Source of the DNA: a virus
Direction: 5' to 3' (one strand)
DNA length: 64,000 nucleotides
Virus record (IMG/VR): IMGVR_UViG_3300034071_003115
Span: 1-64,000 of that record
Each line of letters opens with the position of its first letter. Positions within the stretch are counted from its first letter, which is position 1. Below, one piece after another: positions 1 through 64,000 of this stretch. Below the pieces are notes generated by a model. It saw only the letters and a program-made list of their open reading frames with translations, did not search any database and was not told the origin of the DNA. Made by a program: the position numbers and the translations under genes.

Positions 1-520
1 CCCAGGAGACGACCAGACATGCACATCATGCGGAACAACGGGGAAGAGATATACCCGAGAATGTATCTGCTCAGAAACTGGCGGAAATACTAACGCGTGT
101 AACACATGCGGAAATTGCTACGACCCTTGCTTGACGACCCAAGAGGTCTGCACGGATAACTTCAAGTACCGCTATAAGCTGAAGGTTGACCGAATTGCGG
201 CTGGAACACGAACAAACCACTACACCTCTGCCGCACTCTACGACGACACAAGTGCGACGCAGGCATGGCAGGCGATTAACGTTGAGACTACGGGCTCAGA
301 CTATGTGGCCCAGGTCTATAGCGATACCTCGTGGACTACATCTGTGCTATCTTCTGGAACGCAGGCGTCGGGCCAGAGCGACCACCAGACCGCCGTCGGT
401 CACGGGATTGGGGTTGCCCCGCTCGGCACGGCAAACCCAGGCGAAACTGATAGTATTGACACGTTCAATGTTGAGTATGTATCACTGGGCGGAGATAGCG
501 TCGGAATCATTGTCGGATAA
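1..520 (+). CDS. C-terminal part of a Cys-rich, probably virion/tail-associated protein (5' end outside window)
   Basis: The frame of ORF 131..520 is open back to position 2: PGDDQTCTSCGTTGKRYTRECICSETGGNTNACNTCGNCYDPCLTTQEVC..., followed by a beta-rich C-terminus. Confidence 0.65.
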   Translation, partial: PGDDQTCTSCGTTGKRYTRECICSETGGNTNACNTCGNCYDPCLTTQEVCTDNFKYRYKLKVDRIAAGTRTNHYTSAALYDDTSATQAWQAINVETTGSDYVAQVYSDTSWTTSVLSSGTQASGQSDHQTAVGHGIGVAPLGTANPGETDSIDTFNVEYVSLGGDSVGIIVG

Positions 521-540
521 GAAATAAGCAGGGAGGTAAC

Positions 541-1116
541 ATGGGACAATTCATTTCACAGGTCATTCCAAACCCAAAGCCAGAAAAATCAGAATGGGAT
601 AAGGTCTTAGAGGCAAACGCGGAAAAAGGATCTGTCCTCTATTATTTCCTTCTTGATTCCGGCTGCAATTATTGCGAGATGTCCAAGCCATGGGTTGAAG
701 CGCTGGAAAAGAAATACTCGGCTAGGGGATTGACCGTAGTAAGAATATCAACAGCAGAAAGCGGTCATATCACTCAGGCGGCAGGAGTTTCCGGTGTCCC
801 TGTATTTCTATTTTCACACAATGGATCACCATTAAACCGAGTTGTTGGCTGGGGGGAAAAAGCATACATTGACATTGAGGTGCGTCTTGGCCTAACAGAT
901 TTCTTTGATGAAAAGGCCGGGCTTGAGGGATGGGCTGACGAAAACCTTCTTAAGGCGGTCAGGGAAAAGCGTGAAGAAAATGTCGGAACATGCCTAGGGT
1001 GTGACGACAAGAGCAATGCTGGGATTGCCGAACTTGCAGAAGGACTTAGCGCCGAGCTTGCGGAAATAAAGGCTGATCTTGCAGAGATAAAAAAGCTGCT
1101 TGGTGAAAAGTCATGA
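541..1116 (+). CDS. thioredoxin-fold protein with C-terminal coiled coil
   Basis: YYFLLDSGCNYCEMSKP (CxxC), cis-Pro motif GVSGVPVFLF, RBS GGGAGG. Confidence 0.8.
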   Translation: MGQFISQVIPNPKPEKSEWDKVLEANAEKGSVLYYFLLDSGCNYCEMSKPWVEALEKKYSARGLTVVRISTAESGHITQAAGVSGVPVFLFSHNGSPLNRVVGWGEKAYIDIEVRLGLTDFFDEKAGLEGWADENLLKAVREKREENVGTCLGCDDKSNAGIAELAEGLSAELAEIKADLAEIKKLLGEKS

Positions 1117-1940
1117 ACTTTTTTAACCGACTTGCAAGGAAGATAAATAGCGCAAAAGTTATTGTTTTTAGGCCAGAGAACGAAGTGCTTGACGAAACTG
1201 GCTATGTTCCACCGAGACCAGCAAAGCACTACATTCCGGACTGGTACAAGAAGATCCCAGCACTAATAGATAGAAACAACGGCGTTAACCCAAGAACTCA
1301 AGAAAGAGATCACACGGTAAAAGGGTGTGTACCAATTCTTGACGCATTTACGTCTGGATACATTCAGGAGCTTAACATGGATATTGACATTCAGCGAGGT
1401 GGAGAGGGTGATGTTGCCTTTCAATGGCCTCGTCAAAACCCGTGGGAGCCGGTAAGAGCGCCAAGGCACCCGTCCGCGATGAAGGGATTCGTCCACCCAG
1501 ATGGATATGACAACAATCCCTACCTCTGGATACAGCCATTTGAGTTTAATGTCCCAAAAGGCTATTCAATACTTATAACCCACCCATTCAATAGATATGA
1601 CCTGCCATTCCTAACAATGTCTGCAATTATAGACGTTGATGCGTTTCCCCAAAGAGCTGAAATCACGTTCTATTTGAAAAACAACTTTTCTGGCATAATA
1701 GAAAAAGGAACGCCAATATTTCAAGTAATACCATTTAAAAGGGAAAAGTGGGAATCTGAGATCGCAGAATACGACAATGCCTGGCGTACACGGTGGGTCA
1801 ATCTAAGTAGGAATGTTTTTGGTGGCGCATACAAGAAAAACTTTTGGCACAAAAAGGAGTTCAACGAAAAGCCGCAACCGGCAAGGTGCCCGGTAACCGG
1901 CGCTACGGAAAAGCATGGAGAACAAGACAATGTCCGTTAA
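1113..1940 (+). CDS. conserved phage protein (P.PA...IP.W / T.K.C.P..D....GY family; paralog of 3006..3815)
   Basis: Shares PxPA..IPxW, T(V/I)KxCVPxLD, PxGYSxxITxPxN, I.K/M.TPI.Q.IPFKREKW, YKKxFW with 3006..3815. Confidence 0.75.
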   Translation: MNFFNRLARKINSAKVIVFRPENEVLDETGYVPPRPAKHYIPDWYKKIPALIDRNNGVNPRTQERDHTVKGCVPILDAFTSGYIQELNMDIDIQRGGEGDVAFQWPRQNPWEPVRAPRHPSAMKGFVHPDGYDNNPYLWIQPFEFNVPKGYSILITHPFNRYDLPFLTMSAIIDVDAFPQRAEITFYLKNNFSGIIEKGTPIFQVIPFKREKWESEIAEYDNAWRTRWVNLSRNVFGGAYKKNFWHKKEFNEKPQPARCPVTGATEKHGEQDNVR

Positions 1941-2151
1941 GCCGTGGGATATGCTAGACCCAAATGCCGGAAGGGTTCCAACCGATGTGTTTGAAGAAAG
2001 AATAAAAGCCTGCAGTGCATGCGAGCACTTTATCAAGTTAACAAAACAGTGCAAAAAGTGTTTGTGCTTTATGAAGCTCAAGGCGCAGCTGCCAAAAGCA
2101 GAATGCCCAGTGGGCAAGTGGGGTCAGCATGAAGAAGCCAATTTACCATAA
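1915..2151 (+). CDS. small Cys-rich (Zn-binding) protein, DUF6171-like
   Basis: RIKACSACEH...CKKCLCFMKLK...ECPVGKW. Confidence 0.7.
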   Translation: MENKTMSVKPWDMLDPNAGRVPTDVFEERIKACSACEHFIKLTKQCKKCLCFMKLKAQLPKAECPVGKWGQHEEANLP

Positions 2152-3022
2152 TAGGCACAGATTCCTTGCGCTTGACCGTAATTTTGGCGCAAACGGGCGA
2201 TATACCGAAGATATAGAGTGGATTGAAAAAAGAGACTATAACGCAACATCTAGCGAATATATCGCAAATGGTTTTTCTCGCTGGATACAATCCATCGGCA
2301 AAGTTGACAGAATCAGGTTTGACGGAGAAGGCGACGGTCAGTTTTCGCAAGTCGTCTGTGCGGGGCTCGGTATTTCCAACACGGATATACCAGCCGCCTC
2401 TGAATTTAACCCTAGTCTTAGAAAAAGGATTGAGGACAGGGGCGCAATAAAAAAAGAGAACATTATTTGTGACGCCCTGATTCCGCCAGATCCTGGCGGA
2501 ACAATGGTTGTTATTGCAAACCAGCTTCTTGACGCATTCCCCTTTTCCGTCATGCGAAGAAGGACTCGGGGGGTTATCCTTGAGGAGCTTGCTGTTAGCG
2601 AAAAAAACAAGGGTGAATATGTCTATCAAAGACTTGTAAACGCCTCGCTGCATCAGGACGCGGACCTTGTCGCCGACTCCAGAAGCGGACTATTTGCCTA
2701 CTCCCCAGCAAAAATAAATTACGTAAACAATATACTCTCTAGGCGGGGTAAAACATATTTTGCTGTTATTGATTACGGCCATGGGAAGACGCCGGAGGAG
2801 TATCTAAACGATACAAAAGGAATCGCGTACTCCCCGACCTCGCTTCACTGGCTTCTTAAAATGGCAAAAAAATACAATGGTACAATAGCGTACTCGGACC
2901 TGCTGACTACTTGGTCGCACCTTCGGGAATACGACAGGCTCAACGAGCCGACTGGCTGGCAAAATTTAACCATTATTGAGACAAACAACGAAAAGGGGGA
3001 CATAAATGTTTGCAAAACTTAA
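2129..3022 (+). CDS. divergent SAM-dependent methyltransferase, MidA/NDUFAF7-like
   Basis: VVIANQLLDAFP and VIDYG motifs; degenerate motif I (VVCAGLG). Confidence 0.55.
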   Translation: MKKPIYHNRHRFLALDRNFGANGRYTEDIEWIEKRDYNATSSEYIANGFSRWIQSIGKVDRIRFDGEGDGQFSQVVCAGLGISNTDIPAASEFNPSLRKRIEDRGAIKKENIICDALIPPDPGGTMVVIANQLLDAFPFSVMRRRTRGVILEELAVSEKNKGEYVYQRLVNASLHQDADLVADSRSGLFAYSPAKINYVNNILSRRGKTYFAVIDYGHGKTPEEYLNDTKGIAYSPTSLHWLLKMAKKYNGTIAYSDLLTTWSHLREYDRLNEPTGWQNLTIIETNNEKGDINVCKT

Positions 3023-3815
3023 GTCTATCTTTGGCGTTGATTCTGTTTCTGAGAAGAAAATTATTTTCTGGTCTGATGATGTCACTGACTACCCCGCTCC
3101 GGTACCTGCAGCCAGCGCAATACCCGAATGGTGGAAGAAGACAAAATCTTACGGCGGATTCAAAGAATGGGGCAAAGGTGATCAAAAGGAAATAAGCGTT
3201 AATAATGGTGGGGACAACGGGACCATTAAAAGATGCGTTCCGGTACTTGACTCAATGTCAATGGGCTATCTTGCGATTACTCCAGCGGATATGTACGTTG
3301 AGCCAAAGCACGTACACACTACAGAAAATAAAGATGGGCCGACTCAAGACTTCTCAATGGTTTATCCAAGACGCCATGAAAGAATTGACGCCCATCCATG
3401 GGGCCAAGCAAGTAAGCATCCATACGCAACACAGCAACCACTTGCAAAGGTATTTGTCCCTTGGAGGGTTGCTCTGCCTGAGGGTTACTCGCTAATCATT
3501 ACCGAGCCGCTAAATAATCCAAGCCCGCACTGGTCAGTTGTCTCTGGGGTTATGGACTCAGACGTTTTTTTTCCTAAGTTAAATTTTATGATAAGCATGA
3601 AGGAAGAAAAGTTCACAGGCATTATCCCAATGAAAACCCCAATCGCCCAGTTAATACCCTTTAAAAGAGAAAAATGGTCCTCTGTTGTAATTGATGACGC
3701 AGCGAGGTCTGGCGTGCAGGAGGACTCTAGGGAAAAAATAATAAACAGTAGGCTTGCAAAAGTCTTTAGTGCAGCATACAAAAAGTTCTTTTGGTCAAGA
3801 AAAGATTTTAGGTAA
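3006..3815 (+). CDS. conserved phage protein, paralog of 1113..1940
   Basis: PAPVPAASAIPEWWK, TIKRCVPVLDSMSMGY, LPEGYSLIITEPLN, TPIAQLIPFKREKW. Confidence 0.75.
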   Translation: MFAKLKSIFGVDSVSEKKIIFWSDDVTDYPAPVPAASAIPEWWKKTKSYGGFKEWGKGDQKEISVNNGGDNGTIKRCVPVLDSMSMGYLAITPADMYVEPKHVHTTENKDGPTQDFSMVYPRRHERIDAHPWGQASKHPYATQQPLAKVFVPWRVALPEGYSLIITEPLNNPSPHWSVVSGVMDSDVFFPKLNFMISMKEEKFTGIIPMKTPIAQLIPFKREKWSSVVIDDAARSGVQEDSREKIINSRLAKVFSAAYKKFFWSRKDFR

Positions 3816-3824
3816 GGATTTGCC

Positions 3825-4406
3825 GTGGGACACAGAATAAAAGTTATTGATAATTTCGTTGATCAAGAAGACGCTGACAAAATTATCGGCATGATTGAAT
3901 CTGACTATCGCCGCGGCGATCTCGAGGCTTTCAAAGACAACCCAATGGTTGGCGTTATTTCAAATGAAAATCTTGAATCTGAAGCACTAATTAAAAAGTA
4001 TTCAGATAAACTGACCAGGTTACACCAAGAGGAGTTCGGGATTGCAGTAAATCTTTACACCGTCCAGGCCCACAACTGTCTTTGGGAACTGCGCTCGGAA
4101 GCAGGCCTGCATGTTGATTCTCATAAAAAGTCAGAACACATCATCACGAGTAGTATTCTATACCTTGGCGGAACATTTATTGGGGGAGACATTGAGTTTC
4201 CTCAGCAAAAATTTACATACTCTCCAAAAGCGTTGTCTGCCTTAATATACCCCAGTGGCGGGCTAGAGTACCCGCATAGAATGACAATGATTAGTCGCGG
4301 GTCCATGTACACGATGTCGCTGTGGCATTCTCACCTAGAGGAATTTTCCCTTAAAGAAAAATATCTGAATAGCGGACGTGCGGACCTGTATTCAATATGG
4401 AAATAA
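3825..4406 (+). CDS. 2OG-Fe(II) oxygenase (prolyl-4-hydroxylase-like)
   Basis: I.VIDNF, HVD iron motif, SILYL..GGDIEF, distal H in EYPHR. Confidence 0.8.
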   Translation: MGHRIKVIDNFVDQEDADKIIGMIESDYRRGDLEAFKDNPMVGVISNENLESEALIKKYSDKLTRLHQEEFGIAVNLYTVQAHNCLWELRSEAGLHVDSHKKSEHIITSSILYLGGTFIGGDIEFPQQKFTYSPKALSALIYPSGGLEYPHRMTMISRGSMYTMSLWHSHLEEFSLKEKYLNSGRADLYSIWK

Positions 4407-5557
4407 AAACCGAACTAGAAAAAACAATATTCGTTGCTATTGCCTGTGTTGGCAATGACACCGAGCTCGTGAGGACGGTGTCAAGCTGTATTAACAATGC
4501 AAGTAATGGGTCAAGAGTCCATGTTGGGATTAACCTTGTTTACGGAATAAAGATGGACGAAGACGACATGTACATATATCACCTTGAGGAGGCGCTTTCT
4601 CAATTTGAAAACGCTAGATACTGCGTAAACTACATTTCGGACCCTCCGAGCATCGGCAAGGACAGGAATAACGCGTCTCGGCTATATCGGGGCGAGGATT
4701 ATTTTTTGCAGGTTGACGCTCATTGTTTTTTTATGCCAAACTGGGATACGGAGCTAATAGATGCTTTGGGCTCCGCAATAAAACTAGTTAACAACAAAAA
4801 AACCGTACTTACCGCAACTCTTCCAAAATATGAACTAAATGAAAACTCTATCACCGACAATGTTGAGCCAGAGCGCATTTGCTTTGGCTATAGTTATTGG
4901 ACGGGAGAGTTTAAGGAGCTAAGCCAAGAAGAGAAAGAAATTGTACCAAGTTGGGCACACACGAGCCCAGAGATGCATTCTTTTAGGCTGGCAAGAATGG
5001 TGCAGAAGACGGGGTTTTCCCCTGCCGTAAAGGTTACAGGGGCATTCATGTTTGGGAACAAACACTTTGCGGAAAAAGCGTCGCTCCCAGAACATATCGT
5101 ATTTTGGGAGGAGGAGATTGTGCAGTCTATTGAGCTGGTATCCCTTGGCTTTACGTTGGTTTACCCGTACATCCTTGCAAATATTTATCACTATTATCAG
5201 ATTGATGAGACAAACACTGGGCGAGGGTTTCGGTCTGGGTTGGGAAATCTCATAATGTCCTCCGCGTTTCATGCCGGTTACACCTTATCGGGGGAGGAGG
5301 ATGAGGAGACACTAAGAAATCCAGAAAAATGGCCAGAGTTAGATTCTGATCAAATAGAAAAAGCTGCAGTTGCCTGGAGGGCCGCCATAACCTCATCTTT
5401 TGAGTCTTATCTCAATAATCCAGAAAACCAAGCCAAGATCTCTGCCTTTTCAAAGTATAGTGGTGTAAGCTTTAAGACAGGTAAAACCGCATTTGACTTT
5501 CCGGAGATATATGCCAACATCGGTGCATTAGCAGTAGGGGAGAAGGAAAATGTCTGA
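4397..5557 (+). CDS. glycosyltransferase, [Skp1]-hydroxyproline GlcNAc-transferase-like
   Basis: TIFVAIAC..DTELVRTV, YRGEDYFLQVDAHCFFMPNWDTELI, FWEEEI, IYHYY. Confidence 0.75.
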   Translation: MEIKTELEKTIFVAIACVGNDTELVRTVSSCINNASNGSRVHVGINLVYGIKMDEDDMYIYHLEEALSQFENARYCVNYISDPPSIGKDRNNASRLYRGEDYFLQVDAHCFFMPNWDTELIDALGSAIKLVNNKKTVLTATLPKYELNENSITDNVEPERICFGYSYWTGEFKELSQEEKEIVPSWAHTSPEMHSFRLARMVQKTGFSPAVKVTGAFMFGNKHFAEKASLPEHIVFWEEEIVQSIELVSLGFTLVYPYILANIYHYYQIDETNTGRGFRSGLGNLIMSSAFHAGYTLSGEEDEETLRNPEKWPELDSDQIEKAAVAWRAAITSSFESYLNNPENQAKISAFSKYSGVSFKTGKTAFDFPEIYANIGALAVGEKENV

Positions 5558-5711
5558 TAACATTCAGATCACAGTAGAAGATCTGCTTAGGAAGATCGGG
5601 GCGATGGCCGTACAGGGCGACATCTATCAGTCGCAGATCGCTGCGCTGCAGGCAAAGATTGCCGAGATTGAGGCGGAGCTCGCTAAGTTTAAAGATCAAG
5701 AAAAGAAATAA
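5550..5711 (+). CDS. 53-aa coiled-coil protein (not in ORF track)
   Basis: RBS GGAGAAGGA; MSDNIQITVEDLLRKIG...AELAKFKDQEKK; overlaps both neighbours. Confidence 0.7.
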   Translation: MSDNIQITVEDLLRKIGAMAVQGDIYQSQIAALQAKIAEIEAELAKFKDQEKK

Positions 5712-5881
5712 TGCCAGTCTACGAGTACTTTTGCGACAAATGCGAAAAAAAAGTAGAAATTATGCACGCAATGTCCGACGAAAGCAAGAAAATACATAAA
5801 GAGTGCGGAAGAGAACTGAATAAAGTTTTTTCTGCGTCAAACATTTTTTATAAGGGCGACGGCTGGGCGCGTAGAGGCTAA
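5711..5881 (+). CDS. FmdB-family zinc-ribbon protein (56 aa, not in ORF track)
   Basis: MPVYEYFCDKC...HKECG..LNKVFS...FYKGDGW. Confidence 0.85.
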   Translation: MPVYEYFCDKCEKKVEIMHAMSDESKKIHKECGRELNKVFSASNIFYKGDGWARRG

Positions 5882-5954
5882 ATGACTTGCGCTTGAAGTA
5901 GGCGCATAATATAGTGCAACACATCAATGCATCCACACAACATGAGGTGCCGAT

Positions 5955-6140
5955 GTGACTGCGAATAATGTCCAGCAAATCCTTGACCGCCTCGACAAGA
6001 TCGAGGAGGAGCTTTCTGCCATGCGCGTAGAAATGGCAGAAACGCGTGGCGCGTATCGACTTGCCAAATTTGTTATTGGCATTCTTGGCCTTACTGGCGT
6101 CAGTGGGATTGTAGCCTGGCTCTCCGGACAGGGAAAATGA
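5955..6140 (+). CDS. small membrane protein (coiled coil plus C-terminal TM)
   Basis: RBS GAGG; [12 protein letters not shown]...[18 protein letters not shown]. Confidence 0.65.
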
Positions 6141-7396
6141 CCCAGAAGCAGTTTGTAGCTGCTGCAATCATCTGGCTGATTGTAAGCGCTTTATTCTTTG
6201 GATACGTCACATCTCCTGTTTATGCCCTTGACGATACCGATCAATGGGATCAGCAGGTAGACGCAAACGGAACCATAATCCTTACCGACGGAACGATTGT
6301 CATTGATGGTAGTAATAACGTGCTGCCGGGCCAGCCGTGGGTAAACACCGTGACTGGAATCACAACGAACTCATCCCTCGGCGAGACGGTGTCTTTCTCT
6401 TGGTCTTTTATCACAACCGACAATGCGTACTTTGACCGCCCGCAGGTTTTGCTTGCAGATATTTGGACCGATCTTGCCAACAATACGAAAAGCGCCAGCG
6501 GGACCGTTGAGGTCTACGTGACGGCTGGCGGGGCCTTTGGGTTCCGTGTTCTTTCACTTGATTCATGCTGTGGCGTTGGCACGCTGACAATCACAAACAC
6601 ATCTTGGGTCGTTGGTCCGCCATCAAGCCCAGAGCCAACCCCAACCCCGGAGCCAACCCCAGAGCCAACTCCTGAGCCAACCCCTGAACCAACCCCAGAA
6701 CCAACTCCAGAGCCCACGCCAGAGCCCACGCCAGAGCCCACGCCAGAGCCAACCCCTTCTCCTACCCCAGAACCGCCATCACCAAGCCCTAGCGTGCCTC
6801 CTACCCCCACGCCAGAGCCTTCTGTAGAGCCATCTCCGACCCCATTGCCAACACCAAACCCAACGCCAAGCCCAAATCCAACAGAGCCGCCACCATACCC
6901 GGTCGCGTCTCCAAGCCCAGAGCCGACTGTAGAGCCGACTCCAAGCCCAGAGGTGACAAATGAACCAACACCAGACCCGACTTCCGAGCCCGAGCCGACG
7001 CCCGAAGGAACCGTGGAGCCAAGTGCTTCGCCGGAACCTGCCCCTTCTGTTGATCCCACTCCTGTTCCTTCTCCTGAGCCGTCACAGCCCGCTTTGCCAG
7101 GTGTAGAGGAAATTGGCGCAGCGGTGGAGGCTGTTAGCGAAGCGGTTGGAGAAGTGGCCGCAGCCGTTGGCGAAGTGTTTGATGCAACCGTTGGTCAGGC
7201 CGCAGAGGCAATTGGCGAAGCGGTTGGCGAGGCGCTTGCGCCGGTAGCAAATCTTGGAAAGGATATTTCGGAAACGGAGCGAAAAGAGGCTGCTCCGACA
7301 ATTATTGCTGCGGTGGTTATCACCCAGGTAGCGCAGTCAGCCGTGGCGGCTGCTGCTACTGCTGCAAATCGACCACGGGGGAGAATCGGTAAATGA
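6137..7396 (+). CDS. secreted/membrane protein with PEPT-rich stalk
   Basis: N-terminal signal/TM, beta domain, long (PEPT)n/PSP tract, Ala/Glu-rich C-terminus. Confidence 0.8.
6625..7090 (+). repeat. 12-bp-period coding repeat (CCAGAGCCAACC-like, PEPT)
   Basis: Tandem ccagagccaacc / ccagagcccacg units. Confidence 0.9.
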
Positions 7397-7593
7397 TTGA
7401 CTTTATAAAGAAGCACAAGGACACGCTAATTTCAGCTGCAAACGATATCATTAGCCAGTCGTGGACTATTTTTGGCCTTCTTATTGGCTGGATTGTCCTT
7501 CCGGATGGTGAGACCAGAAACTTTGTTGGCAATGTCCTTGGTTGGTTGACACTTATTTGGTTTGTCACCATCCCGCTTCGGCTTCGCGGATAG
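7393..7593 (+). CDS. small 2-TM membrane protein
   Basis: Two hydrophobic segments; overlaps previous stop. Confidence 0.65.
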
Positions 7594-7641
7594 CTCGCCC
7601 CGTAGAACATAAATACTTGACCATGGTGATATGATGTCACC

Positions 7642-8094
7642 ATGGATGAAGTTACTAAGCGTGGAAGACCAAAGACCGATCCGTATGTTCGGTTTCTTCG
7701 CTATGTTCAAAAAGTAGAATCGGGCTGCTGGGAGTGGACTGGCGCTCTTGACCCGTCTGGGTATGGTGCCTTCAAGGACGACAAGGGCCGAAAGATCAAC
7801 GCCCATAAGTGGCATCATGAGTCCCAGCGCGGAGAGGTCCCAAAGGGTCTTCAGATCGACCACTTGTGCAGAAATAGAAAATGTGTCAACTTGGAACACC
7901 TTGAGGTTGTTACCCCAAGGATGAACACCCGCCGCGGCGATGCTGGAAAACTACGCAATACTCACTGCAAGCACGGACACGAGTATTCCTGGGAGAACAC
8001 TTACTGGAGAAAGAACGGCGACCGAGAGTGCCGAACTTGCAAGTACTACGGCGGCAGGATGGACCCAGTGGTAAATTTGACACCTCAGGGATGA
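7642..8094 (+). CDS. free-standing HNH homing endonuclease
   Basis: GCWEWTG..GYG, AH, IDHLCRNRKCVNLEHLEVVT..N, THCKHGHEY...RECRTC. Confidence 0.9.
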   Translation: MDEVTKRGRPKTDPYVRFLRYVQKVESGCWEWTGALDPSGYGAFKDDKGRKINAHKWHHESQRGEVPKGLQIDHLCRNRKCVNLEHLEVVTPRMNTRRGDAGKLRNTHCKHGHEYSWENTYWRKNGDRECRTCKYYGGRMDPVVNLTPQG

Positions 8095-8125
8095 TTGGCT
8101 AGGCTCCTTACAGAAAGGAGTCCAA

Positions 8126-8575
8126 ATGAAGGACACAACATTCTGGAGACGGTTGGCGGTAGATGGTCCAACCAGGGAATTCCAACTAAAGCTTGAGGGT
8201 GAGTCAAAAGACTTGAACCTTAAGGAATTTACTGAGAAGTGGTCAAAAATTCTTGGGTATAGCGAGTCGTCGATTGCCCACTGGACCGCCGGAACAAGAA
8301 CAATCCCAGAGAAGGCGATCCAGGCCGCTGGGATTGAAACGGTTGGCATTGAAAAGAAGAGCACCCTTGCGGCGGCAGAGGGACCTGCCGCAATAGGGAT
8401 GAAGGAACGCCAAAAGGTTATCAACAAAATGTGTGCTGGATGTGCTCTTGGAGACCGATTCTGCAGGATTAGTGACTGCCCATTGCGACCGTTTAGCCCG
8501 CTTCCGTTGCATCCAAAATCAATCACAATGGGGTGGGACGAATCCGAGCACAATCACGATGAGGAAACAGCGTAG
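8126..8575 (+). CDS. putative HTH regulator with C-terminal Cys cluster
   Basis: WSKILGYSESSIAHWTAGTRTIP (Cro/C1-like), CAGC...C...CPLRPF. Confidence 0.55.
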   Translation: MKDTTFWRRLAVDGPTREFQLKLEGESKDLNLKEFTEKWSKILGYSESSIAHWTAGTRTIPEKAIQAAGIETVGIEKKSTLAAAEGPAAIGMKERQKVINKMCAGCALGDRFCRISDCPLRPFSPLPLHPKSITMGWDESEHNHDEETA

Positions 8576-8622
8576 AACGAACCCCCCTTGTACCTTCTGT
8601 CAGATAGCGTACTATCCTCTTT

Positions 8623-9018
8623 GTGAACGGAATCTACGAAACGCTGTTTAGCAAGCTTGGTGGCGACGCAACTTTGCAGTCGCTGCTCGGCGGCACCAGC
8701 GGCGATAAGAAGATTTACCCGATCACCGCAACAGTTCGAACTGCCTTGCCAGCCGTGAAGATCTCGGTGGAAGGCGGGGAAACCGAAGTCGGCTTTAGTA
8801 TCAATAAGCCGAGCGTAGAGGTAATGGTGGTTTCGACTGCCGGAGCCACTGAGCTTGGCCAGATATCAAACCGAATCGATACCCTGCTAAACATTCAGAG
8901 CTTTGCCGGATCGGGGATTAAGGTCCATCTCGTTAAGAAAGTTGCCGAGCGAGATGAGTATGATGAGGCGACATTGGAGTATCGAAGGCGCCTTCGGTAC
9001 AACATGATAGTTAGATGA
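8623..9018 (+). CDS. tail terminator/completion protein
   Basis: Size, position before tail tube, L..DATL..L...IYP, C-terminal YRRRLRY. Confidence 0.7.
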   Translation: MNGIYETLFSKLGGDATLQSLLGGTSGDKKIYPITATVRTALPAVKISVEGGETEVGFSINKPSVEVMVVSTAGATELGQISNRIDTLLNIQSFAGSGIKVHLVKKVAERDEYDEATLEYRRRLRYNMIVR

Positions 9019-9031
9019 GGAGTAACGCAGC

Positions 9032-9583
9032 ATGCTGACACTAGGATCAGGCACACTTTCGGTTGCGCCTTGGGTTTCCGGGGCCAATCCCGCGGACCTT
9101 CCCACGACCTACACGACGCTCTACACCATCGGCGAAGTCGGTGGCGATGTTGAGTTCCGCGTGGAGTTCCAGGAAGCAGAGTTCCGCGGCCAGTCGAATT
9201 TCGTGATTGCACGTGGCTACTACGGTGGCAACGTCACGGCGTCGGCTCGTTCGGTTGAGATTAACTTTGAGAATCTTGCTCGGTTCTTCACCGCAGCCAA
9301 GACGACGCTTTCAACCGGCACGAACGGCATCACCGGCACTCACAACGTCTTTACGACGGAATACGACGACAAGCCATCAGCGATGTATGTGAAGTTCACC
9401 CACACGCGAACCGATGACCCAAACAAGAAGGTGATTGTTCACCTCTTCAAGGCGTTCTCGACCGCTCTGAACTTCCCATTCATGCGTGAGGCCATTTCAA
9501 CGATGGACATTGACTTCAATGCCATTGTTGACACGACCCTCACCGCTGGCGATCAGATCATCCGCGTGGAGATCGAGAGCTAA
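9032..9583 (+). CDS. major tail tube protein
   Basis: Position, GEVGGDVEF motif, strong RBS, followed by terminator and chaperones. Confidence 0.75.
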   Translation: MLTLGSGTLSVAPWVSGANPADLPTTYTTLYTIGEVGGDVEFRVEFQEAEFRGQSNFVIARGYYGGNVTASARSVEINFENLARFFTAAKTTLSTGTNGITGTHNVFTTEYDDKPSAMYVKFTHTRTDDPNKKVIVHLFKAFSTALNFPFMREAISTMDIDFNAIVDTTLTAGDQIIRVEIES

Positions 9584-9606
9584 TCCGCCTTCTTTAGGCG
9601 TAATAG

Positions 9607-9640
9607 AACCCCTGGGGCTTGCCCCCAGGGGTTTTATGTT
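9607..9640 (+). terminator. intrinsic terminator
   Basis: AACCCCTGGGG-CTTGC-CCCCAGGGGTT followed by T-rich tail. Confidence 0.85.
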
Positions 9641-9718
9641 TTATAAATATCTATAGCGCTGGTTGCGCTATGATATCCACGCGGCGACTTGCCGTGATTG
9701 GAAAGATAGGAGAGAACA

Positions 9719-10018
9719 GTGGCAAACCTAGTAGAAATAAGCCCAAAGAAGGCACTTAGCCTTAACGACCTGGCGGATCTCGAAGAGAGATACGGGGCAA
9801 TTGACCAGATCGACTTTAACAAGTTTACCGTTCTCCGCTACGTCCTTTGGTTGGCGATTCGAAAGAATGAGCCAGAAGTTGATGAGCGAGAAGTCGGCGA
9901 ACGATTTGACATCAGAAGCATGCAGGAGACCGTGACCAAGGTTCTCCGCGACAGCGGACTTCTCCCAGAAGAGCCCACCGATGGTGAGCAAGTGGGAAAA
10001 GCACCAAGTCGGGCGTAG
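9719..10018 (+). CDS. tail assembly chaperone (gpG-like)
   Basis: Between tube and tape measure; ends with slippery G GGA AAA at 9994-10000. Confidence 0.85.
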   Translation: MANLVEISPKKALSLNDLADLEERYGAIDQIDFNKFTVLRYVLWLAIRKNEPEVDEREVGERFDIRSMQETVTKVLRDSGLLPEEPTDGEQVGKAPSRA

Positions 10019-10332
10019 GTTGGTCAGATATCGATTGGGGTGTGATTATGGGATCGTACGCTGACGCATTTGGCTATACGCCGAGTGACTTCATGCGTAT
10101 GACCCTCCCCCAGATCGCCTCATTCAGCAGATACATGGAAGAGCGCGACAAGAAGTTCAAGTCAAAGACCGACGACAGAGCGGCTGGCGGCAAGAGAATC
10201 CTCAGCGCGCCCGACAAGGAATCATCCATTGACGCTCTTGTTATGCAGTTTGGATCTCCAGAAGCCAAGCAATCGCTAGTTCGAGACCGAATTGAGAAAA
10301 TGCGCAATAGGGCGGCGGAGAGAGATAAGTAA
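9994..10332 (+). CDS. tail assembly chaperone -1 frameshift extension (gpGT-like)
   Basis: The -1 frame is open from GGGAAAA through 10042..10332 (FGYTPSDFMRMTLPQI). Confidence 0.8.
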   Translation, partial: GKSTKSGVGWSDIDWGVIMGSYADAFGYTPSDFMRMTLPQIASFSRYMEERDKKFKSKTDDRAAGGKRILSAPDKESSIDALVMQFGSPEAKQSLVRDRIEKMRNRAAERDK

Positions 10333-13300
10333 ATGTCTGACAAAGACTACGATGCTTTTTTTGGCGCTGATGATGTAGGCACAAACTATAAGGAATCAGC
10401 TAATCTTCGCGAAGAAGGCTACGTAGAGCAGCTTCTAACCACCCTAAACTACGGCAATAGACTCTCGGGTGACGATGAGATAGACGTTGCGTCTGCGTTT
10501 AATATGATGAGGCCGGTAGACGCCGAACGCCTTGCGCACAGAATTTTGCTTGGCGACAAGTCAGCACTTGTTAGCTCAATTCCTGCAGTACAAGATGGAC
10601 TCAATACCGTTAGGCGAGTGTCTGAGGCAATGGGCCCAAGCTGGGATCAGGAAAGAAAAATTACCCTTGAGGTAGTTCGCAGTTCTATTAATGAAAAGAT
10701 ATCAAAGCAAAACAAAGCATCTGGAAAATCAAAAGATCCGTATGTAGATCAGATCACTAAGCGAATTGGTAAAAGGGTTGCAGAAAGAAAACTTTCTACA
10801 AAAAACCCTCAGCAGATTCTTGACGCGCTCTATCGAGAGCTCGCATCTACCAGTGGCCTGAATCCGTATCAAAGATACAAGCTTCTTGGCGCCGTTGGCA
10901 GGGGCCCCCTCGGAAAAGCAGACGCAAAGTCAAGGGGCTTTAACTCCGCAATGCTTGATCTTGTTAAGAAAAACGGAGTTCAGGGAGTAAGGGCGGCTGC
11001 ATCGATACTCTCCCTTCTCGGGGGCAAGGGCATGGAAGGTTTGAGGTTTGATAAAAAAGGAAATCCAACAAACCTTAGATCTCTTATTCAAGGAACCGGA
11101 AAAGATGTTTCGATTCCTGGATCTGTTCAAGGACTCATCAAGGATGACTTGACGGTTATTTCAAGAGAGGCTGCCAGGCTGATGGCTGCCGACAGAAGGA
11201 TGACTGCAGAAAAGGCCCTTTCTCAAGCGCTTCAAAATATTCGCGAAGGGAAGGCCCTTACCGTAAAAAGGCAAGTCACCGTAAAGGCAACCGGCAAGAG
11301 GGTAATGGTTGGTGGCGATGCAAGAAAAAAGAGACAGATGTGGATCAGCGGGAAGGCCCCGATTAGTATTCCGGATACGGCAAACGGAATAAGGCAATTT
11401 GAGGATGCGCTTTCTAGGGGCCTTAGCGACAGGTCCGGTTTTGCGTCTGCGTTTGTTTCTGCAATTGCGTCCTCTAAGTCCACAGCGTCAAACATACGAT
11501 CCCTTGCAAAGCAGCGACAAGCAGCTGCAAGGCAGAAAATTGCAAGAAAAGAAACATCGGCAAAAAGGGTATCTGCGGCAACTTCAAGGATTAAGGACCC
11601 ATTTGCAGCTCTTGCTAATTTTCAGGATTTTGAAGGGGCTGTTCACAAAAGCCCGATAAGGGCCTACGCGGCAATCAGAAAAGACCTTGACTACTATAAG
11701 CGACTGCTTTCTCAGAACGGACCAGATTTTTTCAACAGCTTTGAGGGGCAGGCGATAGTTGGAAGGGTTCAAGGTCACCTTTCGCTTCTTAGGGCACTTA
11801 GCGATTCATTTGGATCAAAAGAATACAGGAACCTCACAAGCAAGGAGCGAGGGGCCGCATGGTTTGCGACGGGGGACCCGGATCTTAAACGAGCAGTAAC
11901 GCTCGTAAAGGAAAGAAGAAAGAATCTCAGTCAGGACGATAAGAATCTCCTGTTCACCGTAGCGTCTCTTGCTGGCACCTCAAAGACCAGGGGCTTGATG
12001 CCAATGGTTCAAATGGCAGAAGACATTGCAAGCGGAAAGCTGCAATTCAGAACGCCAAGAGAAAAGATGACTACAGAGCAGTTGATTCAAAGAGACGCCC
12101 CAAAGTTCAGGGCTGGTCTAAAGAAATACAACGAAAGAACAAGCAAACTCTTTGAAGCGATTAAAAAGGGAAAGTTTGACGAAAAGATTGTTAACCATCT
12201 TGGATCTGAAGAGACCCCTCTTAATGTTTCTGAATACGATTTTATCATTCAGCGCTCCGGTGGAAGATTTGCTGGAAAAGTAAGAAATCAATTCCTCAGG
12301 GGAGATAAAAACGCAACCTCACGCAGGAAGATACTTGAAGAGGCCGCTGGCAAGCTTGTTGACAACTACAAGAAAGCCATTGCAACGGCAACTTCATCTC
12401 CTGGAATTCAGTCAACAGAAGCTGCAAGGGCGGCCGGTCTTGAGTTGACAAGGGTTTTGCCGTCGCTCCATAGGGCATATTTGACGCTAGGCGGCGAGGA
12501 TGGGGTAATACTTACGGGCAGATCTTCAAGGGAAATAAGGTCTAGCGCAATTGCCAAGCCTGCCGTCATAGTAAAGCAATCCGGAAGCTTCCTTGCAAGC
12601 AGTCCTGCCTTTATGGGCGCATTCCTTTCAAGGTTTATGCCAAAAGTTACAGAAGAAAGGTACTCAACAAGTCTTATCGGACCAAATCCTGAATTTGCAA
12701 AGTACAAAAAAGAAATTCTGGACCCGATGAGAAAAAAGCGTGGAATTGCAGAGCTGCAAAAAGAAGAAAAAAGACTTGGTAAAATCAGCGAAACCCTTAA
12801 AAGAAAACTTGCGCTTATTGAAAGAAGACCAGCAGGAACAGAGAGCGCAAGAAAACAGAAAGAAGCAGCAATTGCGCTTATCACAAAAGAGTCAGAGCAG
12901 CACAGGCAAAAAGTTATAGCCCTTGGTCGTAAAATTGAAAAAACAGGATACACCGCGGCTCTAAAAAACGCACCCCCTGCATTTCTTACCGAACAAATTC
13001 CGTCCTCTAAGCCAACTGTAAAAGGGACGTTTGCAAGGCTTGCCGTTCTTCTTTCTGGCGAAGGAGCAAAATACGGTCTTTATGGAACAAGGGAAGGAAA
13101 GCAGTTCCAGAGAATGCAAGCGCAGGGTGATGTCTCTGTCGCAACAGGAGCCGCAAACCAGGCCCTACAGCAGCTTGCTGCCGACATTGCTGCAAACATA
13201 AGCCCAGCTGCAAGAAAGGAAATAGCAAAGCAAGAGCGAGCAGATGCAAGGGCGGCAAAGAAGGCTGAGGCTACCGCTGCTGCCGTCGATCAGTCCGCTG

Positions 13301-16300
13301 CCGCAATTGCAACAGCCGCAGGCGAGTCTGTTGTTAAAGAGGCTAAGAAGGGCAGAGCTGCCACCGGAACAAGAGCGGCTGCTGCAACTAGGGCGGCGCA
13401 AGAGGCTGCAGTTCCAGCCATTGCTGCTGGCGGTGCTGGCGGCGGCGGTGGCGGGCGAAGAGGGAGAAGGACTGCGGTAGCCCCCGGCGGACAGCCTGCT
13501 GGCGTTCCGCCAATTGGTGGTAAAAACGTATCGTCAATGAACAAGAACGCGGCTGCGATGGCGCAGCTATTTGGCGCACTTTCTACAATTGCACCGGTAT
13601 CCCCTAAGAAGCTGAGCGATCTAAGGGCGACAATCCGCGGACTTGCCGAAATGATGGCAGAGCTCCGTGGTATTTCCGGTGGAAAGATTACAACCAAGGG
13701 ACTCGCTGCGGCCCTTGGAAGGCAGGCGGCAGTGGCCACGCCAATAATGGCAGCTGGGGCTGGCGGTGCGGGTGTTGGTAGGGGGGCGACGGGAACTGGC
13801 GGTGGAGGTGGCGGCGGCGGAGGCAGTGGAAGATTCCTACCAGGATTTATGCCTGTTGGCGGACAAGAGATTAGGAATGCAGAAAAAGAAGCCGCACGCG
13901 GTATTGAGCGACAATCTGGAATTCTTGGAAGATTTGTTGATCAGATAAAATTCGGATTTAGCCAGCAGATAGTTGGTCAGATCAGCCAGGGCGTTGGTTC
14001 GCTCCTGTCGCACCTCCAGGGCGGAATTATTGGATTCAATGCACAGCTCGAAAACTCTGCGGTTGCATTCCAGACACTGTTTGAAAACGAGCAGAAGGCA
14101 ATGGGAGCAACGAATGTTGATATTACCAAGGCATCAGATCAGGCAGATACACTTGTAAAGTCTATTCAGCAGTTTGCAAACGTAACGCCGTTCAGATTCC
14201 CTGAACTTGTTGAATCAGCAAGAAGGATGCGCGCGTTCGGTTTCGAAACAAAAGAAATCATGCCAAATCTTCAAATTATTGGTGACGCTGTTGCGGCGCT
14301 TGGCGGAGAAGACGACAAGCTAAACCGAATCACTTATGCACTTGGGCAGATGAAGCAATCTGGTCGCGTATACCAAAACGACATGATGCAGCTGGCAAAC
14401 GCAGGTATTGCTGGATACGAGCTCCTTTCAAAGGCCGTCATGAAACAGATGGTCCAACAGGGAGAGGCAACAATAAGCTACTATGACTCCGTAAAAAAGC
14501 GAACCGTAACAATCACTAAAGAGATGCTCACCTCAACAGACAGGGACGCAAAGCTTGCAGCAGAATCTGCCCTTAATGCGCAGGTCAACAGGTTTGTAAA
14601 GCTTGGCAAGGAGGGCGCAAGGCAGCAATACGGAATTTCCATGCAAGCGGCAAAGGGCGCTAAGGGAATTTCCAAGGAAACCGTAGATCTTATTTTGAAT
14701 CAAGGACCGGTTCAGGCAATGCGAGTACTTTCAAAGCGAGGAAAAATTGAAGGAGCCGCAGCTGCAAGAAAGATCCTTGAGGAGATGTCGCTTGTCTTCG
14801 GCGGAGGAATGGAGAAGCTCTCAAGGACATTCCAGGGAGCACTTTCTACACTTCAGGACACAAGCCAGTACATGGTTGCGGTCGTTACAAAGCCAATATA
14901 TGACGGACTTAGAGATGTCATGTATGACATCGGCCTTGTATTCCAGTCAAGGGCCGCAAGAACAGCAACTGCAAACTTTGCCTCACAGTTCAGTGGAATG
15001 CTTGATGAAATTGCCCCAACCCTTCAGGCAACAGTTCAAATATTCCAGAAGTTTGGGGAAGGGGTTATCAGGCTTTTCACCGCACTCGGGCAAGGCGGAG
15101 GATCTGGCGTATTTGCAGTAATCGGAGACGGAATAAGGGCGATATCCGAGCTGATGAGGATAGACTTTGTCAGGGCCGCCGCGGTTGCGGCGCTTGCAAT
15201 GAGGGGAATTGCCCTGGCGTTCAACACAAACCCAATTCTTCTTGGTATAACAGCCGTGATCGCTGCATTCGGCGTGCTCTCAAAGGAATATGCTCAAAAC
15301 AGCGCGTTCAGAGGAGTAGTTGACAACTTTGCGGTTCCAATGCAGGGGCTTGTTCGCGAAGTTCAGTCCAAGCTTGTTCCTGCCCTTCAATCCCTTGCGT
15401 CAGGTGCTGGCGGTGCGTTCTTCGCTGAGCTGATCACTGGAATTACGCTTGTAATGCCGCTAATAAGCGTATTTATACGGCTGCTGAACATCTTCCTTGA
15501 GCTCCTTACAAGTATACCATTTGCAGTAGAGGCAATTGGGGCTTCTCTTGCGATTTTGGCAACCGGTAAGCTTTTTGGAAAACTTCTTTTTGGTTCCGCT
15601 GCAAAATTTGGTCCCGCAGGAGAGCTTATCAAGGCACCTTCTGGCGGTGCACTTGGAGGCCTCCAGAAGCTCTTTGGCTCACTTGGTGCGTTTAGCGCAG
15701 GAACTGTTGCCTCCAGACAGGCATATCAGATGGGCGCTCCGCTTGCCAACAAGGCAAGAACTGCGGCTGGTGAACTTAAGATTCAAAAAGTGGTCATGCA
15801 GAAGGTTGTTGACCAGACCGGAAACGCTTTCAGCCCCGTTCAAAGACAAAATATTTCAGCAACAGTTGCAGCAGCGCAGGCGCAAGTTTCCGCAACAGCA
15901 CAGACGGCGCAGGGCGTAAGGAACCTTTCTGGGGTCGGTGGATCAAGACTTATTGGGGTTGCGGCACGGCAAGAATACATGTCCGGAGTCAGTGCCCTTG
16001 CAACAAGGGATACCCCAATAGCAGCCAGGCTGGCAGGTTTCGGCGCAGACCTTAAGTCTACTGGGGGATTCTTCAGGAATGCAGTAAGCGTCTTCAAGGA
16101 AAGTATCTCCACTTTTGCAAGGTCTATTGGCGGTGCCTTTGCGGGGCTTAGAGGAGCTTCTGCTTCGAGGGCTGCGGCAGTTGGATTGGCGGGCGGACCC
16201 CTAAGGCCAAGCATAGAGCGCGGAATCGGGGCATACCTCAGCACAAAAGGGGCAAAAAATGTTGTTCAGGATAGTGGTGGATTTGCTAACGCACTAAAGA

Positions 16301-18717
16301 CTGGGGCGGGCGGACTTGCAGCACTAGGAAAGTCCCTGAAAGACGGGCTTGGACTGGTTGGTAAGTCTACCGTTCTTTTGACCGGCTTCTTTGCACTGTT
16401 TGACATTTTTGTCAACAAGGCAGATGTTATTAGGACGGCAATTTCATCTATAACATCCGTTATTGGCGGACTAGCTGGATTCCTGCTCGGGGGTCCAATC
16501 GGCGCCATCATCGGCTCAATGCTCGGGTCAGCGGCAGGCGGAGTGATATCTGATGCCGTTGGAAGACCGCAATTCCAAGACGGAGAGGTTGCTGGCGAAG
16601 GCGTTGAGATGGACATGACCCAGGCACAGATGGAGCAAGAAATCTGGAACAACGCATTGACAGACGGCAAGATGACGTTTGCCGAGATGGTTTCAATTGC
16701 CGAACAAATTCCCCTTAAGGTTGACGACATTGTTACGTCATTCAAGGCCCTAAATCCGGAAATCGAATCAATAAATTTCGGAATTAAAGATGTTCTTGCT
16801 GCGCTCAATGAGGCTGGCGGTTCGCTTAGCGCAGAAGAGGCGTTCACGAACGCGGCGGCACCTCTTGGCCTAAATACCAAAGAGATGCAGCAGAATATGG
16901 TTCTGCTAGACAACATTCAATCAATGATTCAGAAGGTTTACGAAAACAAGCTTGCGTTTGAGTTTAAGACGCCAATCAGAAACGAATCGGGCGGAATAGT
17001 AAACAATCAGCTTGCAAATCTTGCCGCAATGAAGGCTCAGGCTGAAATTGTCGCCGCGGTAATGCAGGCTGGCCCGTTCACAAACGTAGACCAACTAAAC
17101 CAAATGCTAGATACGCTTGCAAGCCGATTTATGGTAAGCAAAGAGCAGGCAGAGCAGTGGAATCTTCTCATCAATGGTGCTGAAGACTCAACTGAAGGCC
17201 TTTCAAGGGCAATTGAGAAGCTTAACGAAAAGCTTTCCTTCCTTAAGGCTAAGTTCAACATAGCATCCGGAGCCCTGCAAAACAGAATTCAGGCTCTGTT
17301 TGACAAGAGATTCAAAGAGCAGCTTGAGAAGGCAAAAGAGGCGTTCCTTGCAACCCAGGAAGTCATTGTCGAGGGAACGACCTGGAACCTTAAGGCACTT
17401 AAGGACGAAATTGAGGAGCAAGAGAAGAAGAATAGACTGCTCGCTGTTGAGAAAAGCCTTCGAGATGCAAATAGAAACATAGAAATGGCACGGCTTGCAC
17501 TCTACGACGCATCTATTGATCCGCTTGAAGCTGCGGCAAGAATGCGAGAGGCCGAAGAGGCAAAGACTGATGCCGTAAAGCAGGCTGCGCTTGAGAGAAA
17601 GAGAATTGCCCTTGACGAGGCAATGGCAAGCGAACCGGTAACCAGGGGACTTGAGGAAATTGACGAGAGGTTTGAGGCGATGAGAATGAAGTTCCAGGAA
17701 GAGATGCAAAGAATCATGCTTCTCTTGGAACAAGGAAAAATTACAGGCGCAGAGGCAATTGCGAGAATTAAGGCCCTATACGGTCAATCGTTTGCAAGTA
17801 TTGGCGACCTTGATGCGGAGCTTGCCGAAGATGCTGCCAATTTTGGGGAGTCATTCTTGGGGTCCTGGACAAAGACAATTGAAAAATTCATCAAGCTTGC
17901 AGATAAGATTGCCAAGCTTGTCAAGAAAATCAAGCAGCTGCAAAACTCGCTTAACAACCCCGGAACAGGAGCCAATGACGATGACCCAGGAGGACAGTAC
18001 ACAACTCCGCCTGGGTCTGCTGGAAACGGTACATCAACGCTTGGCGGAAGGCCGTACGACAACTGGAGAGAGCATGGCGTCGGTGCTCAAATGGAAAAGC
18101 AGGTTGAGTCAGATGCCGCAGGGATGCAGGTTACCGCAAACAAGATGACTCTCGGTGCCCTAAGGCTGAGATTCATGACACTTTGGAAAGAAGTTCAAGA
18201 TAGCGCAAAGAAAATGGCGCCAACAGGAATTTCTCCAACGGTTTGGGGGATTACACATTCAAATGCGCTAAAGATGTTCCTTGTTGGCACTGAGATGAGA
18301 AGGCTCTTTGCAACATCGATGAGCGTCGCACCGTCCTCAGCAGATTCTATACAGAAGCAGTTTGAGGTGCAGGTCACAAAGCTCAAGTCCACACTTAGCC
18401 CGCTTGGGAAGTATAACCCTGTTGCCGGTTTTGCAAGCGGCGGAACTATGATGGGCCCTGGTATATTTAGGGTAGGCGAGGCTGGCACGGAAACAATGCA
18501 GGTTACCCCGTATGGTGTCGCCAGGGTGTTCCCAAGGACATATCGACCAATACACGGCATTAGTGCAGCTGGCGGTAGCACATCCGGAGCGGTAAACGCA
18601 AGTGTTATAATCAACAACCCAACTGTTAGAAGCGACCAAGACATCAGGAAGCTTGCCGAAGAAGTCTCAAGGGCCCAAAGGTCACTGTTGAGGTCGTCAG
18701 GCGTAGGAAGGATCTAA
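10333..18717 (+). CDS. tape measure protein (2794 aa) with long basic N-terminal extension
   Basis: FNAQLENSAVAF..FANVTPFRFPEL..IGDAVAALG..ITYALGQM tape-measure motif, TM/Gly-Ala region, C-terminal FASGG...VGEAGTE. Confidence 0.9.
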   Translation: MSDKDYDAFFGADDVGTNYKESANLREEGYVEQLLTTLNYGNRLSGDDEIDVASAFNMMRPVDAERLAHRILLGDKSALVSSIPAVQDGLNTVRRVSEAMGPSWDQERKITLEVVRSSINEKISKQNKASGKSKDPYVDQITKRIGKRVAERKLSTKNPQQILDALYRELASTSGLNPYQRYKLLGAVGRGPLGKADAKSRGFNSAMLDLVKKNGVQGVRAAASILSLLGGKGMEGLRFDKKGNPTNLRSLIQGTGKDVSIPGSVQGLIKDDLTVISREAARLMAADRRMTAEKALSQALQNIREGKALTVKRQVTVKATGKRVMVGGDARKKRQMWISGKAPISIPDTANGIRQFEDALSRGLSDRSGFASAFVSAIASSKSTASNIRSLAKQRQAAARQKIARKETSAKRVSAATSRIKDPFAALANFQDFEGAVHKSPIRAYAAIRKDLDYYKRLLSQNGPDFFNSFEGQAIVGRVQGHLSLLRALSDSFGSKEYRNLTSKERGAAWFATGDPDLKRAVTLVKERRKNLSQDDKNLLFTVASLAGTSKTRGLMPMVQMAEDIASGKLQFRTPREKMTTEQLIQRDAPKFRAGLKKYNERTSKLFEAIKKGKFDEKIVNHLGSEETPLNVSEYDFIIQRSGGRFAGKVRNQFLRGDKNATSRRKILEEAAGKLVDNYKKAIATATSSPGIQSTEAARAAGLELTRVLPSLHRAYLTLGGEDGVILTGRSSREIRSSAIAKPAVIVKQSGSFLASSPAFMGAFLSRFMPKVTEERYSTSLIGPNPEFAKYKKEILDPMRKKRGIAELQKEEKRLGKISETLKRKLALIERRPAGTESARKQKEAAIALITKESEQHRQKVIALGRKIEKTGYTAALKNAPPAFLTEQIPSSKPTVKGTFARLAVLLSGEGAKYGLYGTREGKQFQRMQAQGDVSVATGAANQALQQLAADIAANISPAARKEIAKQERADARAAKKAEATAAAVDQSAAAIATAAGESVVKEAKKGRAATGTRAAAATRAAQEAAVPAIAAGGAGGGGGGRRGRRTAVAPGGQPAGVPPIGGKNVSSMNKNAAAMAQLFGALSTIAPVSPKKLSDLRATIRGLAEMMAELRGISGGKITTKGLAAALGRQAAVATPIMAAGAGGAGVGRGATGTGGGGGGGGGSGRFLPGFMPVGGQEIRNAEKEAARGIERQSGILGRFVDQIKFGFSQQIVGQISQGVGSLLSHLQGGIIGFNAQLENSAVAFQTLFENEQKAMGATNVDITKASDQADTLVKSIQQFANVTPFRFPELVESARRMRAFGFETKEIMPNLQIIGDAVAALGGEDDKLNRITYALGQMKQSGRVYQNDMMQLANAGIAGYELLSKAVMKQMVQQGEATISYYDSVKKRTVTITKEMLTSTDRDAKLAAESALNAQVNRFVKLGKEGARQQYGISMQAAKGAKGISKETVDLILNQGPVQAMRVLSKRGKIEGAAAARKILEEMSLVFGGGMEKLSRTFQGALSTLQDTSQYMVAVVTKPIYDGLRDVMYDIGLVFQSRAARTATANFASQFSGMLDEIAPTLQATVQIFQKFGEGVIRLFTALGQGGGSGVFAVIGDGIRAISELMRIDFVRAAAVAALAMRGIALAFNTNPILLGITAVIAAFGVLSKEYAQNSAFRGVVDNFAVPMQGLVREVQSKLVPALQSLASGAGGAFFAELITGITLVMPLISVFIRLLNIFLELLTSIPFAVEAIGASLAILATGKLFGKLLFGSAAKFGPAGELIKAPSGGALGGLQKLFGSLGAFSAGTVASRQAYQMGAPLANKARTAAGELKIQKVVMQKVVDQTGNAFSPVQRQNISATVAAAQAQVSATAQTAQGVRNLSGVGGSRLIGVAARQEYMSGVSALATRDTPIAARLAGFGADLKSTGGFFRNAVSVFKESISTFARSIGGAFAGLRGASASRAAAVGLAGGPLRPSIERGIGAYLSTKGAKNVVQDSGGFANALKTGAGGLAALGKSLKDGLGLVGKSTVLLTGFFALFDIFVNKADVIRTAISSITSVIGGLAGFLLGGPIGAIIGSMLGSAAGGVISDAVGRPQFQDGEVAGEGVEMDMTQAQMEQEIWNNALTDGKMTFAEMVSIAEQIPLKVDDIVTSFKALNPEIESINFGIKDVLAALNEAGGSLSAEEAFTNAAAPLGLNTKEMQQNMVLLDNIQSMIQKVYENKLAFEFKTPIRNESGGIVNNQLANLAAMKAQAEIVAAVMQAGPFTNVDQLNQMLDTLASRFMVSKEQAEQWNLLINGAEDSTEGLSRAIEKLNEKLSFLKAKFNIASGALQNRIQALFDKRFKEQLEKAKEAFLATQEVIVEGTTWNLKALKDEIEEQEKKNRLLAVEKSLRDANRNIEMARLALYDASIDPLEAAARMREAEEAKTDAVKQAALERKRIALDEAMASEPVTRGLEEIDERFEAMRMKFQEEMQRIMLLLEQGKITGAEAIARIKALYGQSFASIGDLDAELAEDAANFGESFLGSWTKTIEKFIKLADKIAKLVKKIKQLQNSLNNPGTGANDDDPGGQYTTPPGSAGNGTSTLGGRPYDNWREHGVGAQMEKQVESDAAGMQVTANKMTLGALRLRFMTLWKEVQDSAKKMAPTGISPTVWGITHSNALKMFLVGTEMRRLFATSMSVAPSSADSIQKQFEVQVTKLKSTLSPLGKYNPVAGFASGGTMMGPGIFRVGEAGTETMQVTPYGVARVFPRTYRPIHGISAAGGSTSGAVNASVIINNPTVRSDQDIRKLAEEVSRAQRSLLRSSGVGRI

Positions 18718-21700
18718 ATGGCTTCGGTAAGAGTACTGGTAAAGCTTAAGTACGAAGGAGAGACTGCTGCTTTTTATGACATTAGCGGCCGGGTCGATTA
18801 TGAAAATCTTTCCTGGGAATCAAACAGCGAAGGCACCAGCGCTAACGCTCGAGTTCCGGTATGGACAATTCTTCCAAAGTCGTCAACCGAAGTATCCGGA
18901 TACGCTGGGGCAACGTTTGCTGAAAAGTTAAACGCGGCGATAGCGGATGAGTCGTTCTTGATAGAGATTCCAAACAGGGCAGAAATCAGGATTGTTGATG
19001 TTGAAACATCTCCAGACACTGCTTTGTTTGCCGGGATTATCACAAGAATATCTAGCAACCGACAGGGCGGAAGCATCATTCAGGATGTTGAGTGCGCCGA
19101 CAATACCGCAATACTTGAAGAGCACGTTGTTGCCGACTACTATGCCCCAAGAGATTCCAGAGATATTGACGTAATATACGGTGGAACAACCACATACACT
19201 TCTTCCGCCTCGCTTCCCTCTGTGGTCGGGCAGATTGACGGGCTCTCGCTCTCGTCTGAGTCTACTGGTGGGAATCTATCCGACGGAACCTACGAGGTTC
19301 GAGCTCAGGCAAGAAACTCCACAATGACCGGCAGAGACTCCGCAACGCCTCAGTATGGACCGGTCACAAAGGCGGTTTCACTTGCGCTGTCTGCGGGAAC
19401 AGGCACACAGAGGCTGAAGATAAAATGGAAAAACCCGGGATCTGCAGACAGCGTCAGGATATATGTAAAAAGAACGTCTGCCTCAGGATCTGGCACGCAG
19501 AATGTTGAATATCTAGGCAAGACGGCAAACACACTTACATCGCAAAAGACGATTACTGCGGCAACAAGAACATCCAATGTTGTTGAGATAACAACATCAT
19601 CAGCACACGGGCTTTCAGTTGAAGACCCGATTGTTGTATCTATTCCGCAAACGCCTGGGTTCTCTGTTGCCCAAACGGACTTTGCCCTTGTCAAAGCTGT
19701 TCCAAATAGCACAAAAATCACATACGACAGCGTTGGCGATGACGGCTCTGCGACCATCACTGGCGCGTATCTCACCTCTGGGGGATCAGCGCTTGTCGGA
19801 TCTCTATCAACCGTTGAATCCCCAACTGTTTTGACGAGCTCATCCGCGAGGGGCTGGGCCGATGGTGAGATATACACGGTTGGCGGAAACAACTACAGGC
19901 TTGGTGTTGGGGCAGACAACGTTCGTGGATGGCTGTATCCGATCTCAGTCTTTGGTGGGCTTTTCGATAACTCATGGGTTAGCGAAATCGGACTCGACAC
20001 CAGCACGTACGTTGAGGCCGTGGACACACAGTACAGGTTTAGTCCCTACTTCCAGGAGAGCGACACGCCAAATGCCGAGCAGTATGGCGGACGAACGATT
20101 AGAAACATACTCGACTATATCTCCGAAAAGACTGGAGCCGAGTACTGGGTTGACAAGGGGTCGTTTGACGGGGGTGGCGCCTATTCTTGCAGGCTTCACT
20201 ATCGTGCAAAAACACCAAAAGAGCTTGTCGTTAACGGGCTTTACGACGGGAATATCGACGGCTGGACCACCGCCTCAGGGTTTACAATTGGATCTTCAAC
20301 GAGCGGCCCGTACGGGGCTGGGTACACGGTTACAAGCAGCACCTCGGGAACAGCGATATCAACAGCATCTGCAAACAGAATTCCGGTGGTCCATAACGAA
20401 GATTATTTTATCTCTGTTCGCGCCAAGGCAAGCAATCACGTTAACAGGCTTGATGCCCACTACGCGTTTTATGACGCTTCAGGAACAGAGATATCAAGAC
20501 ACTCGATTGGAAACCTATATGCAGCTGGTCAGTGGGAGAAGCTTTGGAAAGTTGCACATGTATCAAATTCATCCGCGGCGTATATTGGATTGGTCGGTGA
20601 GTGCACAAGCAGCCAGAGCGGATCGGTAAGCTTCACTGACTGGAGCGTAATCAAGATCACTGGGGCTATGGGCTATGGGGACTTTGAGGATTTAAATACG
20701 TACACCATTCCGATCTATGAAATGGAGGTGCCAAGCAGCCCAGTAGAGTCCGGAAACACTGCTAACAGGCTGCACCTCTATGCCGTGTTTAGGACAAGAG
20801 ACTCAAGCGGAAACAAAGTTGCACTAACGGATACGAGCGGCAATCCAGTTCAGTATGTCGACTACGACTTTGTGCCAGGAATCTGGGCGACAAACGGAAA
20901 AATTGTAGAGGCGGCAATTACCGACGAAAGGGTAGAAACGCTTGCCGACGCAGAGCTTTCTGCCGAGGGGTACTGGAAAGAAAACGGGCTGCCTATAGAG
21001 TCATACACGTTTGAGATGAGGCCGAGAAACGCGTCCGACTCAGTGTATCCAGTTCCTGAAGTTGGAGACGTGATTCCATTTATATGGAATACGATGGAAA
21101 TTGCAAAACCAATGATCGTAAAATCTGTTGCCGCAAAAATGCTTGGCATGGATATCGTCTATACAATAACCGTAGGTGGCGATGTAAGGCTGCAGAGAAG
21201 CGCTTTTATCAGGCTTAGCGAGAGAATCAGGGAAATTGATGATGTAAATCCGGTCCCTCCAACGCCAGATATTCCTTCGGATTTAACTGTTTCCGCAAAC
21301 GACAAATCTGTTGCTGTTTCCTGGTCTTTTGATGAGACTAGGGAAGTAAACAAAAAACTCGCCTCATTTGAAATTCAGCGGCAAGACGCGATATTTAGGG
21401 CAATCTCTGAGATTTCAAGAAGCGGGTCGACAGTAACTGTTACAACTGCCGTAAATCATGGCCTTGTAGTCAGTGACGTAATAAGAATTGACCTTGAGCC
21501 AACAGCAACCAACATCATGGCGCTTGAGGGCCAGTGGTCTGTCGCCTCAACGACAACAACAAGCTTTACGTTTGCATCGCTTACAAGCGGAACAATTTCA
21601 ACCACAAGCGTCAGCGGCTACGTCTATTACAATTTTACAGACTTTAGAACTGTTCAAAATACAAAAGCAACATATGTAAACGACGGCGGGCTAACAAACG

Positions 21701-23721
21701 CCCTTCAGTATCGCTATAAGGTACGCTCACTCTCAAGCGACCTTACTGCAAGCTCGTTTACTGAAGTAAGCAGTCCAACAGAGCCAAACGAGCCGACGGT
21801 TACAGTTGCGGACGGGTCAATTACTGCGGAAAAGCTTGTATCAAGCCTCAAGGCGATAGAGATATTCAGCGGCCCGACGCTTCCGACCCTCCCGAGCGCC
21901 TCGTACACCGAAGGAACAATCGTTTACCACCTTGGCGGAACACCTCCAGGGCTGAGAAAGGTTGGCGTTGGCGGGGCGTGGGAAAACGCAATCGGGTCAT
22001 CGGATGTCGTTGCAAACAGCATCACCGCAGGGCTTATTTCGACCGCAGGGCTGGACGCCTCGGTCATAAAGTCCGGCGCCCTGGTTATTGACTCAAGATT
22101 TGGAGTCGGTAATCTTCGGGATGTTTCCCATAAGGCTCAGTCGGGAACGACTGCAACGCTTACAACGACAGCCAATCACGGGTACTCTTCGGGAAATATC
22201 GTAAAGATAACAGAGGTCGGCGCTCCGTTCAACGGAACATTTACAATCCTTGCAAGCCCAGCGCCCACTGCAACTAAGTTTTCATACACTGTCGGGACAA
22301 GCGCAACTGTTGCGGAGACAGAGGTTCTGCCATACGGGGCCTCTCTGGTCAATAGCGGAACAAATGCAATTACCTCAACGTATTTTACCGTCAGTAACAC
22401 TGGGCAGATTACCGCTACAAGCGCCAACATTAGCGGGGCCATTACTGCAACATCTGGAAGTTTTACCGGTGAAATTACTGCGGGCTCAGGAACAATCGGC
22501 GGATTTGACATCAATGCCTCATCGCTGACTGCCGGGTCTGGTTCAAGCGCGGTTGGAATGGCACCAGGGACGTTCCCATTCTTTGCTGGCAACGCAACCG
22601 CCGCATCTGCCCCGTTCAGGGTAAGCGCCGCTGGTGCCGTAACTGCATCGAGTGTCACTATTACAGGTGGCAGCATTACCGGTACATCTCTTAATATCAC
22701 TGCTGCGGCAACATTTCAAAACAGGAGTTCCGACGGGACACTTTCGCCAGCTGTCGTGACAAAGGGGGACGGTACCCAGGGCGATGTCGCCGCAGCCAGC
22801 GGAGGAATTTTACACCTCGGGGCGACATCAGCTGCTTCCGCAGGGGCAGGTGGAACATTCACTTCAAGACTTCAGCTTGAAAACGGATTTGCCAACTTTA
22901 GAGGTAGTGTTGTTGAAGCCAAACGATTTGATGTCTACGAGTCGGATGCTGACGTTAGCGACGGCACGCGCCGAGGAACGATTCGCGGAAGCGACACCGT
23001 TGCTGGTCGTATCGTCGTTGAAAACACTGCTGGGTCTGGAAATGTGATCCTTTATGTTGATGGAGACATAGAGACAGTAAATAATGGGAGCATAACTGGA
23101 AACTCATTTCTTCAAACAAACGGCGTTAATACTGGGGATTTAGTCGGAGAGACTTATTCCGTGGGAAGTGGTCTAAATGGAATGTACGTATCGTCTGGCG
23201 GCGCTACGGCCATTAGAAGGACAAGCCTTACTGCCTCAGAACATGTTCTTCAGATAGTCAGGGGCTGGACGGGTTCTGCAACTACCGCTGTGAGGGCTAT
23301 AGAATTTGCCAGATTTGCCGGAAACACCGGGGCGTCAGTGGTGGAAACTAGAGGCGGTATAAACATGGTCGGGGCAGGAAGTTCCCCTGTATTCACTACA
23401 GCGTCTGACTATAGGCTAAAGTCAAACATAAGAAATGCAGAAGAAGAAATTGATTTTACATATATCATTAAGAACATACAGCCAAGACTTTATACCTATA
23501 TGGACTCTGATGAAAATGTACTCGGCTTCGTTGCCCACGAGCTTCAGCCCCACATTCCTATTGCCGTAACTGGATACAAGGATCAGGTTGACGAAAACGG
23601 AGATCCTGTGTATCAAGAGGTAATGGCGGGGAATACGCTTATTTACGTTATTGGGGCCCTTCGTGAAGCGATCAAAAAGATTGACCTGCTGGAATCTCGA
23701 GTCGCAGAACTAGAGGGTTAA
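18718..23721 (+). CDS. large tail/baseplate-fibre protein with FN3-like and carbohydrate-binding-like domains and C-terminal intramolecular chaperone (peptidase S74)
   Basis: P.IPSDLTVS..YRYKVRS FN3-like, NGLYDG..GW CBM-like, repeated T...HGL domains, SDYRLKSNI..GFVAHELQ. Confidence 0.8.
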   Translation: MASVRVLVKLKYEGETAAFYDISGRVDYENLSWESNSEGTSANARVPVWTILPKSSTEVSGYAGATFAEKLNAAIADESFLIEIPNRAEIRIVDVETSPDTALFAGIITRISSNRQGGSIIQDVECADNTAILEEHVVADYYAPRDSRDIDVIYGGTTTYTSSASLPSVVGQIDGLSLSSESTGGNLSDGTYEVRAQARNSTMTGRDSATPQYGPVTKAVSLALSAGTGTQRLKIKWKNPGSADSVRIYVKRTSASGSGTQNVEYLGKTANTLTSQKTITAATRTSNVVEITTSSAHGLSVEDPIVVSIPQTPGFSVAQTDFALVKAVPNSTKITYDSVGDDGSATITGAYLTSGGSALVGSLSTVESPTVLTSSSARGWADGEIYTVGGNNYRLGVGADNVRGWLYPISVFGGLFDNSWVSEIGLDTSTYVEAVDTQYRFSPYFQESDTPNAEQYGGRTIRNILDYISEKTGAEYWVDKGSFDGGGAYSCRLHYRAKTPKELVVNGLYDGNIDGWTTASGFTIGSSTSGPYGAGYTVTSSTSGTAISTASANRIPVVHNEDYFISVRAKASNHVNRLDAHYAFYDASGTEISRHSIGNLYAAGQWEKLWKVAHVSNSSAAYIGLVGECTSSQSGSVSFTDWSVIKITGAMGYGDFEDLNTYTIPIYEMEVPSSPVESGNTANRLHLYAVFRTRDSSGNKVALTDTSGNPVQYVDYDFVPGIWATNGKIVEAAITDERVETLADAELSAEGYWKENGLPIESYTFEMRPRNASDSVYPVPEVGDVIPFIWNTMEIAKPMIVKSVAAKMLGMDIVYTITVGGDVRLQRSAFIRLSERIREIDDVNPVPPTPDIPSDLTVSANDKSVAVSWSFDETREVNKKLASFEIQRQDAIFRAISEISRSGSTVTVTTAVNHGLVVSDVIRIDLEPTATNIMALEGQWSVASTTTTSFTFASLTSGTISTTSVSGYVYYNFTDFRTVQNTKATYVNDGGLTNALQYRYKVRSLSSDLTASSFTEVSSPTEPNEPTVTVADGSITAEKLVSSLKAIEIFSGPTLPTLPSASYTEGTIVYHLGGTPPGLRKVGVGGAWENAIGSSDVVANSITAGLISTAGLDASVIKSGALVIDSRFGVGNLRDVSHKAQSGTTATLTTTANHGYSSGNIVKITEVGAPFNGTFTILASPAPTATKFSYTVGTSATVAETEVLPYGASLVNSGTNAITSTYFTVSNTGQITATSANISGAITATSGSFTGEITAGSGTIGGFDINASSLTAGSGSSAVGMAPGTFPFFAGNATAASAPFRVSAAGAVTASSVTITGGSITGTSLNITAAATFQNRSSDGTLSPAVVTKGDGTQGDVAAASGGILHLGATSAASAGAGGTFTSRLQLENGFANFRGSVVEAKRFDVYESDADVSDGTRRGTIRGSDTVAGRIVVENTAGSGNVILYVDGDIETVNNGSITGNSFLQTNGVNTGDLVGETYSVGSGLNGMYVSSGGATAIRRTSLTASEHVLQIVRGWTGSATTAVRAIEFARFAGNTGASVVETRGGINMVGAGSSPVFTTASDYRLKSNIRNAEEEIDFTYIIKNIQPRLYTYMDSDENVLGFVAHELQPHIPIAVTGYKDQVDENGDPVYQEVMAGNTLIYVIGALREAIKKIDLLESRVAELEG

Positions 23722-23821
23722 GACTGGGCCTTGGCGTCGCAGAACTGGAGGGCTAGAAAAACCAGCCTTGCGCTGGTAAAATGACATAGCCTCAAATGGG
23801 GTTCTAGTTAGGGGGTTTCAG

Positions 23822-24445
23822 ATGAAGCTTAAGGTTAAGTCTCAGCTGGACCACGAGGAAAAGGGCGGAATTCTGGACGACTGCGGTCCATCCAGCGTCG
23901 CCGCTGCTGTTTCCTGGGTCTATCAATATGCTCCTGGCAAGGATTTCTCTGCCGCGGACGGAATCAAGGCAAAGGAGTCCGCAACCGGCCACAAGGACAA
24001 GCAGGGTGTATCCGACAACGGATCGTCCCTTGGCGACCTTATCAAGACCGCCAAGCAGCTTGGTGCAAATGCCCGATGGGCAAAGGATTGGGCCGATGTC
24101 GTGAATAGCTGCAAGAAGGGCGCCGCGCTTGCCGTGTGGGTGCAGCAGCCGATTGGCTACCCGAAGGAAGTCGAAGTAAGCGCCTGGCATGCTGGCTGGG
24201 CGAGATACTGGGCAAAGAAGGACAAGTCGCACATCACCGCTGGCTATGGTCATATGACCTGCGCTGCGTGGGACCCCGTAGAGGGCTGGATGTGGGCGTG
24301 CCCAACGCGTTCAGGCAAGGGCAAGGAGCAGTTTGCGGTCAACGTGACCGAGGCGCAGCTCAAGGCTATTGCGGACTCCAAGAGGGTCTCCGGAGAGCAC
24401 AACGCCCCGCCCTTCAAGCATGTCATCATCATTGAGAAGAAGTAG
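23822..24445 (+). CDS. putative lysin, C39/papain-like cysteine peptidase
   Basis: SQL...DDCGPSSVAAA, YGHM..., ACP; lies immediately before the holin-like gene. Confidence 0.6.
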   Translation: MKLKVKSQLDHEEKGGILDDCGPSSVAAAVSWVYQYAPGKDFSAADGIKAKESATGHKDKQGVSDNGSSLGDLIKTAKQLGANARWAKDWADVVNSCKKGAALAVWVQQPIGYPKEVEVSAWHAGWARYWAKKDKSHITAGYGHMTCAAWDPVEGWMWACPTRSGKGKEQFAVNVTEAQLKAIADSKRVSGEHNAPPFKHVIIIEKK

Positions 24446-24460
24446 AGAGGATTTTGAATA

Positions 24461-24856
24461 ATGATTAAGAGCGCAATTATTTGGATTAAAGACAACACCG
24501 GAATCGACGAGATGCTCCTGGAGGCCGCCCGTGCCTTTATCGCAACCTCGATTGCCGTTGCTCTTGGTCTTGGCATCCCGCTTCTTGACATCAGCGGCGG
24601 CGACTTCCGAACGGTTGTTTCAGCTGGTCTGGCAGCGTGCCTACAGGTTATCGTCCGCGCCCTCAACCCAGAGGACGGAAAGTTTGGGGTAGGCAAGGCG
24701 AAGGCCGTTGCAGCCGAGAAGGCTTCCACGTCCCACATTCAGGGAACTGCTATCGATACCGACGGAGACGGAATCGCTGACGAGCTTGCAGGGAGCCTCG
24801 CCAATGAGGCTTATGGCTCGCTTGACGACGAGGAAGACACCAAGCCGCGAGTCTGA
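24461..24856 (+). CDS. putative holin with acidic C-terminal DxDxDG loop
   Basis: AARAFIAT..2 TM..RALNPED.KFG; DTDGDGIAD. Confidence 0.7.
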   Translation: MIKSAIIWIKDNTGIDEMLLEAARAFIATSIAVALGLGIPLLDISGGDFRTVVSAGLAACLQVIVRALNPEDGKFGVGKAKAVAAEKASTSHIQGTAIDTDGDGIADELAGSLANEAYGSLDDEEDTKPRV

Positions 24857-24903
24857 TATACTCGTTCCACGGCCAAATGGCCGAGAAAGGGACGGTAATT
24901 GAC

Positions 24904-25029
24904 ATGGCAGCAACTAAGAAGACAAAGAAGCCAGCAGCAAAAAAGGCTTCTCCATCGAAGAAGGCAGCGCCAAAGGCACCAAAGCCCAAGGCAAAGAAGG
25001 GCCTACTAGCCCGAATCTTCTCTCGATAA
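24904..25029 (+). CDS. 41-aa Lys/Ala/Pro-rich histone-H1-like peptide (not in ORF track)
   Basis: MAATKKTKKPAAKKASPSKKAAPKAPKPKAKKGLLARIFSR, followed by a terminator. Confidence 0.6.
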   Translation: MAATKKTKKPAAKKASPSKKAAPKAPKPKAKKGLLARIFSR

Positions 25030-25034
25030 TATAG

Positions 25035-25069
25035 AAGACCCCCAGGGGAAACCCTGGGGGTCTTTCTTT
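25035..25069 (+). terminator. intrinsic terminator
   Basis: AAGACCCCCAGGG-GAAA-CCCTGGGGGTCTT then TCTTT. Confidence 0.85.
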
Positions 25070-25143
25070 ATCCACACGTATGTTGAAAACTTTTCGTCTA
25101 TTTGTTATGATCATTTTACTTGGCCTGTATGCCAAGGTAAAGG

Positions 25144-25401
25144 TTGAAGGAGATGGAAATGTCAGTTAGTGACATGCTAGATGAAATGCGCAAGGACTCC
25201 GCAAAGAAGGGCCCATCGTGCGCAATCGGCTTGACGTACACGCGTCTTGCCGTTCAAGAGCAAACCGCCTTCAAGGAGGCGATGAAAGACGAAACGATTC
25301 AGTCGACTGCGATCGCTCGCTGGCTGGGTCAGAAAGGATATTCCGTGAAGCCGCATACGATGTCTCGGCATCGTCGCGGTCAGTGCGGGTGTGAACGATG
25401 A
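25144..25401 (+). CDS. small HTH/Zn protein upstream of phosphoesterase
   Basis: C..G; IARWLGQKGY....MSRHRRGQCGC. Confidence 0.7.
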   Translation: MKEMEMSVSDMLDEMRKDSAKKGPSCAIGLTYTRLAVQEQTAFKEAMKDETIQSTAIARWLGQKGYSVKPHTMSRHRRGQCGCER

Positions 25402-26603
25402 GCGAAGAATTTGAAAAAATACTCGCGGTTCAGCGAGATATGGAAAACGCAAAAAAGCCAAGGCGACAACACCCAGAAGGGTGGGAGCCAGGCGTGCAGT
25501 GGAACGGCAACGAGGGGACTGTTACGACCACTGGAATGCCAGCAGAAAATGCACCAGACTGGGCAACGGTTCTTAGAGTTTGGGGTCTTGACCCTGAACA
25601 CTTTGAGGTTGTTGAGCCAGTGCTATTCAATGTCTGGGGAGACACGCTTGGCGTATTGAATCGACAATGGAAGGGCAAGGTTGTCCGAAAGGTCGCCTCG
25701 ATGGGCTCAGATGTCCAGGAGATGGTTGAGGAGATTAAGAAGCACAAGTTCTCCAGGCCAGAGGTTTCATCAGACGGTAGCGCAATGATTGTCGCGATAT
25801 CAGACCTGCAGCTCGGCAAGGGCGAAAACGGCGGAAGCGTCAAGATTGTTGAACGATTCCTTGCTGGGATTAATGAGGTTGAAAATCGCTGGAAGGAACT
25901 AAGGAAGTTTGGCAGGCCGCTATCACGTTTAGTTGTTGTTGGCCTCGGTGACATCATCGAGAACTGCGACGGGCACTACGACATGCAGGCGTTCCAGGCA
26001 GACCTTGATCGTCGAGAGCAAATTACGGTTGCCCGAAGGCTGGTTACGAAGGCCATTATGCAGTGGTCTAAGTTTGCCCCAGAGGTGATCGTTGCTTGCG
26101 TGCCTGGGAACCATGGTGAAAACAGGCGAGGCGGTAAGGCGTTTACAACCTTTGGAGACAATGACGACGTTGCCGTGTTTGAGCAGGTGGCAGAGATTCT
26201 TTCCGCCAATCCAGACGCATTTGGACACGTCAAGTTTGTGATTCCAAAGAATGACTTGACCCTGACGCTTGACGTCTACGGGACGGTGGTTGGGCTTGCC
26301 CACGGGCATCAGGCTCGACGAGGCGGCAGCAATGCAGTAGGAAAAGTGGAGAATTGGTGGGCAAAGCAGGCTCTTGGCATGCAGCCTGTATCCGATGCCA
26401 CGCTTCTCTTGACGGGCCACTACCATCACCTTGCGATGTCAACGCATGGTGCAAGAACGCATATCCAGGCCCCAAGCCTTGATGGTGGCTCTCAGTGGTA
26501 TAAGGAAGTTGCTGGAGTTGACGCCCCGACTGGGATTCTTACCTTGGTGGTAGATTCAAACGGTTGGGACGATATGAAGGTTTTGCGCTGTAAACTGAAT
26601 TAA
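25398..26603 (+). CDS. calcineurin-like metallophosphoesterase
   Basis: SDLQLGK, GLGDIIE, PGNHGE, AHGH, GHYHH. Confidence 0.9.
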   Translation: MSEEFEKILAVQRDMENAKKPRRQHPEGWEPGVQWNGNEGTVTTTGMPAENAPDWATVLRVWGLDPEHFEVVEPVLFNVWGDTLGVLNRQWKGKVVRKVASMGSDVQEMVEEIKKHKFSRPEVSSDGSAMIVAISDLQLGKGENGGSVKIVERFLAGINEVENRWKELRKFGRPLSRLVVVGLGDIIENCDGHYDMQAFQADLDRREQITVARRLVTKAIMQWSKFAPEVIVACVPGNHGENRRGGKAFTTFGDNDDVAVFEQVAEILSANPDAFGHVKFVIPKNDLTLTLDVYGTVVGLAHGHQARRGGSNAVGKVENWWAKQALGMQPVSDATLLLTGHYHHLAMSTHGARTHIQAPSLDGGSQWYKEVAGVDAPTGILTLVVDSNGWDDMKVLRCKLN

Positions 26604-26935
26604 CGCTCGACCCTCTCTGCGCGAACAAGAAGATGGTGGCGGACTGCCTCAAAGTCAATCGCGATGACGCGAAACTCGTAGGAGTCCGCCACCATTCTGT
26701 CATTTAGCTTCGGTCGTTCCCTGCCCTCCAGGTATGGAGTCCAGAATCGATATACCTGCCTTGCCGCTGGGCCAGTTGGATTGGCGTACTCTCGGCTTCC
26801 ATCCTCTCGGAGCGACTGGTAGTGGCACTTCTTTACCCAGATGATTTCATCTGTGGTTACTGGTGTGCCTGTCGCGTCTTGTGTCGTCATGCCCTTGCGC
26901 TTGAGGGTGACGGTTGTCATCGCCCCTGGGATCAT
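26600..26935 (-). CDS. head closure / head-tail adaptor
   Basis: Follows connector; TVTLKR...DATG.P; DR......FRV. Confidence 0.65.
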   Translation of the reverse strand: MIPGAMTTVTLKRKGMTTQDATGTPVTTDEIIWVKKCHYQSLREDGSREYANPTGPAARQVYRFWTPYLEGRERPKLNDRMVADSYEFRVIAIDFEAVRHHLLVRAERVER

Positions 26936-27852
26936 CGAATAGACACCGCAATATACTGATCAAGGATTGCTGCAGCCGTTGGTGGTATTGCCAGTGCAGA
27001 CTGCTTCCCTGGGGCAACCTGCGGAAGCCTTTCCATTGTTGTGTCGCCAACCGTAAGCCTTGTCAATTGGCCCATTCCGGTCTGATAGAGCGCGTCCCTT
27101 GAGGCGAGGTCTATGGCGATCAGCGCAGTCGCGTCTTTGATCTCCTGAGGCGTCACGGTGTATCCGTGGGTATAGTTGATCTTGGCTACCGGATCGATAA
27201 GCCCAAGAGCAACAATTGCCGGGAATAGGGAGTAGGTTACGTTCGCCAGGCTTGTCACTTCAACATAGTTTTGACTTGTGTTTATGAACAGGTCTGAAAG
27301 GTTGAAAGTGGCCTTTTGCTGATTGCTAACAAATACCTCAAATGAATTGACGGCAATGATTGGCCTGGAGTACGGAAACACCCTTCTTGTCTCCTGGTTC
27401 CACTTGTGCTGCTCAACTGTGGTCTTGTATCTGAATGAGAACCCGCAGTATCCGTCAACCATCCTGGAGGCGACGCCAACCAGCTTTTCAAGCCTGTTGT
27501 CGCTCGAGTCGCTTCCATCTGGCAGGGAGAGTGCCCCAAGCTCGTATTCTCGGAGCTCAGCAACCGTCACATAGCCAGTGTCAACGCCCTGATACGGACT
27601 TGACCAGGCGCCGTTGTTCGAGCTCCCAGTCAGTCGCCATACGTACCAGTAGCCATAAGGTGAATCGCTGTCCGAATATGAGTACGTACCGATCTTGGCG
27701 TCAAGCGTTATTACGGTGCCAAGATTGGAAAACGCTCCGGTCTGGGTGCTTGCGTCGGCCTGGGACGCGGCCTTACCGATTTGAATCCCTGTATATGTTG
27801 CGGCTGCGGTAGCTGGATTCGGGACAGATACGTTCACTCTTATCATTTTCAC
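26932..27852 (-). CDS. head-tail connector (gp6/gp15-like) with N-terminal extension
   Basis: GYVTVAELREY, ASRMVDGYCG, YTHGY..TPQEIKDAT, ILDQY. Confidence 0.8.
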   Translation of the reverse strand: MKMIRVNVSVPNPATAAATYTGIQIGKAASQADASTQTGAFSNLGTVITLDAKIGTYSYSDSDSPYGYWYVWRLTGSSNNGAWSSPYQGVDTGYVTVAELREYELGALSLPDGSDSSDNRLEKLVGVASRMVDGYCGFSFRYKTTVEQHKWNQETRRVFPYSRPIIAVNSFEVFVSNQQKATFNLSDLFINTSQNYVEVTSLANVTYSLFPAIVALGLIDPVAKINYTHGYTVTPQEIKDATALIAIDLASRDALYQTGMGQLTRLTVGDTTMERLPQVAPGKQSALAIPPTAAAILDQYIAVSIR

Positions 27853-27919
27853 ATCCTAAAACAATGGGGCCCGCATTGCACTAAAAAAGTGTCTGCGAGC
27901 CCCATTGAAGCTAGATTGA

Positions 27920-28240
27920 TTACTCGGACTTGCCGAAAACCTTTTCAAGCTCGGCCTTTTGGGCGGCCGAAAGCTCCTGCTTCGGAGCTGCCGGTGCATC
28001 AGTCTCGACCGTGCAGCCCTGGGCAACAGCCTGGACTAGGTACTTAGCCTTAATGCGCGCAACACCCTCGTGGAAACGGGCAACGGTGCCGTCTCCAAAA
28101 ACAAGCGAAGAAAGACCGCTGTGGTTTCGTACGCGAACTACCTCGTCGTCTGAAACCGCAGCCTTAGCTGCGGTTACGGCCTTCTGGGCAACTGCATTTA
28201 CATCAACCGTTGGTGTTTCCTTCTTAACGTCGTCAAACAT
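27920..28240 (-). CDS. hypothetical virion-module protein
   Basis: RBS AAGGAG; between capsid and connector. Confidence 0.7.
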   Translation of the reverse strand: MFDDVKKETPTVDVNAVAQKAVTAAKAAVSDDEVVRVRNHSGLSSLVFGDGTVARFHEGVARIKAKYLVQAVAQGCTVETDAPAAPKQELSAAQKAELEKVFGKSE

Positions 28241-28259
28241 TTATTGCTCCTTCGCTTCC

Positions 28260-28288
28260 GGGGCCCCAGGAATTAATCCTGGGGCCCC
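28260..28288 (-). terminator. GC hairpin after capsid gene (attenuator/stabiliser; no U-tract)
   Basis: GGGGCCCCAGGA-ATTAA-TCCTGGGGCCCC. Confidence 0.55.
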
Positions 28289-28306
28289 AGTTGCAATACT
28301 TACGGA

Positions 28307-29542
28307 TTAGACCGTAACGCGAACCTTCGCCTGGAACTGTGGAGCCTTGTTTGCAAACCCGAACATCACATACATGATGTAGAGGCGCGTAAGGGCACCG
28401 TTCACGCCGATCGGAATCTCGAGCGTCGTGATTGAGTCGGAGCCAAGGTATGGCATCGACCAGCCAGCCTCGTCCACCACGTACATATCGCGGTAGTCGG
28501 TGCCGGAAATTGCGTATGAACCAATGGCATCGCCAGGAACGGCAAGGATTGGCAGTGAGCCAGCAGCCGTCACGACGGAACCGAAGGTTGCACCAGCAGC
28601 CTGCTCCGTCTGCGAAGGCGCATTGTAACGAACGAGGTTTGTAAGCTCATTCACAAGGCCTGCGTAGTCGGTTGGGGTGCAGATGACGGCCGACGGAGCG
28701 CCACCGTTGTCCAGGACGCCAGCGACAGCGGTATTGATGGTTGAAAGGTACGAAGCCGTGCCCTTCCCAACAATCTCGTTGCCAGCTGAAGCAGCCGTAC
28801 CAAGAAGCTTGCGGAGGCCATCGAACGAGTTGGCGTCATAAGCACCAAGCTCGGTTGCTGCGCCCGCGCTCGCGGTAACGGTTGCGTTGCCCTGGAACAG
28901 GGTCTTCTGAAGCTTGTGCGCAATGGCGGTTACGCCGCTGCCAAGCTCCTGCGAAAGGCCATTGAACGGCGAGCCGCCCTGACCAAGCGCGAACTGATTC
29001 TTAAGCGTGATACCACGGCGGGTCGCAAGAACGGCCACATTGGTCGTCTGGCGAGCATACGTCGAGTTATCGTCGGTTACAGTGCCGGTCTCCGTCTGGA
29101 AGACTGCATCACCGTAAGCGGTCTGCTGATTGAACGCGTGCACGAGGCCGTTTGCAGGCTCCTTGCGGATGCGGTCAAAGAATGGGAACTTCTTAACGAA
29201 CAGGCTGTAAAGGATTGGCTCGAGGTCCTGGCGGATAAGCGCCGAACCACCGCTGCTGTCAAGTGCCTTTGCAATCTGTGGGTTCGACAACGCAAGCTGG
29301 TTAAGGACACCGGCATCAGCCTGCTTCCCAACTTCTCGCGAGGCCTGAACATCAAGCATCTCGTTGAGTTCCGATGCGCTCATCTTCGAGAACTTCTTGC
29401 GAAGTTCGCGCTGAACGGCATAGGCCTCAGCAGGATCAAAATCGGACTTCTTCTCGACATCGAGATCTCGGCCGATCGGAGCGCCGTTGAGGGACTCTAG
29501 GCCCTTCGCGACGTCATCCAACTTCTCTCGTACTTCAGACAT
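28307..29542 (-). CDS. major capsid protein (HK97 fold)
   Basis: Downstream of protease; KAL.SSGGSALIRQDLEP, LFQGN...FDGL. Confidence 0.85.
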   Translation of the reverse strand: MSEVREKLDDVAKGLESLNGAPIGRDLDVEKKSDFDPAEAYAVQRELRKKFSKMSASELNEMLDVQASREVGKQADAGVLNQLALSNPQIAKALDSSGGSALIRQDLEPILYSLFVKKFPFFDRIRKEPANGLVHAFNQQTAYGDAVFQTETGTVTDDNSTYARQTTNVAVLATRRGITLKNQFALGQGGSPFNGLSQELGSGVTAIAHKLQKTLFQGNATVTASAGAATELGAYDANSFDGLRKLLGTAASAGNEIVGKGTASYLSTINTAVAGVLDNGGAPSAVICTPTDYAGLVNELTNLVRYNAPSQTEQAAGATFGSVVTAAGSLPILAVPGDAIGSYAISGTDYRDMYVVDEAGWSMPYLGSDSITTLEIPIGVNGALTRLYIMYVMFGFANKAPQFQAKVRVTV

Positions 29543-29544
29543 TT

Positions 29545-31146
29545 TTACTCCTCGTCTTGCGCCTCAAGGACGCGCTGAACATATGGGCTCAACCAAGGCG
29601 CGCGCTCTGCGGCCTTGACGTTGACCTTCTGTGAATTCCTGTCGACGAACTTTCGACCGATCCCAAGATCGCTAATGCGATCAATAAGATCGAGCGCTTT
29701 CGCAAGATCTTCTTCGACCTTGGCCTTCGACTCAAGGAGCTCGGTCACTTTTGCCGCGAGGGCGGTAACCTCCTCCTGAGCAGCATTGGCTGCATCGAGA
29801 GCTGACTTCGCGATCGACTCCACTTCCTCAAAGGAAGAGGCCTCGGTCTCGACACTAATAACAACCGCCTCGGCCACTTCGGGCTGTACGGATGATTCAT
29901 CGGCAATGGACTTTTCGGCGTCGCCGGTAACGAGCTCAGCGCCGAGCTCTTGCAGGGCCTCGACATTGGCGTCGACAGGCTCCTCCTCAACGACTTCCTT
30001 CTCGTCCTCTACCTTCTCAGTAACTTCGCCATCGGCCACATCTTCGGCAGAAGCCTTGATTTCATCAAGCTTCTCCTCTGAGTCCGCGGCTGCCGCATCC
30101 GGAGCGGAGGGAGCAACAGATGCGGCAGCTGGCTGCTTCTCTTCAGAATCCGTGCTGACCGTAACGGTCACGCGGGTCTTCTTCTCTAGATCATTGGTCT
30201 CGTCCCCGGCGGCGGTCTCAACGACCTCCCCAGCGAAGAGATCCTTCTCGGTCTCTGACATTTCTGTCTCCTCGTCTTCTTCCGCCATAGGGAGCGGATT
30301 AATTTTGGTGAGAGCGCTGACCTTTTGGCCAACGAGCATCTCGGTTGCTTCCCAGTTTCCCTCTTCGCCCTCATAAATGCGAACAAGAGCTGCTGGATCT
30401 TCTGGTGTGGCTTCAATTGAATACTCTGAACCTTCAGCACCAAGGGTGCCTTCGGTCATAACGTACTCAACAGCGCCGCACATTGTCTCGCCGTCCTCAT
30501 TTGACCAGAGAACCCAGTCCCCAGCAATGACGGAGCCAGCCTCTGCCTTAGAGGTTACTTCTGTCTCTGACTTCTCTTCTTCGATCACGCCCTCAAGCTC
30601 GTCAATATCGACGCTACCAGAGCGGAGGCTCTTTACTGCGTTCTGCAGGTAGGATCTCTGGTTGGCAGGAATGCCAACAACGCTCGCCTCAAGTAGGCGA
30701 ACCTTCTCAATAAGGATTGACTCGGGCCTGTCTCCTTCGGCAGCCTTGCGACGCGCCTTTTCAACGCGGGCTCCAATGGAGAGACCAAGCTTAACCCCGC
30801 GCTTGATTGCGCGATAAGCGCGAAGCGCCTCTGGGTTTTCGTCTTCGTTTACCACCCGAATATTGAGATCGAGGTCATAAACCTCTTCGTTTGTTTCGCT
30901 GTCATATCGTCTAACAATCTGGGCATCCGTGGCGGAGCCAAAAAGGTCCTCTGGGACATTGTAATTATGATTGAGGAACACCGTCATATTCTGTCTGGCT
31001 GTTTCAGCCATTGTCTTCAGGGCATCCAGCGACATCTCATCGCCATGCAGGTCCCGAATTGTTGAAGAAGTTGTTCCGGTTACATATCGCTCGCCATTTT
31101 CAGACTCATAGGCCTTCAGGGCGTTGGTGTAAATTTTAAAGTCCAA
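29545..31146 (-). CDS. HK97-family prohead protease fused to acidic scaffold region
   Basis: DLHGD, FLNHN, GLSIG, LLEASVVGIPAN; long Glu/Ala-rich coiled C-terminus. Confidence 0.85.
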   Translation of the reverse strand: MDFKIYTNALKAYESENGERYVTGTTSSTIRDLHGDEMSLDALKTMAETARQNMTVFLNHNYNVPEDLFGSATDAQIVRRYDSETNEEVYDLDLNIRVVNEDENPEALRAYRAIKRGVKLGLSIGARVEKARRKAAEGDRPESILIEKVRLLEASVVGIPANQRSYLQNAVKSLRSGSVDIDELEGVIEEEKSETEVTSKAEAGSVIAGDWVLWSNEDGETMCGAVEYVMTEGTLGAEGSEYSIEATPEDPAALVRIYEGEEGNWEATEMLVGQKVSALTKINPLPMAEEDEETEMSETEKDLFAGEVVETAAGDETNDLEKKTRVTVTVSTDSEEKQPAAASVAPSAPDAAAADSEEKLDEIKASAEDVADGEVTEKVEDEKEVVEEEPVDANVEALQELGAELVTGDAEKSIADESSVQPEVAEAVVISVETEASSFEEVESIAKSALDAANAAQEEVTALAAKVTELLESKAKVEEDLAKALDLIDRISDLGIGRKFVDRNSQKVNVKAAERAPWLSPYVQRVLEAQDEE

Positions 31147-31327
31147 GATCAGACCCCCAATTCTTATGGCCGTCGACAGGCCGATCGGAACCCCTGTTAG
31201 ACATCGGTGTCAGCAGATAGTCCCGTATAAGCACCATCGAATCATCCCCTCTTATATTCATTATTGCAAGACCTTTGCTTCCTACATGAATCTACCATAG
31301 CGTGTCAATGACTAGTATTTACGGTCT

Positions 31328-31849
31328 ATGTATAATTGCCGCATGTGTGAAGATACGGCAGTCAAGTGCCGGTTGTGCTTAGAGCTAAACGACGCTGAGG
31401 GCGGTATTCTCGATATCGTGCTGGCTATACGGCGCATCCAGAAGACCCTGGCGCCAGTCATGAGAAGATACGAGGAGATACATCGGGCGCATCCGAGGTG
31501 CGCCCTATGCACAATAATGGTCGGTGAGGACCATATGGAGCAAGACCTTATTCCAGAGCCAATGGTCCCCAGAGCAAAGGGTCAAAAAAGATACTCCGTT
31601 TGTAAGCAGTGCCACAAGGTGCTTTCAAGGGTTAAACGAAGCGTTCCCCAGCAGATCAAATACCAGCGCCATGTCGAAGAAGAACTCACAAGGCTGGAAC
31701 ATGTTAACGACAAGGAGTACGATGGCTTCTGGGAAACTTTCCGAAAGGAAAACCCATTTGATATGGAAGATTATGCAGGGCTCGAGATGGCCATGGTTGC
31801 GATTGGCTCAAACACTGAGTCCGAAGGCGACGAGGAAGGCGAAAAGTAG
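31328..31849 (+). CDS. Zn-finger protein (4 CxxC)
   Basis: CRMC, CRLC, CALC, CKQC. Confidence 0.65.
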   Translation: MYNCRMCEDTAVKCRLCLELNDAEGGILDIVLAIRRIQKTLAPVMRRYEEIHRAHPRCALCTIMVGEDHMEQDLIPEPMVPRAKGQKRYSVCKQCHKVLSRVKRSVPQQIKYQRHVEEELTRLEHVNDKEYDGFWETFRKENPFDMEDYAGLEMAMVAIGSNTESEGDEEGEK

Positions 31850-32088
31850 TGCTTGACATTAGCGAGAGCATCGAGCTGCAGTTTGAAGACGGCAAGTTCG
31901 TTGTGCCAAAATGGTGGGGAAGGCTTCCTTCATTTAAAGGAGTTGGTATAGTTGACGGAGTGCGACTTATACCTTTTAATTACACAGAAGCTAGACAGAT
32001 TGTCAACAAGGACCTTGATGGCATGGCTGTTTCTAATGCGATAAGGTCCTGGAGAACAAGAAAGCCGAAGGAGCAAGACTCGTGGTAA
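31849..32088 (+). CDS. hypothetical protein
   Basis: Translationally coupled between neighbours. Confidence 0.55.
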   Translation: MLDISESIELQFEDGKFVVPKWWGRLPSFKGVGIVDGVRLIPFNYTEARQIVNKDLDGMAVSNAIRSWRTRKPKEQDSW

Positions 32089-34235
32089 TGATGCCGTGGG
32101 AGCGCGTAAAGCGCCAAGTTGAAAGCACGCAAGCAGAAGCTGATGTTCAAGCAATAAAGGATGCAATCCTTATTCCAAATTACGACTCGCAGCCTTACGC
32201 GCGAGGCGCTGGCAAGGGTACTGTGCAGAAGCGTTCAGTTAATCAGCTTCGCAAGTGGTCCCGAACAAACCCATGGATTAGATCTGCAATTAATCTTCGC
32301 AGGCAGCAGATCAGCCGCGCAAAGTGGGACATTGTCAGCATTGATGGCAACGGTGAAGTCAACGAAGCAAACGTAAAGACGATTAAGGATCTTTTGCGAG
32401 ATCCAAATACGCGTCTTGATTCGTGGAGGTCATTCATCGAGCCAATCGTTGAGGATATTCTTGTCCTGGATCAGGGCTGCATTGAGAAAGAACATACTGT
32501 CGGGGCGCGGGCGGGAAGAAGCGGAAGGCCGGTTAAGAACCTTTGGCCAAAAGATGGTGCAAGAATCGCTTTCGACCCGGACTGGGACGGAACAAACCTA
32601 AAGAAGCCGCGATACTTTGAATACGACGAGACCGGAAAGATCATTGCCGAGTACCTGAACGAAGAGATGATTGTCATTGTGGGAAACCGAGTGACGTATT
32701 CCCCGCTCGGCCTCTCACCGCTAGAGGTTCTTGCTGAGACCATTGAGGCGGACCTTCGGGCGGCTAAGTACAACAACAACATTGTTGAGCAGGCGACCCC
32801 ACCGGGAATTATTGATCTTGGCGAAGGCGTTCGCCCTGATCAGGTTGATGCCTTCAAGAACTATTGGGAAGGCGAAATCGCAGGCAAGAGCCAGACCGCG
32901 ATCACCGGTGGCGGTAAGGGGGTCAAGTGGATTCCTATGGCGCAGTCAAACCGAGACATGCAGTTCATGGAGTGGCAGATCTATCTTGCACGCAAGATCT
33001 GCGCAGTCTTCGGCGTTCAGGCGCAAGACATCGGGCTAAACTTTGACGTGAACAAGAGTTCGTCAGAGTACGGCGCGGCGTTCACTGCCGACAACGGCAT
33101 TGCTCCGCTTTGCGAACTTATTGCGGACTACATCACTAGAGAAGTTGTTTGGCTTTATGACAAGGGCTTGCGATTTGTCTACACTGATGTTGGTCGCGAG
33201 TCTGCGCAGACAGTTGCTGACTACTACAAGGCAGCACTTGCCGGACTTCCATGGCTTCGACTCAATGACGCGCTCAAGGAGCGCGGACAGGAAGGCGTTG
33301 GGCTGATGGGCGATGAAGTATGGATGCCAAGCCCGCTTGGGTATATGCCAATGAGATATTACGAGCTCTACCTTAAGGGTAAGGTTGGCGATCCCGACGC
33401 GCCAGAACAGGAGCCAACACCTGGTGGAGACGTCCCGGATGGCGGGGCCGGAAACAACGGGGCAGGGAGCCAAGAGCCAGATCAGGGCAAAGACCAACTT
33501 GAGTCTAAGCCGAATCCTGAAATGAATCCAAATCAGCAACCGTCTAAGAAGAGCGTTGTTCTCGTTGACGCAGAGGCGTTGCTCAGTGACGAGTGCCCTT
33601 CACACATCATTGACGCAATAGATGGATTTGTTGAGGGCGGTTCTTCGGTGGTTGCAATCACCTCGACAAAGGGACAAGTTGATTTTGTTAGAAGTCAGCT
33701 TGCCGAAGCGGGATTTGACGCCGAGGTTTATGAAAGCAGCTTCCCGACAAGTGCAATTGATTACTTCAAGAGACAGAAGGTCAGCGAGATTATTCGGGCT
33801 GGCGCAGCAATCGTTTCCTATTACGACCCATCAGCCGACTCCTCCTACAAGGCTGCTGGCGCAGCAATTCCAAACCTTGGAGATATTGAAGTTGAAAAGG
33901 CCGACACAATCAACCTTAATGTTCCTGCAGGAGTAAGGGCAGAAGCGAGACGTGGGCTTGATTGGCGAAAAGAGTTTGGCAGGGGCGGAATTGGACCTGG
34001 TCAAGTAACCGCAAGAATGCTCACGGGAAACAAGATGACAATTGCAAGAGTGAAAAAGATGCGCGCATACCTTGCGCGTCACGAAGTAGACAAGAAGGGC
34101 GAAGGTTGGGCCCCTGGCCAAAAGGGATTCCCATCTGCCGGGAGAATTGCCTGGGCTCTTTGGGGCGGTGATCCGGGAAAGGCCTGGTCGAATAAGGTGA
34201 TGAGGTCAGTTGAGGCCAAAGAGCGAAAGCGATAG
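32082..34235 (+). CDS. portal protein with C-terminal extra domains
   Basis: NPWIRSAI, LLRDPN, GLSPLE, DMQFME..ARKICAVFGV; C-terminal EARRGLDWR...IAWALWGGD domain. Confidence 0.9.
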   Translation: MVMMPWERVKRQVESTQAEADVQAIKDAILIPNYDSQPYARGAGKGTVQKRSVNQLRKWSRTNPWIRSAINLRRQQISRAKWDIVSIDGNGEVNEANVKTIKDLLRDPNTRLDSWRSFIEPIVEDILVLDQGCIEKEHTVGARAGRSGRPVKNLWPKDGARIAFDPDWDGTNLKKPRYFEYDETGKIIAEYLNEEMIVIVGNRVTYSPLGLSPLEVLAETIEADLRAAKYNNNIVEQATPPGIIDLGEGVRPDQVDAFKNYWEGEIAGKSQTAITGGGKGVKWIPMAQSNRDMQFMEWQIYLARKICAVFGVQAQDIGLNFDVNKSSSEYGAAFTADNGIAPLCELIADYITREVVWLYDKGLRFVYTDVGRESAQTVADYYKAALAGLPWLRLNDALKERGQEGVGLMGDEVWMPSPLGYMPMRYYELYLKGKVGDPDAPEQEPTPGGDVPDGGAGNNGAGSQEPDQGKDQLESKPNPEMNPNQQPSKKSVVLVDAEALLSDECPSHIIDAIDGFVEGGSSVVAITSTKGQVDFVRSQLAEAGFDAEVYESSFPTSAIDYFKRQKVSEIIRAGAAIVSYYDPSADSSYKAAGAAIPNLGDIEVEKADTINLNVPAGVRAEARRGLDWRKEFGRGGIGPGQVTARMLTGNKMTIARVKKMRAYLARHEVDKKGEGWAPGQKGFPSAGRIAWALWGGDPGKAWSNKVMRSVEAKERKR

Positions 34236-34241
34236 GCTTCT

Positions 34242-34382
34242 ATGGCAGATAAGTTTTACCACCAGCAGCCATGCTTCTGTATCCCCTGTCGAGTCATGAA
34301 AGCGGACGGGGTAAAGCCGCGACCGGTTGCGCAAGAGCAGGATCGTCCAAAGAAGAAAGCCAAGCGATCTAAGAAGGTCTAA
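34242..34382 (+). CDS. 46-aa basic Cys-containing peptide (not in ORF track)
   Basis: MADKFYHQQPCFCIPCRVMK...KKKAKRSKKV; stop overlaps next ATG. Confidence 0.5.
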   Translation: MADKFYHQQPCFCIPCRVMKADGVKPRPVAQEQDRPKKKAKRSKKV

Positions 34383-34696
34383 TGGGGCATAAAGATCCAG
34401 TCACGCCAAAGATGAGGAAAGATGTCCTGCAGAGGGACAGGGGTTGCATTGGTCCTCGAGTCGGAATGCACGATGAGTGCGGCAGCCAGTTCGGGTCCGG
34501 CGGGCAGATCGTCCTTGAGCTTGACCACGTCTTTAACTCTGGCTTTGGCAAGCGTGGCCCCTCGGAGATGTGGAATCTGGTGACGCTGTGCGGGTGGCAT
34601 CATAAAATGAAAACAGAATCCTCTCGCAAGTGGCGAGAGGCACTGTATGAATACTTAGAGGGATTTGAATATGATCGAAGTGGAGAGCTTTCCTAG
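34382..34696 (+). CDS. HNH endonuclease (packaging-associated type)
   Basis: VLQRDRGC, LELDHV, NLVTLCGWHHKMKT. Confidence 0.85.
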   Translation: MGHKDPVTPKMRKDVLQRDRGCIGPRVGMHDECGSQFGSGGQIVLELDHVFNSGFGKRGPSEMWNLVTLCGWHHKMKTESSRKWREALYEYLEGFEYDRSGELS

Positions 34697-34869
34697 ACCA
34701 AGATGCGACAATCGCCAGTGCATGGCGAAGTCGGCGGGGATCATCGGCAGGGGCCTGGGTCCTATTGTGAAAAGAGGCAATCGCAAATATCACATTGGGT
34801 GCCTACCCAACGTAGGCTTGACCAAGGGTGATATCATCAAGTAAGATGATATCCTGAAAGGAGGGGCAT

Positions 34870-35148
34870 ATGTCCAATAAGGGTGCCCTCGGATTGTCTT
34901 GCTACGCATGTGGCGGGACGCTCTTTCAGCTACGGCTGAAGGTGTATTTTTGTGCGAACGCGCACTGTAATCCTGGCGGCAGGGTGATGGGTTTAGCGGA
35001 GGCCATTGAGGCCCCCGGCTCAAACACCTCAAAGTGTGTCCTAGATAGGTGCACTGTGCACGGCAGGGGAAGGGAAGAAAATGCAGGAAATGGAACTGAT
35101 GCTGCTCGGTCGGAGCAAGTTCAGGGAGTATCTCCAGCAATCTCTTGA
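34870..35148 (+). CDS. small Zn-ribbon protein
   Basis: RBS AGGAGG; CYACGG...CANAHC. Confidence 0.5.
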   Translation: MSNKGALGLSCYACGGTLFQLRLKVYFCANAHCNPGGRVMGLAEAIEAPGSNTSKCVLDRCTVHGRGREENAGNGTDAARSEQVQGVSPAIS

Positions 35149-35323
35149 CGAGAGCGCTCATATTAAGCCGAAGGAGATGATTGCGTTTGAGGCGGCCAAC
35201 GCCGCATCCAACGACCTTGATACGCTAGTTGCATACGATGACATTTTGGCGTATCGTAGGGGCATCTCGATAGCGATGGAGGACTGGGTTGCAAATCCAG
35301 TGCTAGAAAGCAAGGAAGGGTAA
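35081..35323 (+). CDS. hypothetical protein
   Basis: Coupled to the next ORF. Confidence 0.55.
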   Translation: MQEMELMLLGRSKFREYLQQSLDESAHIKPKEMIAFEAANAASNDLDTLVAYDDILAYRRGISIAMEDWVANPVLESKEG

Positions 35324-35604
35324 TGAAGCAAACTGGTCCGAATTTTGCGGAGCAGCGCATTATTCAGAGGAAGAAAACTGCTCGGGTGTGGAAACTCCTA
35401 GAAGAAACTGGGATCAAGAGGCGATACATCGCCAAGCATCTTGGTGTATCGTACGGCTACCTAAATCAGGTGCAGTATGGTCAGGCGCCTATCAGTGGCC
35501 CGATGCGCAAGAAGATCTCTGAATTTCTTGGGATTGAAGAAGGAAGACTCTTCGAGGACCTCGATGAGTATTTGAATAAGGAGGAAGCAAATGGCATTCG
35601 ATAA
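35323..35604 (+). CDS. Cro/C1-type HTH protein
   Basis: GIKRRYIAKHLGVSYGYLNQV..G..P....KKISEFLG. Confidence 0.85.
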   Translation: MKQTGPNFAEQRIIQRKKTARVWKLLEETGIKRRYIAKHLGVSYGYLNQVQYGQAPISGPMRKKISEFLGIEEGRLFEDLDEYLNKEEANGIR

Positions 35605-36190
35605 GAGCGCACTTAAGGATTACGTGGATGTCGCAGAGCGAATCCGCGCATGGTACGAGGCGTACCCCAACGCACGCATTGAAACCAGAATTGTTGAGCA
35701 CAACGAAAAGCGTGTAGTCGTAGAGGCGCGAGCATATCGCGGCGTTAAGGGCGACAACGGACCTGACGATGCACTTGGCTTCATAGATGATCGCCCAGCG
35801 GGAATTGGCCACAGCGCAATGCAGATTCCTGGCGCAACGCCGTACACCCGCGGCTCAGAGATTGAGAATTGCGAGACATCGGCAGTTGGTCGCGCGTTGG
35901 TAATGGCTGGCCTTCCGTCAAAGAGAATCGCGTCTGACGACGAGATCAAGTCAAAGGGCGGAAAGTCAGCAGCAAAGGCCGCCGCTGAGGTTTTTGACGA
36001 AGACGTCGCACTCCCGCCACACATCCAGAAGTTTGTCGATGCATTCGCCAAGGCGAAGACGATTGATGAACTTACTGAGATTGGAAAGTCGATCAACGAG
36101 TCGAACGCCGACGGTGTTGATATTGACGAACTTTCCCGTGAGTTCTTGATCAAGAGATTCCGCGCTCGCCGAGCTGAGCTCGTCGGATGA
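35591..36190 (+). CDS. putative ssDNA-annealing/recombination protein
   Basis: YVDVAERI..YP..RIET, ENCETSAVGRAL; precedes exonuclease. Confidence 0.6.
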   Translation: MAFDKSALKDYVDVAERIRAWYEAYPNARIETRIVEHNEKRVVVEARAYRGVKGDNGPDDALGFIDDRPAGIGHSAMQIPGATPYTRGSEIENCETSAVGRALVMAGLPSKRIASDDEIKSKGGKSAAKAAAEVFDEDVALPPHIQKFVDAFAKAKTIDELTEIGKSINESNADGVDIDELSREFLIKRFRARRAELVG

Positions 36191-37059
36191 TTGAGGAGAG
36201 AAACCCGCAGCACATCAGTGTAAGTGAGTTGCGCGAATTCCTTTCGTGCCCACTCCGCTGGTGGTACAAGTATCGGCTCGGTATGTGGACCAACAGGACG
36301 ACGGCGTACTTCGCCCTGGGCACCTCGGTCCACGCCGGACTTCAGCGATGGTACGAGCCCATTACGGGCGGCAAGCGAAATGGCGACCTTACGCCGGTGT
36401 TCGATCACTATCGAAAAGTTTGGTCAATAGAGTCGGCGCAGGTGGACTGGGGCGCAGAAAAAGAGCGCGATATCCTGAGCGAGGGCTTTAATGGCGAAGA
36501 GATGCTTCGGGCTGCTGTTCTTGAGGGCGACGACTGGACTGCAAAGTATGTTGAGCACTCAATGATGTCGGAGATTTCCCACTCGAAACTTGGGAAGCTT
36601 CCGATGAAGTTGAAGACAAATCTCGACATGCTCACCACAGATCTCCGCGTGGTCGAGCACAAGACCGCACAGAGAAGGTGGGAGAAGGATCGAGAGCGCG
36701 GAGACATTCAGGCAACCGCCTATGTGAATGCTGTTCGCCAAAACTATGACCACGACCCATCGGTGACATTCAATATCATTAGCAACTCGGCTAAGGGCGT
36801 GAATGTTGATCGAAGAACTACTACCCGCACGCAGGAAGATATTGACAAGATGTACATCGGGGCTCGCGCGTTCCTTGACGCAATCGAGAAGGGCGCGATC
36901 TATCCGAACCCAACGGCGTTTGCGCATGCAAACTGCGAATTCAAGGAACTGTGCGATAAGTGGGAGAGCCACCCGCAGCAGATTCCCGAAAAGAGAAAAG
37001 AGCTGTACAATCTGGTCCCAGCACTGAAGAAAGACCTTTGGCCTGACTGGGAAAAATAA
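36187..37059 (+). CDS. PD-(D/E)XK RecB/Cas4-like exonuclease
   Basis: ISVSEL..FLSCPLRWWYKY, GTSVH, LDML..VVEHKT, IQATAY, CEFKELC. Confidence 0.85.
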   Translation: MIEERNPQHISVSELREFLSCPLRWWYKYRLGMWTNRTTAYFALGTSVHAGLQRWYEPITGGKRNGDLTPVFDHYRKVWSIESAQVDWGAEKERDILSEGFNGEEMLRAAVLEGDDWTAKYVEHSMMSEISHSKLGKLPMKLKTNLDMLTTDLRVVEHKTAQRRWEKDRERGDIQATAYVNAVRQNYDHDPSVTFNIISNSAKGVNVDRRTTTRTQEDIDKMYIGARAFLDAIEKGAIYPNPTAFAHANCEFKELCDKWESHPQQIPEKRKELYNLVPALKKDLWPDWEK

Positions 37060-37162
37060 TGATCTGCACGTGCAAGAACTGTGGTGCGGAATTCATTGGT
37101 GAGTTCGGAGAAGAAAACAACTACTGCATGGATTGCGATCCAGAAGGAGATTAGCGGTGGGC

Positions 37163-37849
37163 ATGACACCGATTATTCCTCTTGAAGAGATGGGGGACGC
37201 CCGCGTCTACTGGAGATGCTATAGCGATCTCCCGCGACACAAGAAACTTTGGCGGCTGCCAGATAACAACGCGCGATGGGCATGGATTGTTCTGTTGTGC
37301 GCGGCATCAGAAACCGACGGAGTGTTTGAGTCCGATCAGCACATTGAAGCAATGGTCGGATCGCAAAACACAAAGTTCCTTCCGCACTTCCGACGCGTTG
37401 GGCTTCTCGACGGACTCGTGGTTCACGATTGGGACGAGTGGCAGGTTCCATCTGATGGAATGCGCGAGGCAAGGGAGGCGCTTGCAGCGGCCGCTCGCGA
37501 CCGACTAAACCGTCTCGGCCTTCGCGACGAACACGATGCGCAGGTAAAGGTTCGGAGCATGAAAGAGTGGATGGAATACATTGTGGCAGGGCCGAACCGA
37601 CAGGGAAGACTTGTTGAATTCATGGGACAGATGAATGGCATCGTCCCACAGAGAGCCGACTACGCTCGCATTGCAAAGCTGATGCGCGAATATCCAGGTG
37701 GAATTCCCGCGCTAATGTCTGCCATCTGCGACGCGGCACTGCGCGACCTCAAGGGCGACCCAATTGCATATTTGACAGCGATCGGAAAAGGCAGTAAGAA
37801 GAGGGTGCACACAACATCATCTGTTCGTGATGCACAGTTGGAGGAGTAG
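37163..37849 (+). CDS. putative replication initiator
   Basis: W.....DLPRHKK..., VHDWDEWQ; sits before DnaC-like loader; start uncertain. Confidence 0.55.
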   Translation: MTPIIPLEEMGDARVYWRCYSDLPRHKKLWRLPDNNARWAWIVLLCAASETDGVFESDQHIEAMVGSQNTKFLPHFRRVGLLDGLVVHDWDEWQVPSDGMREAREALAAAARDRLNRLGLRDEHDAQVKVRSMKEWMEYIVAGPNRQGRLVEFMGQMNGIVPQRADYARIAKLMREYPGGIPALMSAICDAALRDLKGDPIAYLTAIGKGSKKRVHTTSSVRDAQLEE

Positions 37850-37922
37850 ATGTTGCAGCCAGCACTGTTTATGTTGCTCGTCGCGGTGATCCTCTTGGTC
37901 GCCGCTGCGGGGGAGCGAGATA

Positions 37923-38579
37923 ATGACAACAAGTAGCACCGAAGTTGTATACCTGGAGGACATCATGTGGGGCGAGAGCAAGCCGCCGCAGGACCTCGAA
38001 AAAGCGCTTCTAGGCGTTGGAATCCCAAAAAGGTACTTAGACAGCACCTTCGCCAATTTCGAGGCGCAGGGTGGCTCTAAGACGGCCCTTGAGGCCTCAA
38101 TGGAGTGGGCAAAGGCACCGATTGGGGAGCGGGGCCTTCTTTTTGTTGGGCCGCCAGGTACGGGAAAGACCCACCTTGCCGTGGCGTCAGTCCGAGAGAA
38201 AGTTGCCGCTGGTCTTGGTGGAGTTCGCTTTATCAATGTGCCGATCTTTTTAGATCGGATTCGCCAGTCAATGAAGTACAATGATCCAGAAGTCATGAAC
38301 TTGTTTGACTTTTGTTTGACACGCGCAAGCGTCGTGGTCCTTGATGATCTTGGGAAGGAGAAGGCAACCGACTGGGCGGCAGAGCGACTCTACGTCCTTG
38401 TTGAGAGCCGATATAGTGCCTGTCTCGCGACGATCGCCACGACGAACCGCGGCCTTGACGAACTCGATGCCCTTGGATATGGGGCTCTCATCTCCCGACT
38501 ACAGCAGACCTGTCGCGCCATCAAGGTGGGCGGGGATGACCAGCGTATCAGGCTTGGAAGGCTGGACGGAAGGGCTTGA
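37923..38579 (+). CDS. DnaC/IstB-like helicase loader ATPase
   Basis: GIPKRY..STFANF, GPPGTGKTHLA, VVLDDLGKE, TTN. Confidence 0.9.
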   Translation: MTTSSTEVVYLEDIMWGESKPPQDLEKALLGVGIPKRYLDSTFANFEAQGGSKTALEASMEWAKAPIGERGLLFVGPPGTGKTHLAVASVREKVAAGLGGVRFINVPIFLDRIRQSMKYNDPEVMNLFDFCLTRASVVVLDDLGKEKATDWAAERLYVLVESRYSACLATIATTNRGLDELDALGYGALISRLQQTCRAIKVGGDDQRIRLGRLDGRA

Positions 38580-38931
38580 GATTGTCCTTGTAGGAAGACC
38601 GCCATCATGGAACCGCGCGTATCGCGTTGCGGGCAAAATCATCTACATGACACGAGAAGCAAAAGCATGGAAGGAGATCGTGACATATGCGACACAGAAA
38701 GCGTTAGTCACAAGGCCGGACTTCCTGCCGGTAGACGGGAAGAGGATTGTCATCGACATCTGGGCGCATTTGAAAAGACCGATGGATGCTGATAATCTAT
38801 TGAAGCTAACGCTAGATGCGGTAGCGGCTGGATTGGTCGTCAATGACCGATGGTTTATCCCACGAGTTTGGGAAATGGAATTTGGAGCAGCGGAAGAATA
38901 TGTCCGACTGGTCCTAAGTCAGGAGAAGTGA
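38536..38931 (+). CDS. rusA: RusA-like Holliday junction resolvase
   Basis: PPSWN..Y, DADNLLKLTLDA...VVNDR. Confidence 0.8.
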   Translation: MTSVSGLEGWTEGLEIVLVGRPPSWNRAYRVAGKIIYMTREAKAWKEIVTYATQKALVTRPDFLPVDGKRIVIDIWAHLKRPMDADNLLKLTLDAVAAGLVVNDRWFIPRVWEMEFGAAEEYVRLVLSQEK

Positions 38932-38932
38932 A

Positions 38933-39310
38933 ATGGCAAAGGAAAGGATTGAAGTAACTGGCAGGCTTGGAAGCAAGCCAGAACTTCGCAGCACCAAGAC
39001 AGGAAAGAACGTTTCATCGTTTAGCGTTGCAGTGAAGAACAAGCGCGGCGGCGAAGAGACCACCAATTGGTACGACGTATCCATTTGGGAGAAGCAGGCA
39101 GAACTTGCTGTACAGCTGCTCGACAAGGGTGATCTTGTGTGCGTTGAAGGCGTTCCGTCCGTGAAGACTTTTCAGACCCGCAGCGGCGAGTCCAAGTCTT
39201 CCATTCAGATCACGGCGCGCACATTTGATCTTCTTGCCAAGGGCAAGGGTGCCGCTGGCGCAGTCAAGCAGGCCGCGCCTGAAGAAGACTTTTCCGAGGT
39301 TCCGTTCTGA
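38933..39310 (+). CDS. ssb: single-stranded DNA-binding protein
   Basis: GRLGSKPELR, FSVAV, W...AE..LDKGDLVCVEG, acidic C-terminal EVPF. Confidence 0.92.
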   Translation: MAKERIEVTGRLGSKPELRSTKTGKNVSSFSVAVKNKRGGEETTNWYDVSIWEKQAELAVQLLDKGDLVCVEGVPSVKTFQTRSGESKSSIQITARTFDLLAKGKGAAGAVKQAAPEEDFSEVPF

Positions 39311-39502
39311 TGGATCTCGGAACGTTCTTTAGTTACGTGGCGGCAGTCGTTGTCGGCTCCACGCTCACGTTGGCCCTCTGGACCCTTTGGTTCAGAATCG
39401 TCAATAGATAATTGTGTTGCTTCTCCTTCGGAGACTCGTACCCAAGGGTTACACCATTGGCTCTTGGGTACGAGAACTAGTTATCCTCGCGCGCGGCTCA
39501 AG

Positions 39503-39799
39503 ATGAAGCAGGGTCGAATGGTTATCGCCAATGTAGACGGATCGATCATTGTGACCCCCTATAACCAACTTCGTTACGATGGCTTCTCGAAATTTTTTTT
39601 GGGAAAAACTGAGGTAGCGGCTAGTCTCGCTACTACCATCATTCGCCTGCTTCCCGACCGCCGCTACAGGCAACTGATTGCCACACGGGTAGTCCCCGCT
39701 GTTCGCCCACGGTTTTGGGCGGCCTGGATGCTAGACGCATGGCACGTAAGCGAACCGATACATGAAAACTCACTAGAAAGAATCAAGAATTACACATGA
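39503..39799 (+). CDS. hypothetical protein (start uncertain)
   Basis: ORF coupled to the next gene. Confidence 0.4.
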   Translation: MKQGRMVIANVDGSIIVTPYNQLRYDGFSKFFLGKTEVAASLATTIIRLLPDRRYRQLIATRVVPAVRPRFWAAWMLDAWHVSEPIHENSLERIKNYT

Positions 39800-40293
39800 A
39801 CAGCAGAGCGATCTGCACCGCCACAGTAAACGGCGTGCACGTCAAACTTTATCGAGATACACTAGACGACGGAACAGCACGAGTGATCGGGTTCACCGAG
39901 CATGGACAAGAGTATGGACTATGGAGGATTGAGGGCATGGAAGAGCAAACAACGATTACGCGACCAGCAATTGAACAGCGTGAAGACGTCCTGTACGCCG
40001 ATGGGTGGGAAGATTGCCTCGTAGGACACGGGACAATCTTTCACGGGTCTGACGGACAGATGATTGTTGCTATCTACGACCGCAACAAGATCCTACAGCG
40101 CTTGTTTGACGACTTTGTGTCGACCTGCGAGGCGAACAACCCAGGGGACACTCATGAGGGCTGCTTCCACATTGAGGAGGCGGACGAATACATTTCCTTC
40201 AATATCGAGGGTGGATTTATCAAGCCCGGCATGCCTGTGTTCGCCTCGTTCGAGGCACAGCCAATTGTCATCAACGAGTCGGTGCAATTTTGA
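39796..40293 (+). CDS. conserved phage hypothetical protein
   Basis: ADGWEDCLVG...AIYD..K...EEADEYISFNIEG. Confidence 0.7.
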   Translation: MNSRAICTATVNGVHVKLYRDTLDDGTARVIGFTEHGQEYGLWRIEGMEEQTTITRPAIEQREDVLYADGWEDCLVGHGTIFHGSDGQMIVAIYDRNKILQRLFDDFVSTCEANNPGDTHEGCFHIEEADEYISFNIEGGFIKPGMPVFASFEAQPIVINESVQF

Positions 40294-40505
40294 AGCATTG
40301 CTCACGCTGCCAGCAGGTTTGGCCGCCAGAATGTGAGTTTTACCGCCGCGGCAAGATGCAGTGCCGCTCATGCGAGCACGGGGTAAAAAACTTTTCGCCC
40401 TCACGCATGGCTGAAGAACAAATAGCGGAATTAGAGAGATCTAGGAAACGACTAGCAGCAAGAGAGGCAGGGAAAGATGTGTGCCGGTGTGGCGATGCGT
40501 TCTGA
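40290..40505 (+). CDS. small Zn-finger protein
   Basis: CSRC...FY...CRSC. Confidence 0.5.
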   Translation: MKHCSRCQQVWPPECEFYRRGKMQCRSCEHGVKNFSPSRMAEEQIAELERSRKRLAAREAGKDVCRCGDAF

Positions 40506-40553
40506 ATTTTTATGGGAATCAACATGCAGGCCTGCTCTCGCAGGGGGTGAGTA

Positions 40554-41126
40554 ATGAACAGAGTGTTGACGTTTTTAAACAAGATATCAGGGGAACTTGC
40601 AGTGGTGCTGCTGATTGGCCTTGTGTCGACAACCACCGCCTGGACGGCAATCCAAGCGTCATTCCATAACAACGCATCGTCTGCCGCCTATGGCGACTAC
40701 CAGTTGATTATGGCTGAAGCGAATAACCTGTGGATTACGGCAGAGGTGAAGTACCGAGCCGACCTGCTGACTTGGGACACCGACCTTGGCGGCTCCTATG
40801 AGTTCAGCGTCTATGCGGTGCCATGCCAGCAGGAAAACCCAGAAGGCCAACTGCCAGACTGTGCCGCATATATGGACGCCGTGTATGGACCATACAACCA
40901 GACATTCGATAGCGGAGAGGAGCCCCTTGCGCTATCTGAGCGCGAAGGCAACTACAGCAACCGCCTGCAGGTGCTCACGGGCATCTTTGCTGTTGCCCTG
41001 TTTGCCCTTGGCGTAACCTCACCCATGAAGAGCAGGAAGAACGCCTCCTACCTCGTGGCGTTTGCCGCAACCCTCTGGGTGACTGGAGTTGCGCTTATGT
41101 TAACAATCCCCGTAATTTTGCTTTAG
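40554..41126 (+). CDS. 3-TM membrane protein
   Basis: N-terminal TM plus two C-terminal TMs. Confidence 0.7.
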   Translation: MNRVLTFLNKISGELAVVLLIGLVSTTTAWTAIQASFHNNASSAAYGDYQLIMAEANNLWITAEVKYRADLLTWDTDLGGSYEFSVYAVPCQQENPEGQLPDCAAYMDAVYGPYNQTFDSGEEPLALSEREGNYSNRLQVLTGIFAVALFALGVTSPMKSRKNASYLVAFAATLWVTGVALMLTIPVILL

Positions 41127-41134
41127 GAGGAAAT

Positions 41135-41644
41135 ATGATTCCCGAAACCGCGTGTACTTGCGACAGTGTTGATGCGCGAATAGAACGTGAGCTTATGGAG
41201 ATGAGGAATATGATTACCGAAACCGCGTGTACTTGCGGCTGTACTGGGTGCAGCGAAGGCAACTGCTGCGACCACAAGGCGTGGGCCAGCGGATTTGACG
41301 ATTACCAGCGAGGCGCTGCCATGACCGCTCGTGGCGACATCTACCTCGACCCAGAACAGGGGCGCGTTGCGATTGCAGCGATGGGCCTTGCTGGGGAGTC
41401 TGGTGAGCTGATCGATCACCTCAAGAAGTGGATTGGACACGGACACGCTGTCGATCGCGACTACATCACCAAGGAGCTTGGTGATATCCTTTGGTATGTG
41501 GCTGAGATTGCCTCAGTTGCTCGGATCGACCTTTCGGAGGTTGCGGTTCAGAACGAGAAGAAGCTCCGCCTCAGATACCCGAAAGGATTTTCCGTAGATC
41601 GCAGCGTCAACAGGAGTGAGCATGAAAAAGATTCGCAAGGTTGA
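41135..41644 (+). CDS. MazG-like NTP pyrophosphohydrolase with Cys-rich N-terminus
   Basis: GLAGESGEL..LKK, KELGDILWYVA, N..KL..RYP.GF. Confidence 0.88.
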   Translation: MIPETACTCDSVDARIERELMEMRNMITETACTCGCTGCSEGNCCDHKAWASGFDDYQRGAAMTARGDIYLDPEQGRVAIAAMGLAGESGELIDHLKKWIGHGHAVDRDYITKELGDILWYVAEIASVARIDLSEVAVQNEKKLRLRYPKGFSVDRSVNRSEHEKDSQG

Positions 41645-41940
41645 TGATCAGCGCTACAAGTATGAACACAAAGAAATCTATGTGACGACGCCCGTAGAAT
41701 CATTTTTCTACGCGTTTGTTGCATTCGCAATCATCTGGGTCGTTGCGGAGATTATTAGCTAATGATACGCAAGTGCAAAAGATGTCTAGAGTGGTGGCCG
41801 AACGACGGAGAATTCTACCACTCAAGGAAGCATCCAATGTGCATTGCATGCAATGTGGAAGTTGAAGATTTTGAAAGGCGGAGAGAATACATGCGCCAGG
41901 CTGCCAAGAAGTATCGAGATAAAATCAAGGCGAGCGCATA

Positions 41941-42594
41941 ATGCCGCACGTCATTGCAAACATTCCAACCGTTTCGTGCTACGTCCGCAGGGAATACCTG
42001 CGAGACCTTCAGGATGGCCACGGAGAGTTCACCCCAGCCTACTGGGTGACCGTCAAGGCGCCACGGCACCGCGCGCTGTATATCGAGGCATTCCTGCCGG
42101 AATACGGGGCGTTGTATGACAAACTTCCCATTAGCGCGTACGTCCAGAACCCAGAAACGCCAACACCCGATCTTCCGCTGGGTCTCTTGCAGATGTGGGA
42201 TGTCAACTCCTCAGGAATTGCCGTCATCGAGAAGACCCTGCTCAAGGGGATGCCATGCAAGTACCTTGATAAGGCAGGCGCATGGCACAAGGGCTCATAC
42301 TTATTTACGGTGGACATGGTGCAGCCCGAGCCGAACGAAGTGGACACCGACTGGGCTGCCATTCCGGCAGAGCACAAGTCCTACAACTTCATTAGACTAG
42401 ACAACGGGCAGTTTGCCGCTCAGCCGAACAACCGTGTCATCTGGATGGATGAGGCGACGGTGTTTAAGAATCCGAAGATGCCGGACTTCAAGGTCAGCAC
42501 GCAACTGTTCTCTGCAGAGGGCGAACGGTGGGCCGCTCTCGGCGATGAAGATTCGTGGAACTACTCAAAGAAGGAGAAGGTTGTCAATGGGTAA
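41941..42594 (+). CDS. conserved phage hypothetical protein
   Basis: ANIP...YVRREYL.D...GHGEF, YDKLPISA, EHKS, NGQFAAQPNNR. Confidence 0.75.
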   Translation: MPHVIANIPTVSCYVRREYLRDLQDGHGEFTPAYWVTVKAPRHRALYIEAFLPEYGALYDKLPISAYVQNPETPTPDLPLGLLQMWDVNSSGIAVIEKTLLKGMPCKYLDKAGAWHKGSYLFTVDMVQPEPNEVDTDWAAIPAEHKSYNFIRLDNGQFAAQPNNRVIWMDEATVFKNPKMPDFKVSTQLFSAEGERWAALGDEDSWNYSKKEKVVNG

Positions 42595-43384
42595 GAAGGC
42601 AAAACAAATGCGCAATCAGGCAAAACAGAACTTGCCGTCGATTTATTCCGGCGGACCGATCGCCCACGAGATGCACCCAGGAAACACAATGGGGTTGCTG
42701 GAGCTTCAGCGGGATTGCATGCACAACGGCATTCAGTTCAAGTGGAAGATGGTGCACGGATCATCGATCCTCACCGATGCAAGGAATGTCTTGTTGCACT
42801 CATTCCTTGAGAGCGGCTACTCGCACCTTTTCATGGTTGACTCGGATATCGAGTTTTCGGGAAAGGATGTCCTTCGGGCGGTTGCATCTGGCGAGTCGAT
42901 CGTGGCCCTTCCGTGCGCTAAGAGGATTGCGAATTTCGAACTAGCGGTTGAGGTGCTGCGCAAGTATCCTGAAATTCCAGCAAAAAATTTGCCAGCATAC
43001 ATCGGCGGAATGAACTTCCTTCCTATTGACGAAGAGCGCCCTGACGGAAGAATGCTTCTCAAGTCGCAGCGAGCAGGAACCGGCGCGATGATTATTCGTC
43101 GAGAGGCACTGCTGGACTTCCAGGAAAAGTATCCAGACCGCTGGTATCAGAACACCCTAACAAATCAGCGTCTCACCGAATTCTTCCGCTTTATGGTGCA
43201 TCCAGAAACCAAGGAGCACTGGGGCGAAGACTTTGGATTCTGCATGGACATGCGCGCAATTGGGTACGACATCAACGTGCTTGTGGACGCACGAACGGTT
43301 CACCACGGTGGGTTTGGGTACGAAACAGATTTCGCAAAGCTTGCGTCAAACTATATGAAGGAGACAGACAATGAGCAGGATTGA
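42587..43384 (+). CDS. GT-A fold glycosyltransferase-like protein
   Basis: S....ARN.L...FL, HLFMVDSDIEF, GTGAMIIRR, GEDFGFC. Confidence 0.75.
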   Translation: MGKKAKQMRNQAKQNLPSIYSGGPIAHEMHPGNTMGLLELQRDCMHNGIQFKWKMVHGSSILTDARNVLLHSFLESGYSHLFMVDSDIEFSGKDVLRAVASGESIVALPCAKRIANFELAVEVLRKYPEIPAKNLPAYIGGMNFLPIDEERPDGRMLLKSQRAGTGAMIIRREALLDFQEKYPDRWYQNTLTNQRLTEFFRFMVHPETKEHWGEDFGFCMDMRAIGYDINVLVDARTVHHGGFGYETDFAKLASNYMKETDNEQD

Positions 43385-43628
43385 ACGACTCGCGGCGCAG
43401 CTCCCAGAAGGAGAGGTGCTTTCGATCATGGAGTATTTGCACGAGACAAAGGAATGGGCCGTATGCACTAGTGCGTGGGACCCAAAGGCAGAGAATGTCA
43501 ATACAGCACTTGACTACCTTCGCGGCACCGAGTCGCCGAAGGGAAACTGGATCGTTAAGCGTCGCGCTGTCGGCGAGACCCCAGAGATTGCAGTCCAGAA
43601 ACTTGTATCCGGAGAAGAGAATGTCTAA
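43371..43628 (+). CDS. hypothetical protein
   Basis: RBS AAGGAG; coupled. Confidence 0.55.
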   Translation: MSRIERLAAQLPEGEVLSIMEYLHETKEWAVCTSAWDPKAENVNTALDYLRGTESPKGNWIVKRRAVGETPEIAVQKLVSGEENV

Positions 43629-43869
43629 GTGGGTTGACTTTGCAATGCTCTCCTTTGAGGAGGCAGACGCAGCCGTTTCTGGATTCGGATTCACCATTCA
43701 CGGCGTTCACCGCGCAATGGTCGACAACGACTGGATGGCAGTCGCGCACAGCCGAAAAGGGGCGGTCGTATCGGCACGAGGAAGAAATCCTCACGAGGCG
43801 GTCTGTAGGCTCGCGTGGGAGCTCACGATACGCCAGGCGAATCAACAAGGCTCTACGGGCCGCAAATAG
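43621..43869 (+). CDS. hypothetical protein
   Basis: RBS GGAG; coupled. Confidence 0.5.
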   Translation: MSKWVDFAMLSFEEADAAVSGFGFTIHGVHRAMVDNDWMAVAHSRKGAVVSARGRNPHEAVCRLAWELTIRQANQQGSTGRK

Positions 43870-44112
43870 GCATTTCCGGGGCTTCTGGAAGGCCCTCCGC
43901 AAGCGATTATAGAACCGCCAACCCCTCGTCTGTAAAAAAATCCGCCGCGTCCCTAGTCGCACGGTGGGGGAGGGGGGTCGAGGACGCATTCTGGGGGTTG
44001 GGAGCATCCTCCGGATGCTACACGCCCCCAAAGAAAGCACGATCAAGACCATAGGCGATGATGGGGTCAGCGGTGGCGTTGCCGCCGCGGTGGTAGTTAG
44101 GAGGTACGCACA

Positions 44113-44496
44113 ATGTACGCAATGCTCTTGCTTCTTTCGCCGATGGCGGCGGCGGCTCTTTCTTTCGTTCTCCGCGGTGATGCGGTGCTCTCGGTTCTCT
44201 TCGGTTTCGCGGCTCTCGGCGTTGTATCGTTCGCGGGTTTCGTTTACGAGTTCGGTGATCTCGCAATGGAGCACCGCTACGCGAAGAACCCACGCGAGGC
44301 AGACGGCGAGGTGGTCGCGTTCGGTCTGGTGTGCGCGGTGTCTGGAATCGCTGGCACGGCGATCTCGTGGCTCCTGGGTGCGGGCGATGCGATGTCGCTC
44401 CTTCTGGGTGTGGCGAGCGTGGGCGCGGCGTGGCTCGCAATCTTCGCGGTGGTCGTTGCCGATGAGAAGATGCGCCGCCGCTACGGCAAGCGATAG
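44113..44496 (+). CDS. 4-TM membrane protein (cassette A0)
   Basis: RBS AGGAGGT; hydrophobic segments. Confidence 0.7.
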   Translation: MYAMLLLLSPMAAAALSFVLRGDAVLSVLFGFAALGVVSFAGFVYEFGDLAMEHRYAKNPREADGEVVAFGLVCAVSGIAGTAISWLLGAGDAMSLLLGVASVGAAWLAIFAVVVADEKMRRRYGKR

Positions 44497-44760
44497 CACA
44501 CACACGAAACGCAACCGCCCCCGTCCTCCGCGAGCGCGCGGAGGGCGGGGGCTTCTTTGTACCTATGTGACTTCGGTGGCGGTCGCGCCCCCTGGGGCTG
44601 CTGTTCTATATGTAACTCACAGTATGAATATAAATAACAAATAACATAATAAGTTCGATGGACTCGCCTCCGGCGAGTACAGACCGAGTATGAAAACGCT
44701 ATTGTATGAGTGCGCGATGATGAGGGCGAGCCACCGAAGGCTCGGAAGGGAGACAATGGT

Positions 44761-45045
44761 ATGACTTGGCATCGACCTGATGAAGGCTGCGACGTCACCG
44801 TACGCGGTGATGCTGATGACGTCATCACGATCACTTGCGTGAATACGGAAGGCGTGATGAGTCCGAAGCCGCACCGCTATCACGTCACGCTAAGCGCGAA
44901 TGCGAACGCGCTGATGGTGATGGAAGCGGATGGCTACGGCGGCATCCACTACTTCAGTGACGCTGAAGCGAAGCGGGTGCTGATGGAAGACGAAGTCTGG
45001 TACGAACTACCAGCATTCTTCCGCAATAGAATCGTCTGGCAATAG
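44761..45045 (+). CDS. hypothetical protein (cassette A1)
   Basis: RBS GGGAG; MTWHRPDEGCDV... Confidence 0.6.
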   Translation: MTWHRPDEGCDVTVRGDADDVITITCVNTEGVMSPKPHRYHVTLSANANALMVMEADGYGGIHYFSDAEAKRVLMEDEVWYELPAFFRNRIVWQ

Positions 45046-45106
45046 CGTGATGGTGATGCGCGGCGAATGCGACGCCGCGCATCACTTCACTGAAGGGAGA
45101 ATCACA

Positions 45107-45427
45107 ATGGTGAAGCACGTGAACCCGATCGAATGGAAGTTCGTGTATGAGCATCGCTCGACGCTGACGGAGCGCGAGAATCGCACTAGGATGGAAGCAG
45201 AATCCGATCGTGTATCGGATAGGATCGTGAAGGCTATCGAAGCGATTCGGAAGGATCGTCCATCGTCGTGGATCGACGAACTCGATACCCGCGCATTCTT
45301 CATTCTGAAGGACGCGCTCGATCCGATCGGATACGAAGTGTTGCGTCAGGATGAGGACGGCGCGTGGATCGTACGCGAACGATGGAATACTGGAACGGAC
45401 TGGAACGCACGACTGGTCATCGTCTGA
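45107..45427 (+). CDS. hypothetical protein (cassette A1)
   Basis: RBS GGGAGA after leader hairpin. Confidence 0.65.
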   Translation: MVKHVNPIEWKFVYEHRSTLTERENRTRMEAESDRVSDRIVKAIEAIRKDRPSSWIDELDTRAFFILKDALDPIGYEVLRQDEDGAWIVRERWNTGTDWNARLVIV

Positions 45428-45683
45428 TCGGCCTCCCCCCGTTCACCGCAGGCGCGGTGGGCGGGGGGAAGTTCTTTCGCAACCCCCCGGGTGCTGCTGT
45501 TCTATCTCTAACTGGCTGACTATAAGTAAATAACATAACAACATAAGTTCGACAGGCTCGCCTCCGGCGAGTACGACGCCGCTAAAAGAACGCGAATCAA
45601 CATCTAGGAGATGATGGAGCAGCCGCGGACGCGCGGTGTGATGAATGCGACATCACAATGGTCTAGCAGAAAGGTGGCTTGGA

Positions 45684-45995
45684 ATGATCAAGACAATCGG
45701 CGAAGCGATCGAAGCGCTTCGCAAGGTGGTAGCAGAAGCGCAAGACATCTTCGCGGAAACGGAGAATCTTGTCGCGAAAGCAGAAGCGATTCTTTCGCTC
45801 GCAACGATCACGGGAAGCGCTGGTGATGCGATCAAGGCAAGCGAGAATGTTGGCGCTAGTAGAATGGCGTACCTTCGCGCTCGTCTCGAATTGGAGAAGC
45901 AGCGATTCTACCTTTCGCAATTGGAGAAGGTAGCAGCCGAGAAGGGTAACGACTGGGAAGGCAACAAGGGAATCCAAATCCAGTCGATTCAGTAA
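45684..45995 (+). CDS. coiled-coil protein (cassette A2)
   Basis: RBS AAGGTGG; MIKTIGEAIEALRK... Confidence 0.6.
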   Translation: MIKTIGEAIEALRKVVAEAQDIFAETENLVAKAEAILSLATITGSAGDAIKASENVGASRMAYLRARLELEKQRFYLSQLEKVAAEKGNDWEGNKGIQIQSIQ

Positions 45996-46230
45996 GGACT
46001 TCCCCCTCACCGCGGACGCGCGGTGAGGGGGATGGTTCTGTCGCGGCCCCCCGTGCTGCTGTTAGATGTGTAACCCACAAGAGATATATAAGTAACAATA
46101 TATAAGTAATAAGTTCGATAGACACGCCTCCGGCGCGTACTAGCTGAGAAGAAATACCGCGCCGTATCAATAGGGGATGATGTGCCTAGCCCCGATAGCA
46201 AGGGCGCTGCAGCAATAGGGGGATACGCAA

Positions 46231-46461
46231 ATGGGCAAGCGGATCAACCGCAAGCAAGCGATAGACCGCATCAAGGAGCGTCTACCGTTTGTTTCGCACA
46301 CGGGAAATTTCCGCGGCGAATTGATCGGTACGCAATACATGGTGTATTCGTACCGCGTATGCATCGCGGATTTTACCAATGGCGCGTGGAGCATTGACCC
46401 CACGCGATGGAGCGCGACAACATCGCGCCATCAAGGCATCGTGCGCCGCGCGATCGCCTAA
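46231..46461 (+). CDS. small conserved phage protein (cassette A3)
   Basis: YMVYSY..IA, WSATTSRHQ. Confidence 0.7.
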   Translation: MGKRINRKQAIDRIKERLPFVSHTGNFRGELIGTQYMVYSYRVCIADFTNGAWSIDPTRWSATTSRHQGIVRRAIA

Positions 46462-46734
46462 CGGATCGGCCCGCGTATAAAGGCGGGCGAGGCAAGGGAG
46501 CAGGGGGACGAGAGAGCCCCCTGCTCGCTCCTTTATTTTTTTCTCTTTTTTTATCCAGAGCCAAGGTGGCGGTCACACTCTCTTGTGGAATATAAGTAAC
46601 TAAATATAAGTAATAAGTTCCACGGCCTCGCCTCCGGCGAGTACGACACCAGAAAAAGAATCTCTCCGTATGACTCGGCGATGATGGTGTCAGCGGCGCT
46701 GCTGTGGCGTCGCATCAGTACGGGAGGGAACGGT

Positions 46735-47076
46735 ATGGAATCGCTATTGGCACTGATCGCCACGCTAGGCGGCGTGACGGTACGCGCGCGCGGAATGCGC
46801 GCAGTGAATCCTGCACGCGGGTACGCAGTAGGGTCGACTGATCGCACTGCGATCCTGCTGCCGCTCGACACCACGGAACGCGCACTACGCACTGCACTAT
46901 TGGAATGCGCAGTGCAGTACGGTACGCGTCACGCAGGCGCGTGGGTCGAGGATGGGATGATTCACGTTGACCCCACCACGATCATCAGCAGCAGGCGCGC
47001 TGCGCTAGGCACTGCGAAGGCGAATCGTCAGCGTGCGATCTACGGATTCAAGGAACGCGAAACGATCTACGTCTAG
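46735..47076 (+). CDS. small phage protein, possibly SAM-lyase-like fold (cassette A4)
   Basis: GAWVEDG.IHVD...A.......RQRAIY. Confidence 0.55.
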   Translation: MESLLALIATLGGVTVRARGMRAVNPARGYAVGSTDRTAILLPLDTTERALRTALLECAVQYGTRHAGAWVEDGMIHVDPTTIISSRRAALGTAKANRQRAIYGFKERETIYV

Positions 47077-47333
47077 CAGGCATCCCCCCAGCCGCAAGGT
47101 CCCGCGGCTGGGGGGATTGCTCTATCGCGGCCCCCTCCATCCTGCTGTTAGATGTGTAATCTCCATGTGCAATATAAGTAACATAATTCATATCACGTTC
47201 GATGGGCCCGCCTCCGGCGGACACAGGTCGAGAAAAAGAATCTCGATGTACATCCGTGCGATGCTGGTGGTACCGCCGACGGGTGGGGCGAGCAATGCGA
47301 GCTCGCAATTGGTTAGTGAACAGGAGGTTCAAC

Positions 47334-47606
47334 ATGCCAAAGGAGTTGAGGTCATTCATGATCCTCGTCTCAAAGGTCGTTGAGGGCGAGATCGCCGTCA
47401 TCGCAGAGACCGAGGAGAAGGCACGCGAGATCGCAATGGATCTTGCGTCGAATCACCCAGACACTTACCTCGACAACGATACGGATGTCGTTGTCGACTC
47501 AGTCCGCAGCGCCAGCGATCACGATCTCGAGTATCTGATCTTCAACGGCGCCAACGGATCTGAGTGGGACGCAAAGAGGCTGATCAAGATGTCCTTCGAG
47601 AAGTAG
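47334..47606 (+). CDS. small acidic protein with V.AETEEKA motif (cassette A5)
   Basis: RBS AGGAGGT. Confidence 0.65.
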   Translation: MPKELRSFMILVSKVVEGEIAVIAETEEKAREIAMDLASNHPDTYLDNDTDVVVDSVRSASDHDLEYLIFNGANGSEWDAKRLIKMSFEK

Positions 47607-47883
47607 TACCGAGAACCCCAGTCGGCAGCGGACGCGCTGCTGGCTGGGGTTTCTTTTTGCCCTGCACAAAGCTCTACCTCGGCCCCCTGGGGCCTGTAGT
47701 TCTATATCTAACACACAATATGAATATAAATAAGAGCAATAAGTTCCATGGCCACGCCTCCGGCGTGTACGACCTCGGCCTAAAAATCTCAATCAACAGA
47801 AACGCGATGATGGGGTCAGCGGACGCGGTGCGGCATGAGCCGTTGCGACACCGAAGTGCGCGGTAGCAAAAAGGAGGACAGAG

Positions 47884-48285
47884 ATGTCCGAGAAGGAACG
47901 CTCGCAACAGCGCGCAAACCTCTTCGCTGAAGTCGTCAGTGAAGTCGTGAATCCAGTCGTGGCTCAAGAGGAGCGCACGCACGAATGGGAGTTCATCGCC
48001 AGAGACGCTGACGATGACTACGATGATGTTGCGTGGTCGTTGCACAATGGTTCACGAGAAATCATTGAGCAGTACGCAGCAACAAAGAGCACTGGCGCGG
48101 ATGCGATGTACGTCCTTGAGAAGCCTCACAAGTTTCTTGATGGCGTTGCGGAGTTCATTGAGAACATGGACGTCGCAACTTCAGAGAAGGAGTACATGAC
48201 TCGCAAGTTTGGTTATTGGCATTGTATGGAGTGCGACGCTGAAGCGTACTCTATTGAGAGCGGCGACGAGGAACCCTGCGAGTAG
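47884..48285 (+). CDS. acidic hypothetical protein (cassette A6)
   Basis: RBS AAGGAGG. Confidence 0.65.
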   Translation: MSEKERSQQRANLFAEVVSEVVNPVVAQEERTHEWEFIARDADDDYDDVAWSLHNGSREIIEQYAATKSTGADAMYVLEKPHKFLDGVAEFIENMDVATSEKEYMTRKFGYWHCMECDAEAYSIESGDEEPCE

Positions 48286-48363
48286 GAATCTCGTCGCAGT
48301 TCAATCAAACGAGGTGCGAGCGAATGCGACGCTCGCACCTCACCATCAGTGAAGGAGAGAATC

Positions 48364-48672
48364 ATGTTCAAGTCAGACGGAAAGAAGATCAAACTCAACG
48401 CGTTCGGAACGGATTACACGGCGGAGATTCTTGTTGATCAGTATCACAACGGCAACACTGCCGTTGTGTTGTACACAGAGCACGAGCCACTGTGCTCTCT
48501 CTCTGTGAACACTGAGAAGATTCTTCCAACGGGTCACTTCTACTTGAAGGAGTGGTCAGAGAATCTTGAGATCGCTCACAATCAGAGCGTTCAGGAGATC
48601 ATCAAGGAGTGTGGTCAGCATGAGGACTACGCTTCTGGATACGTCGTGGCACGCTGCTTCACGATCTCCTAA
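48364..48672 (+). CDS. DUF4313-like protein (cassette A6)
   Basis: Y.NGNTAV.L...EP...LSVN, KEWSEN, SGYV. Confidence 0.6.
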   Translation: MFKSDGKKIKLNAFGTDYTAEILVDQYHNGNTAVVLYTEHEPLCSLSVNTEKILPTGHFYLKEWSENLEIAHNQSVQEIIKECGQHEDYASGYVVARCFTIS

Positions 48673-48933
48673 AGTCTAGCCCCCCTTCCACCCAGCGCGG
48701 TGGGAGGGGGGTTAGTTATACCGCGGCACCCTGTGCTGCTGTTAGATCTCTAACCCCCTCACAATGTAAATAAATAAATAAGAGGAATAAGTTCCACGGG
48801 CGCGCCTCCGGCGCGTACGGCCCGAGAAAAAAAATCTCACGGAGTAGAAGCCTGATGATGGGTGCAGCGGCGGCACTACGGCGAAGGAGCCGATGTGATG
48901 GTGAAGCGTCGCAGGTAGCATTGGAGGTTCACG

Positions 48934-49293
48934 ATGAGTGCAATGAAGCGCATTGCAATCGCATTGGAGCGTGGTGCTCAACTCACCACGCACGATTGGA
49001 AGTTTGTTGAGAATCGCAGCAACTCGCTGCAAGCGCGTGTCGCATACGCGCAACTTCTCAACGAGTATGTTGTCGAGTTTGCGCGAACGCTCGACACCGC
49101 CGACCACGCGGTCGACGCAATCGAATCGCCGCACGATTACGCGGGAGAGATTGCCGCGTGGTTGTCGGAGAATCGCGACGAGCACGACGAGGAGATTGCT
49201 GCTCTCGGTCGATGGGAGTGCGCGGATTGCGACGCGGTTGCAACGCGTATGGACATCTACATCGACGAAGCAGAAACCTGCATCGTTGAGTGA
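48934..49293 (+). CDS. hypothetical protein (cassette A7)
   Basis: RBS GGAGGT. Confidence 0.6.
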   Translation: MSAMKRIAIALERGAQLTTHDWKFVENRSNSLQARVAYAQLLNEYVVEFARTLDTADHAVDAIESPHDYAGEIAAWLSENRDEHDEEIAALGRWECADCDAVATRMDIYIDEAETCIVE

Positions 49294-49353
49294 AGCAAAG
49301 GAGTGTGGAAGCGCGCGGCGCTTCCACACTCCACAAGTTTGGAGGACAGCACA

Positions 49354-49674
49354 ATGAGCAAGAAAGCAAAGCAAACAAAGCGCACAGCAACGGAGTCGAT
49401 CGGCGTGATCAACAAGTTGCTTGCACGCAGCATTGAGCAGCGCGCGCTTGCTGCCGATGTTGTCGAGTTTGAGCGCGCAACACTCGTGGAACTTGCGATC
49501 GAGTCGAAGCCAAACAAGAAGTTGGTTGCGAAGTCGGAAGCGGCACTCGCAACGGCAACGGCAACGCTCGCATACTTCGAGGAGAACACGCGCACGCTGC
49601 AAGCGAAACTTGCAAGCGCGATGAAGTCGGTTGCGAAAGCAACAGCGAAGCAGCGCGACGCTGCTAACGCGTAA
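49354..49674 (+). CDS. Ala/Lys-rich helical protein (cassette A7)
   Basis: RBS GGAGGA. Confidence 0.6.
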   Translation: MSKKAKQTKRTATESIGVINKLLARSIEQRALAADVVEFERATLVELAIESKPNKKLVAKSEAALATATATLAYFEENTRTLQAKLASAMKSVAKATAKQRDAANA

Positions 49675-49732
49675 TCACAGCGGGGTGCGGGCGCGCGGCG
49701 CTCGCACCTCGCAACAGCATTGGAGGTTCACG

Positions 49733-49954
49733 ATGTTTGACGATGACGGAAATCTTTCTTGTGAGTGGTGCCACGCAACAGAATCGGAAACAGAGATCAA
49801 AAAGGAGTGGGACGATCACGAGGGAAACAGCGTCACGATTTATGGAAGCAATCGAAACGCGCTTGCTCTTTGTCGTCAATGCTTCTACGAGTCGCAACTC
49901 GACGAAGCAATCAGCGATCTCAAAGAGGTTTATCGCAAACTCGCGGAAGGTTGA
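49733..49954 (+). CDS. small Zn-finger protein (cassette A7)
   Basis: CEWC...LCRQC; RBS GGAGGT. Confidence 0.6.
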   Translation: MFDDDGNLSCEWCHATESETEIKKEWDDHEGNSVTIYGSNRNALALCRQCFYESQLDEAISDLKEVYRKLAEG

Positions 49955-50018
49955 TCAAACAAATGCGGGGTGCGGGCGCGCGGCGCTCGCACCTCGCGCA
50001 AGCATTTGGAGGTTCACG

Positions 50019-50399
50019 ATGTTTGAGTGTGAAGCACACGGACAATGCGCGATGACGGACAAAGGAGAGTGCCAAGAGTGCTGCATCGACGAGCAGCGAT
50101 GTGAGGAGTGCGGAATCGAGGAAGGCACTCCGCACGCAGCGAAAGTTTCTTTCCGCGACACGATCGAGCAAATGCTTTGCGACGATTGCGTCGAGTGTGA
50201 GGATTGCGGAACAAGCGCTTTGTCGAGCGTTGAGCCGAACAGCGACTTCGACGCGATTCTTTGCGAGGAGTGCGTCGAGGAGCGCGAAGCAGAGTGGCAG
50301 CGCGACGAGGAGGAGCGCAAGGAGCGCAACCTCGATTACGCGTCGAAGCGCGAGGACGAAACCGATCCGTTGACGCAGCACGAGGACGGCTGGCGCTAA
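50019..50399 (+). CDS. acidic multi-CxxC protein (cassette A7)
   Basis: CQEC, CEEC, CDDC, CEDC, CEEC; RBS GGAGGT. Confidence 0.65.
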   Translation: MFECEAHGQCAMTDKGECQECCIDEQRCEECGIEEGTPHAAKVSFRDTIEQMLCDDCVECEDCGTSALSSVEPNSDFDAILCEECVEEREAEWQRDEEERKERNLDYASKREDETDPLTQHEDGWR

Positions 50400-50620
50400 C
50401 GGAGTCCTCCCCCCGTTCACCGCAAGCGCGGTGGGCGGGGGGAGGCTCTAACGCAGCCCCCTGGGTGCTGCTGTTAGATGTCTAACACACAAGCGATAAG
50501 TAAATAACATAAATAATATAAACGGGGAATAATATAAGTTCCAACATTACGGGCCGCGGCCCGTAATGCCCCCACAAATGTTATGCCCCCGCAAGTCCCA
50601 GACCTGCGGGGGCTAGTTAG

Positions 50621-50830
50621 TTAGCGGCGGTCCCAGAGGTACTGCGAGCCGTCCCAATCATCCTCGTACATCATCGCGTCCTTGTCGCCAAGCAGCGCAG
50701 CAGCCTCGGCGCGAAGTTCATCGCGGAACTCCTTACCGCAATAGTCGTGGTACCAGACTCCGCTGAACTCGTCCGTCCACTTGCCATCCTCGCTCGTGAT
50801 TGTTTCGCTGCACCAATCGCACCTGAACAT
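50621..50830 (-). CDS. small Zn-binding protein
   Basis: CDWC...HDYC; RBS AAGGAGG. Confidence 0.65.
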   Translation of the reverse strand: MFRCDWCSETITSEDGKWTDEFSGVWYHDYCGKEFRDELRAEAAALLGDKDAMMYEDDWDGSQYLWDRR

Positions 50831-51009
50831 TTCTGCCTCCTTATTGCTACCACCCCAAGCGGGGTACCCCCATCATAGAGTCGCCATTTCCAATCCGTCA
50901 AGCCCCTAGTTTCGGGAGAGTCTCGTGCGCCGCGGCGCACGAGAGCCGAACAAAAGAAAACGCCAGCGGGGGTAGCATCCCGCTGGCGTGTTGCTAACGA
51001 TTGTGCGCG

Positions 51010-51294
51010 CTATCCGCGATAGTAGTCCATCTTGTCAATGAACTCATCATCAACATTGACCGAGTTGTATGAAACCGAGAATCCCTTCTTCTCCATCGCC
51101 GCGATGAAGAGAGGCGCATCGCAATCTTCTTCTAGGTAGACGCTACCATTGCGCTCATACGAGCAGTTGCTCACCTTGTCCGCGATACCAAGCGTGCGAA
51201 GCATTGCCTTCTCCGCTACGAGGTATCCGTGCCCTGGCGTGGATACGAACCGCGTCACATAGGTTGCTTGGATACCGAAGTCCCCTCCAAACAT
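51010..51294 (-). CDS. small conserved phage protein (TPGHG / YLEEDCD motif)
   Basis: STPGHGYL, VYLEEDCDAPLF. Confidence 0.7.
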   Translation of the reverse strand: MFGGDFGIQATYVTRFVSTPGHGYLVAEKAMLRTLGIADKVSNCSYERNGSVYLEEDCDAPLFIAAMEKKGFSVSYNSVNVDDEFIDKMDYYRG

Positions 51295-51428
51295 TATTGC
51301 CTCCTTATTGCTACCCTCACGGCAACTGCCGCAAGGCAATACTACGCGAACTCCCGCTTGCTTGTCAAGCGTTCTATTCCACCCTGCCGCGGCAGGGTGG
51401 AGCCGACCCTAATACCTGCCGCTTTCGT

Positions 51429-51758
51429 TTACGCTTCCGCGTTCGCCGTCTGCTCCTGCTCGTTGCGAATCGCTTCGTCCGTGTGATGGCTCGCGATTTC
51501 CGTCCAGTTCACCGACGAGAGGCAACCGCCCACGAAGTCCGCAACTAGTCCCGCGGGCTGCTCGCCGATGAACTCCTCAACCTGCTCGCGAATCCATCGC
51601 CCCATCTCATAGGCGGAGAAGTTTGGGTCGCTGTCGTTCGTTTCTGCAAAGTAGCGCGCCTGCTCACCAACCTCAAAGAGGTCAAGCAGCCCCTCCTCAA
51701 TCCAAAGATTGGTGACCCAAGTTTCCCAGTTCGTCCAGCCATTGTAGCCTTCGCTCAT
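51429..51758 (-). CDS. small conserved phage protein (YNGWTNWETW motif)
   Basis: GYNGWTNWETWVTNLWI...VNWTEIA. Confidence 0.75.
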   Translation of the reverse strand: MSEGYNGWTNWETWVTNLWIEEGLLDLFEVGEQARYFAETNDSDPNFSAYEMGRWIREQVEEFIGEQPAGLVADFVGGCLSSVNWTEIASHHTDEAIRNEQEQTANAEA

Positions 51759-51925
51759 TTTTGCCTCCTTGCTACCTAGCGGGAAGTCCCCGCCACTGAA
51801 TACTAAGCGAACTCCTAGCCGCTCGTCAAGTGTTCTATTCCAACCTGCCGCGGCAGGTTGGAGCTCCACAAAGAAACAACGGCGGGGATTTCTCCCCGCC
51901 GTTGTCGTTCCCGATTTTGTGCGCG

Positions 51926-52333
51926 CTACTTGATTGGGTAGTTGCCCAGTTCTAGCAGCGTCTTGATTTCCGCAGCCTGTTCATCGGTGAGGGCGAGAGT
52001 CTTGCCGTCCTCGTCCTCTGCGGTGAGTACGCAGTTGCCATAGATGTTGTCCGCGTACCCTCCCAGGATTTCGTTGCGGAGTGATGTCGCCGCATGATTG
52101 CGGAGGACTGGCTCGTTGTAGAGACCTTCCTCGTCGCACCAGAGCACGACGCTAGTTGCGCCATACTTGCCAGAAACCGCAACCTCCGTCATGTCCCACT
52201 CGCCTACTCGGTAGAGTTCGGTGAGCGTGTTGCCGTCATCGTTGAAGTCCACGACCTCAACCCAGTTGAACAGCGCGGGCGTTGAAGCACCAACTTCAAG
52301 CGCACCGACTCCGAACTTGATTGCCTTACCCAT
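51926..52333 (-). CDS. DUF3846-like protein
   Basis: LWCDEEGL....N..AT, IYGNCVL...DG....LT. Confidence 0.7.
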   Translation of the reverse strand: MGKAIKFGVGALEVGASTPALFNWVEVVDFNDDGNTLTELYRVGEWDMTEVAVSGKYGATSVVLWCDEEGLYNEPVLRNHAATSLRNEILGGYADNIYGNCVLTAEDEDGKTLALTDEQAAEIKTLLELGNYPIK

Positions 52334-52449
52334 TTTCCGCCTCCTTGCTACTCATCGGGAAGCCCCGACACCAGAATCTTACGCGATAAGTTCCAGACCT
52401 GTCAAGGGTTCAAATCCAAGTCGCCGCGGCGACTTGGAGCCGAACAAAA

Positions 52450-52690
52450 TGATGAGGGTCTGACTGGCACCACACCAACCAGACCCTCATCGGCATTTCG
52501 CTGCCTTTGACGCTTATCCTCTTGCGAGGAGAGGCTTCACCTCTCGGCTACCTCTTGCGAACGGCATAGGTGTCGGTTAGGCACCCCCACCGCTCGTCCT
52601 TATCGTCTCGGGTAGTTCGTCTACAACTACCAACCAGCCGCAGCCCCATAAGCCCGCCACCTTCACAGCGGCACCAGAGCGGCTCGTGAG
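52450..52690 (-). ncRNA. candidate structured small RNA occupying its own cassette
   Basis: Promoter TTGACG-N17-TAGAAT and terminator-like hairpin flank about 240 nt with several hairpins; only a 33-codon ORF seen. Confidence 0.5.
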
Positions 52691-52807
52691 GTGATTCTAA
52701 ACGAACATCTTCCAGCCGTCAAGAGTTCTAATCACACGGGCCGCGGCCCGTGTGAGGTGAACAAAAAAGGCGAGGTTTCCCTCGCCTTTCTTGACCAGAC
52801 CCCCCGA

Positions 52808-53089
52808 TTACTTGACTTCGTAGACCTCGCCGCCAAAGCGAACCGCCGTGATTGCGTCAAGCGCAACCGAACGATACGCCTTCTTGGTGATGTCGTAGAC
52901 GAAGATGAGGTCTTTCGCCGCCGCGTCATACGCAGCCTCACCGCCTTTGAGATGCTTCTTGACTCCGAGTCGCGCCGTCATCTTGCGAACCTCGCCCGTC
53001 GTGCGCTTCACGAAGTCCACGCCGAAGATTGCGCCGTTGCTGTTGCGAATCATTTCGGCTGCCTCTGCCAACTTGATTGCCTTGCTCAT
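52808..53089 (-). CDS. WYL-like/SH3-fold small protein
   Basis: FGVDFVKRTTGEVRKM, VYDI.KKAYRSV. Confidence 0.65.
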   Translation of the reverse strand: MSKAIKLAEAAEMIRNSNGAIFGVDFVKRTTGEVRKMTARLGVKKHLKGGEAAYDAAAKDLIFVYDITKKAYRSVALDAITAVRFGGEVYEVK

Positions 53090-53237
53090 TTCTGCCTCCT
53101 TGCTACTCTGCCCCAATCGGGGTACTCCGATTCTAAGCGAACACCTAGCCAGCCGTCAAGGGTTCTATTCCAAGTGGCCGCCGCCACTTGGAGCCGAACA
53201 AAAATGCCGCCCGAAGGCGGCATCTTTGCTTTCTGGA

Positions 53238-53576
53238 CTACTCGGCTTGGTGGAGCGCGATGATCTGAGCCATCTCGCGCTCGGCTGCCCACTCCTCTGA
53301 GAAGGCAACGAAGTCAATGAATCCATCGTTGCGCCAATGGACGACGATGTTGCCGAACCTGTCGTAAGTCCCATCAAGTTCAGTTGAGATCATCTCATCT
53401 GGCTGAGCGAAACCTTCCAACATATCGCCGTAGATTTCAGCGAACTTTAGATCGTATCCGTCAAGACGAGGAGCGACCTTTGGATCAACGAACCAATCGC
53501 CCCTGCAACTGCCCTGTGAGCATTGAAACTTTGTGAAGTCGCCCTTTGTGAGTGAGACTGCCAGAGCCTTGAACAT
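53238..53576 (-). CDS. hypothetical protein
   Basis: RBS GAGGAGG. Confidence 0.6.
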   Translation of the reverse strand: MFKALAVSLTKGDFTKFQCSQGSCRGDWFVDPKVAPRLDGYDLKFAEIYGDMLEGFAQPDEMISTELDGTYDRFGNIVVHWRNDGFIDFVAFSEEWAAEREMAQIIALHQAE

Positions 53577-53689
53577 TTGAGCCTCCTCTGCTACCGCCCC
53601 AAGTGGGGTGAACCCATTGTAATCAAACTTCTCGCAAGGTGTCAAGAGGTTCTAGTGGAACAGGCCGCCGCCTGTTCCACCTGAACAAA

Positions 53690-53918
53690 ATACAAGACCC
53701 TCGGAGCCGTCGCCCCGAGGGTCTTGCTTCGGATTTGTTGTCTAGGGACTAATCACTTTCCCTAGACTCCTTTTCCTTCCGCTCCGCCGATCCATTGGCA
53801 CCTAGCGGTCATCGTCCTTTGCGTCTCTATACCCGCATTTTTTGGCTGCGGCATCTGCTCGCTCGTCCAGAGTCTCACCTAGTCGGTGTCGCTTCATCTA
53901 GAATCGCTTCCGACAAGT
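53690..53918 (-). ncRNA. candidate small RNA occupying its own cassette
   Basis: Promoter TTGACA-N18-GAGAAT, terminator hairpin; only a 31-codon ORF without the usual AGGAGG. Confidence 0.4.
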
Positions 53919-54007
53919 GGATTCTCCCACACCCGAAACAGACCTGTCAAGCCCCTATTTCAGTTCCATTCCAATCACCCGCCGGTGATTGGAGCCGAAC
54001 TATTTAT

Positions 54008-54349
54008 TTAGTTTGCTGGTGCTTCTGAGGAAGCGATTGCGTCGCTCAACGAGTAGAAGACAGGGTGTTCGTATCCGTTGCCTAGTTCTGATTTGTGAAT
54101 CAACTCAAACCACGAGTTATTTATCCACTCAAATCGCTCAATGTCTTTCTCCGCCTCTGCGAGTTTCTCGTCGGAGTCTATGCCGACATCTTCCAAGTCC
54201 CTCGTCGTGCGAAGATGGACAAACTGCCCATCATCTCGCTTGTACCTAATGTTCATCTCGCCACACCTGAACACCAGATAGTCGCCGAGGTCTTTGATCG
54301 CCTCGTCGTCTTCGTGATAGGTGTAGAAGGCTGCGTCTTCCCTGCTCAT
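54008..54349 (-). CDS. hypothetical protein
   Basis: Coupled to 54346..54570; WINNSWFE. Confidence 0.6.
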   Translation of the reverse strand: MSREDAAFYTYHEDDEAIKDLGDYLVFRCGEMNIRYKRDDGQFVHLRTTRDLEDVGIDSDEKLAEAEKDIERFEWINNSWFELIHKSELGNGYEHPVFYSLSDAIASSEAPAN

Positions 54350-54570
54350 ACACAACCCAGAACGGAGAATCCGTCTGCCGCGATTCCTTCCAGAATCGGT
54401 TCGGCATAGCGTGGCTCAACGACAAGAGCCTGACCCCAATAGGTCGCCTCCGAGTCCACCCTATCGCGCAGCCACGAGCGAGCCTCTGCTGTGAGTGGGG
54501 TGATGAGGGTAATCGTTCCCTCGCTTACGAACGAGAAGTCCGCGAAGTCGGACTTATCTCCCTTTCCCAT
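54346..54570 (-). CDS. small conserved phage protein
   Basis: GTI..ITPLT.EA..WL, VVEPRY...I..G...DG. Confidence 0.7.
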   Translation of the reverse strand: MGKGDKSDFADFSFVSEGTITLITPLTAEARSWLRDRVDSEATYWGQALVVEPRYAEPILEGIAADGFSVLGCV

Positions 54571-54762
54571 TTCTTGCCTCCTCTTTCTGCGGCACTACTT
54601 CGCCGCAAGACAAGGGTACAACAGCGACCACTAGGTCGTCAAGAGGTTCTAGTCAAACGGGCCGCGGCCCGTTTGAGGCGAACAAAAAAGAGGGATCAAG
54701 TTGGCTGCGATCAACTTGATCCCTCTGTTGGGGCGTAGGGGAGGCTCTATCCTACGCCGTAG

Positions 54763-55029
54763 TCATAGTGCCGCGGCTTGTGGCTTGCGGCAGTCGTATC
54801 CTAGCAGGCAACTGAACGGCTCGTGATCAACGGGATCAATCGCCCACTCAAGGCAAGTCCCACAAGATTCACCGCACCAGTTTACTTCGTCCCAGTCAAA
54901 GACAGGGTGAAGATTATTGCCCTCGTTATCCTTCGTGTCTTCGCTGTCAAGCGTATCGCCGAAGCGTGCCTTCGCGCAGGCTAGGCAATGAACGGAAGCG
55001 TCAAACTGCCAAGCGATCGGTGTTGACAT
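54763..55029 (-). CDS. small Zn-binding protein
   Basis: HCLAC, CGTC; RBS AAGGAGG. Confidence 0.65.
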   Translation of the reverse strand: MSTPIAWQFDASVHCLACAKARFGDTLDSEDTKDNEGNNLHPVFDWDEVNWCGESCGTCLEWAIDPVDHEPFSCLLGYDCRKPQAAAL

Positions 55030-55150
55030 ACATTCCTCCTTATTCGCAGCGTCGGTACTTCCGACAATCGGATTGTCCCATACCTCGGGCTGTCCGTCAA
55101 ATGTTCCAGCCCAAGCACCCGCGGGTGCTTGGGGGCGAACTATTTATTGC

Positions 55151-55384
55151 TCAATACACGCCAGTCCCGCCGCAGCCGCACGCTCCGTCTTGGCACATCA
55201 CGCCCTCGTCAAGCAACATTGCGCAGCCGTACTTATCTGATCGGTGCTCCTCGCACTTCACGCAGTATCGGGAGGGCAGCCCAGAGGAGTTGTTGTCCGC
55301 CCAATACGCAAACGGCTCCTCACAGAAATCACAGGATACTACTCCCTGCGGTTCGCCGACTGGAATCTCAAAGTGGTCGCTCAT
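55151..55384 (-). CDS. small Cys-rich protein
   Basis: CDFC, CVKC, CQDGACGCGG. Confidence 0.6.
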   Translation of the reverse strand: MSDHFEIPVGEPQGVVSCDFCEEPFAYWADNNSSGLPSRYCVKCEEHRSDKYGCAMLLDEGVMCQDGACGCGGTGVY

Positions 55385-55626
55385 TACAGCGCACCATAGC
55401 AGTCATCGCAGAGATTACGAACTTCATCATAGGCGTATTCTGCGCCGTTCCAGCCATAGGAGAACTTTCGCCCCTTGCCCTCAAATGGGCAACGCTTATC
55501 AAGTCGCAGCACTTCCTCGCCCTCGCACTCCTGAACGAGCGGGTGGTCGTGCGTTTCACACTCGCATTGGTCGTAGTAGCAATCTCCGTTGCCACACATC
55601 GTCATTGAGCCTTGTAGGTACGCCAT
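55384..55626 (-). CDS. small Cys-rich protein
   Basis: RBS AAGGAGG; multiple Cys. Confidence 0.6.
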   Translation of the reverse strand: MAYLQGSMTMCGNGDCYYDQCECETHDHPLVQECEGEEVLRLDKRCPFEGKGRKFSYGWNGAEYAYDEVRNLCDDCYGAL

Positions 55627-55745
55627 TGTTGCCTCCTTGCTCGCAGCACCCCAAGCGGGGTAGCCCTATTGTAAATCCACTTGCTTCTATCCGTCAAGAG
55701 GTTCTATCCCAGATGGCCGCGGCCATCTGGGGGAGAACTATTTAT

Positions 55746-55946
55746 TTACTTCCAGTCGCTTGGGATTTCACGCCAAGTCAATCCCCCGTTATCGCAGTCT
55801 GCCGAGTAGATGTCGCACTCTTGACACCACACCACATAGCAGTCCTCTAAATGCTTGTCGCAGTCAGACCAAAGCCAATGCTCTTCCCGCCTATCCATCG
55901 GGCAGTCGCAGGGCTTTCGTTTAGATGTGGGGAATAGGCGGCTCAC
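55746..55946 (-). CDS. small Cys-rich protein
   Basis: Coupled; CDC, CQEC. Confidence 0.5.
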   Translation of the reverse strand: MSRLFPTSKRKPCDCPMDRREEHWLWSDCDKHLEDCYVVWCQECDIYSADCDNGGLTWREIPSDWK

Positions 55947-56392
55947 AATACCTCACACCCTTTCAGGTCAGCGCACTTCTCCAAGAACGCCTGCCACTCT
56001 CGGATAAGACCAACCCACGAAGTCGCCTCCTCGCTTGGGAACGCCTTCGTGTGGTCGTCCATAAACGGATTGTTTGCGATTATGGCAATCATTTCGTTTT
56101 TGATTTGCTCATCGCTCATAGACGCGATTTTCTCGGAGAGTGCGCGGCACTCATAGTCCTTGATGACCTCGCCGCTATTATCAAGTAGATTCTCGTTCAC
56201 CTCGTCAAAGCCAATCGCATCGTGGAACTCACGCAACATCGGCATACCCCAGATGTTCAGACGGAAGTAGAGCGTATCGGGAGCCTTCTCGTCATACGAG
56301 CCGTCCTCGTTTACCCACATTGAGCGGTGCTTCTTTGCGTGTTCAGCCGCAGCCTTTCGGTCTGGTAGCAGCGAGTAGATGTCGTATCCCAT
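55943..56392 (-). CDS. conserved phage protein (MGYD / YFRLNIWG motif)
   Basis: RBS AAGGAGG. Confidence 0.7.
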   Translation of the reverse strand: MGYDIYSLLPDRKAAAEHAKKHRSMWVNEDGSYDEKAPDTLYFRLNIWGMPMLREFHDAIGFDEVNENLLDNSGEVIKDYECRALSEKIASMSDEQIKNEMIAIIANNPFMDDHTKAFPSEEATSWVGLIREWQAFLEKCADLKGCEVL

Positions 56393-56617
56393 TTCCAGCC
56401 TCCTTTATTACAAACCCCAAGCGGGGCAACACCATTGTAAGCAGATTTGCCGTCAGCCGTCAAGGGGTTCTAACCCAAATGGCCGCGGCCATTTGGGGCT
56501 GAACAAAAAACAAGCCCCCCGAAGGGGGCTTGTTTTTCTTGGGCTACTTTCTTACTTCGCTAACGATTGCGTATGTAAACGAAGCGAGCAGAAGAAGAAA
56601 GCCCCAAAACAACTCAA

Positions 56618-57583
56618 TCATCGGGAAAGCGCGAGGACTGCCTCGCGCTTTGTCTTCGCTGCGAAACCTGTGTCTAGCATTACGCTAGAAGCACGAGCGT
56701 CCGAAGCAGAAGAGCGTACCCCGCCGCGATACGAAACGCCATAGTCCAGATACTCGGCGATGGCGTTGTATACGCCCCACTTCGTATCGCGCAAACCTTC
56801 TAGATTCTCCGCGTTATTGAGAATCGCGATTGTTGCCTTCGCTCGCTCCGACATTACTTCCTTCCCACGCTTCTCCGACTCCGACAGCGGGAAGATTCTC
56901 GTGATGACGCGGAATGCCTCATCGCGATCCATCTTCTCCGCGATCATACGCGAGCCGATGACCGAAAACTCCTCAACCGCGCTTGCGGCAAGTCCGAGTG
57001 CGCGCTTCGCCTCTGCGACTTTCTCCTCAATCTTCGCGGTGTGGCGAAGTGTGAACGACATCTTCGCGCTGCCCAACGCTGCGTTGAGCGTGTTCATACA
57101 AACAACGCGGATTGGCGTAATCATCGCTTTGAGTGGGAACAAGCCGTTGTGCCCATTGGCAATCACAAGGTAGGTGTTGGTATCACCATTGTCGCCCTTG
57201 ATCTTGATCCTCTCTGGAATCTCCAACGCGGAGAAGACGATCTGCCCACCTTTGAGTGAACCCGCCGACTCGTAGCGTGCGCCCTCGTCAAGCAACGCGT
57301 CCGCGAACGACATCATCTCGTCGTTCTGGATTGGCGTGTAGCGATCACCGACAACGCCCAAGACCGAGCCATCGGTGCTGCGAACATTTGCGCGCTTGCC
57401 GTTGATCGCGATTTGCTTGCCGTCAAGCGTCGTGAAGATCGGCTGCTGCTTTACTGCCCAATCAAGACCAGCCGCAACGATCATCTCCGCGCTCGTTGTG
57501 AGTCCATTATTGGCAACGCCGAGTTTGTGCCACGGCGCGCCCCTTTCCGCGTTGTATGCCATCGTTTCTACTTCGTGTGCCAT
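56618..57583 (-). CDS. DUF932 (TIGR03299-like phage/plasmid) protein
   Basis: PWHKLG, AGLDW.V, LGVVGDRYTPIQN, ESAGSLKGG, NGHNG, TPIRVVCMNTL, RHT. Confidence 0.88.
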   Translation of the reverse strand: MAHEVETMAYNAERGAPWHKLGVANNGLTTSAEMIVAAGLDWAVKQQPIFTTLDGKQIAINGKRANVRSTDGSVLGVVGDRYTPIQNDEMMSFADALLDEGARYESAGSLKGGQIVFSALEIPERIKIKGDNGDTNTYLVIANGHNGLFPLKAMITPIRVVCMNTLNAALGSAKMSFTLRHTAKIEEKVAEAKRALGLAASAVEEFSVIGSRMIAEKMDRDEAFRVITRIFPLSESEKRGKEVMSERAKATIAILNNAENLEGLRDTKWGVYNAIAEYLDYGVSYRGGVRSSASDARASSVMLDTGFAAKTKREAVLALSR

Positions 57584-57701
57584 TTGCGTCCTCCTTTTTT
57601 CTCAACGGCAACTGCCGCTAGATGGATTGTCGCATACTTCCCGAGATTGCGTCAAGTTCTAGTCCAAAGGGCCGCGGCCCTTTGGAGCCGAACTATTATC
57701 T

Positions 57702-57986
57702 TTATGCGTGTCGGTGCGCTTCTACAAAGTCGCAGTTCGGGATAAAGCACCAGCCTTCATCTCGCGCTTCCGCGTCCGACATAAATGGCGGGTGAAACTC
57801 ACACTCGCAGGGAGCGCAGTCCAAGCAGTAAACCAGATAACCCTCTGGCACACCGCTCTCATACTGATCAAAGTCAAGAACATCAAAGCGCGTGTTTGGC
57901 TCGCCGTTCCACGCACCGATGACTTTCTCATCGGGGTAAACAAGCGGAGCCGAGCAGCGAGTACACGCGTGAAGTTCACCGCTCAT
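57702..57986 (-). CDS. small Zn-binding protein
   Basis: CTRC, YCLDC. Confidence 0.55.
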   Translation of the reverse strand: MSGELHACTRCSAPLVYPDEKVIGAWNGEPNTRFDVLDFDQYESGVPEGYLVYCLDCAPCECEFHPPFMSDAEARDEGWCFIPNCDFVEAHRHA

Positions 57987-58152
57987 CGGTAATCTCCTCC
58001 GCGCTCCAAACAATAATCTCTGGCGTAGTGTCCCAAGGTGCTGGCTCCTCTGCCAACTCAAACGCCTTGCCCTCTGCCTCGCCCTGATCCAAGGCTTCCA
58101 CCTCAAACTCGCGATAGCCAGTGTGTTGTAGAACAACGATCCACTTACTCAT
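57976..58152 (-). CDS. small acidic protein (EVEA..EA motif)
   Basis: Coupled ORF. Confidence 0.55.
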   Translation of the reverse strand: MSKWIVVLQHTGYREFEVEALDQGEAEGKAFELAEEPAPWDTTPEIIVWSAEEITDER

Positions 58153-58462
58153 TGTCGCCCTCCCACTCTGCGCCCTGCTCAATCAAGGAGAAGAATCCAT
58201 CGTTCGGATTCTTGTCTGGGTGTACGCTCGCAACCGCCTGAACGAATCGCAGCGAGCAAGAGTTCTCGTACCACTCCATAATCGTACTCAACATTTCGTT
58301 AGGGTTGGAATCTTTTGCCTCAATGAGCGTCGTGTAGCCATACTCCTTCATCTGCTCCACCTGCGCGTCGTCAAGCAGAACATAGATTTTGTGGCAATCG
58401 TCAAAGCCGATACCCTTTGCGATTTCCACCATCTCCTCAACCTTGTCCCAACTTACTGCCAT
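58145..58462 (-). CDS. conserved phage protein (FDDCHKIY motif)
   Basis: GIGFDDCHKIY, WYENSCSLRFV. Confidence 0.7.
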   Translation of the reverse strand: MAVSWDKVEEMVEIAKGIGFDDCHKIYVLLDDAQVEQMKEYGYTTLIEAKDSNPNEMLSTIMEWYENSCSLRFVQAVASVHPDKNPNDGFFSLIEQGAEWEGDNE

Positions 58463-58624
58463 TTCAGCCTCCTCACTACAACGGCAAGTGCCGTCTAGTG
58501 GATTGTCGCATACCCAAAGCCCAGCCGTCAAGCGTTCTACCCCAAGGAGCCGCCGCTCCTTGGGCAAGAACAAAAACAAACGAGCCGCCCGAAGGCGGCC
58601 CGCTTGATTACTTGATCTCGAAGA

Positions 58625-59170
58625 TCAGACTGGCTGATTCTCTGGCAGCGCAGCCTCTTCCTTCGTAATCTTTCCCGCTCGGATTGCGTCGCGCAGTTCG
58701 ATGCTCTCTTTGTGTGTGATCGCATCGAGATCAGGGTTGTGCTTCTCTGCGTATTTCAGTTCTTTCAGACCCTCATGCTCCATGCGCTCCATAACGCGCT
58801 TGCGCCAAGCACCAGCGGTTTCGTATGAGGCGTTGGTTTCCAGTCCGATGTGCTGCTCCAAGTCTGCTCTGGTAATCATGCGCGGTTCCCACTTGATGTT
58901 TCCGTCGTCTTCATACCCAGAAAACACAACACTCTTGTCGATCCATGCGACCGAGTAAGCGAGCGCCATGCGCTTCTCCCACTCGTCAAGATTCTCTGGC
59001 GTGATCTCGTTGAGCCCAATGCTCATCGTGTGCCAGATAATCGAGTTGGTGATCGGATGAAGGTACTCCTCACCGCGAGTCGTGCCGTCATGGGCGCTGC
59101 TCCTTGTTGCCGTTCGGTAGCAAACATCGTCCGCGTTCTTTACATTTTTTACTGACCAGTTGAGCGGCAT
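58625..59170 (-). CDS. hypothetical protein
   Basis: RBS AAGGAGG; HIGLETN. Confidence 0.7.
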   Translation of the reverse strand: MPLNWSVKNVKNADDVCYRTATRSSAHDGTTRGEEYLHPITNSIIWHTMSIGLNEITPENLDEWEKRMALAYSVAWIDKSVVFSGYEDDGNIKWEPRMITRADLEQHIGLETNASYETAGAWRKRVMERMEHEGLKELKYAEKHNPDLDAITHKESIELRDAIRAGKITKEEAALPENQPV

Positions 59171-59179
59171 ACAGCCTCC

Positions 59180-59407
59180 TTACTTCTTCTTGGTGGCGCG
59201 CTTTGCGCCAGACTCACGAATCGCACGCTCCAATCGCTCGGTGCGCTTATCAGCGTGATGGCTGCTGATGACGAAGAACGCCCAGATCGTTGCTGGCAGC
59301 CAGCCGATCAGCGTGAGTTGGAGAACAAGCGCGATGATTGCCTGAACCCATTTGCCAGCAGCCAGAAACCCAAACGCTGGAAAGAGCAACGCCAATAGGT
59401 ACTTCAT
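59180..59407 (-). CDS. YqaE/Pmp3-family membrane proteolipid
   Basis: YLLALLFP, LIGWLPATIWA. Confidence 0.8.
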   Translation of the reverse strand: MKYLLALLFPAFGFLAAGKWVQAIIALVLQLTLIGWLPATIWAFFVISSHHADKRTERLERAIRESGAKRATKKK

Positions 59408-59601
59408 TTTCTACCTCCTTACTTTCTATCGGGAATCCCCGACCACTTGATTTTCTCACGGGTCATAGCGACCTGTCAAATGGTCTACCCCAGACACCGG
59501 CGGGTGTCTGGGCGCGAACAATAATAAATAAGCCCCGCCATTTCTGGCGAGGCTTATTCACACTCGGGCTAACGCTGTGATTTCATCAGCCCTGTATCTA
59601 A

Positions 59602-60414
59602 TCAGCCCCCGACAACGCCGCCGAAGTGTTTATCACAGAACTTCTCAAACTCGTTCATTGGTACGGCATCATAATCACGCTCGCCGTACTCAATCTCGTC
59701 GTCCTCGCCCTTGTGCCACGCTTCGTCTGGCAAATCATCTGCGTTGTAATCACTTACGCTTACAACCTCTCCGTTCTCGTACACAATCTCACCTGCGAAA
59801 CCCATACCGCCTTCGCAGTATCGGTGAGCGATTGCGAGCGTTGGAAACTGCTTGGCGAGCGCGGCAATCACAGGCTCCGCAGGAGCCCAAGCCGTATCAA
59901 AGTTGTACGAAACGATTCCGTCAATCTTGCTATCGTCATCGCCGCGGTCGCTCCATACTTCACCGCAGTTCCACTTGGAGCCCCAGTTAGAAACATTCCA
60001 GTTGTACCACCAGTCTGGGTGCGATGAGTTCTGCTTGACCTTGTGAATCGGACAGATTGGCGTACCGCCAAACATCAGGGCGGTATCATCTTGGATTGTG
60101 CCGTTGCTTGATTCTTCCTTCACAACTGGAATACCATCAACGCACCACTCGCCCTGCTTTCGCATTACATCTTTGCCGTCGTTATCGGTGTACGAAACGA
60201 TTTCTGGTAGGTCATCTCGCTCAACCCACACCTGCTTACAGCCGCATTGGAAATCGTTCTGACCCTCGTTGATTGCGTAGAACTTGCTATCGGGTGGCGG
60301 CACAATCTTCGCAAAGTCGAAGTCGCCCTCGCTGCCCTTCACAAACTCAACCAACCTTGCGACCTCTGCTTCGTCGCCGCTAATGTCTACTTGGTTCACA
60401 CACCAGTTAGGCAT
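59602..60414 (-). CDS. DUF1281/YubB ferredoxin-like protein
   Basis: MPNWC.N, FDF.KIVP.P, WYNWN..NWGSKW, FDTAWAP, Y.E.GM.FAG. Confidence 0.8.
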   Translation of the reverse strand: MPNWCVNQVDISGDEAEVARLVEFVKGSEGDFDFAKIVPPPDSKFYAINEGQNDFQCGCKQVWVERDDLPEIVSYTDNDGKDVMRKQGEWCVDGIPVVKEESSNGTIQDDTALMFGGTPICPIHKVKQNSSHPDWWYNWNVSNWGSKWNCGEVWSDRGDDDSKIDGIVSYNFDTAWAPAEPVIAALAKQFPTLAIAHRYCEGGMGFAGEIVYENGEVVSVSDYNADDLPDEAWHKGEDDEIEYGERDYDAVPMNEFEKFCDKHFGGVVGG

Positions 60415-60556
60415 CTTTCTTTCCTCCTTGTATCACAGACAGGGAAGCCCCTGCCCCTAGATTGTAAGGCAACTTCTAGCCATCGGTCAAGTTGCCAGCC
60501 AGAGTTCTATCTCAACTGGCGGCGGCCAGTTGAGGGCGAACTAAAATTTTGCGTTT

Positions 60557-60889
60557 TTAGCGATCGAAGGACATTGCGCTAACTCCATCAGGGGTCATAA
60601 CAACATGTCCACCCTCTACGAAGATTCGACCACCGTCGTTCGCTTCATCATCAGATGAAATAACAAGGGAATAACGCTTGCCGCCCTGCTCTACGAATAA
60701 CACTGGCATGTAAGGGTCAGCACCGCCATCGCCTAACACCGTGCCCCCAATAATCGTTGCGCCAATAAGCGGCTCAACCATTTCTGTCCGAAGGTAGTGC
60801 CGCTCAATCTGGTCGCGGCTCAAGCCGAGTCGCTCCTTGACCAACTGGTCTCTGCTGCTCAATAACTGAGCAATCGTTTCCACTGCCAT
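60557..60889 (-). CDS. hypothetical protein
   Basis: RBS AAGGAGG; LIGATI..., SSDDEANDGG; headed by a degenerate class B element (about 60954-60995). Confidence 0.65.
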   Translation of the reverse strand: MAVETIAQLLSSRDQLVKERLGLSRDQIERHYLRTEMVEPLIGATIIGGTVLGDGGADPYMPVLFVEQGGKRYSLVISSDDEANDGGRIFVEGGHVVMTPDGVSAMSFDR

Positions 60890-61150
60890 AACTTCCTCCT
60901 TATGCCTACGGCTAACTGCCGTAGGGGGATTGTAAGCGATCGCTATAACTTGTGTCAAGCCCTCGGGTTCGACCCTCGCTTCTGCGGAAGCTCGGCTACC
61001 CCAAAAAAAACATCTTGTCAAGTCCTCCCCCAAAACGACCCCCGAATAATAACTGAACTTCGGTAGGCCAACTTGACCGCCCTATAACTTCTGTGCCATA
61101 CTCCGCTCACGCCGCACAAATGACGGCGCGCAATAACAAGGAGGTACGCA

Positions 61151-61222
61151 ATGGCACGAAGGCGCATGGGACGAAGGTCAAAGCGAGCGGGTTGGTTCCT
61201 GCTTTGGTTTATCGGGCTGTAA
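61151..61222 (+). CDS. 23-aa basic/hydrophobic peptide
   Basis: RBS AAGGAGGT; MARRRMGRRSKRAGWFLLWFIGL. Confidence 0.45.
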   Translation: MARRRMGRRSKRAGWFLLWFIGL

Positions 61223-61228
61223 GGAGGT

Positions 61229-61477
61229 ATGACCATGAAGCGATACCGCGTATTCATCCAGAAGGTCGATGACTTCTTGGCAGAGTTGTCTTATGAGGAC
61301 GGCGACTTGCTCGGCTTGGAAGGTGAGCAGTTGCTTACCGCGATTGCGGCAGATGCCGCGGATCAAGGCCTTGGCGAGTGGACGTTCTTGGAAGGTAACT
61401 CGATTGCCACGTCGATCGTCGAGGTCAATGAAGACGGCACCGAAGGCGAGCCGTTCCTGATCAACGAGGAGTTGTAG
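61229..61477 (+). CDS. acidic hypothetical protein
   Basis: RBS AAGGAGGT. Confidence 0.6.
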   Translation: MTMKRYRVFIQKVDDFLAELSYEDGDLLGLEGEQLLTAIAADAADQGLGEWTFLEGNSIATSIVEVNEDGTEGEPFLINEEL

Positions 61478-61478
61478 C

Positions 61479-61874
61479 ATGTGGGAGTTGATTCATGACG
61501 AAAGCATCACCGCAAATGAGAACCTGTCGATCTGGTACCGCGAAACGGAAAACCTCGATAAGTTCATCCTGTTTGAGATGAACAAGCAGGGGCTCACCGT
61601 GGCGTACTACCACAATGCGTTTGACGCGCTTGATGGTCGATTCGCCGCGGCAGAGATCTGCTATGGGTGGGATGTTCTCCAAGTCGAGAACCGCGAGAAG
61701 GACGCGTTCCTTACGCGGGTCAGCATGGACGACAACATCAAGTCCACGATCTCATGTGATCATGACTTCTCCTGCGAGGAGATCTTCCACGCAGCGCAGG
61801 TGGTCTTGGGTAATGAGGAGTGCGAGGGCTGTGAGTCCTGCGCTCGCTACGGCACGGAAGGAGTTGGAGCATGA
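61479..61874 (+). CDS. hypothetical protein
   Basis: RBS GAGGAG. Confidence 0.6.
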   Translation: MWELIHDESITANENLSIWYRETENLDKFILFEMNKQGLTVAYYHNAFDALDGRFAAAEICYGWDVLQVENREKDAFLTRVSMDDNIKSTISCDHDFSCEEIFHAAQVVLGNEECEGCESCARYGTEGVGA

Positions 61875-62062
61875 AGTACACCGTGAAGGTACTCTTCCCT
61901 CACTATCTCGATGTCGGGGTAGAGGAGGAGAACATCGAGAAGGCGCGAGAGGCGGCGATCAAAGCAGCCTCCTACACGCCGATCGACGAGTGGCGCGGCG
62001 ATCTTCTCGAGGTGTATGAAACTGAGTGGATTGACGAAGACGGCATCCACACCATCATTTAG
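61871..62062 (+). CDS. small acidic protein
   Basis: Coupled; MKYTVKV...AREAA. Confidence 0.55.
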   Translation: MKYTVKVLFPHYLDVGVEEENIEKAREAAIKAASYTPIDEWRGDLLEVYETEWIDEDGIHTII

Positions 62063-62071
62063 GAGGTAAGT

Positions 62072-62368
62072 ATGTTGGTTCATAAATCATGTGATCTTGG
62101 ACACGTCGATGGAGATCGAAAGGGGATCTACTTCCTCGGCAACATCTCCGTATCGTTTGAGCCGTTCGGCACCCCATCTGGGTTGGGCGGCGTGCAGGTG
62201 GGCATCGCCAATGATTACTCAATGGGAGAGGGCGGCGGCTACATCTCATCGATCGAGTGCTACGACTGTGGTAAGTCGATCAGCGAGTTTGTCGGCGATA
62301 TTGAAACCCATAAGTTAGAGCGGTTTTTGGATGACCGCGCAGAAGACTACGACTTGGTTGAAGTATGA
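62072..62368 (+). CDS. small Zn-ribbon protein
   Basis: HKSC...ECYDCG; RBS AGGAGGT. Confidence 0.6.
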   Translation: MLVHKSCDLGHVDGDRKGIYFLGNISVSFEPFGTPSGLGGVQVGIANDYSMGEGGGYISSIECYDCGKSISEFVGDIETHKLERFLDDRAEDYDLVEV

Positions 62369-62583
62369 GCGAACACAAGGGTCATCACATTGAGGTCGGG
62401 GTGTACGGCCCCGACCTCGAGAAGAACGATCAGTTACTATTCGACCACAGCGGCATACACAACCTTGCGTTGGAATGCCTTGACTGTAGCGAAGTAATCG
62501 TGGACTATGACATCACGCCACTGATGACTGTGGCAGAGGCACGGAACCTGATTTCCGAAGCAATCAAGGAGATCCTCGTATGA
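62365..62583 (+). CDS. small conserved phage protein
   Basis: HKGHHIEV..YG, NLALECLDCSEVIVDYD. Confidence 0.65.
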   Translation: MSEHKGHHIEVGVYGPDLEKNDQLLFDHSGIHNLALECLDCSEVIVDYDITPLMTVAEARNLISEAIKEILV

Positions 62584-62738
62584 TGCAGGAAATAATCTCG
62601 TTGGCCACTGGACTAGGTGTTGGAGCAGTATTTGGATTTGTTGGAGCCGCAGTACCAGCACCACCCAACGTTGCCGGGATTCTAGGCATTGTGGGAATAA
62701 CCCTTGGCTACGTCGCGATGACGGCGATCCGAAGATGA
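62580..62738 (+). CDS. XapX/DUF1427-family membrane peptide (not in ORF track)
   Basis: SLATGLGVGAVF...VPAPPNVAGILGIVGITLGY. Confidence 0.8.
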   Translation: MMQEIISLATGLGVGAVFGFVGAAVPAPPNVAGILGIVGITLGYVAMTAIRR

Positions 62739-63133
62739 ATCAATCAACAAAAGAGTTCCGCCAAATCGTTGAGTCGTGGGCCGATGCTCGGAACATGACC
62801 AAGAAAGAGTTATACCGCTTCATGTCGACCCACTACGGTCGATCTGGATATTGGATGGACGTTCGCGACCGAGGCGTGATCACTCCGACAGAAGAAGATC
62901 TCGAATGGCTGCGAGAGAAGATCGACGCAGACCAGGGGAAGGATCGCATCCAAGATATTGAACAGTATCAATGCTATGACTGCGAGGACAGATACCCAGG
63001 CCTGCCGTTTTATACCATGATCCCGTCGACCGTGCAGGAATATGGAGCATTCTTGTGCCAGTTCTGTTTCAAGGGACTGGAGAAGAAGGGATTCGTTCCC
63101 GACCAGGCTGACGACCCTCGCCAGATTTTCTAG
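62735..63133 (+). CDS. hypothetical protein with C-terminal Zn finger
   Basis: CYDC...LCQFC. Confidence 0.6.
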   Translation: MNQSTKEFRQIVESWADARNMTKKELYRFMSTHYGRSGYWMDVRDRGVITPTEEDLEWLREKIDADQGKDRIQDIEQYQCYDCEDRYPGLPFYTMIPSTVQEYGAFLCQFCFKGLEKKGFVPDQADDPRQIF

Positions 63134-63329
63134 CCAGGGGGCGGCGGCGGAACTTCGCATAATAGGCCCCTGAATAACTCAAGGGGTATCTAACTACCAC
63201 CCCCGACATAAACGCGTCTCTCCGTGGCGCAAATCGGCACCTACGTCGACGTCTGAGCGTGCCCTGCGGACCCCCTCCTAATAGCAAGCGAAATAACTCC
63301 CGCTATATGCGATGTGAATAACTGGTGTG

Positions 63330-63405
63330 TGGTAGGGACGCCTGGACTCGAACCAGGAACCGCTGAGATATAAGCTCAGTGCTCTAACCGTTGAGCTACG
63401 TCCCC
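63330..63405 (-). tRNA. tRNA-Ile (anticodon UAU), CCA encoded
   Basis: GGGGACGTAGCTCAACGGTTAGAGCACTGAGCT-TAT-ATCTCAGCGGTTCCTGGTTCGAGTCCAGGCGTCCCTACCA; full cloverleaf, A73. Confidence 0.92.
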
Positions 63406-63480
63406 GTATATGCATCGTGAATAACTTCTATGCATTATAGGCTGCCGAATAACTGAACCCCTAATAGGAGGCGAAATAAC

Positions 63481-63669
63481 TCAGTCTTCTGGCTCCCGGT
63501 AAAAGCCGTATGGGTCCCGTGCCGCAGTGATGTCCTTAATGCATCGCATGCACACGACGAATAACGTTTTTGATTCATCTTCTTGCTCGTAGACCAGGGC
63601 AACCTCGTTGCAGAAGTTGCAAATCCCTAGTGGTCTGGGAGTAGGCTCGCTGCCTTGTGCTGTTTTTAT
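63481..63669 (-). CDS. 62-aa Zn-finger protein with apparent ATA start
   Basis: AGGGAG-N5-ATA; CNFC...CMRC; in-frame TAA TAG upstream. Confidence 0.45.
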   Translation of the reverse strand: MKTAQGSEPTPRPLGICNFCNEVALVYEQEDESKTLFVVCMRCIKDITAARDPYGFYREPED

Positions 63670-64000
63670 AATAACTCCCTATTAGGCGCTGTAATAACTC
63701 ACGTTTGCGAGGGAAAACGCAACGAATGCGCTAGGGGCGTTGAGGGAGGGATTCGGGCGGGGGGTGTCGCAGTGTTTTCGACCCGCCACGCCCTCTACCA
63801 AAACTATCATCTCTTTTATATTCATCAACCCCATCATTATGCACATTCACGCTCAGATATCCACAACGCTGTGCATAAACAGCAATCGCTTACCCCTGAG
63901 AAATAATCCCCTCATGCACCGTTTCTCCATCGGCTTTCATACCGTATGCGAGGGATTGGCGCATCTCCCAGTGGTTGCTCTGCCCACACATCAACTGCAC

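Follow-up and report, generated by a model that had tools for sequence, protein, structure and literature searches.

Triloop hairpins at a fixed distance from candidate -35-less promoters head small-gene cassettes in a lake siphovirus

Stem-TCC-stem hairpins head eight plus-strand small-gene cassettes of an uncultured freshwater siphovirus, giving eight modules within 5 kb. Having analysed the window (the whole stretch studied, which is the first 64 kb of the 79-kb lake phage; contig 94% complete) alongside sister phages, we hold with moderate confidence that each cassette head is a composite module, in which a promoter with a host sigma70-family -10 would be combined with a hairpin that acts at the DNA level and is not of the N4 kind.

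Results

A first-pass annotation had described eight such cassettes, and we located the hairpins (class A) of all eight:

44003–44019, plus strand: hairpin 1, AGCATCC-TCC-GGATGCT, loop start 44010; first of the array, with the AT-rich upstream half missing
44662–44678, plus strand: hairpin 2, (A)CTCGCC-TCC-GGCGAG(T), loop start 44669
45557–45571, plus strand: hairpin 3, CTCGCC-TCC-GGCGAG, loop start 45563
46123–46137, plus strand: hairpin 4, CACGCC-TCC-GGCGCG, loop start 46129; one mismatch, A/C on the top and G.T on the bottom strand
46627–46641, plus strand: hairpin 5, CTCGCC-TCC-GGCGAG, loop start 46633
47206–47222, plus strand: hairpin 6, G-C-CCGCC-TCC-GGCGG-A-C, loop start 47213; sixth pair a C/A mismatch
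47753–47767, plus strand: hairpin 7, CACGCC-TCC-GGCGTG, loop start 47759
48801–48815, plus strand: hairpin 8, CGCGCC-TCC-GGCGCG, loop start 48807

The plus strand holds seven matches to GCCTCCGGC, against 0.67 expected, a number that none of 100 shuffles reached; the eighth hairpin, AGCATCC-TCC-GGATGCT, lies outside this count. Three sister phages (G001, G002 and G003; 90–92% capsid protein identity) carry 9–11 homologous triloop hairpins each and, with this phage, make up the four-genome comparison set G000–G003.

We aligned the eight hairpins with 19 homologues from two of the sisters. The top-strand C-TCC-G was invariant in all 27 copies from the three genomes, as it was in the 11 hairpins found in G003, so that the template strand presents a C-GGA-G triloop on a GC-rich stem of 5–7 bp. 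The inner five pairs were 99% Watson–Crick, with both sides changed in 40 cells, and none of 500 shuffles scored as high, making the stem covariation claimed from the eight copies strong once the sister hairpins were added. These data support a selected structure with a C-GGA-G triloop on the template strand.

The only in-stem mismatches occur in the copies with loop starts 46129 and 47213; in each, A opposes C on the top strand, which makes G.T on the bottom strand, and the bottom strand also gave the better DNA folding energies (bottom versus top, -5.8 versus -3.8 and -5.8 versus -5.3 kcal/mol, respectively). The earlier proposal of bottom-strand folding gains from both observations, but with two events the evidence for strandedness is weak. 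Non-Watson–Crick pairs were scarce in both promoter classes: among distinct inner pairs of class A there was 1 in 100, and the palindromes of the second class (class B, described below) had about 2 in 640. Class A stems contain no G.U pair, whereas terminator stems in the same arrays have 16 among 167 pairs, suggesting that pairing acts at the level of DNA and pointing to a DNA-level, promoter-phased element.

The same stems bear on an RNA-level reading, in which transcription would start in the AT-rich block TATAAGTA (resembling T4 late TATAAATA) and a long 5′ leader would contain the hairpin and GAUGAUG, to which an RNA-binding regulator would attach. In its favour, TATAA(A/G)TA is present in seven of the eight modules, two of them with exact TATAAATA, and the leaders hold additional conserved hairpins with an AATGCGA loop. 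However, the stems lack G.U pairs and, on the RNA-sense strand, have A/C at both mismatches; TATAAG/TATAAA do not keep the final T of a -10; the distance from the AT-rich block to the hairpin varies from 28 to 42 nt; no gp55-like or other sigma factor was found in the phage; and cassette 1 has the hairpin and GATGAT while lacking the AT-rich block. We therefore regard this reading as highly improbable.

Downstream of each hairpin is a candidate -10 hexamer:

44057–44062, plus strand: GATGAT, cassette 1; predicted start at about 44069, followed by a 5′ stem-loop, RBS and gene 44113–44496
44716–44721, plus strand: GATGAT, cassette 2; genes 44761–45045 and 45107–45427
45610–45615, plus strand: GATGAT, cassette 3; gene 45684–45995
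46176–46181, plus strand: GATGAT, cassette 4; gene 46231–46461
46680–46685, plus strand: GATGAT, cassette 5; gene 46735–47076
47260–47265, plus strand: GATGCT, cassette 6; gene 47334–47606; whole cassette missing from a 98%-identical contig
47806–47811, plus strand: GATGAT, cassette 7; genes 47884–48285 and 48364–48672
48854–48859, plus strand: GATGAT, cassette 8; genes 48934–50399

As first reported, the distance from loop start to GATG(A/C)TG is exactly 47 nt in all eight cassettes, TTGAC is absent between hairpin and GATGAT, and GTTC stands at -17 from the loop start, 6 nt before a 6-bp stem, in seven of eight. The proposed lack of a -35 is borne out in this genome, where AGAATC, AAAATC or AAAACG occupies its place, GGC or CGC precedes the hexamer, and neither a -35 hexamer at 16–18 bp nor a TGn extension was found in class A. 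GATGAT in this setting is by itself a poor sigma70 promoter.

Its placement at -10 agrees with the clearer hexamers that the sisters have at the matching position. G001 and G002 carry TAYTCT, TATTGT or GATTAT at loop +43, with CTGACT or CTGAAC 17 bp upstream, and G003 carries CAYTCT, preceded by TGn in 9 of 11 copies (an extended -10). The loop-to-hexamer distance is 47 in 8/8 copies here and 43 in 29/30 in the sisters. The A at position 2 and the T at position 6 of the hexamer are the sigma-critical bases; across this phage and its sisters, 37 of 38 hexamers have both where placed, and the remaining one has them after a 1-nt shift. A purine lies at hexamer start +12 in all eight copies, and in each of the four genomes the strongest 22-nt RNA hairpin of class A begins 8–12 nt past the hexamer start. 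Class B promoters, which are canonical (TTGAC-N17-TAGAAT), show the same onset, and their 5′ module CGGCAGTTGCCG also occurs in class A of G003. Given the clearer sister hexamers and a 5′ stem-loop at the predicted +1, GATGAT is most likely the -10 box of a -35-less promoter used by the host polymerase.

Class B promoters have an inverted repeat of their own, with the hairpin centre about 42–46 bp upstream of the -10 in both classes. This matches the equality of distance that had been claimed, although the equality is counted from the centre and not the edge, and duplex-DNA recognition fits it as well as extrusion does. Among class B palindromes the centre-to-(-10) distance was 42–48 bp in 53 copies and 55–57 bp in six, with none at 49–54 bp, a jump of one helical turn that suggests a face-of-the-helix constraint. 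Since class B promoters and the sisters have a counterpart inverted repeat in this position, the hairpin does not separate the classes, contrary to its initial interpretation as the mark of a distinct one. Class A is plausible as a putative separate temporal class in that its promoters need no -35.

Other parts of the module recur around the hairpin:

46555–46626, plus strand: upstream half of cassette 5, with AT-rich TATAAGTAAC repeats and AAGTTC, its GTTC at -17 from the loop
46651–46664, plus strand: A-rich AGAAAAAGAATCTC box replacing the -35 in cassette 5, with equivalents at the same offset elsewhere; candidate activator site
50467–50568, plus strand: ninth, chimeric element, a class A upstream half joined at GTTC to a palindrome of class B type, CATTACGGGC-CGCG-GCCCGTAATG

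Other upstream halves also hold CTGCTGTT..AT.T.TAAC at variable distance, the CTGCTGTT block floating between -66 and -74 and upstream blocks shifting by up to 8 nt. Neither a promoter nor a gene follows the chimeric element.

Loop and closing pair are identical to those of N4 P2, and this raises the further reading that the template C-GGA-G hairpin is itself read by a phage, possibly virion, RNAP, starting about 11 nt past the loop centre at a conserved TAC, with GATGAT as a leader element. The stems of 5–7 bp, GC-rich and covarying, and the TAC or TATC conserved directly past them would suit it. Thermus phage P23-45, whose giant tape measure is fused to an RNAP, offers a precedent, and the 2,794-aa tape measure of our phage has an unassigned N-terminal part of 1,260 aa. 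Yet this N-terminus lacks DxDxD and resembles an ordinary helical tape measure; neither it nor the second giant virion protein (1,667 aa) had a PDB relative by sequence, the N4 and P23-45 RNAPs included; and no other ORF exceeds 720 aa. An RNAP fold in the 1,260-aa part is thereby excluded on sequence and motif, not on structure. Sigma70_r2 and Sigma70_r4 domains were not found in the phage, and a PF00940 search of its proteins, the control of which was uninformative, gave no match. The search of the rest of the phage for an RNAP or sigma gene that the first-pass annotation had called for was thus negative by sequence and motif, which confines the N4 analogy to hairpin chemistry. The N4-type mechanism and phage polymerase are further disfavoured by a predicted start some 58 nt downstream of the hairpin, by the sisters' sigma70-like elements (-35/-10 or TGn/-10) in phase with theirs, and by the similar inverted repeat that precedes consensus sigma70 promoters in class B. 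We judge it extremely improbable.

Cassette order is shuffled among G000–G003, and cassette joints are present in lake metagenome populations. The cargo proteins belong to no Pfam family and give weak PHROG matches of unknown function. The 98%-identical contig lacks 47137–47670, with its deletion junction in an 18-nt shared GCTCTA..CGGCCCCCT block. Inter-genome homology blocks stop at or beside the hairpins, with right ends at +8 to +26 in class A and, in class B, left ends at -33 to -9 and right ends at +19 to +28. Such block ends, together with the chimeric element joined at GTTC, the gain and loss of cassettes and a RusA-family resolvase encoded at 38572–38931, could mean that hairpins and palindromes solely mark cassette borders and promote exchange, by RusA-like cruciform cleavage or plain homology, and have no role in transcription. 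We consider this distinctly unlikely: BLAST blocks are expected to stop near conserved hairpin flanks anyway, the sole mapped deletion junction lies about 90 nt upstream of a hairpin, RusA is shared with hairpin-free relatives, searches of the phage for an integrase, Y1 transposase or serine recombinase (PF00589, PF01797, PF00239) found none, and the strict -10 spacing with its one-helical-turn jumps would be left unexplained.

Among the genomes compared, both hairpin classes are confined to G000–G003. Six relatives (71–76% capsid identity) have neither class and retain consensus promoters and 5′ stem-loops; the same core promoters without hairpins suggest that basal promoter function does not require the hairpin. 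As paralogues, the cassettes owe their exact spacing and base conservation in part to common descent or gene conversion. A single RNA run yielded short contigs only, all within coding regions.

Discussion

On the composite reading that we favour, the phage would be a host-RNAP-dependent siphovirus whose cassette heads are its regulatory module, ordered as intrinsic terminator, AT-rich block, GTTC, hairpin (a GC stem of 5–7 bp with the invariant C-TCC-G loop, template C-GGA-G), A-rich/GAATC box, GATGAT, 5′ RNA stem-loop and RBS. GATGAT would serve as a sigma70-family -10 without -35 or TGn, with transcription starting about 7 nt past the hexamer. Sequence comparison suggests that it is probably aided by a phage factor, like -35-independent middle promoters. 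The hairpin, centred at about -58 ahead of both promoter classes, would stand in helical register with the -10. Tentatively, it may be a docking site for a clade-specific factor; somewhat unlikely, by our estimate, is that initiation is gated by a cruciform or template-strand mini-hairpin driven by supercoiling. In either case, the repeated modules would double as crossover sites that shuffle cassettes in the manner of PeSLs.

PeSLs are promoter-early stem-loop cassettes of T4-type myoviruses (Arbiol et al. 2010, PMC2839356; Comeau et al. 2014, PMC4122927). As here, an intergenic AT-rich region, a stem-loop, a sigma70-like promoter and an SD form a repeated composite, copies of which flank small ORFans in a plastic region, and recombination adds or removes cassettes between near-identical phages. 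In contrast, the modules described here follow a separate true terminator, while the PeSL stem-loop is itself read as a terminator or attenuator; their hairpin keeps a fixed, helically phased distance (centre at about -58), while the PeSL stem-loop varies in position; and they belong to a siphovirus clade and combine near-strict Watson–Crick pairing with an invariant template-strand GNA triloop.

In N4, a hairpin centred at -11 is the promoter for the 3,500-aa virion RNAP, acting with gyrase and host SSB, and hairpins of this type extrude at physiological supercoiling (PMC4496689). N4 P1–P3 share the template-strand C-GGA-G triloop and the stem of 5–7 bp in which non-conserved bases need only pair. 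They differ in that no such polymerase was found in our phage, where the hairpin precedes a sigma70-type -10 by about 46 bp, and in that the -8G of N4 is C.

Promoters independent of a -35 and read by modified host RNAP are known from T4 middle (AsiA/MotA) and P23-45 middle and late (extended -10) genes (PMC2988021, PMC10770324). Both resemble class A in having a -10 without a -35 and in coexisting with a consensus -35/-10 early class; T4 middle promoters likewise have a conserved box in the -35 place, and the extended -10 of P23-45 may be compared with TGn in G003. However, the box here (AAAAAGAATCTC) is unrelated to the MotA box, and no AsiA, MotA or gp39-like factor was identified in the phage. 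Integron attC sites, too, are structure-conserved, sequence-variable hairpins between array cassettes, with a parallel in the hint of bottom-strand folding; unlike them, the present array has no integrase, R/L core sites or extrahelical bases, and each cassette has its own promoter and terminator.

It is conceivable, though we think it unlikely, that the clade took an N4-type GNA mini-hairpin signal for use upstream of host sigma70-RNAP promoters, with a hairpin or cruciform at about -58 gating initiation; it would then sense supercoiling of the injected genome or dock a structure-specific factor, and DNA structure, not DNA sequence, would set the timing of about 25 accessory-gene cassettes. 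To our knowledge, promoter control by an extruded DNA mini-hairpin has so far been seen with N4's own polymerase. Should the hairpin influence transcription, host-polymerase promoters would come under such control, and the module would be a compact and portable one that sets no fixed sequence for its stem. Read conservatively, the four genomes define two promoter classes, -35-needing and -35-free, in an abundant uncultured lake lineage, and would provide a second, non-T4 case of promoter/stem-loop cassettes driving the shuffling of accessory genes.

The class A module keeps fixed spacing around a triloop hairpin

Class A had been described in the first-pass annotation as eight plus-strand cassettes, each with a stem-TCC-stem hairpin followed by a GATG(A/C)TG box. 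All eight hairpins and all eight boxes were recovered where it had placed them, with a loop-to-box distance of 47 nt in 8/8. In seven copies GTTC stands at a constant -17 relative to the start of the loop, and GCCTCCGGC occurs in 7 copies against 0.67 expected. Further upstream, the position of a CTGCTGTT..TAAC block drifts from -66 to -74. Because this block floats while GTTC is fixed, invariant spacing is confined to the GTTC-hairpin-GATGAT part. TTGAC is absent from class A as reported, the -35 place holding AGAATC, AAAATC or AAAACG. Two other readings of the box were discarded: short ORFs starting at ATGATG vary in length and frame among copies and do not encode a conserved peptide, and the likeness of GCGATGA to a sigma28 element is partial, with a -35 misfit.

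A separate set of hairpins with an AATGCGA heptaloop and variable stems was observed at 45047-45085, 45630-45660, 47283-47305 and 48310-48340, and in the sister phage G002 near 9020-9045 of its sampled stretch (L213), where the heptaloop is kept as GCGATG-AATGCGA-CATCGC. These lie immediately 5' of ribosome-binding sites, in class A leaders and between operon genes, and may be RNA operators for a translational regulator, or processing sites.

A siphovirus with converging cassette arrays

The phage genome (G000) is a linear IMG/VR viral contig of 79,109 bp, 94% complete; the window covers its first 64 kb. Deposited phages gave no near match to the window, while the phage DNA is present in many lake-water metagenomes. 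Virion and packaging genes encode a 2794-aa tape measure, a 1667-aa tail fibre, portal, capsid, prohead protease and TerL; the 35-43 kb region carries a PD-(D/E)XK nuclease, DnaC-like loader, RusA-like resolvase, SSB and MazG. The gene complement includes no DNA polymerase and no RNA polymerase. This gene content points to a long-tailed siphovirus relying on host enzymes. Small-gene cassettes occupy 44-50.6 kb on the plus strand, and minus-strand cassettes running from 70 down to 50.7 kb converge on them. The minus-strand cargo of class B, the canonical TTGAC/TAGAAT promoters, includes DUF932, DUF3846 and a DUF1281/Api92-like protein at 50.9-60.9 kb; these families are frequent in conjugative-element leading regions and in the early or anti-defence gene sets of phages. 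A search of 43-61.5 kb against Rfam returned zero matches at gathering score.

Features of the phage genome
10333-18717: tape measure, 2794 aa, with a recognisable TMP domain from residue 1264
25159-26603: operon with its own promoter (TTGAAA-N17-TATGAT), encoding a protein of 80 aa (25159-25401) and an exonuclease of 401 aa (25398-26603)
38572-38931: RusA-family Holliday-junction resolvase (Pfam E = 7e-8), flanked by the DnaC-like loader and SSB (38933-39310)
50467-50568: chimeric class A/class B element closing the array
Genome 69789-70142 (8789-9142 of stretch L122), minus strand: HTH_17/MerR-like protein, 117 aa, in G000-G003 only

The hairpin covaries among sister phages and is specific to their clade

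A search with the capsid protein uncovered a sizeable family of freshwater phages, all uncultured, and nine complete or near-complete genomes were compared. Each of three sister phages, G001-G003, whose capsid protein is 90-92% identical, has a homologous array with 9-11 C-TCC-G triloop hairpins. GTTCGA and TAAC-rich repeats come before these hairpins, and the 5-bp stems are of the GCCGC, GGCGC, GACGC, AGCGC and GCCCC types. Across 27 aligned copies from G000, G001 and G002, C-TCC-G is invariant, the inner five pairs are 99% Watson-Crick and both sides have changed in 40 cells, giving a covariation score reached by 0/500 shuffles. Covariation and the invariant C-TCC-G mark the hairpin as a selected structure. 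The six other relatives (capsid identity 71-76%) lack both hairpin classes, and their early promoters still match the consensus and have the same 5' stem-loops; thus, the hairpin is a clade-specific add-on lying outside the core promoter.

In G001 and G002 (stretches L206 and L213), each triloop hairpin has a second hairpin, ATAGAAC-TTC-GTTCTAT, about 65-75 nt upstream of it; the corresponding place in the window holds GTTCTAT or GTTAGAT..TAAC. The ATAGAAC half-site is also the right flank of class B palindromes. The GTTC/GAAC half-sites may represent a protein recognition motif.

Both promoter classes carry a phased DNA element

In each of the four hairpin-bearing genomes, 14-17 perfect 10+4+10 palindromes, framed as GTTC-N3...N3-GAAC, accompany class B promoters, so the hairpin does not define class A. 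The distance from hairpin centre to hexamer in G000 is 46 in class A and class B alike, in agreement with the match first reported. For 59 class B promoters from the four genomes, this distance is 42-48 in 53 and 55-57 in 6, with none between. Such a jump, by one helical turn, marks a stereospecific relation to bound polymerase.

Non-Watson-Crick pairs number about 2/640 in class B and 1/100 among distinct class A inner pairs, whereas terminator stems in the same arrays contain G.U in 16/167 pairs; selection therefore acts on DNA rather than RNA. From genome to genome, palindrome arms beside orthologous genes have diverged at about two positions, with complementarity still perfect. Loop sequences are constrained and partly strand-specific: the template strand carries GGA in all class A copies, GAA or GTA in the second upstream hairpin of G001/G002, and mostly CGGA in G003 class B loops. 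The two stem mismatches, previously taken to favour folding of the bottom strand, read A/C on the top strand, and bottom-strand DNA folds better in both copies; as two events only, they are suggestive at best.

Judged from these patterns, the hairpin is real and acts at the DNA level, in phase with the promoter. It is possible, if tentative, that it serves as a docking site for a factor; a supercoil-gated cruciform or mini-hairpin seems rather unlikely.

Between sister genomes, blocks of homology stop at the hairpins or next to them, joints in lake populations fall at cassette level, and the cassettes behave like PeSL, the promoter/stem-loop shuffling cassettes of T4-type phages. A 98% identical contig, IMGVR_UViG_3300012017_001157, lacks exactly one cassette (cassette 6, 47137-47670), and its deletion junction lies in an 18-nt block common to neighbouring modules, GCTCTA..CGGCCCCCT, between the terminator and CTGCTGTT. 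The phage encodes no site-specific recombinase, making ordinary homologous exchange between repeated modules the economical explanation. The RusA-family resolvase is found in most hairpin-less relatives too. A correlation analysis of whether module halves travel with the gene on their upstream or downstream side was noisy and carries no weight here. That the promoter-phased hairpin is a recombination element only is improbable.

The exact class A pattern recovered near-identical contigs and one chance match only in IMG/VR, and a CTGCTGTT..TAAC scan single chance matches only. Among 185,579 species genomes, the class B pattern was absent and the class A pattern gave 16 single chance-level matches; the bacterial genomes of this collection carried no such arrays and gave no clue to the host.

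No phage polymerase or sigma factor was found

The hairpins had been proposed to be read by a phage factor or polymerase, by analogy with coliphage N4. There, a template-strand C-GGA-G hairpin centred at -11 is the promoter for an injected 3500-aa polymerase (PMC4496689). The likeness to N4 is confined to mini-hairpin chemistry, which is still of weight because this loop type enables a short N4 hairpin to extrude at physiological supercoiling. Six-frame searches for a sigma factor, including sigma70 regions 2 and 4, and for a T7-like RNAP were negative, and the only two HTH matches were a likely small terminase region and the 117-aa protein. The 2794-aa and 1667-aa virion proteins have no sequence match to any solved RNAP, and all remaining ORFs are ≤717 aa. 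An RNAP fused to the tape measure, as in the Thermus phage P23-45, was also rejected: only tape-measure domains were detected, with no PDB match by sequence, and the N-terminal 1260 aa, which have no domain assignment, lack the DxDxD motif, unlike P23-45 gp96. With a polymerase candidate absent, the N4-type reading was abandoned.

Phyletic profiling identified 23 proteins matching the hairpin distribution, too many to single out one. They include the 117-aa HTH protein, a candidate regulator of the cassette promoters, and the 80-aa protein and 401-aa metallophosphoesterase-like exonuclease, both confined to the four hairpin-bearing genomes. The exonuclease belongs to phrog_284, and its closest Atlas clusters carry the name calcineurin-like phosphoesterase; this SbcD/Mre11-like nuclease co-occurs with about 25 palindromes per genome. 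The HTH gene adjoins a large inverted repeat around GGTAC-GTA-GTACC (genome ~70360-70420), present in G002 too.

GATGAT as the probable -10 hexamer of class A promoters

In G001 and G002, a constant 43 nt past the loop start, the box reads TATTCT, TACTCT or TATTGT, less often GATTAT, GATTGT or GATCAT, and CTGACT or CTGAAC lies 17 bp 5' of most hexamers. The G003 hexamer is CATTCT or CACTCT, with TGn ahead in 9/11 copies, forming an extended -10. Over 38 promoters, the only near-invariant bases are A at position 2 and T at position 6 (37/38 as placed, the remaining one after a 1-nt shift), the bases of the -10 flipped out by sigma region 2. In a sliding-window folding profile, the strongest class A RNA hairpin begins 8-12 nt after the hexamer start in 4/4 genomes, and the profile at TTGAC-N17-TAGAAT class B promoters is identical. 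The CGGCAGTTGCCG 5' module of class B also occurs in some G003 class A leaders. A sigma54 reading of TGGCA in G003 was set aside, as the -12 GC is not conserved (judged by eye). A single RNA run, covering about 5% of words in short contigs inside genes, was uninformative on transcript starts.

The sister-phage hexamers and 5' stem-loops support GATGAT as the -10 hexamer of a putative host-polymerase promoter; the promoter reading of the box stands, and its assignment to a phage polymerase does not. The G000 class A promoter is the most degenerate version, with neither -35 nor TGn, and is thus likely to need an activator or remodelling of sigma. A contrast between -35-dependent and -35-independent promoters is exploited by T4 AsiA/MotA and by P23-45 factors (PMC2988021, PMC10770324). 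By analogy, the -35 contrast with class B makes it plausible that class A would form a separate temporal class, as originally suggested.

Follow-up and report, generated by a model that had tools for sequence, protein, structure and literature searches.

Genomic Features of the Cassette Array

The window analyzed here is a stretch of 64,000 nucleotides from the 79-kb genome of an uncultured long-tailed phage. The phage's portal protein is only ~25% identical to its best cultured matches. There are 16 self-promoted early genes in the array, with a palindromic element between them. The element is 38 bp in length and consists of GTTC-N3, a 10+4+10 palindrome, and N3-GAAC. All 17 of the fixed-geometry palindromes described earlier between 50538 and 60541 were found, and each is 24 bp with 10/10 Watson-Crick arm pairs. 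The number expected by chance is ~0.08 per 79 kb (4^-10 per position). When the whole 79-kb phage genome was searched, no further palindromes in the same frame were identified. The following features are present.

60929..60958, minus strand: P0, consensus promoter of the first unit (gene0)
60504..60541, minus strand: element 1, class B; palindrome start 60511, arm CTCAACTGGC, center CGCC
59482..59519, minus strand: element 2, class B; palindrome start 59489, arm CCCAGACACC, center CGCC, 3' frame GACC
58534..58571, minus strand: element 3, class B; palindrome start 58541, arm CCCAAGGAGC, center GGCG
57656..57693, minus strand: element 4, class B; palindrome start 57663, arm TCCAAAGGGC, center CGCG
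56467..56504, minus strand: element 5, class B; palindrome start 56474, arm CCCAAATGGC, center CGCG
55701..55738, minus strand: element 6, class B; palindrome start 55708, arm CCCAGATGGC, center CGCG
55103..55140, minus strand: element 7, class B; palindrome start 55110, arm CCCAAGCACC, center CGCG
54646..54683, minus strand: element 8, class B; palindrome start 54653, arm TCAAACGGGC, center CGCG
53963..54000, minus strand: element 9, class B; palindrome start 53970, arm TCCAATCACC, center GGCG
53649..53686, minus strand: element 10, class B; palindrome start 53656, arm TGGAACAGGC, center GGCG
53162..53199, minus strand: element 11, class B; palindrome start 53169, arm TCCAAGTGGC, center GGCG
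52725..52762, minus strand: element 12, class B; palindrome start 52732, arm TCACACGGGC, heads a non-coding cassette
52408..52445, minus strand: element 13, class B; palindrome start 52415, arm TCCAAGTCGC
51832..51869, minus strand: element 14, class B; palindrome start 51839, arm TCCAACCTGC, 5' frame GTGG
51371..51408, minus strand: element 15, class B; palindrome start 51378, arm TCCACCCTGC, 5' frame GGTC
50914..50951, minus strand: element 16, class B; palindrome start 50921, arm TCTCGTGCGC, no GAAC, long-phase spacer
50538..50575, no strand assigned: element 17, terminal; palindrome start 50545, arm CATTACGGGC, no promoter after it
50872..60490, minus strand: sixteen sigma70-type promoters (TTGAC, mostly 18-nt spacer, TAnAAT) just downstream of elements 1-16
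44653..48860, plus strand: class-A heads (AT-rich block, GTTC, N6, 6-bp covarying stem, TCC loop, TAC, GATG(A/C)T)
38341..38931, plus strand: RusA-family Holliday-junction resolvase gene

The exact frame, GTTC-N30-GAAC, is present in 12 of the 17 copies. It had been proposed to be degenerate in a few, and these are the five with palindrome starts at 59489, 51839, 51378, 50921, and 50545. Only the three centers named in the preliminary description occur on the minus strand: CGCG (11 copies), GGCG (four), and CGCC (two). The terminal element 17 is located between the convergent last terminators of the minus- and plus-strand arrays, and its GAAC/GTTC is shared with a class-A head.

Promoters and Terminators

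The spacer from GAAC to TTGAC is 0, 2, 3, or 4 nt in 77 copies and 12, 13, or 14 nt in 10, and it is never 5-11 nt. These short and long classes are one helical turn apart, and both are found within single cassette families. As described earlier, the element is upstream of the -35 box of its own promoter, to which it is tied by spacing quantised to one helical turn. For example, TTGAC directly abuts the GAAC of element 4, which heads the DUF932 cassette. Long-phase spacers follow element 1 (13 nt), which comes after gene0 without a terminator, and element 9 (12 nt), which heads a non-coding cassette. The distance from the loop start to the -10 box has a mode of 47 nt in class B. In the class-A heads, which possess no -35 box, the distance from the loop start to GATG(A/C)T, a -10-like box, is exactly 47 nt in 17/17.

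The array promoters are already near consensus and need no activator, which is a point against a promoter role for the element. P0 is equally good despite having no class-B palindrome; upstream of it are only a small covarying 5-bp hairpin and GAAC. Promoters with an 18-nt spacer tend to be sensitive to supercoiling.

The element was previously thought to lie mostly after the preceding terminator and outside the mRNA. This holds for the 11 of 17 copies here, and 62 of 96 in the family, that have a strong terminator upstream. The remaining copies (34/96 in the family) are preceded by an AT-rich 9-mer directly after the stop codon and may be part of read-through transcripts. Whether or not there is a terminator, the element always adjoins an AT-rich tract (84% AT). 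None of the 17 copies is terminator-like, as no T run follows the palindrome. A palindrome closes every one of the 17 transcription units, and a boundary or 3'-end role fits as well as a promoter role.

Arm Pairing in Related Phages

The same element was found in six related viral contigs. Family counts are given for six genomes, namely the five relatives whose arrays were fetched and the present genome. They contain 96 copies, of which 94 are perfect, and 59 different arm sequences occur among them. Watson-Crick pairs make up 99.9% of the arm helix; a single G-T was counted among 880 pairs. All 10 arm pairs covary (272 double-change cells, compared to 66.6 +/- 11 in shuffles). In contrast, the neighboring intrinsic terminators have 124 G-U in 1209 pairs (~10%), and only 4 of 78 stems are perfect. 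The near absence of G-T from the arms indicates a constraint on both DNA strands and not on RNA. Selection on intrastrand pairing of the DNA, as suggested in the preliminary description, is supported by these results.

With promoter context (GAAC-N0-6-TTGAC) as the only search criterion, all array copies had 10/10 pairs and chance matches had 0-6. The same context at 117 unrelated IMG/VR loci gave pairing scores of 0-7. Folded as DNA hairpins, the palindromes have energies of -11 to -15 kcal/mol, with a z-score of -3.3 to -6.6. An arm length of 10, a center of 4, and the frame are fixed in the 96 copies across lineages with complete turnover of arm sequence. The arms had been described as different yet always complementary. 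The pairing was upheld, but the variability is partial. The consensus is YCCAAnnnGC, in which positions 1-5 and 9-10 are semi-conserved and only 6-8 are free. Because semi-conservation extends to 7 of the 10 arm positions and to the flanks on both sides, the statement that the element is not an operator sequence was too strong.

The 4-nt center can also be inverted to its reverse complement. This was observed in 3 of 17 orthologous pairs with G001, a relative of 97% identity: element 2 (CGCC to GGCG) and elements 9 and 11 (both GGCG here). It was found in six further related pairs as well. Element 13 differs in G001 by a paired arm change, C:G to T:A. Template switching at hairpins is known to leave loop inversion and arm homogenization as its signature (PMC8794818, PMC8604942). 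Center flips between close relatives are such a signature and, as judged from sequence comparison, show that the hairpin forms in vivo.

Cassette Exchange

A search of relatives for cassette shuffling with breakpoints at the element had been suggested as a check. Shuffling was found, and the breakpoints are at the element's edges. Cassette order differs in all five lineages, although the cassettes themselves stay intact. In G001, the non-coding cassette of element 12 is replaced, and the replacement ends exactly at the module edges, with the left breakpoint right after TTGACG. A rearranged palindrome stays with either its upstream or its downstream cargo. Every complete array has n+1 palindromes per n cassettes. 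No tyrosine or serine recombinase was identified in the four genomes searched, and a search for a Y1 transposase found none. The RusA gene is kept in all four genomes tested, and RusA is a candidate for a cruciform-cutting enzyme here.

Possible Roles of the Element

It appears about an even chance that the palindrome is a DNA-level, cruciform-capable upstream promoter/insulator element in a terminator/promoter junction resembling the PeSLs, and that it is also a crossover site. PeSLs are the promoter-early stem-loops of T4-type myoviruses (Arbiol et al. 2010, PMC2839356; Comeau et al. 2014, PMC4122927). The element forms the core of a ~110-bp composite junction module separating self-contained early-gene cassettes. 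This module contains, in order, an intrinsic terminator or AT-rich 9-mer, GTTC-N3, the perfect 10+4+10 palindrome, nTA-GAAC, and a sigma70-type promoter (TTGAC, 18-nt spacer, TAnAAT). Pairing of the palindrome is maintained in the DNA itself, so that each strand would be able to fold on itself as a hairpin or cruciform, and the palindrome keeps to a single face of the helix at a distance of ~57 bp from the transcription start, on the upstream side. Its most likely role is that of a structure-read upstream promoter element and of a fence between units. Negative supercoiling would extrude it from double-stranded DNA, or a putative reader, either a dyad-symmetric or a junction-specific protein, would dock on it. 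In either form it could modulate RNA polymerase at the adjacent and probably supercoil-sensitive promoter, and it could insulate the unit from its neighbor. The recurrence of the module at every boundary also makes it the substrate on which related phages swap cassettes, as with PeSLs. For cruciform extrusion in unconstrained cellular DNA, a 24-bp palindrome with a GC-rich center lies close to the lower limit, which is a point against this reading. The ~10-bp-period pattern (conserved outer arm, free middle, conserved center) counts against a cruciform, as it is equally expected from a protein on one face of B-DNA.

It is rather unlikely that the element is primarily a recombination site and that its promoter position is secondary. 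The extruded cruciform would then be a four-way junction, RusA or host enzymes would cut the symmetric YCC at the arm foot, and the boundaries would be hot spots. The shuffling of intact cassettes, the replacement ending at module edges, the travel of the palindrome with cargo on either side, and the n+1 count all agree with this. RusA, encoded in 4/4 genomes tested, preferentially cuts a crossover point 5' of CC (PMC1636454). C is present at each of positions 2 and 3 in 45-48 of the 59 distinct arms. However, RusA is common in phages and not specific to the element, and the genome would fragment if 17 cruciforms were cut. The breakpoints are in the conserved flanks and not in the dyad, as expected from plain homologous or microhomology recombination between repeated modules. 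Such a site also has no need for 10.5-bp-quantised -35 spacing or for the identical 47-nt distance in class A. An ordinary B-DNA operator is quite unlikely. A dimeric host or phage regulator would read YCCAA, the GC-CGCG-GC center, and TTGGR on one face, and the unread middle positions would be complementary only through replication template switching that homogenizes the arms. In its favor are the conservation period of ~10 bp (positions 1-5 and 9-14 conserved, 6-8 free) and the helical phasing with the promoter, which is typical of activator or repressor sites, and the loop flips indicate that template switching is active here. However, the same arrays contain terminator stems of comparable length that have not been homogenized, and with only 4/78 of them perfect, homogenization alone is too weak to produce 94/96 perfect palindromes. 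The center also varies, with free flipping in most lineages, and no HTH, HU, or sigma reader candidate was found among the protein families tested.

There is little probability that the element acts at the RNA level in read-through transcripts, where it would back up termination, protect the 3' end as a hairpin, or mark a processing site. The 34 of 96 copies without an upstream terminator would be transcribed, the hairpin is stable, and its stem could be extended by GTTC/GAAC across a 3x3 internal loop. Against this are the scarcity of G-U compared to real RNA hairpins nearby, the lack of a U tract, the position of about two thirds of copies downstream of a strong terminator, and the lack of an Rfam match to the element. 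The helical phasing to the next promoter would also be left unexplained. We give very little credence to a functionless by-product, in which replication errors create and maintain a perfect palindrome that hitch-hikes with a mobile terminator/promoter module. The mobility of this module is clear, and template switching is able to create and maintain perfect stems (PMC8794818). However, the constant arm, center, and frame despite total arm turnover, the quantised promoter spacing, and the presence of the element at every boundary in six genomes count against it.

Comparison with Known Systems

Like REP/RAYT elements (PMC3733652), the palindromes are extragenic and are found at the 3' ends of transcription units, and a tetranucleotide tag is conserved at their foot. 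For REPs, roles in supercoiling, in termination, and in the stability of mRNA have been proposed (PMC3733652). REPs are imperfect and near-identical within a genome, carry a GTAG or CGTC tag, and are linked to a Y1 transposase, whereas the arms here vary, the tag reads GTTC on either strand, and there is no Y1 transposase. Integron attC sites are also inverted repeats that conserve their structure while varying in sequence, and they too are located at cassette boundaries, n+1 of them per n cassettes. That analogy, made in the preliminary description, fails. attC sites are imperfect, with extrahelical bases and variable length, and are recombined by the integron tyrosine integrase, and their cassettes are promoter-less. 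Here the palindromes are perfect, bulge-free, and of fixed length, there is no integrase, and each cassette has a promoter and usually its own terminator.

The early promoters of the coliphage N4 virion RNA polymerase are a precedent for the proposed role: they are small GC-rich hairpins, extruded from double-stranded DNA at sub-physiological supercoiling, whose stems mix conserved and free-but-paired positions (PMC4496689). The palindromes resemble them as small GC-rich inverted repeats with mixed stems at early promoters, and the class-A bottom strand has the same C-GNA-G triloop motif. In N4, however, a stem of 5-7 bp with a 3-nt loop is centered at -11 and is itself the promoter for the phage polymerase. 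Here a 10-bp stem with a 4-nt center is at ~-57, and a complete host-type promoter lies downstream of it. A search for a phage RNA polymerase gave no hit, and its control was uninformative.

The architecture had not been recognized from a described system, but a relative exists in the PeSL terminator/promoter cassettes of T4-type phages (PMC2839356, PMC4122927). The palindrome here is separate from the terminator, a perfect 24-bp palindrome between it and the promoter, whereas the PeSL stem-loop is the terminator. It also has a fixed geometry, keeps phase with the -35 box, and contains no G-U pairs, and the phage lineage is unrelated to the T4-type. In both systems, a plastic region with small ORFan genes has a composite of a stem-loop and a near-consensus sigma70 early promoter repeated between the genes. 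Both also have a middle-promoter version (PmSL there, class A here), and in both the motifs delimit the insertions, deletions, and replacements that distinguish close relatives.

The phage and its relatives

The contig is viral and totals 79,109 bp, of which the window is the first 64 kb. Genes for a portal, a protease and a major head protein were identified, as were those for two large proteins, one tape-measure-like (2794 aa) and one of the tail (1667 aa). The contig further encodes a terminase, ThyX, two ParB-N proteins, a PD-(D/E)XK nuclease, a DnaC-like loader, SSB, MazG and a RusA resolvase. No close cultured phage and no DNA match were found. The portal has its best matches in SPO1-like Bacillus phages, at ~25% identity.

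A pattern scan of IMG/VR identified five further contigs that carry the element, G001 to G005. G001 is 97% identical to this genome, and G002 and G005 are complete at ~85 kb each. A sixth relative, L055, was recovered by a second IMG/VR scan that used promoter context only. A scan of genomes from 185,579 species for host or prophage copies returned two chance matches, both non-palindromic. No paper describing the element was found.

Another repeat was noticed beyond the minus-strand array. The heptamer AGTTATT occurs in 10 copies on the minus strand of window positions 60860-63700, against ~5 expected (both strands, whole window). Eight of these copies, all within 63173-63699, surround a gene for tRNA-Ile(TAT) at 63330-63405. 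The cluster could mark an origin region or be a further regulatory repeat.

Geometry and pairing of the palindromes

The preliminary description reported 17 palindromes of 10+4+10 bp, and scanning for perfect inverted repeats gave just this number, from 50,545 to 60,534. None was found in the same frame elsewhere in the 79 kb, and the chance expectation of such palindromes is about 0.08. The GTTC...GAAC frame, said to be degenerate in a few copies, is exact (GTTC-N30-GAAC) in 12/17 and degenerate in 5/17. The three centres reported, the centre being the 4-nt middle of the palindrome, were likewise recovered on the minus strand as CGCG (n=11), GGCG (n=4) and CGCC (n=2). The layout described therein holds, but the arms are not free to take any sequence. 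They follow the consensus YCCAAnnnGC, in which only positions 6-8 are unconstrained.

On the minus strand, all copies share one layout. First comes either an intrinsic terminator and its T tract or, directly after a stop codon, an AT-rich 9-mer; this is followed by GTTC-N3, the palindrome, nTA-GAAC, a short spacer, TTGAC, a spacer (18 nt in most) and TAnAAT. After the -10 come a short 5'-UTR hairpin, AAGGAGG and ATG.

Altogether, 96 elements were analysed in the arrays of six genomes, and 94 of them are perfect, 2 have a single mismatch and 59 distinct arms are represented. The frame is free of indels, and pattern scans sufficed to recover the family. When 88 distinct copies are aligned without gaps, pairing in the arm helix reaches 99.9%; when the partner is slid by one column, pairing falls to 45-49%. 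Changes on both sides were found at all ten arm pairs, with 272 double-change cells versus 66.6 +/- 11 in shuffles. In a control set of 116 unrelated IMG/VR loci that share the promoter context, 0-7 of 10 putative arm pairs match, and 10/10 was reached solely in the relative L055. Selection for arms that differ within one genome is unsupported, as 2 identical pairs were counted versus 1.7 expected from independent columns and 4.7 from permutation.

Coupling to promoters and a second class of hairpin head

A match to TTGAC / TAnAAT is present in 16/16 promoters of the array. GAAC and TTGAC are separated by 0, 2, 3 or 4 nt in 77 copies and by 12, 13 or 14 nt in another 10, and a spacer of 5-11 nt was never seen. 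The two spacer classes are thus one helical turn apart. Both occur inside single cassette families (in family I the spacers are 13, 14, 13 and 0 nt, with unrelated sequences), which indicates that spacer length and not ancestry is conserved. Measured from the first base of the centre, the -10 hexamer is most often 47 nt away (36 copies), followed by 48 nt (20 copies). The palindrome is at about -57, ~57 bp upstream of the start site.

Other hairpins, and one further palindrome, were noticed in the window, including a second head type, class A, on the plus strand.

44500-50540, plus strand: second array of ~8 cassettes, convergent on the minus-strand (class-B) array
60929-61010, minus strand: P0, the promoter of the first unit
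50860-60470, minus strand: at the 5' UTR start of nearly every cassette, just past the -10, a 4-6 bp hairpin with a 4-nt loop
48445-48468, plus strand: perfect 10+4+10 palindrome, CACAACGGCA-ACAC-TGCCGTTGTG

Class-A heads are present in this genome, G001 and G004. Each consists, in order, of a conserved box CTGCTGTT..AT.T.TAAC, a ~40-nt AT-rich block, GTTC-N6, a 6-bp covarying stem with a TCC loop, TAC and GATG(A/C)T. The last motif lies exactly 47 nt after the start of the loop in 17/17 copies. A -35 box is lacking, and an A-rich tract is in its place. The bottom strand of the stem reads C-GGA-G, a GNA triloop like that of N4. Class-A heads probably serve as middle promoters dependent on a phage factor. 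A GTTC-tagged hairpin at an equal distance from the -10 in two promoter classes is the main reason that a transcription-coupled DNA element was ranked first.

P0 lacks the 24-bp palindrome. Its hairpin has a stem of 5 bp, GCTTC-CGCA-GAAGC, with GAAC after it, and in G002 the hairpin is GCGTC-CGCA-GACGC. It is a third, smaller hairpin head, and because this small hairpin itself covaries, P0 is weakened as a palindrome-free control. The 5'-UTR hairpins (CCCCGCTTGGGG, CGGCAGTTGCCG and CGGGGCTTCCCG are examples) have stems that covary between cassettes and could possibly serve as mRNA-stabilising stem-loops. The plus-strand palindrome is within the coding region of a class-A cassette, is without the GTTC/GAAC frame and may have arisen by chance.

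Cassettes and their exchange

The segments between palindromes cluster into 14 cargo families, of which family A is heterogeneous. Their order varies among lineages.

Order of cassettes, by cargo family, in five lineages
This genome: I B J C K A D A E F A L G H M N
G002: I B J K A C E A D F A L G H M
G005: I B K A C B A D F A J E L H. H G N
G004: A C D E B A H F L G N
G003: I C J B K A A E A D F G A M

A search of relatives for cassette shuffling at the element had been proposed, and it bore the idea out: order differs in the five lineages, with breakpoints at the edges of a module. One cassette has been replaced between this genome and G001, and identity ends right after the TTGACG of element 12 and restarts at TTTTGTTC before element 13. 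Alignments of cassette junctions are consistent with this. An arm can stay with the cargo downstream of it, as in the DUF932 cassette, which retains nCCAAAGGGC behind four different neighbours. It can also stay with the cargo upstream, as in the E and G cassettes, which retain their tail palindrome before different neighbours. Strict linkage of the palindrome to either the downstream promoter or the upstream terminator does not hold, since both linkages occur. Breakpoints therefore fall at either edge of a ~50-bp conserved module.

A promoter-less palindrome closes every array that could be followed to its end. Here, the two arrays converge, and the terminal copy, fused to a class-A head, lies between their last terminators. 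Counted from P0, which has no class-B element, each of the 17 units ends in a palindrome, and a role as a fence or boundary fits as well as a promoter role.

The contents of the cassettes were also explored.

50621-60414, minus strand: cassette proteins, including DUF932, an Api92-like DUF1281_C domain, DUF3846, DUF7249, a Pmp3 proteolipid and several small Cys-rich proteins
52446-52700 and 53690-53940, minus strand: two cassettes (families L and E) with complete head, promoter and terminator, and without a ribosome-binding site or ORF

Several of these protein families are typical of the leading regions of conjugative plasmids and of anti-restriction islands, which suggests that the cassette genes could be an anti-defence or host-takeover set. 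The cargo of both ORF-less cassettes is conserved in all five related lineages and has no Rfam match. Given this conservation, they look like structured early non-coding RNAs.

Inversion of the centre

Between this genome and G001, the centre is the reverse complement (GGCG <-> CGCC) in 3/17 orthologous elements, and a one-base difference was found at four further centres. Only one element has altered arms, with a paired C:G changed to T:A. Six more centre flips were found between other related pairs. Two independent substitutions at the outer positions of the centre are very unlikely in three elements at 3% divergence. When a polymerase switches template at a hairpin, the footprint recognised is loop inversion together with arm homogenisation (PMC8794818, PMC8604942). 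The flips are evidence that the hairpin forms in vivo.

In the sub-lineage of G003 and L055, the centre is mostly TCCG (7/15 copies in G003, where the flipped CGGA never occurs). This centre resembles the TCC loop of class A, and it seems that in this sub-lineage the loop is read strand-specifically. In the other lineages the centre flips freely.

DNA or RNA

The intrinsic terminators directly upstream of the palindromes, folded as RNA, served as an internal control. They contain 124 G-U among 1209 pairs (~10%), and 4/78 are perfect; the palindromes contain one G-T in 880 arm pairs. Where one strand forms a G-U pair, the opposite strand has an A-C mismatch. The near-absence of G-T thus indicates that the palindromes are constrained on both strands, and this points to a structure in DNA, either a cruciform or one hairpin per strand, and not to the transcript. 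Folding of the 38-mers as single-stranded DNA gave energies of -11 to -15 kcal/mol (z-scores -3.3 to -6.6).

A terminator scan made no terminator-like call among the 17 copies, and no T run follows any of them. Without a U tract and without tolerated G-U, the palindromes are not intrinsic (Rho-independent) terminators. It had also been stated that they are mostly outside mRNA. This fits 62/96 family copies, about two thirds, which are directly behind a strong terminator with a T tract; the remainder may be transcribed by read-through. An Rfam search gave sub-threshold chance matches only and no known RNA family.

Alternative explanations

Against an RNA element are the single wobble pair in 880, beside neighbouring terminators with about a tenth, the lack of a T run after any copy, the position of most copies behind strong terminators and the lack of an Rfam match. 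The equal distance of a GTTC-tagged hairpin from the -10 in two promoter classes is also hard to reconcile with it, and the explanation is very unlikely. The same spacing is difficult for a pure recombination site driven by a resolvase, which is unlikely. One candidate enzyme was identified.

38341-38931, plus strand: RusA-family Holliday-junction resolvase gene, between the DnaC-like loader and SSB genes

A RusA-family resolvase is encoded in 4/4 genomes (this genome, G001, G002 and G005). RusA prefers to cleave 5' of CC at the crossover point (PMC1636454). Most arms start with YCC, so the foot of an extruded element would offer RusA a favoured site on either side, in symmetric positions. Many phages encode RusA, and the match is thus a lead and not evidence. 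Tyrosine and serine recombinases (PF00589, PF00239) are absent from the same four genomes, with positive controls, as is the Y1 transposase (PF01797). Endonuclease VII, HU (PF00216) and sigma region 2 (PF04542) gave no match in the four. T7-like RNA polymerase (PF00940) gave none in this genome, the only one searched, and this negative is weak because its control did not score either. The 2794-aa protein has a tape-measure match only.

Two further explanations involve template switching, which could contribute to the perfection of the arms. An operator read as B-DNA and kept symmetric in this way would account for the semi-conserved half-sites YCCAA..TTGGR and the GC centre. However, the middle positions are also perfectly symmetric, and the operator of a dimeric regulator needs no symmetry at positions that it does not read. 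Such an operator is held to be unlikely. That the palindromes are a functionless by-product is hardly credible. Terminator stems of similar length are not homogenised, and for this reason selection appears to be an additional requirement.

Proposed role of the element

The reading ranked first, which stands at about an even chance, is that the palindrome is a DNA element capable of forming a cruciform or hairpin, held on a fixed face of the helix ~57 bp upstream of the start site. It would act as a structure-read promoter element, a fence and a crossover substrate. This draws on the observed geometry, covariation, phasing, centre flips and shuffling. Reading of the structure would involve contacts to sequence in two places, the foot (GTTC, YCCAA) and the tip (GC and the centre). 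The element would act on the adjacent promoter and also fence the tandem units, and its repetition would provide a substrate for crossover in cassette exchange. An AT-rich flank adjoins the element; this flank, the 18-nt promoter spacers and the precedent of N4 all fit a supercoil-dependent switch. For the N4 hairpin, extrusion has been observed at -0.035 superhelical density in the presence of Mg2+ (PMC4496689). Indirect indications of a cruciform-forming regulatory palindrome are the pairing constraint on both strands, the centre flips, the hairpin energies and the AT-rich flank. We infer extrusion in duplex DNA, a reader protein and a direction of effect on the promoter.

A more specific possibility, put forward tentatively and thought rather unlikely, is that the elements are true cruciform switches on promoters of the host polymerase, and also topological fences and programmed exchange points cut by RusA. 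Negative supercoiling generated by gyrase or transcription would drive extrusion. The 24 bp would leave the helix axis, bringing the AT tract and GTTC next to GAAC and so altering the geometry of the DNA upstream of the promoter, and RusA would cut the four-way junctions at the symmetric YCC feet, with exchange at every cassette boundary. If true, cruciform switches would carry the structure-read promoter principle of N4 over to sigma70 promoters and join it with a cassette system that needs no recombinase.

Few functional DNA cruciforms have been described in bacteria and phages, and many of these are disputed. For the element described here, natural variation is the equivalent of a large compensatory-mutation experiment, with 96 copies, 59 arms, near-zero wobble, fixed geometry, helical phase and loop inversions. 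If the palindrome is read by its structure, it would be a compact, portable and sequence-independent promoter/insulator part, and a second natural case, after N4, of supercoil-gated transcription signals. The phage keeps an exchangeable plug-in library of small early genes without a site-specific recombinase.

Comparison with known systems

The analogy with integron attC made in the preliminary description failed. There is no integron tyrosine integrase with the array, nor a serine recombinase. The attC site is an imperfect palindrome of variable length with extrahelical bases, and its cassettes are promoter-less, whereas here 94/96 palindromes are perfect, the 10+4+10 geometry is fixed and each cassette has a promoter. 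REP/RAYT elements were also rejected, as the tag here is GTTC and not GTAG/CGTC, there are 59 distinct arms versus near-identical copies, and a Y1 transposase is lacking.

The N4 hairpin promoter has a 5-7 bp stem and a 3-nt loop centred at -11 and is used by a phage RNA polymerase. In contrast, class B has a 10-bp stem and a 4-nt centre at ~-57. The likeness is in the principle of hairpin promoters, and the defining features of N4 are not shared.

The promoter-early stem-loops (PeSLs) of T4-type myoviruses are closer. As in PeSLs, a near-consensus sigma70 early promoter and an upstream terminator stem-loop are repeated between small genes, and shuffling, replacement, insertion and deletion between related phages are bounded by the motif (PMC2839356, PMC4122927). 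In PeSLs, the terminator stem-loop is the sole structured part, whereas here there is an additional perfect palindrome that is separate from the terminator. The lineage is also unrelated to T4, unlike the hosts of PeSLs. The system is thus PeSL-like by architecture and evolutionary behaviour, in an unrelated uncultured lineage, and the palindrome is an addition that PeSLs lack. The PeSL idea is thereby extended beyond the T4-type phages.
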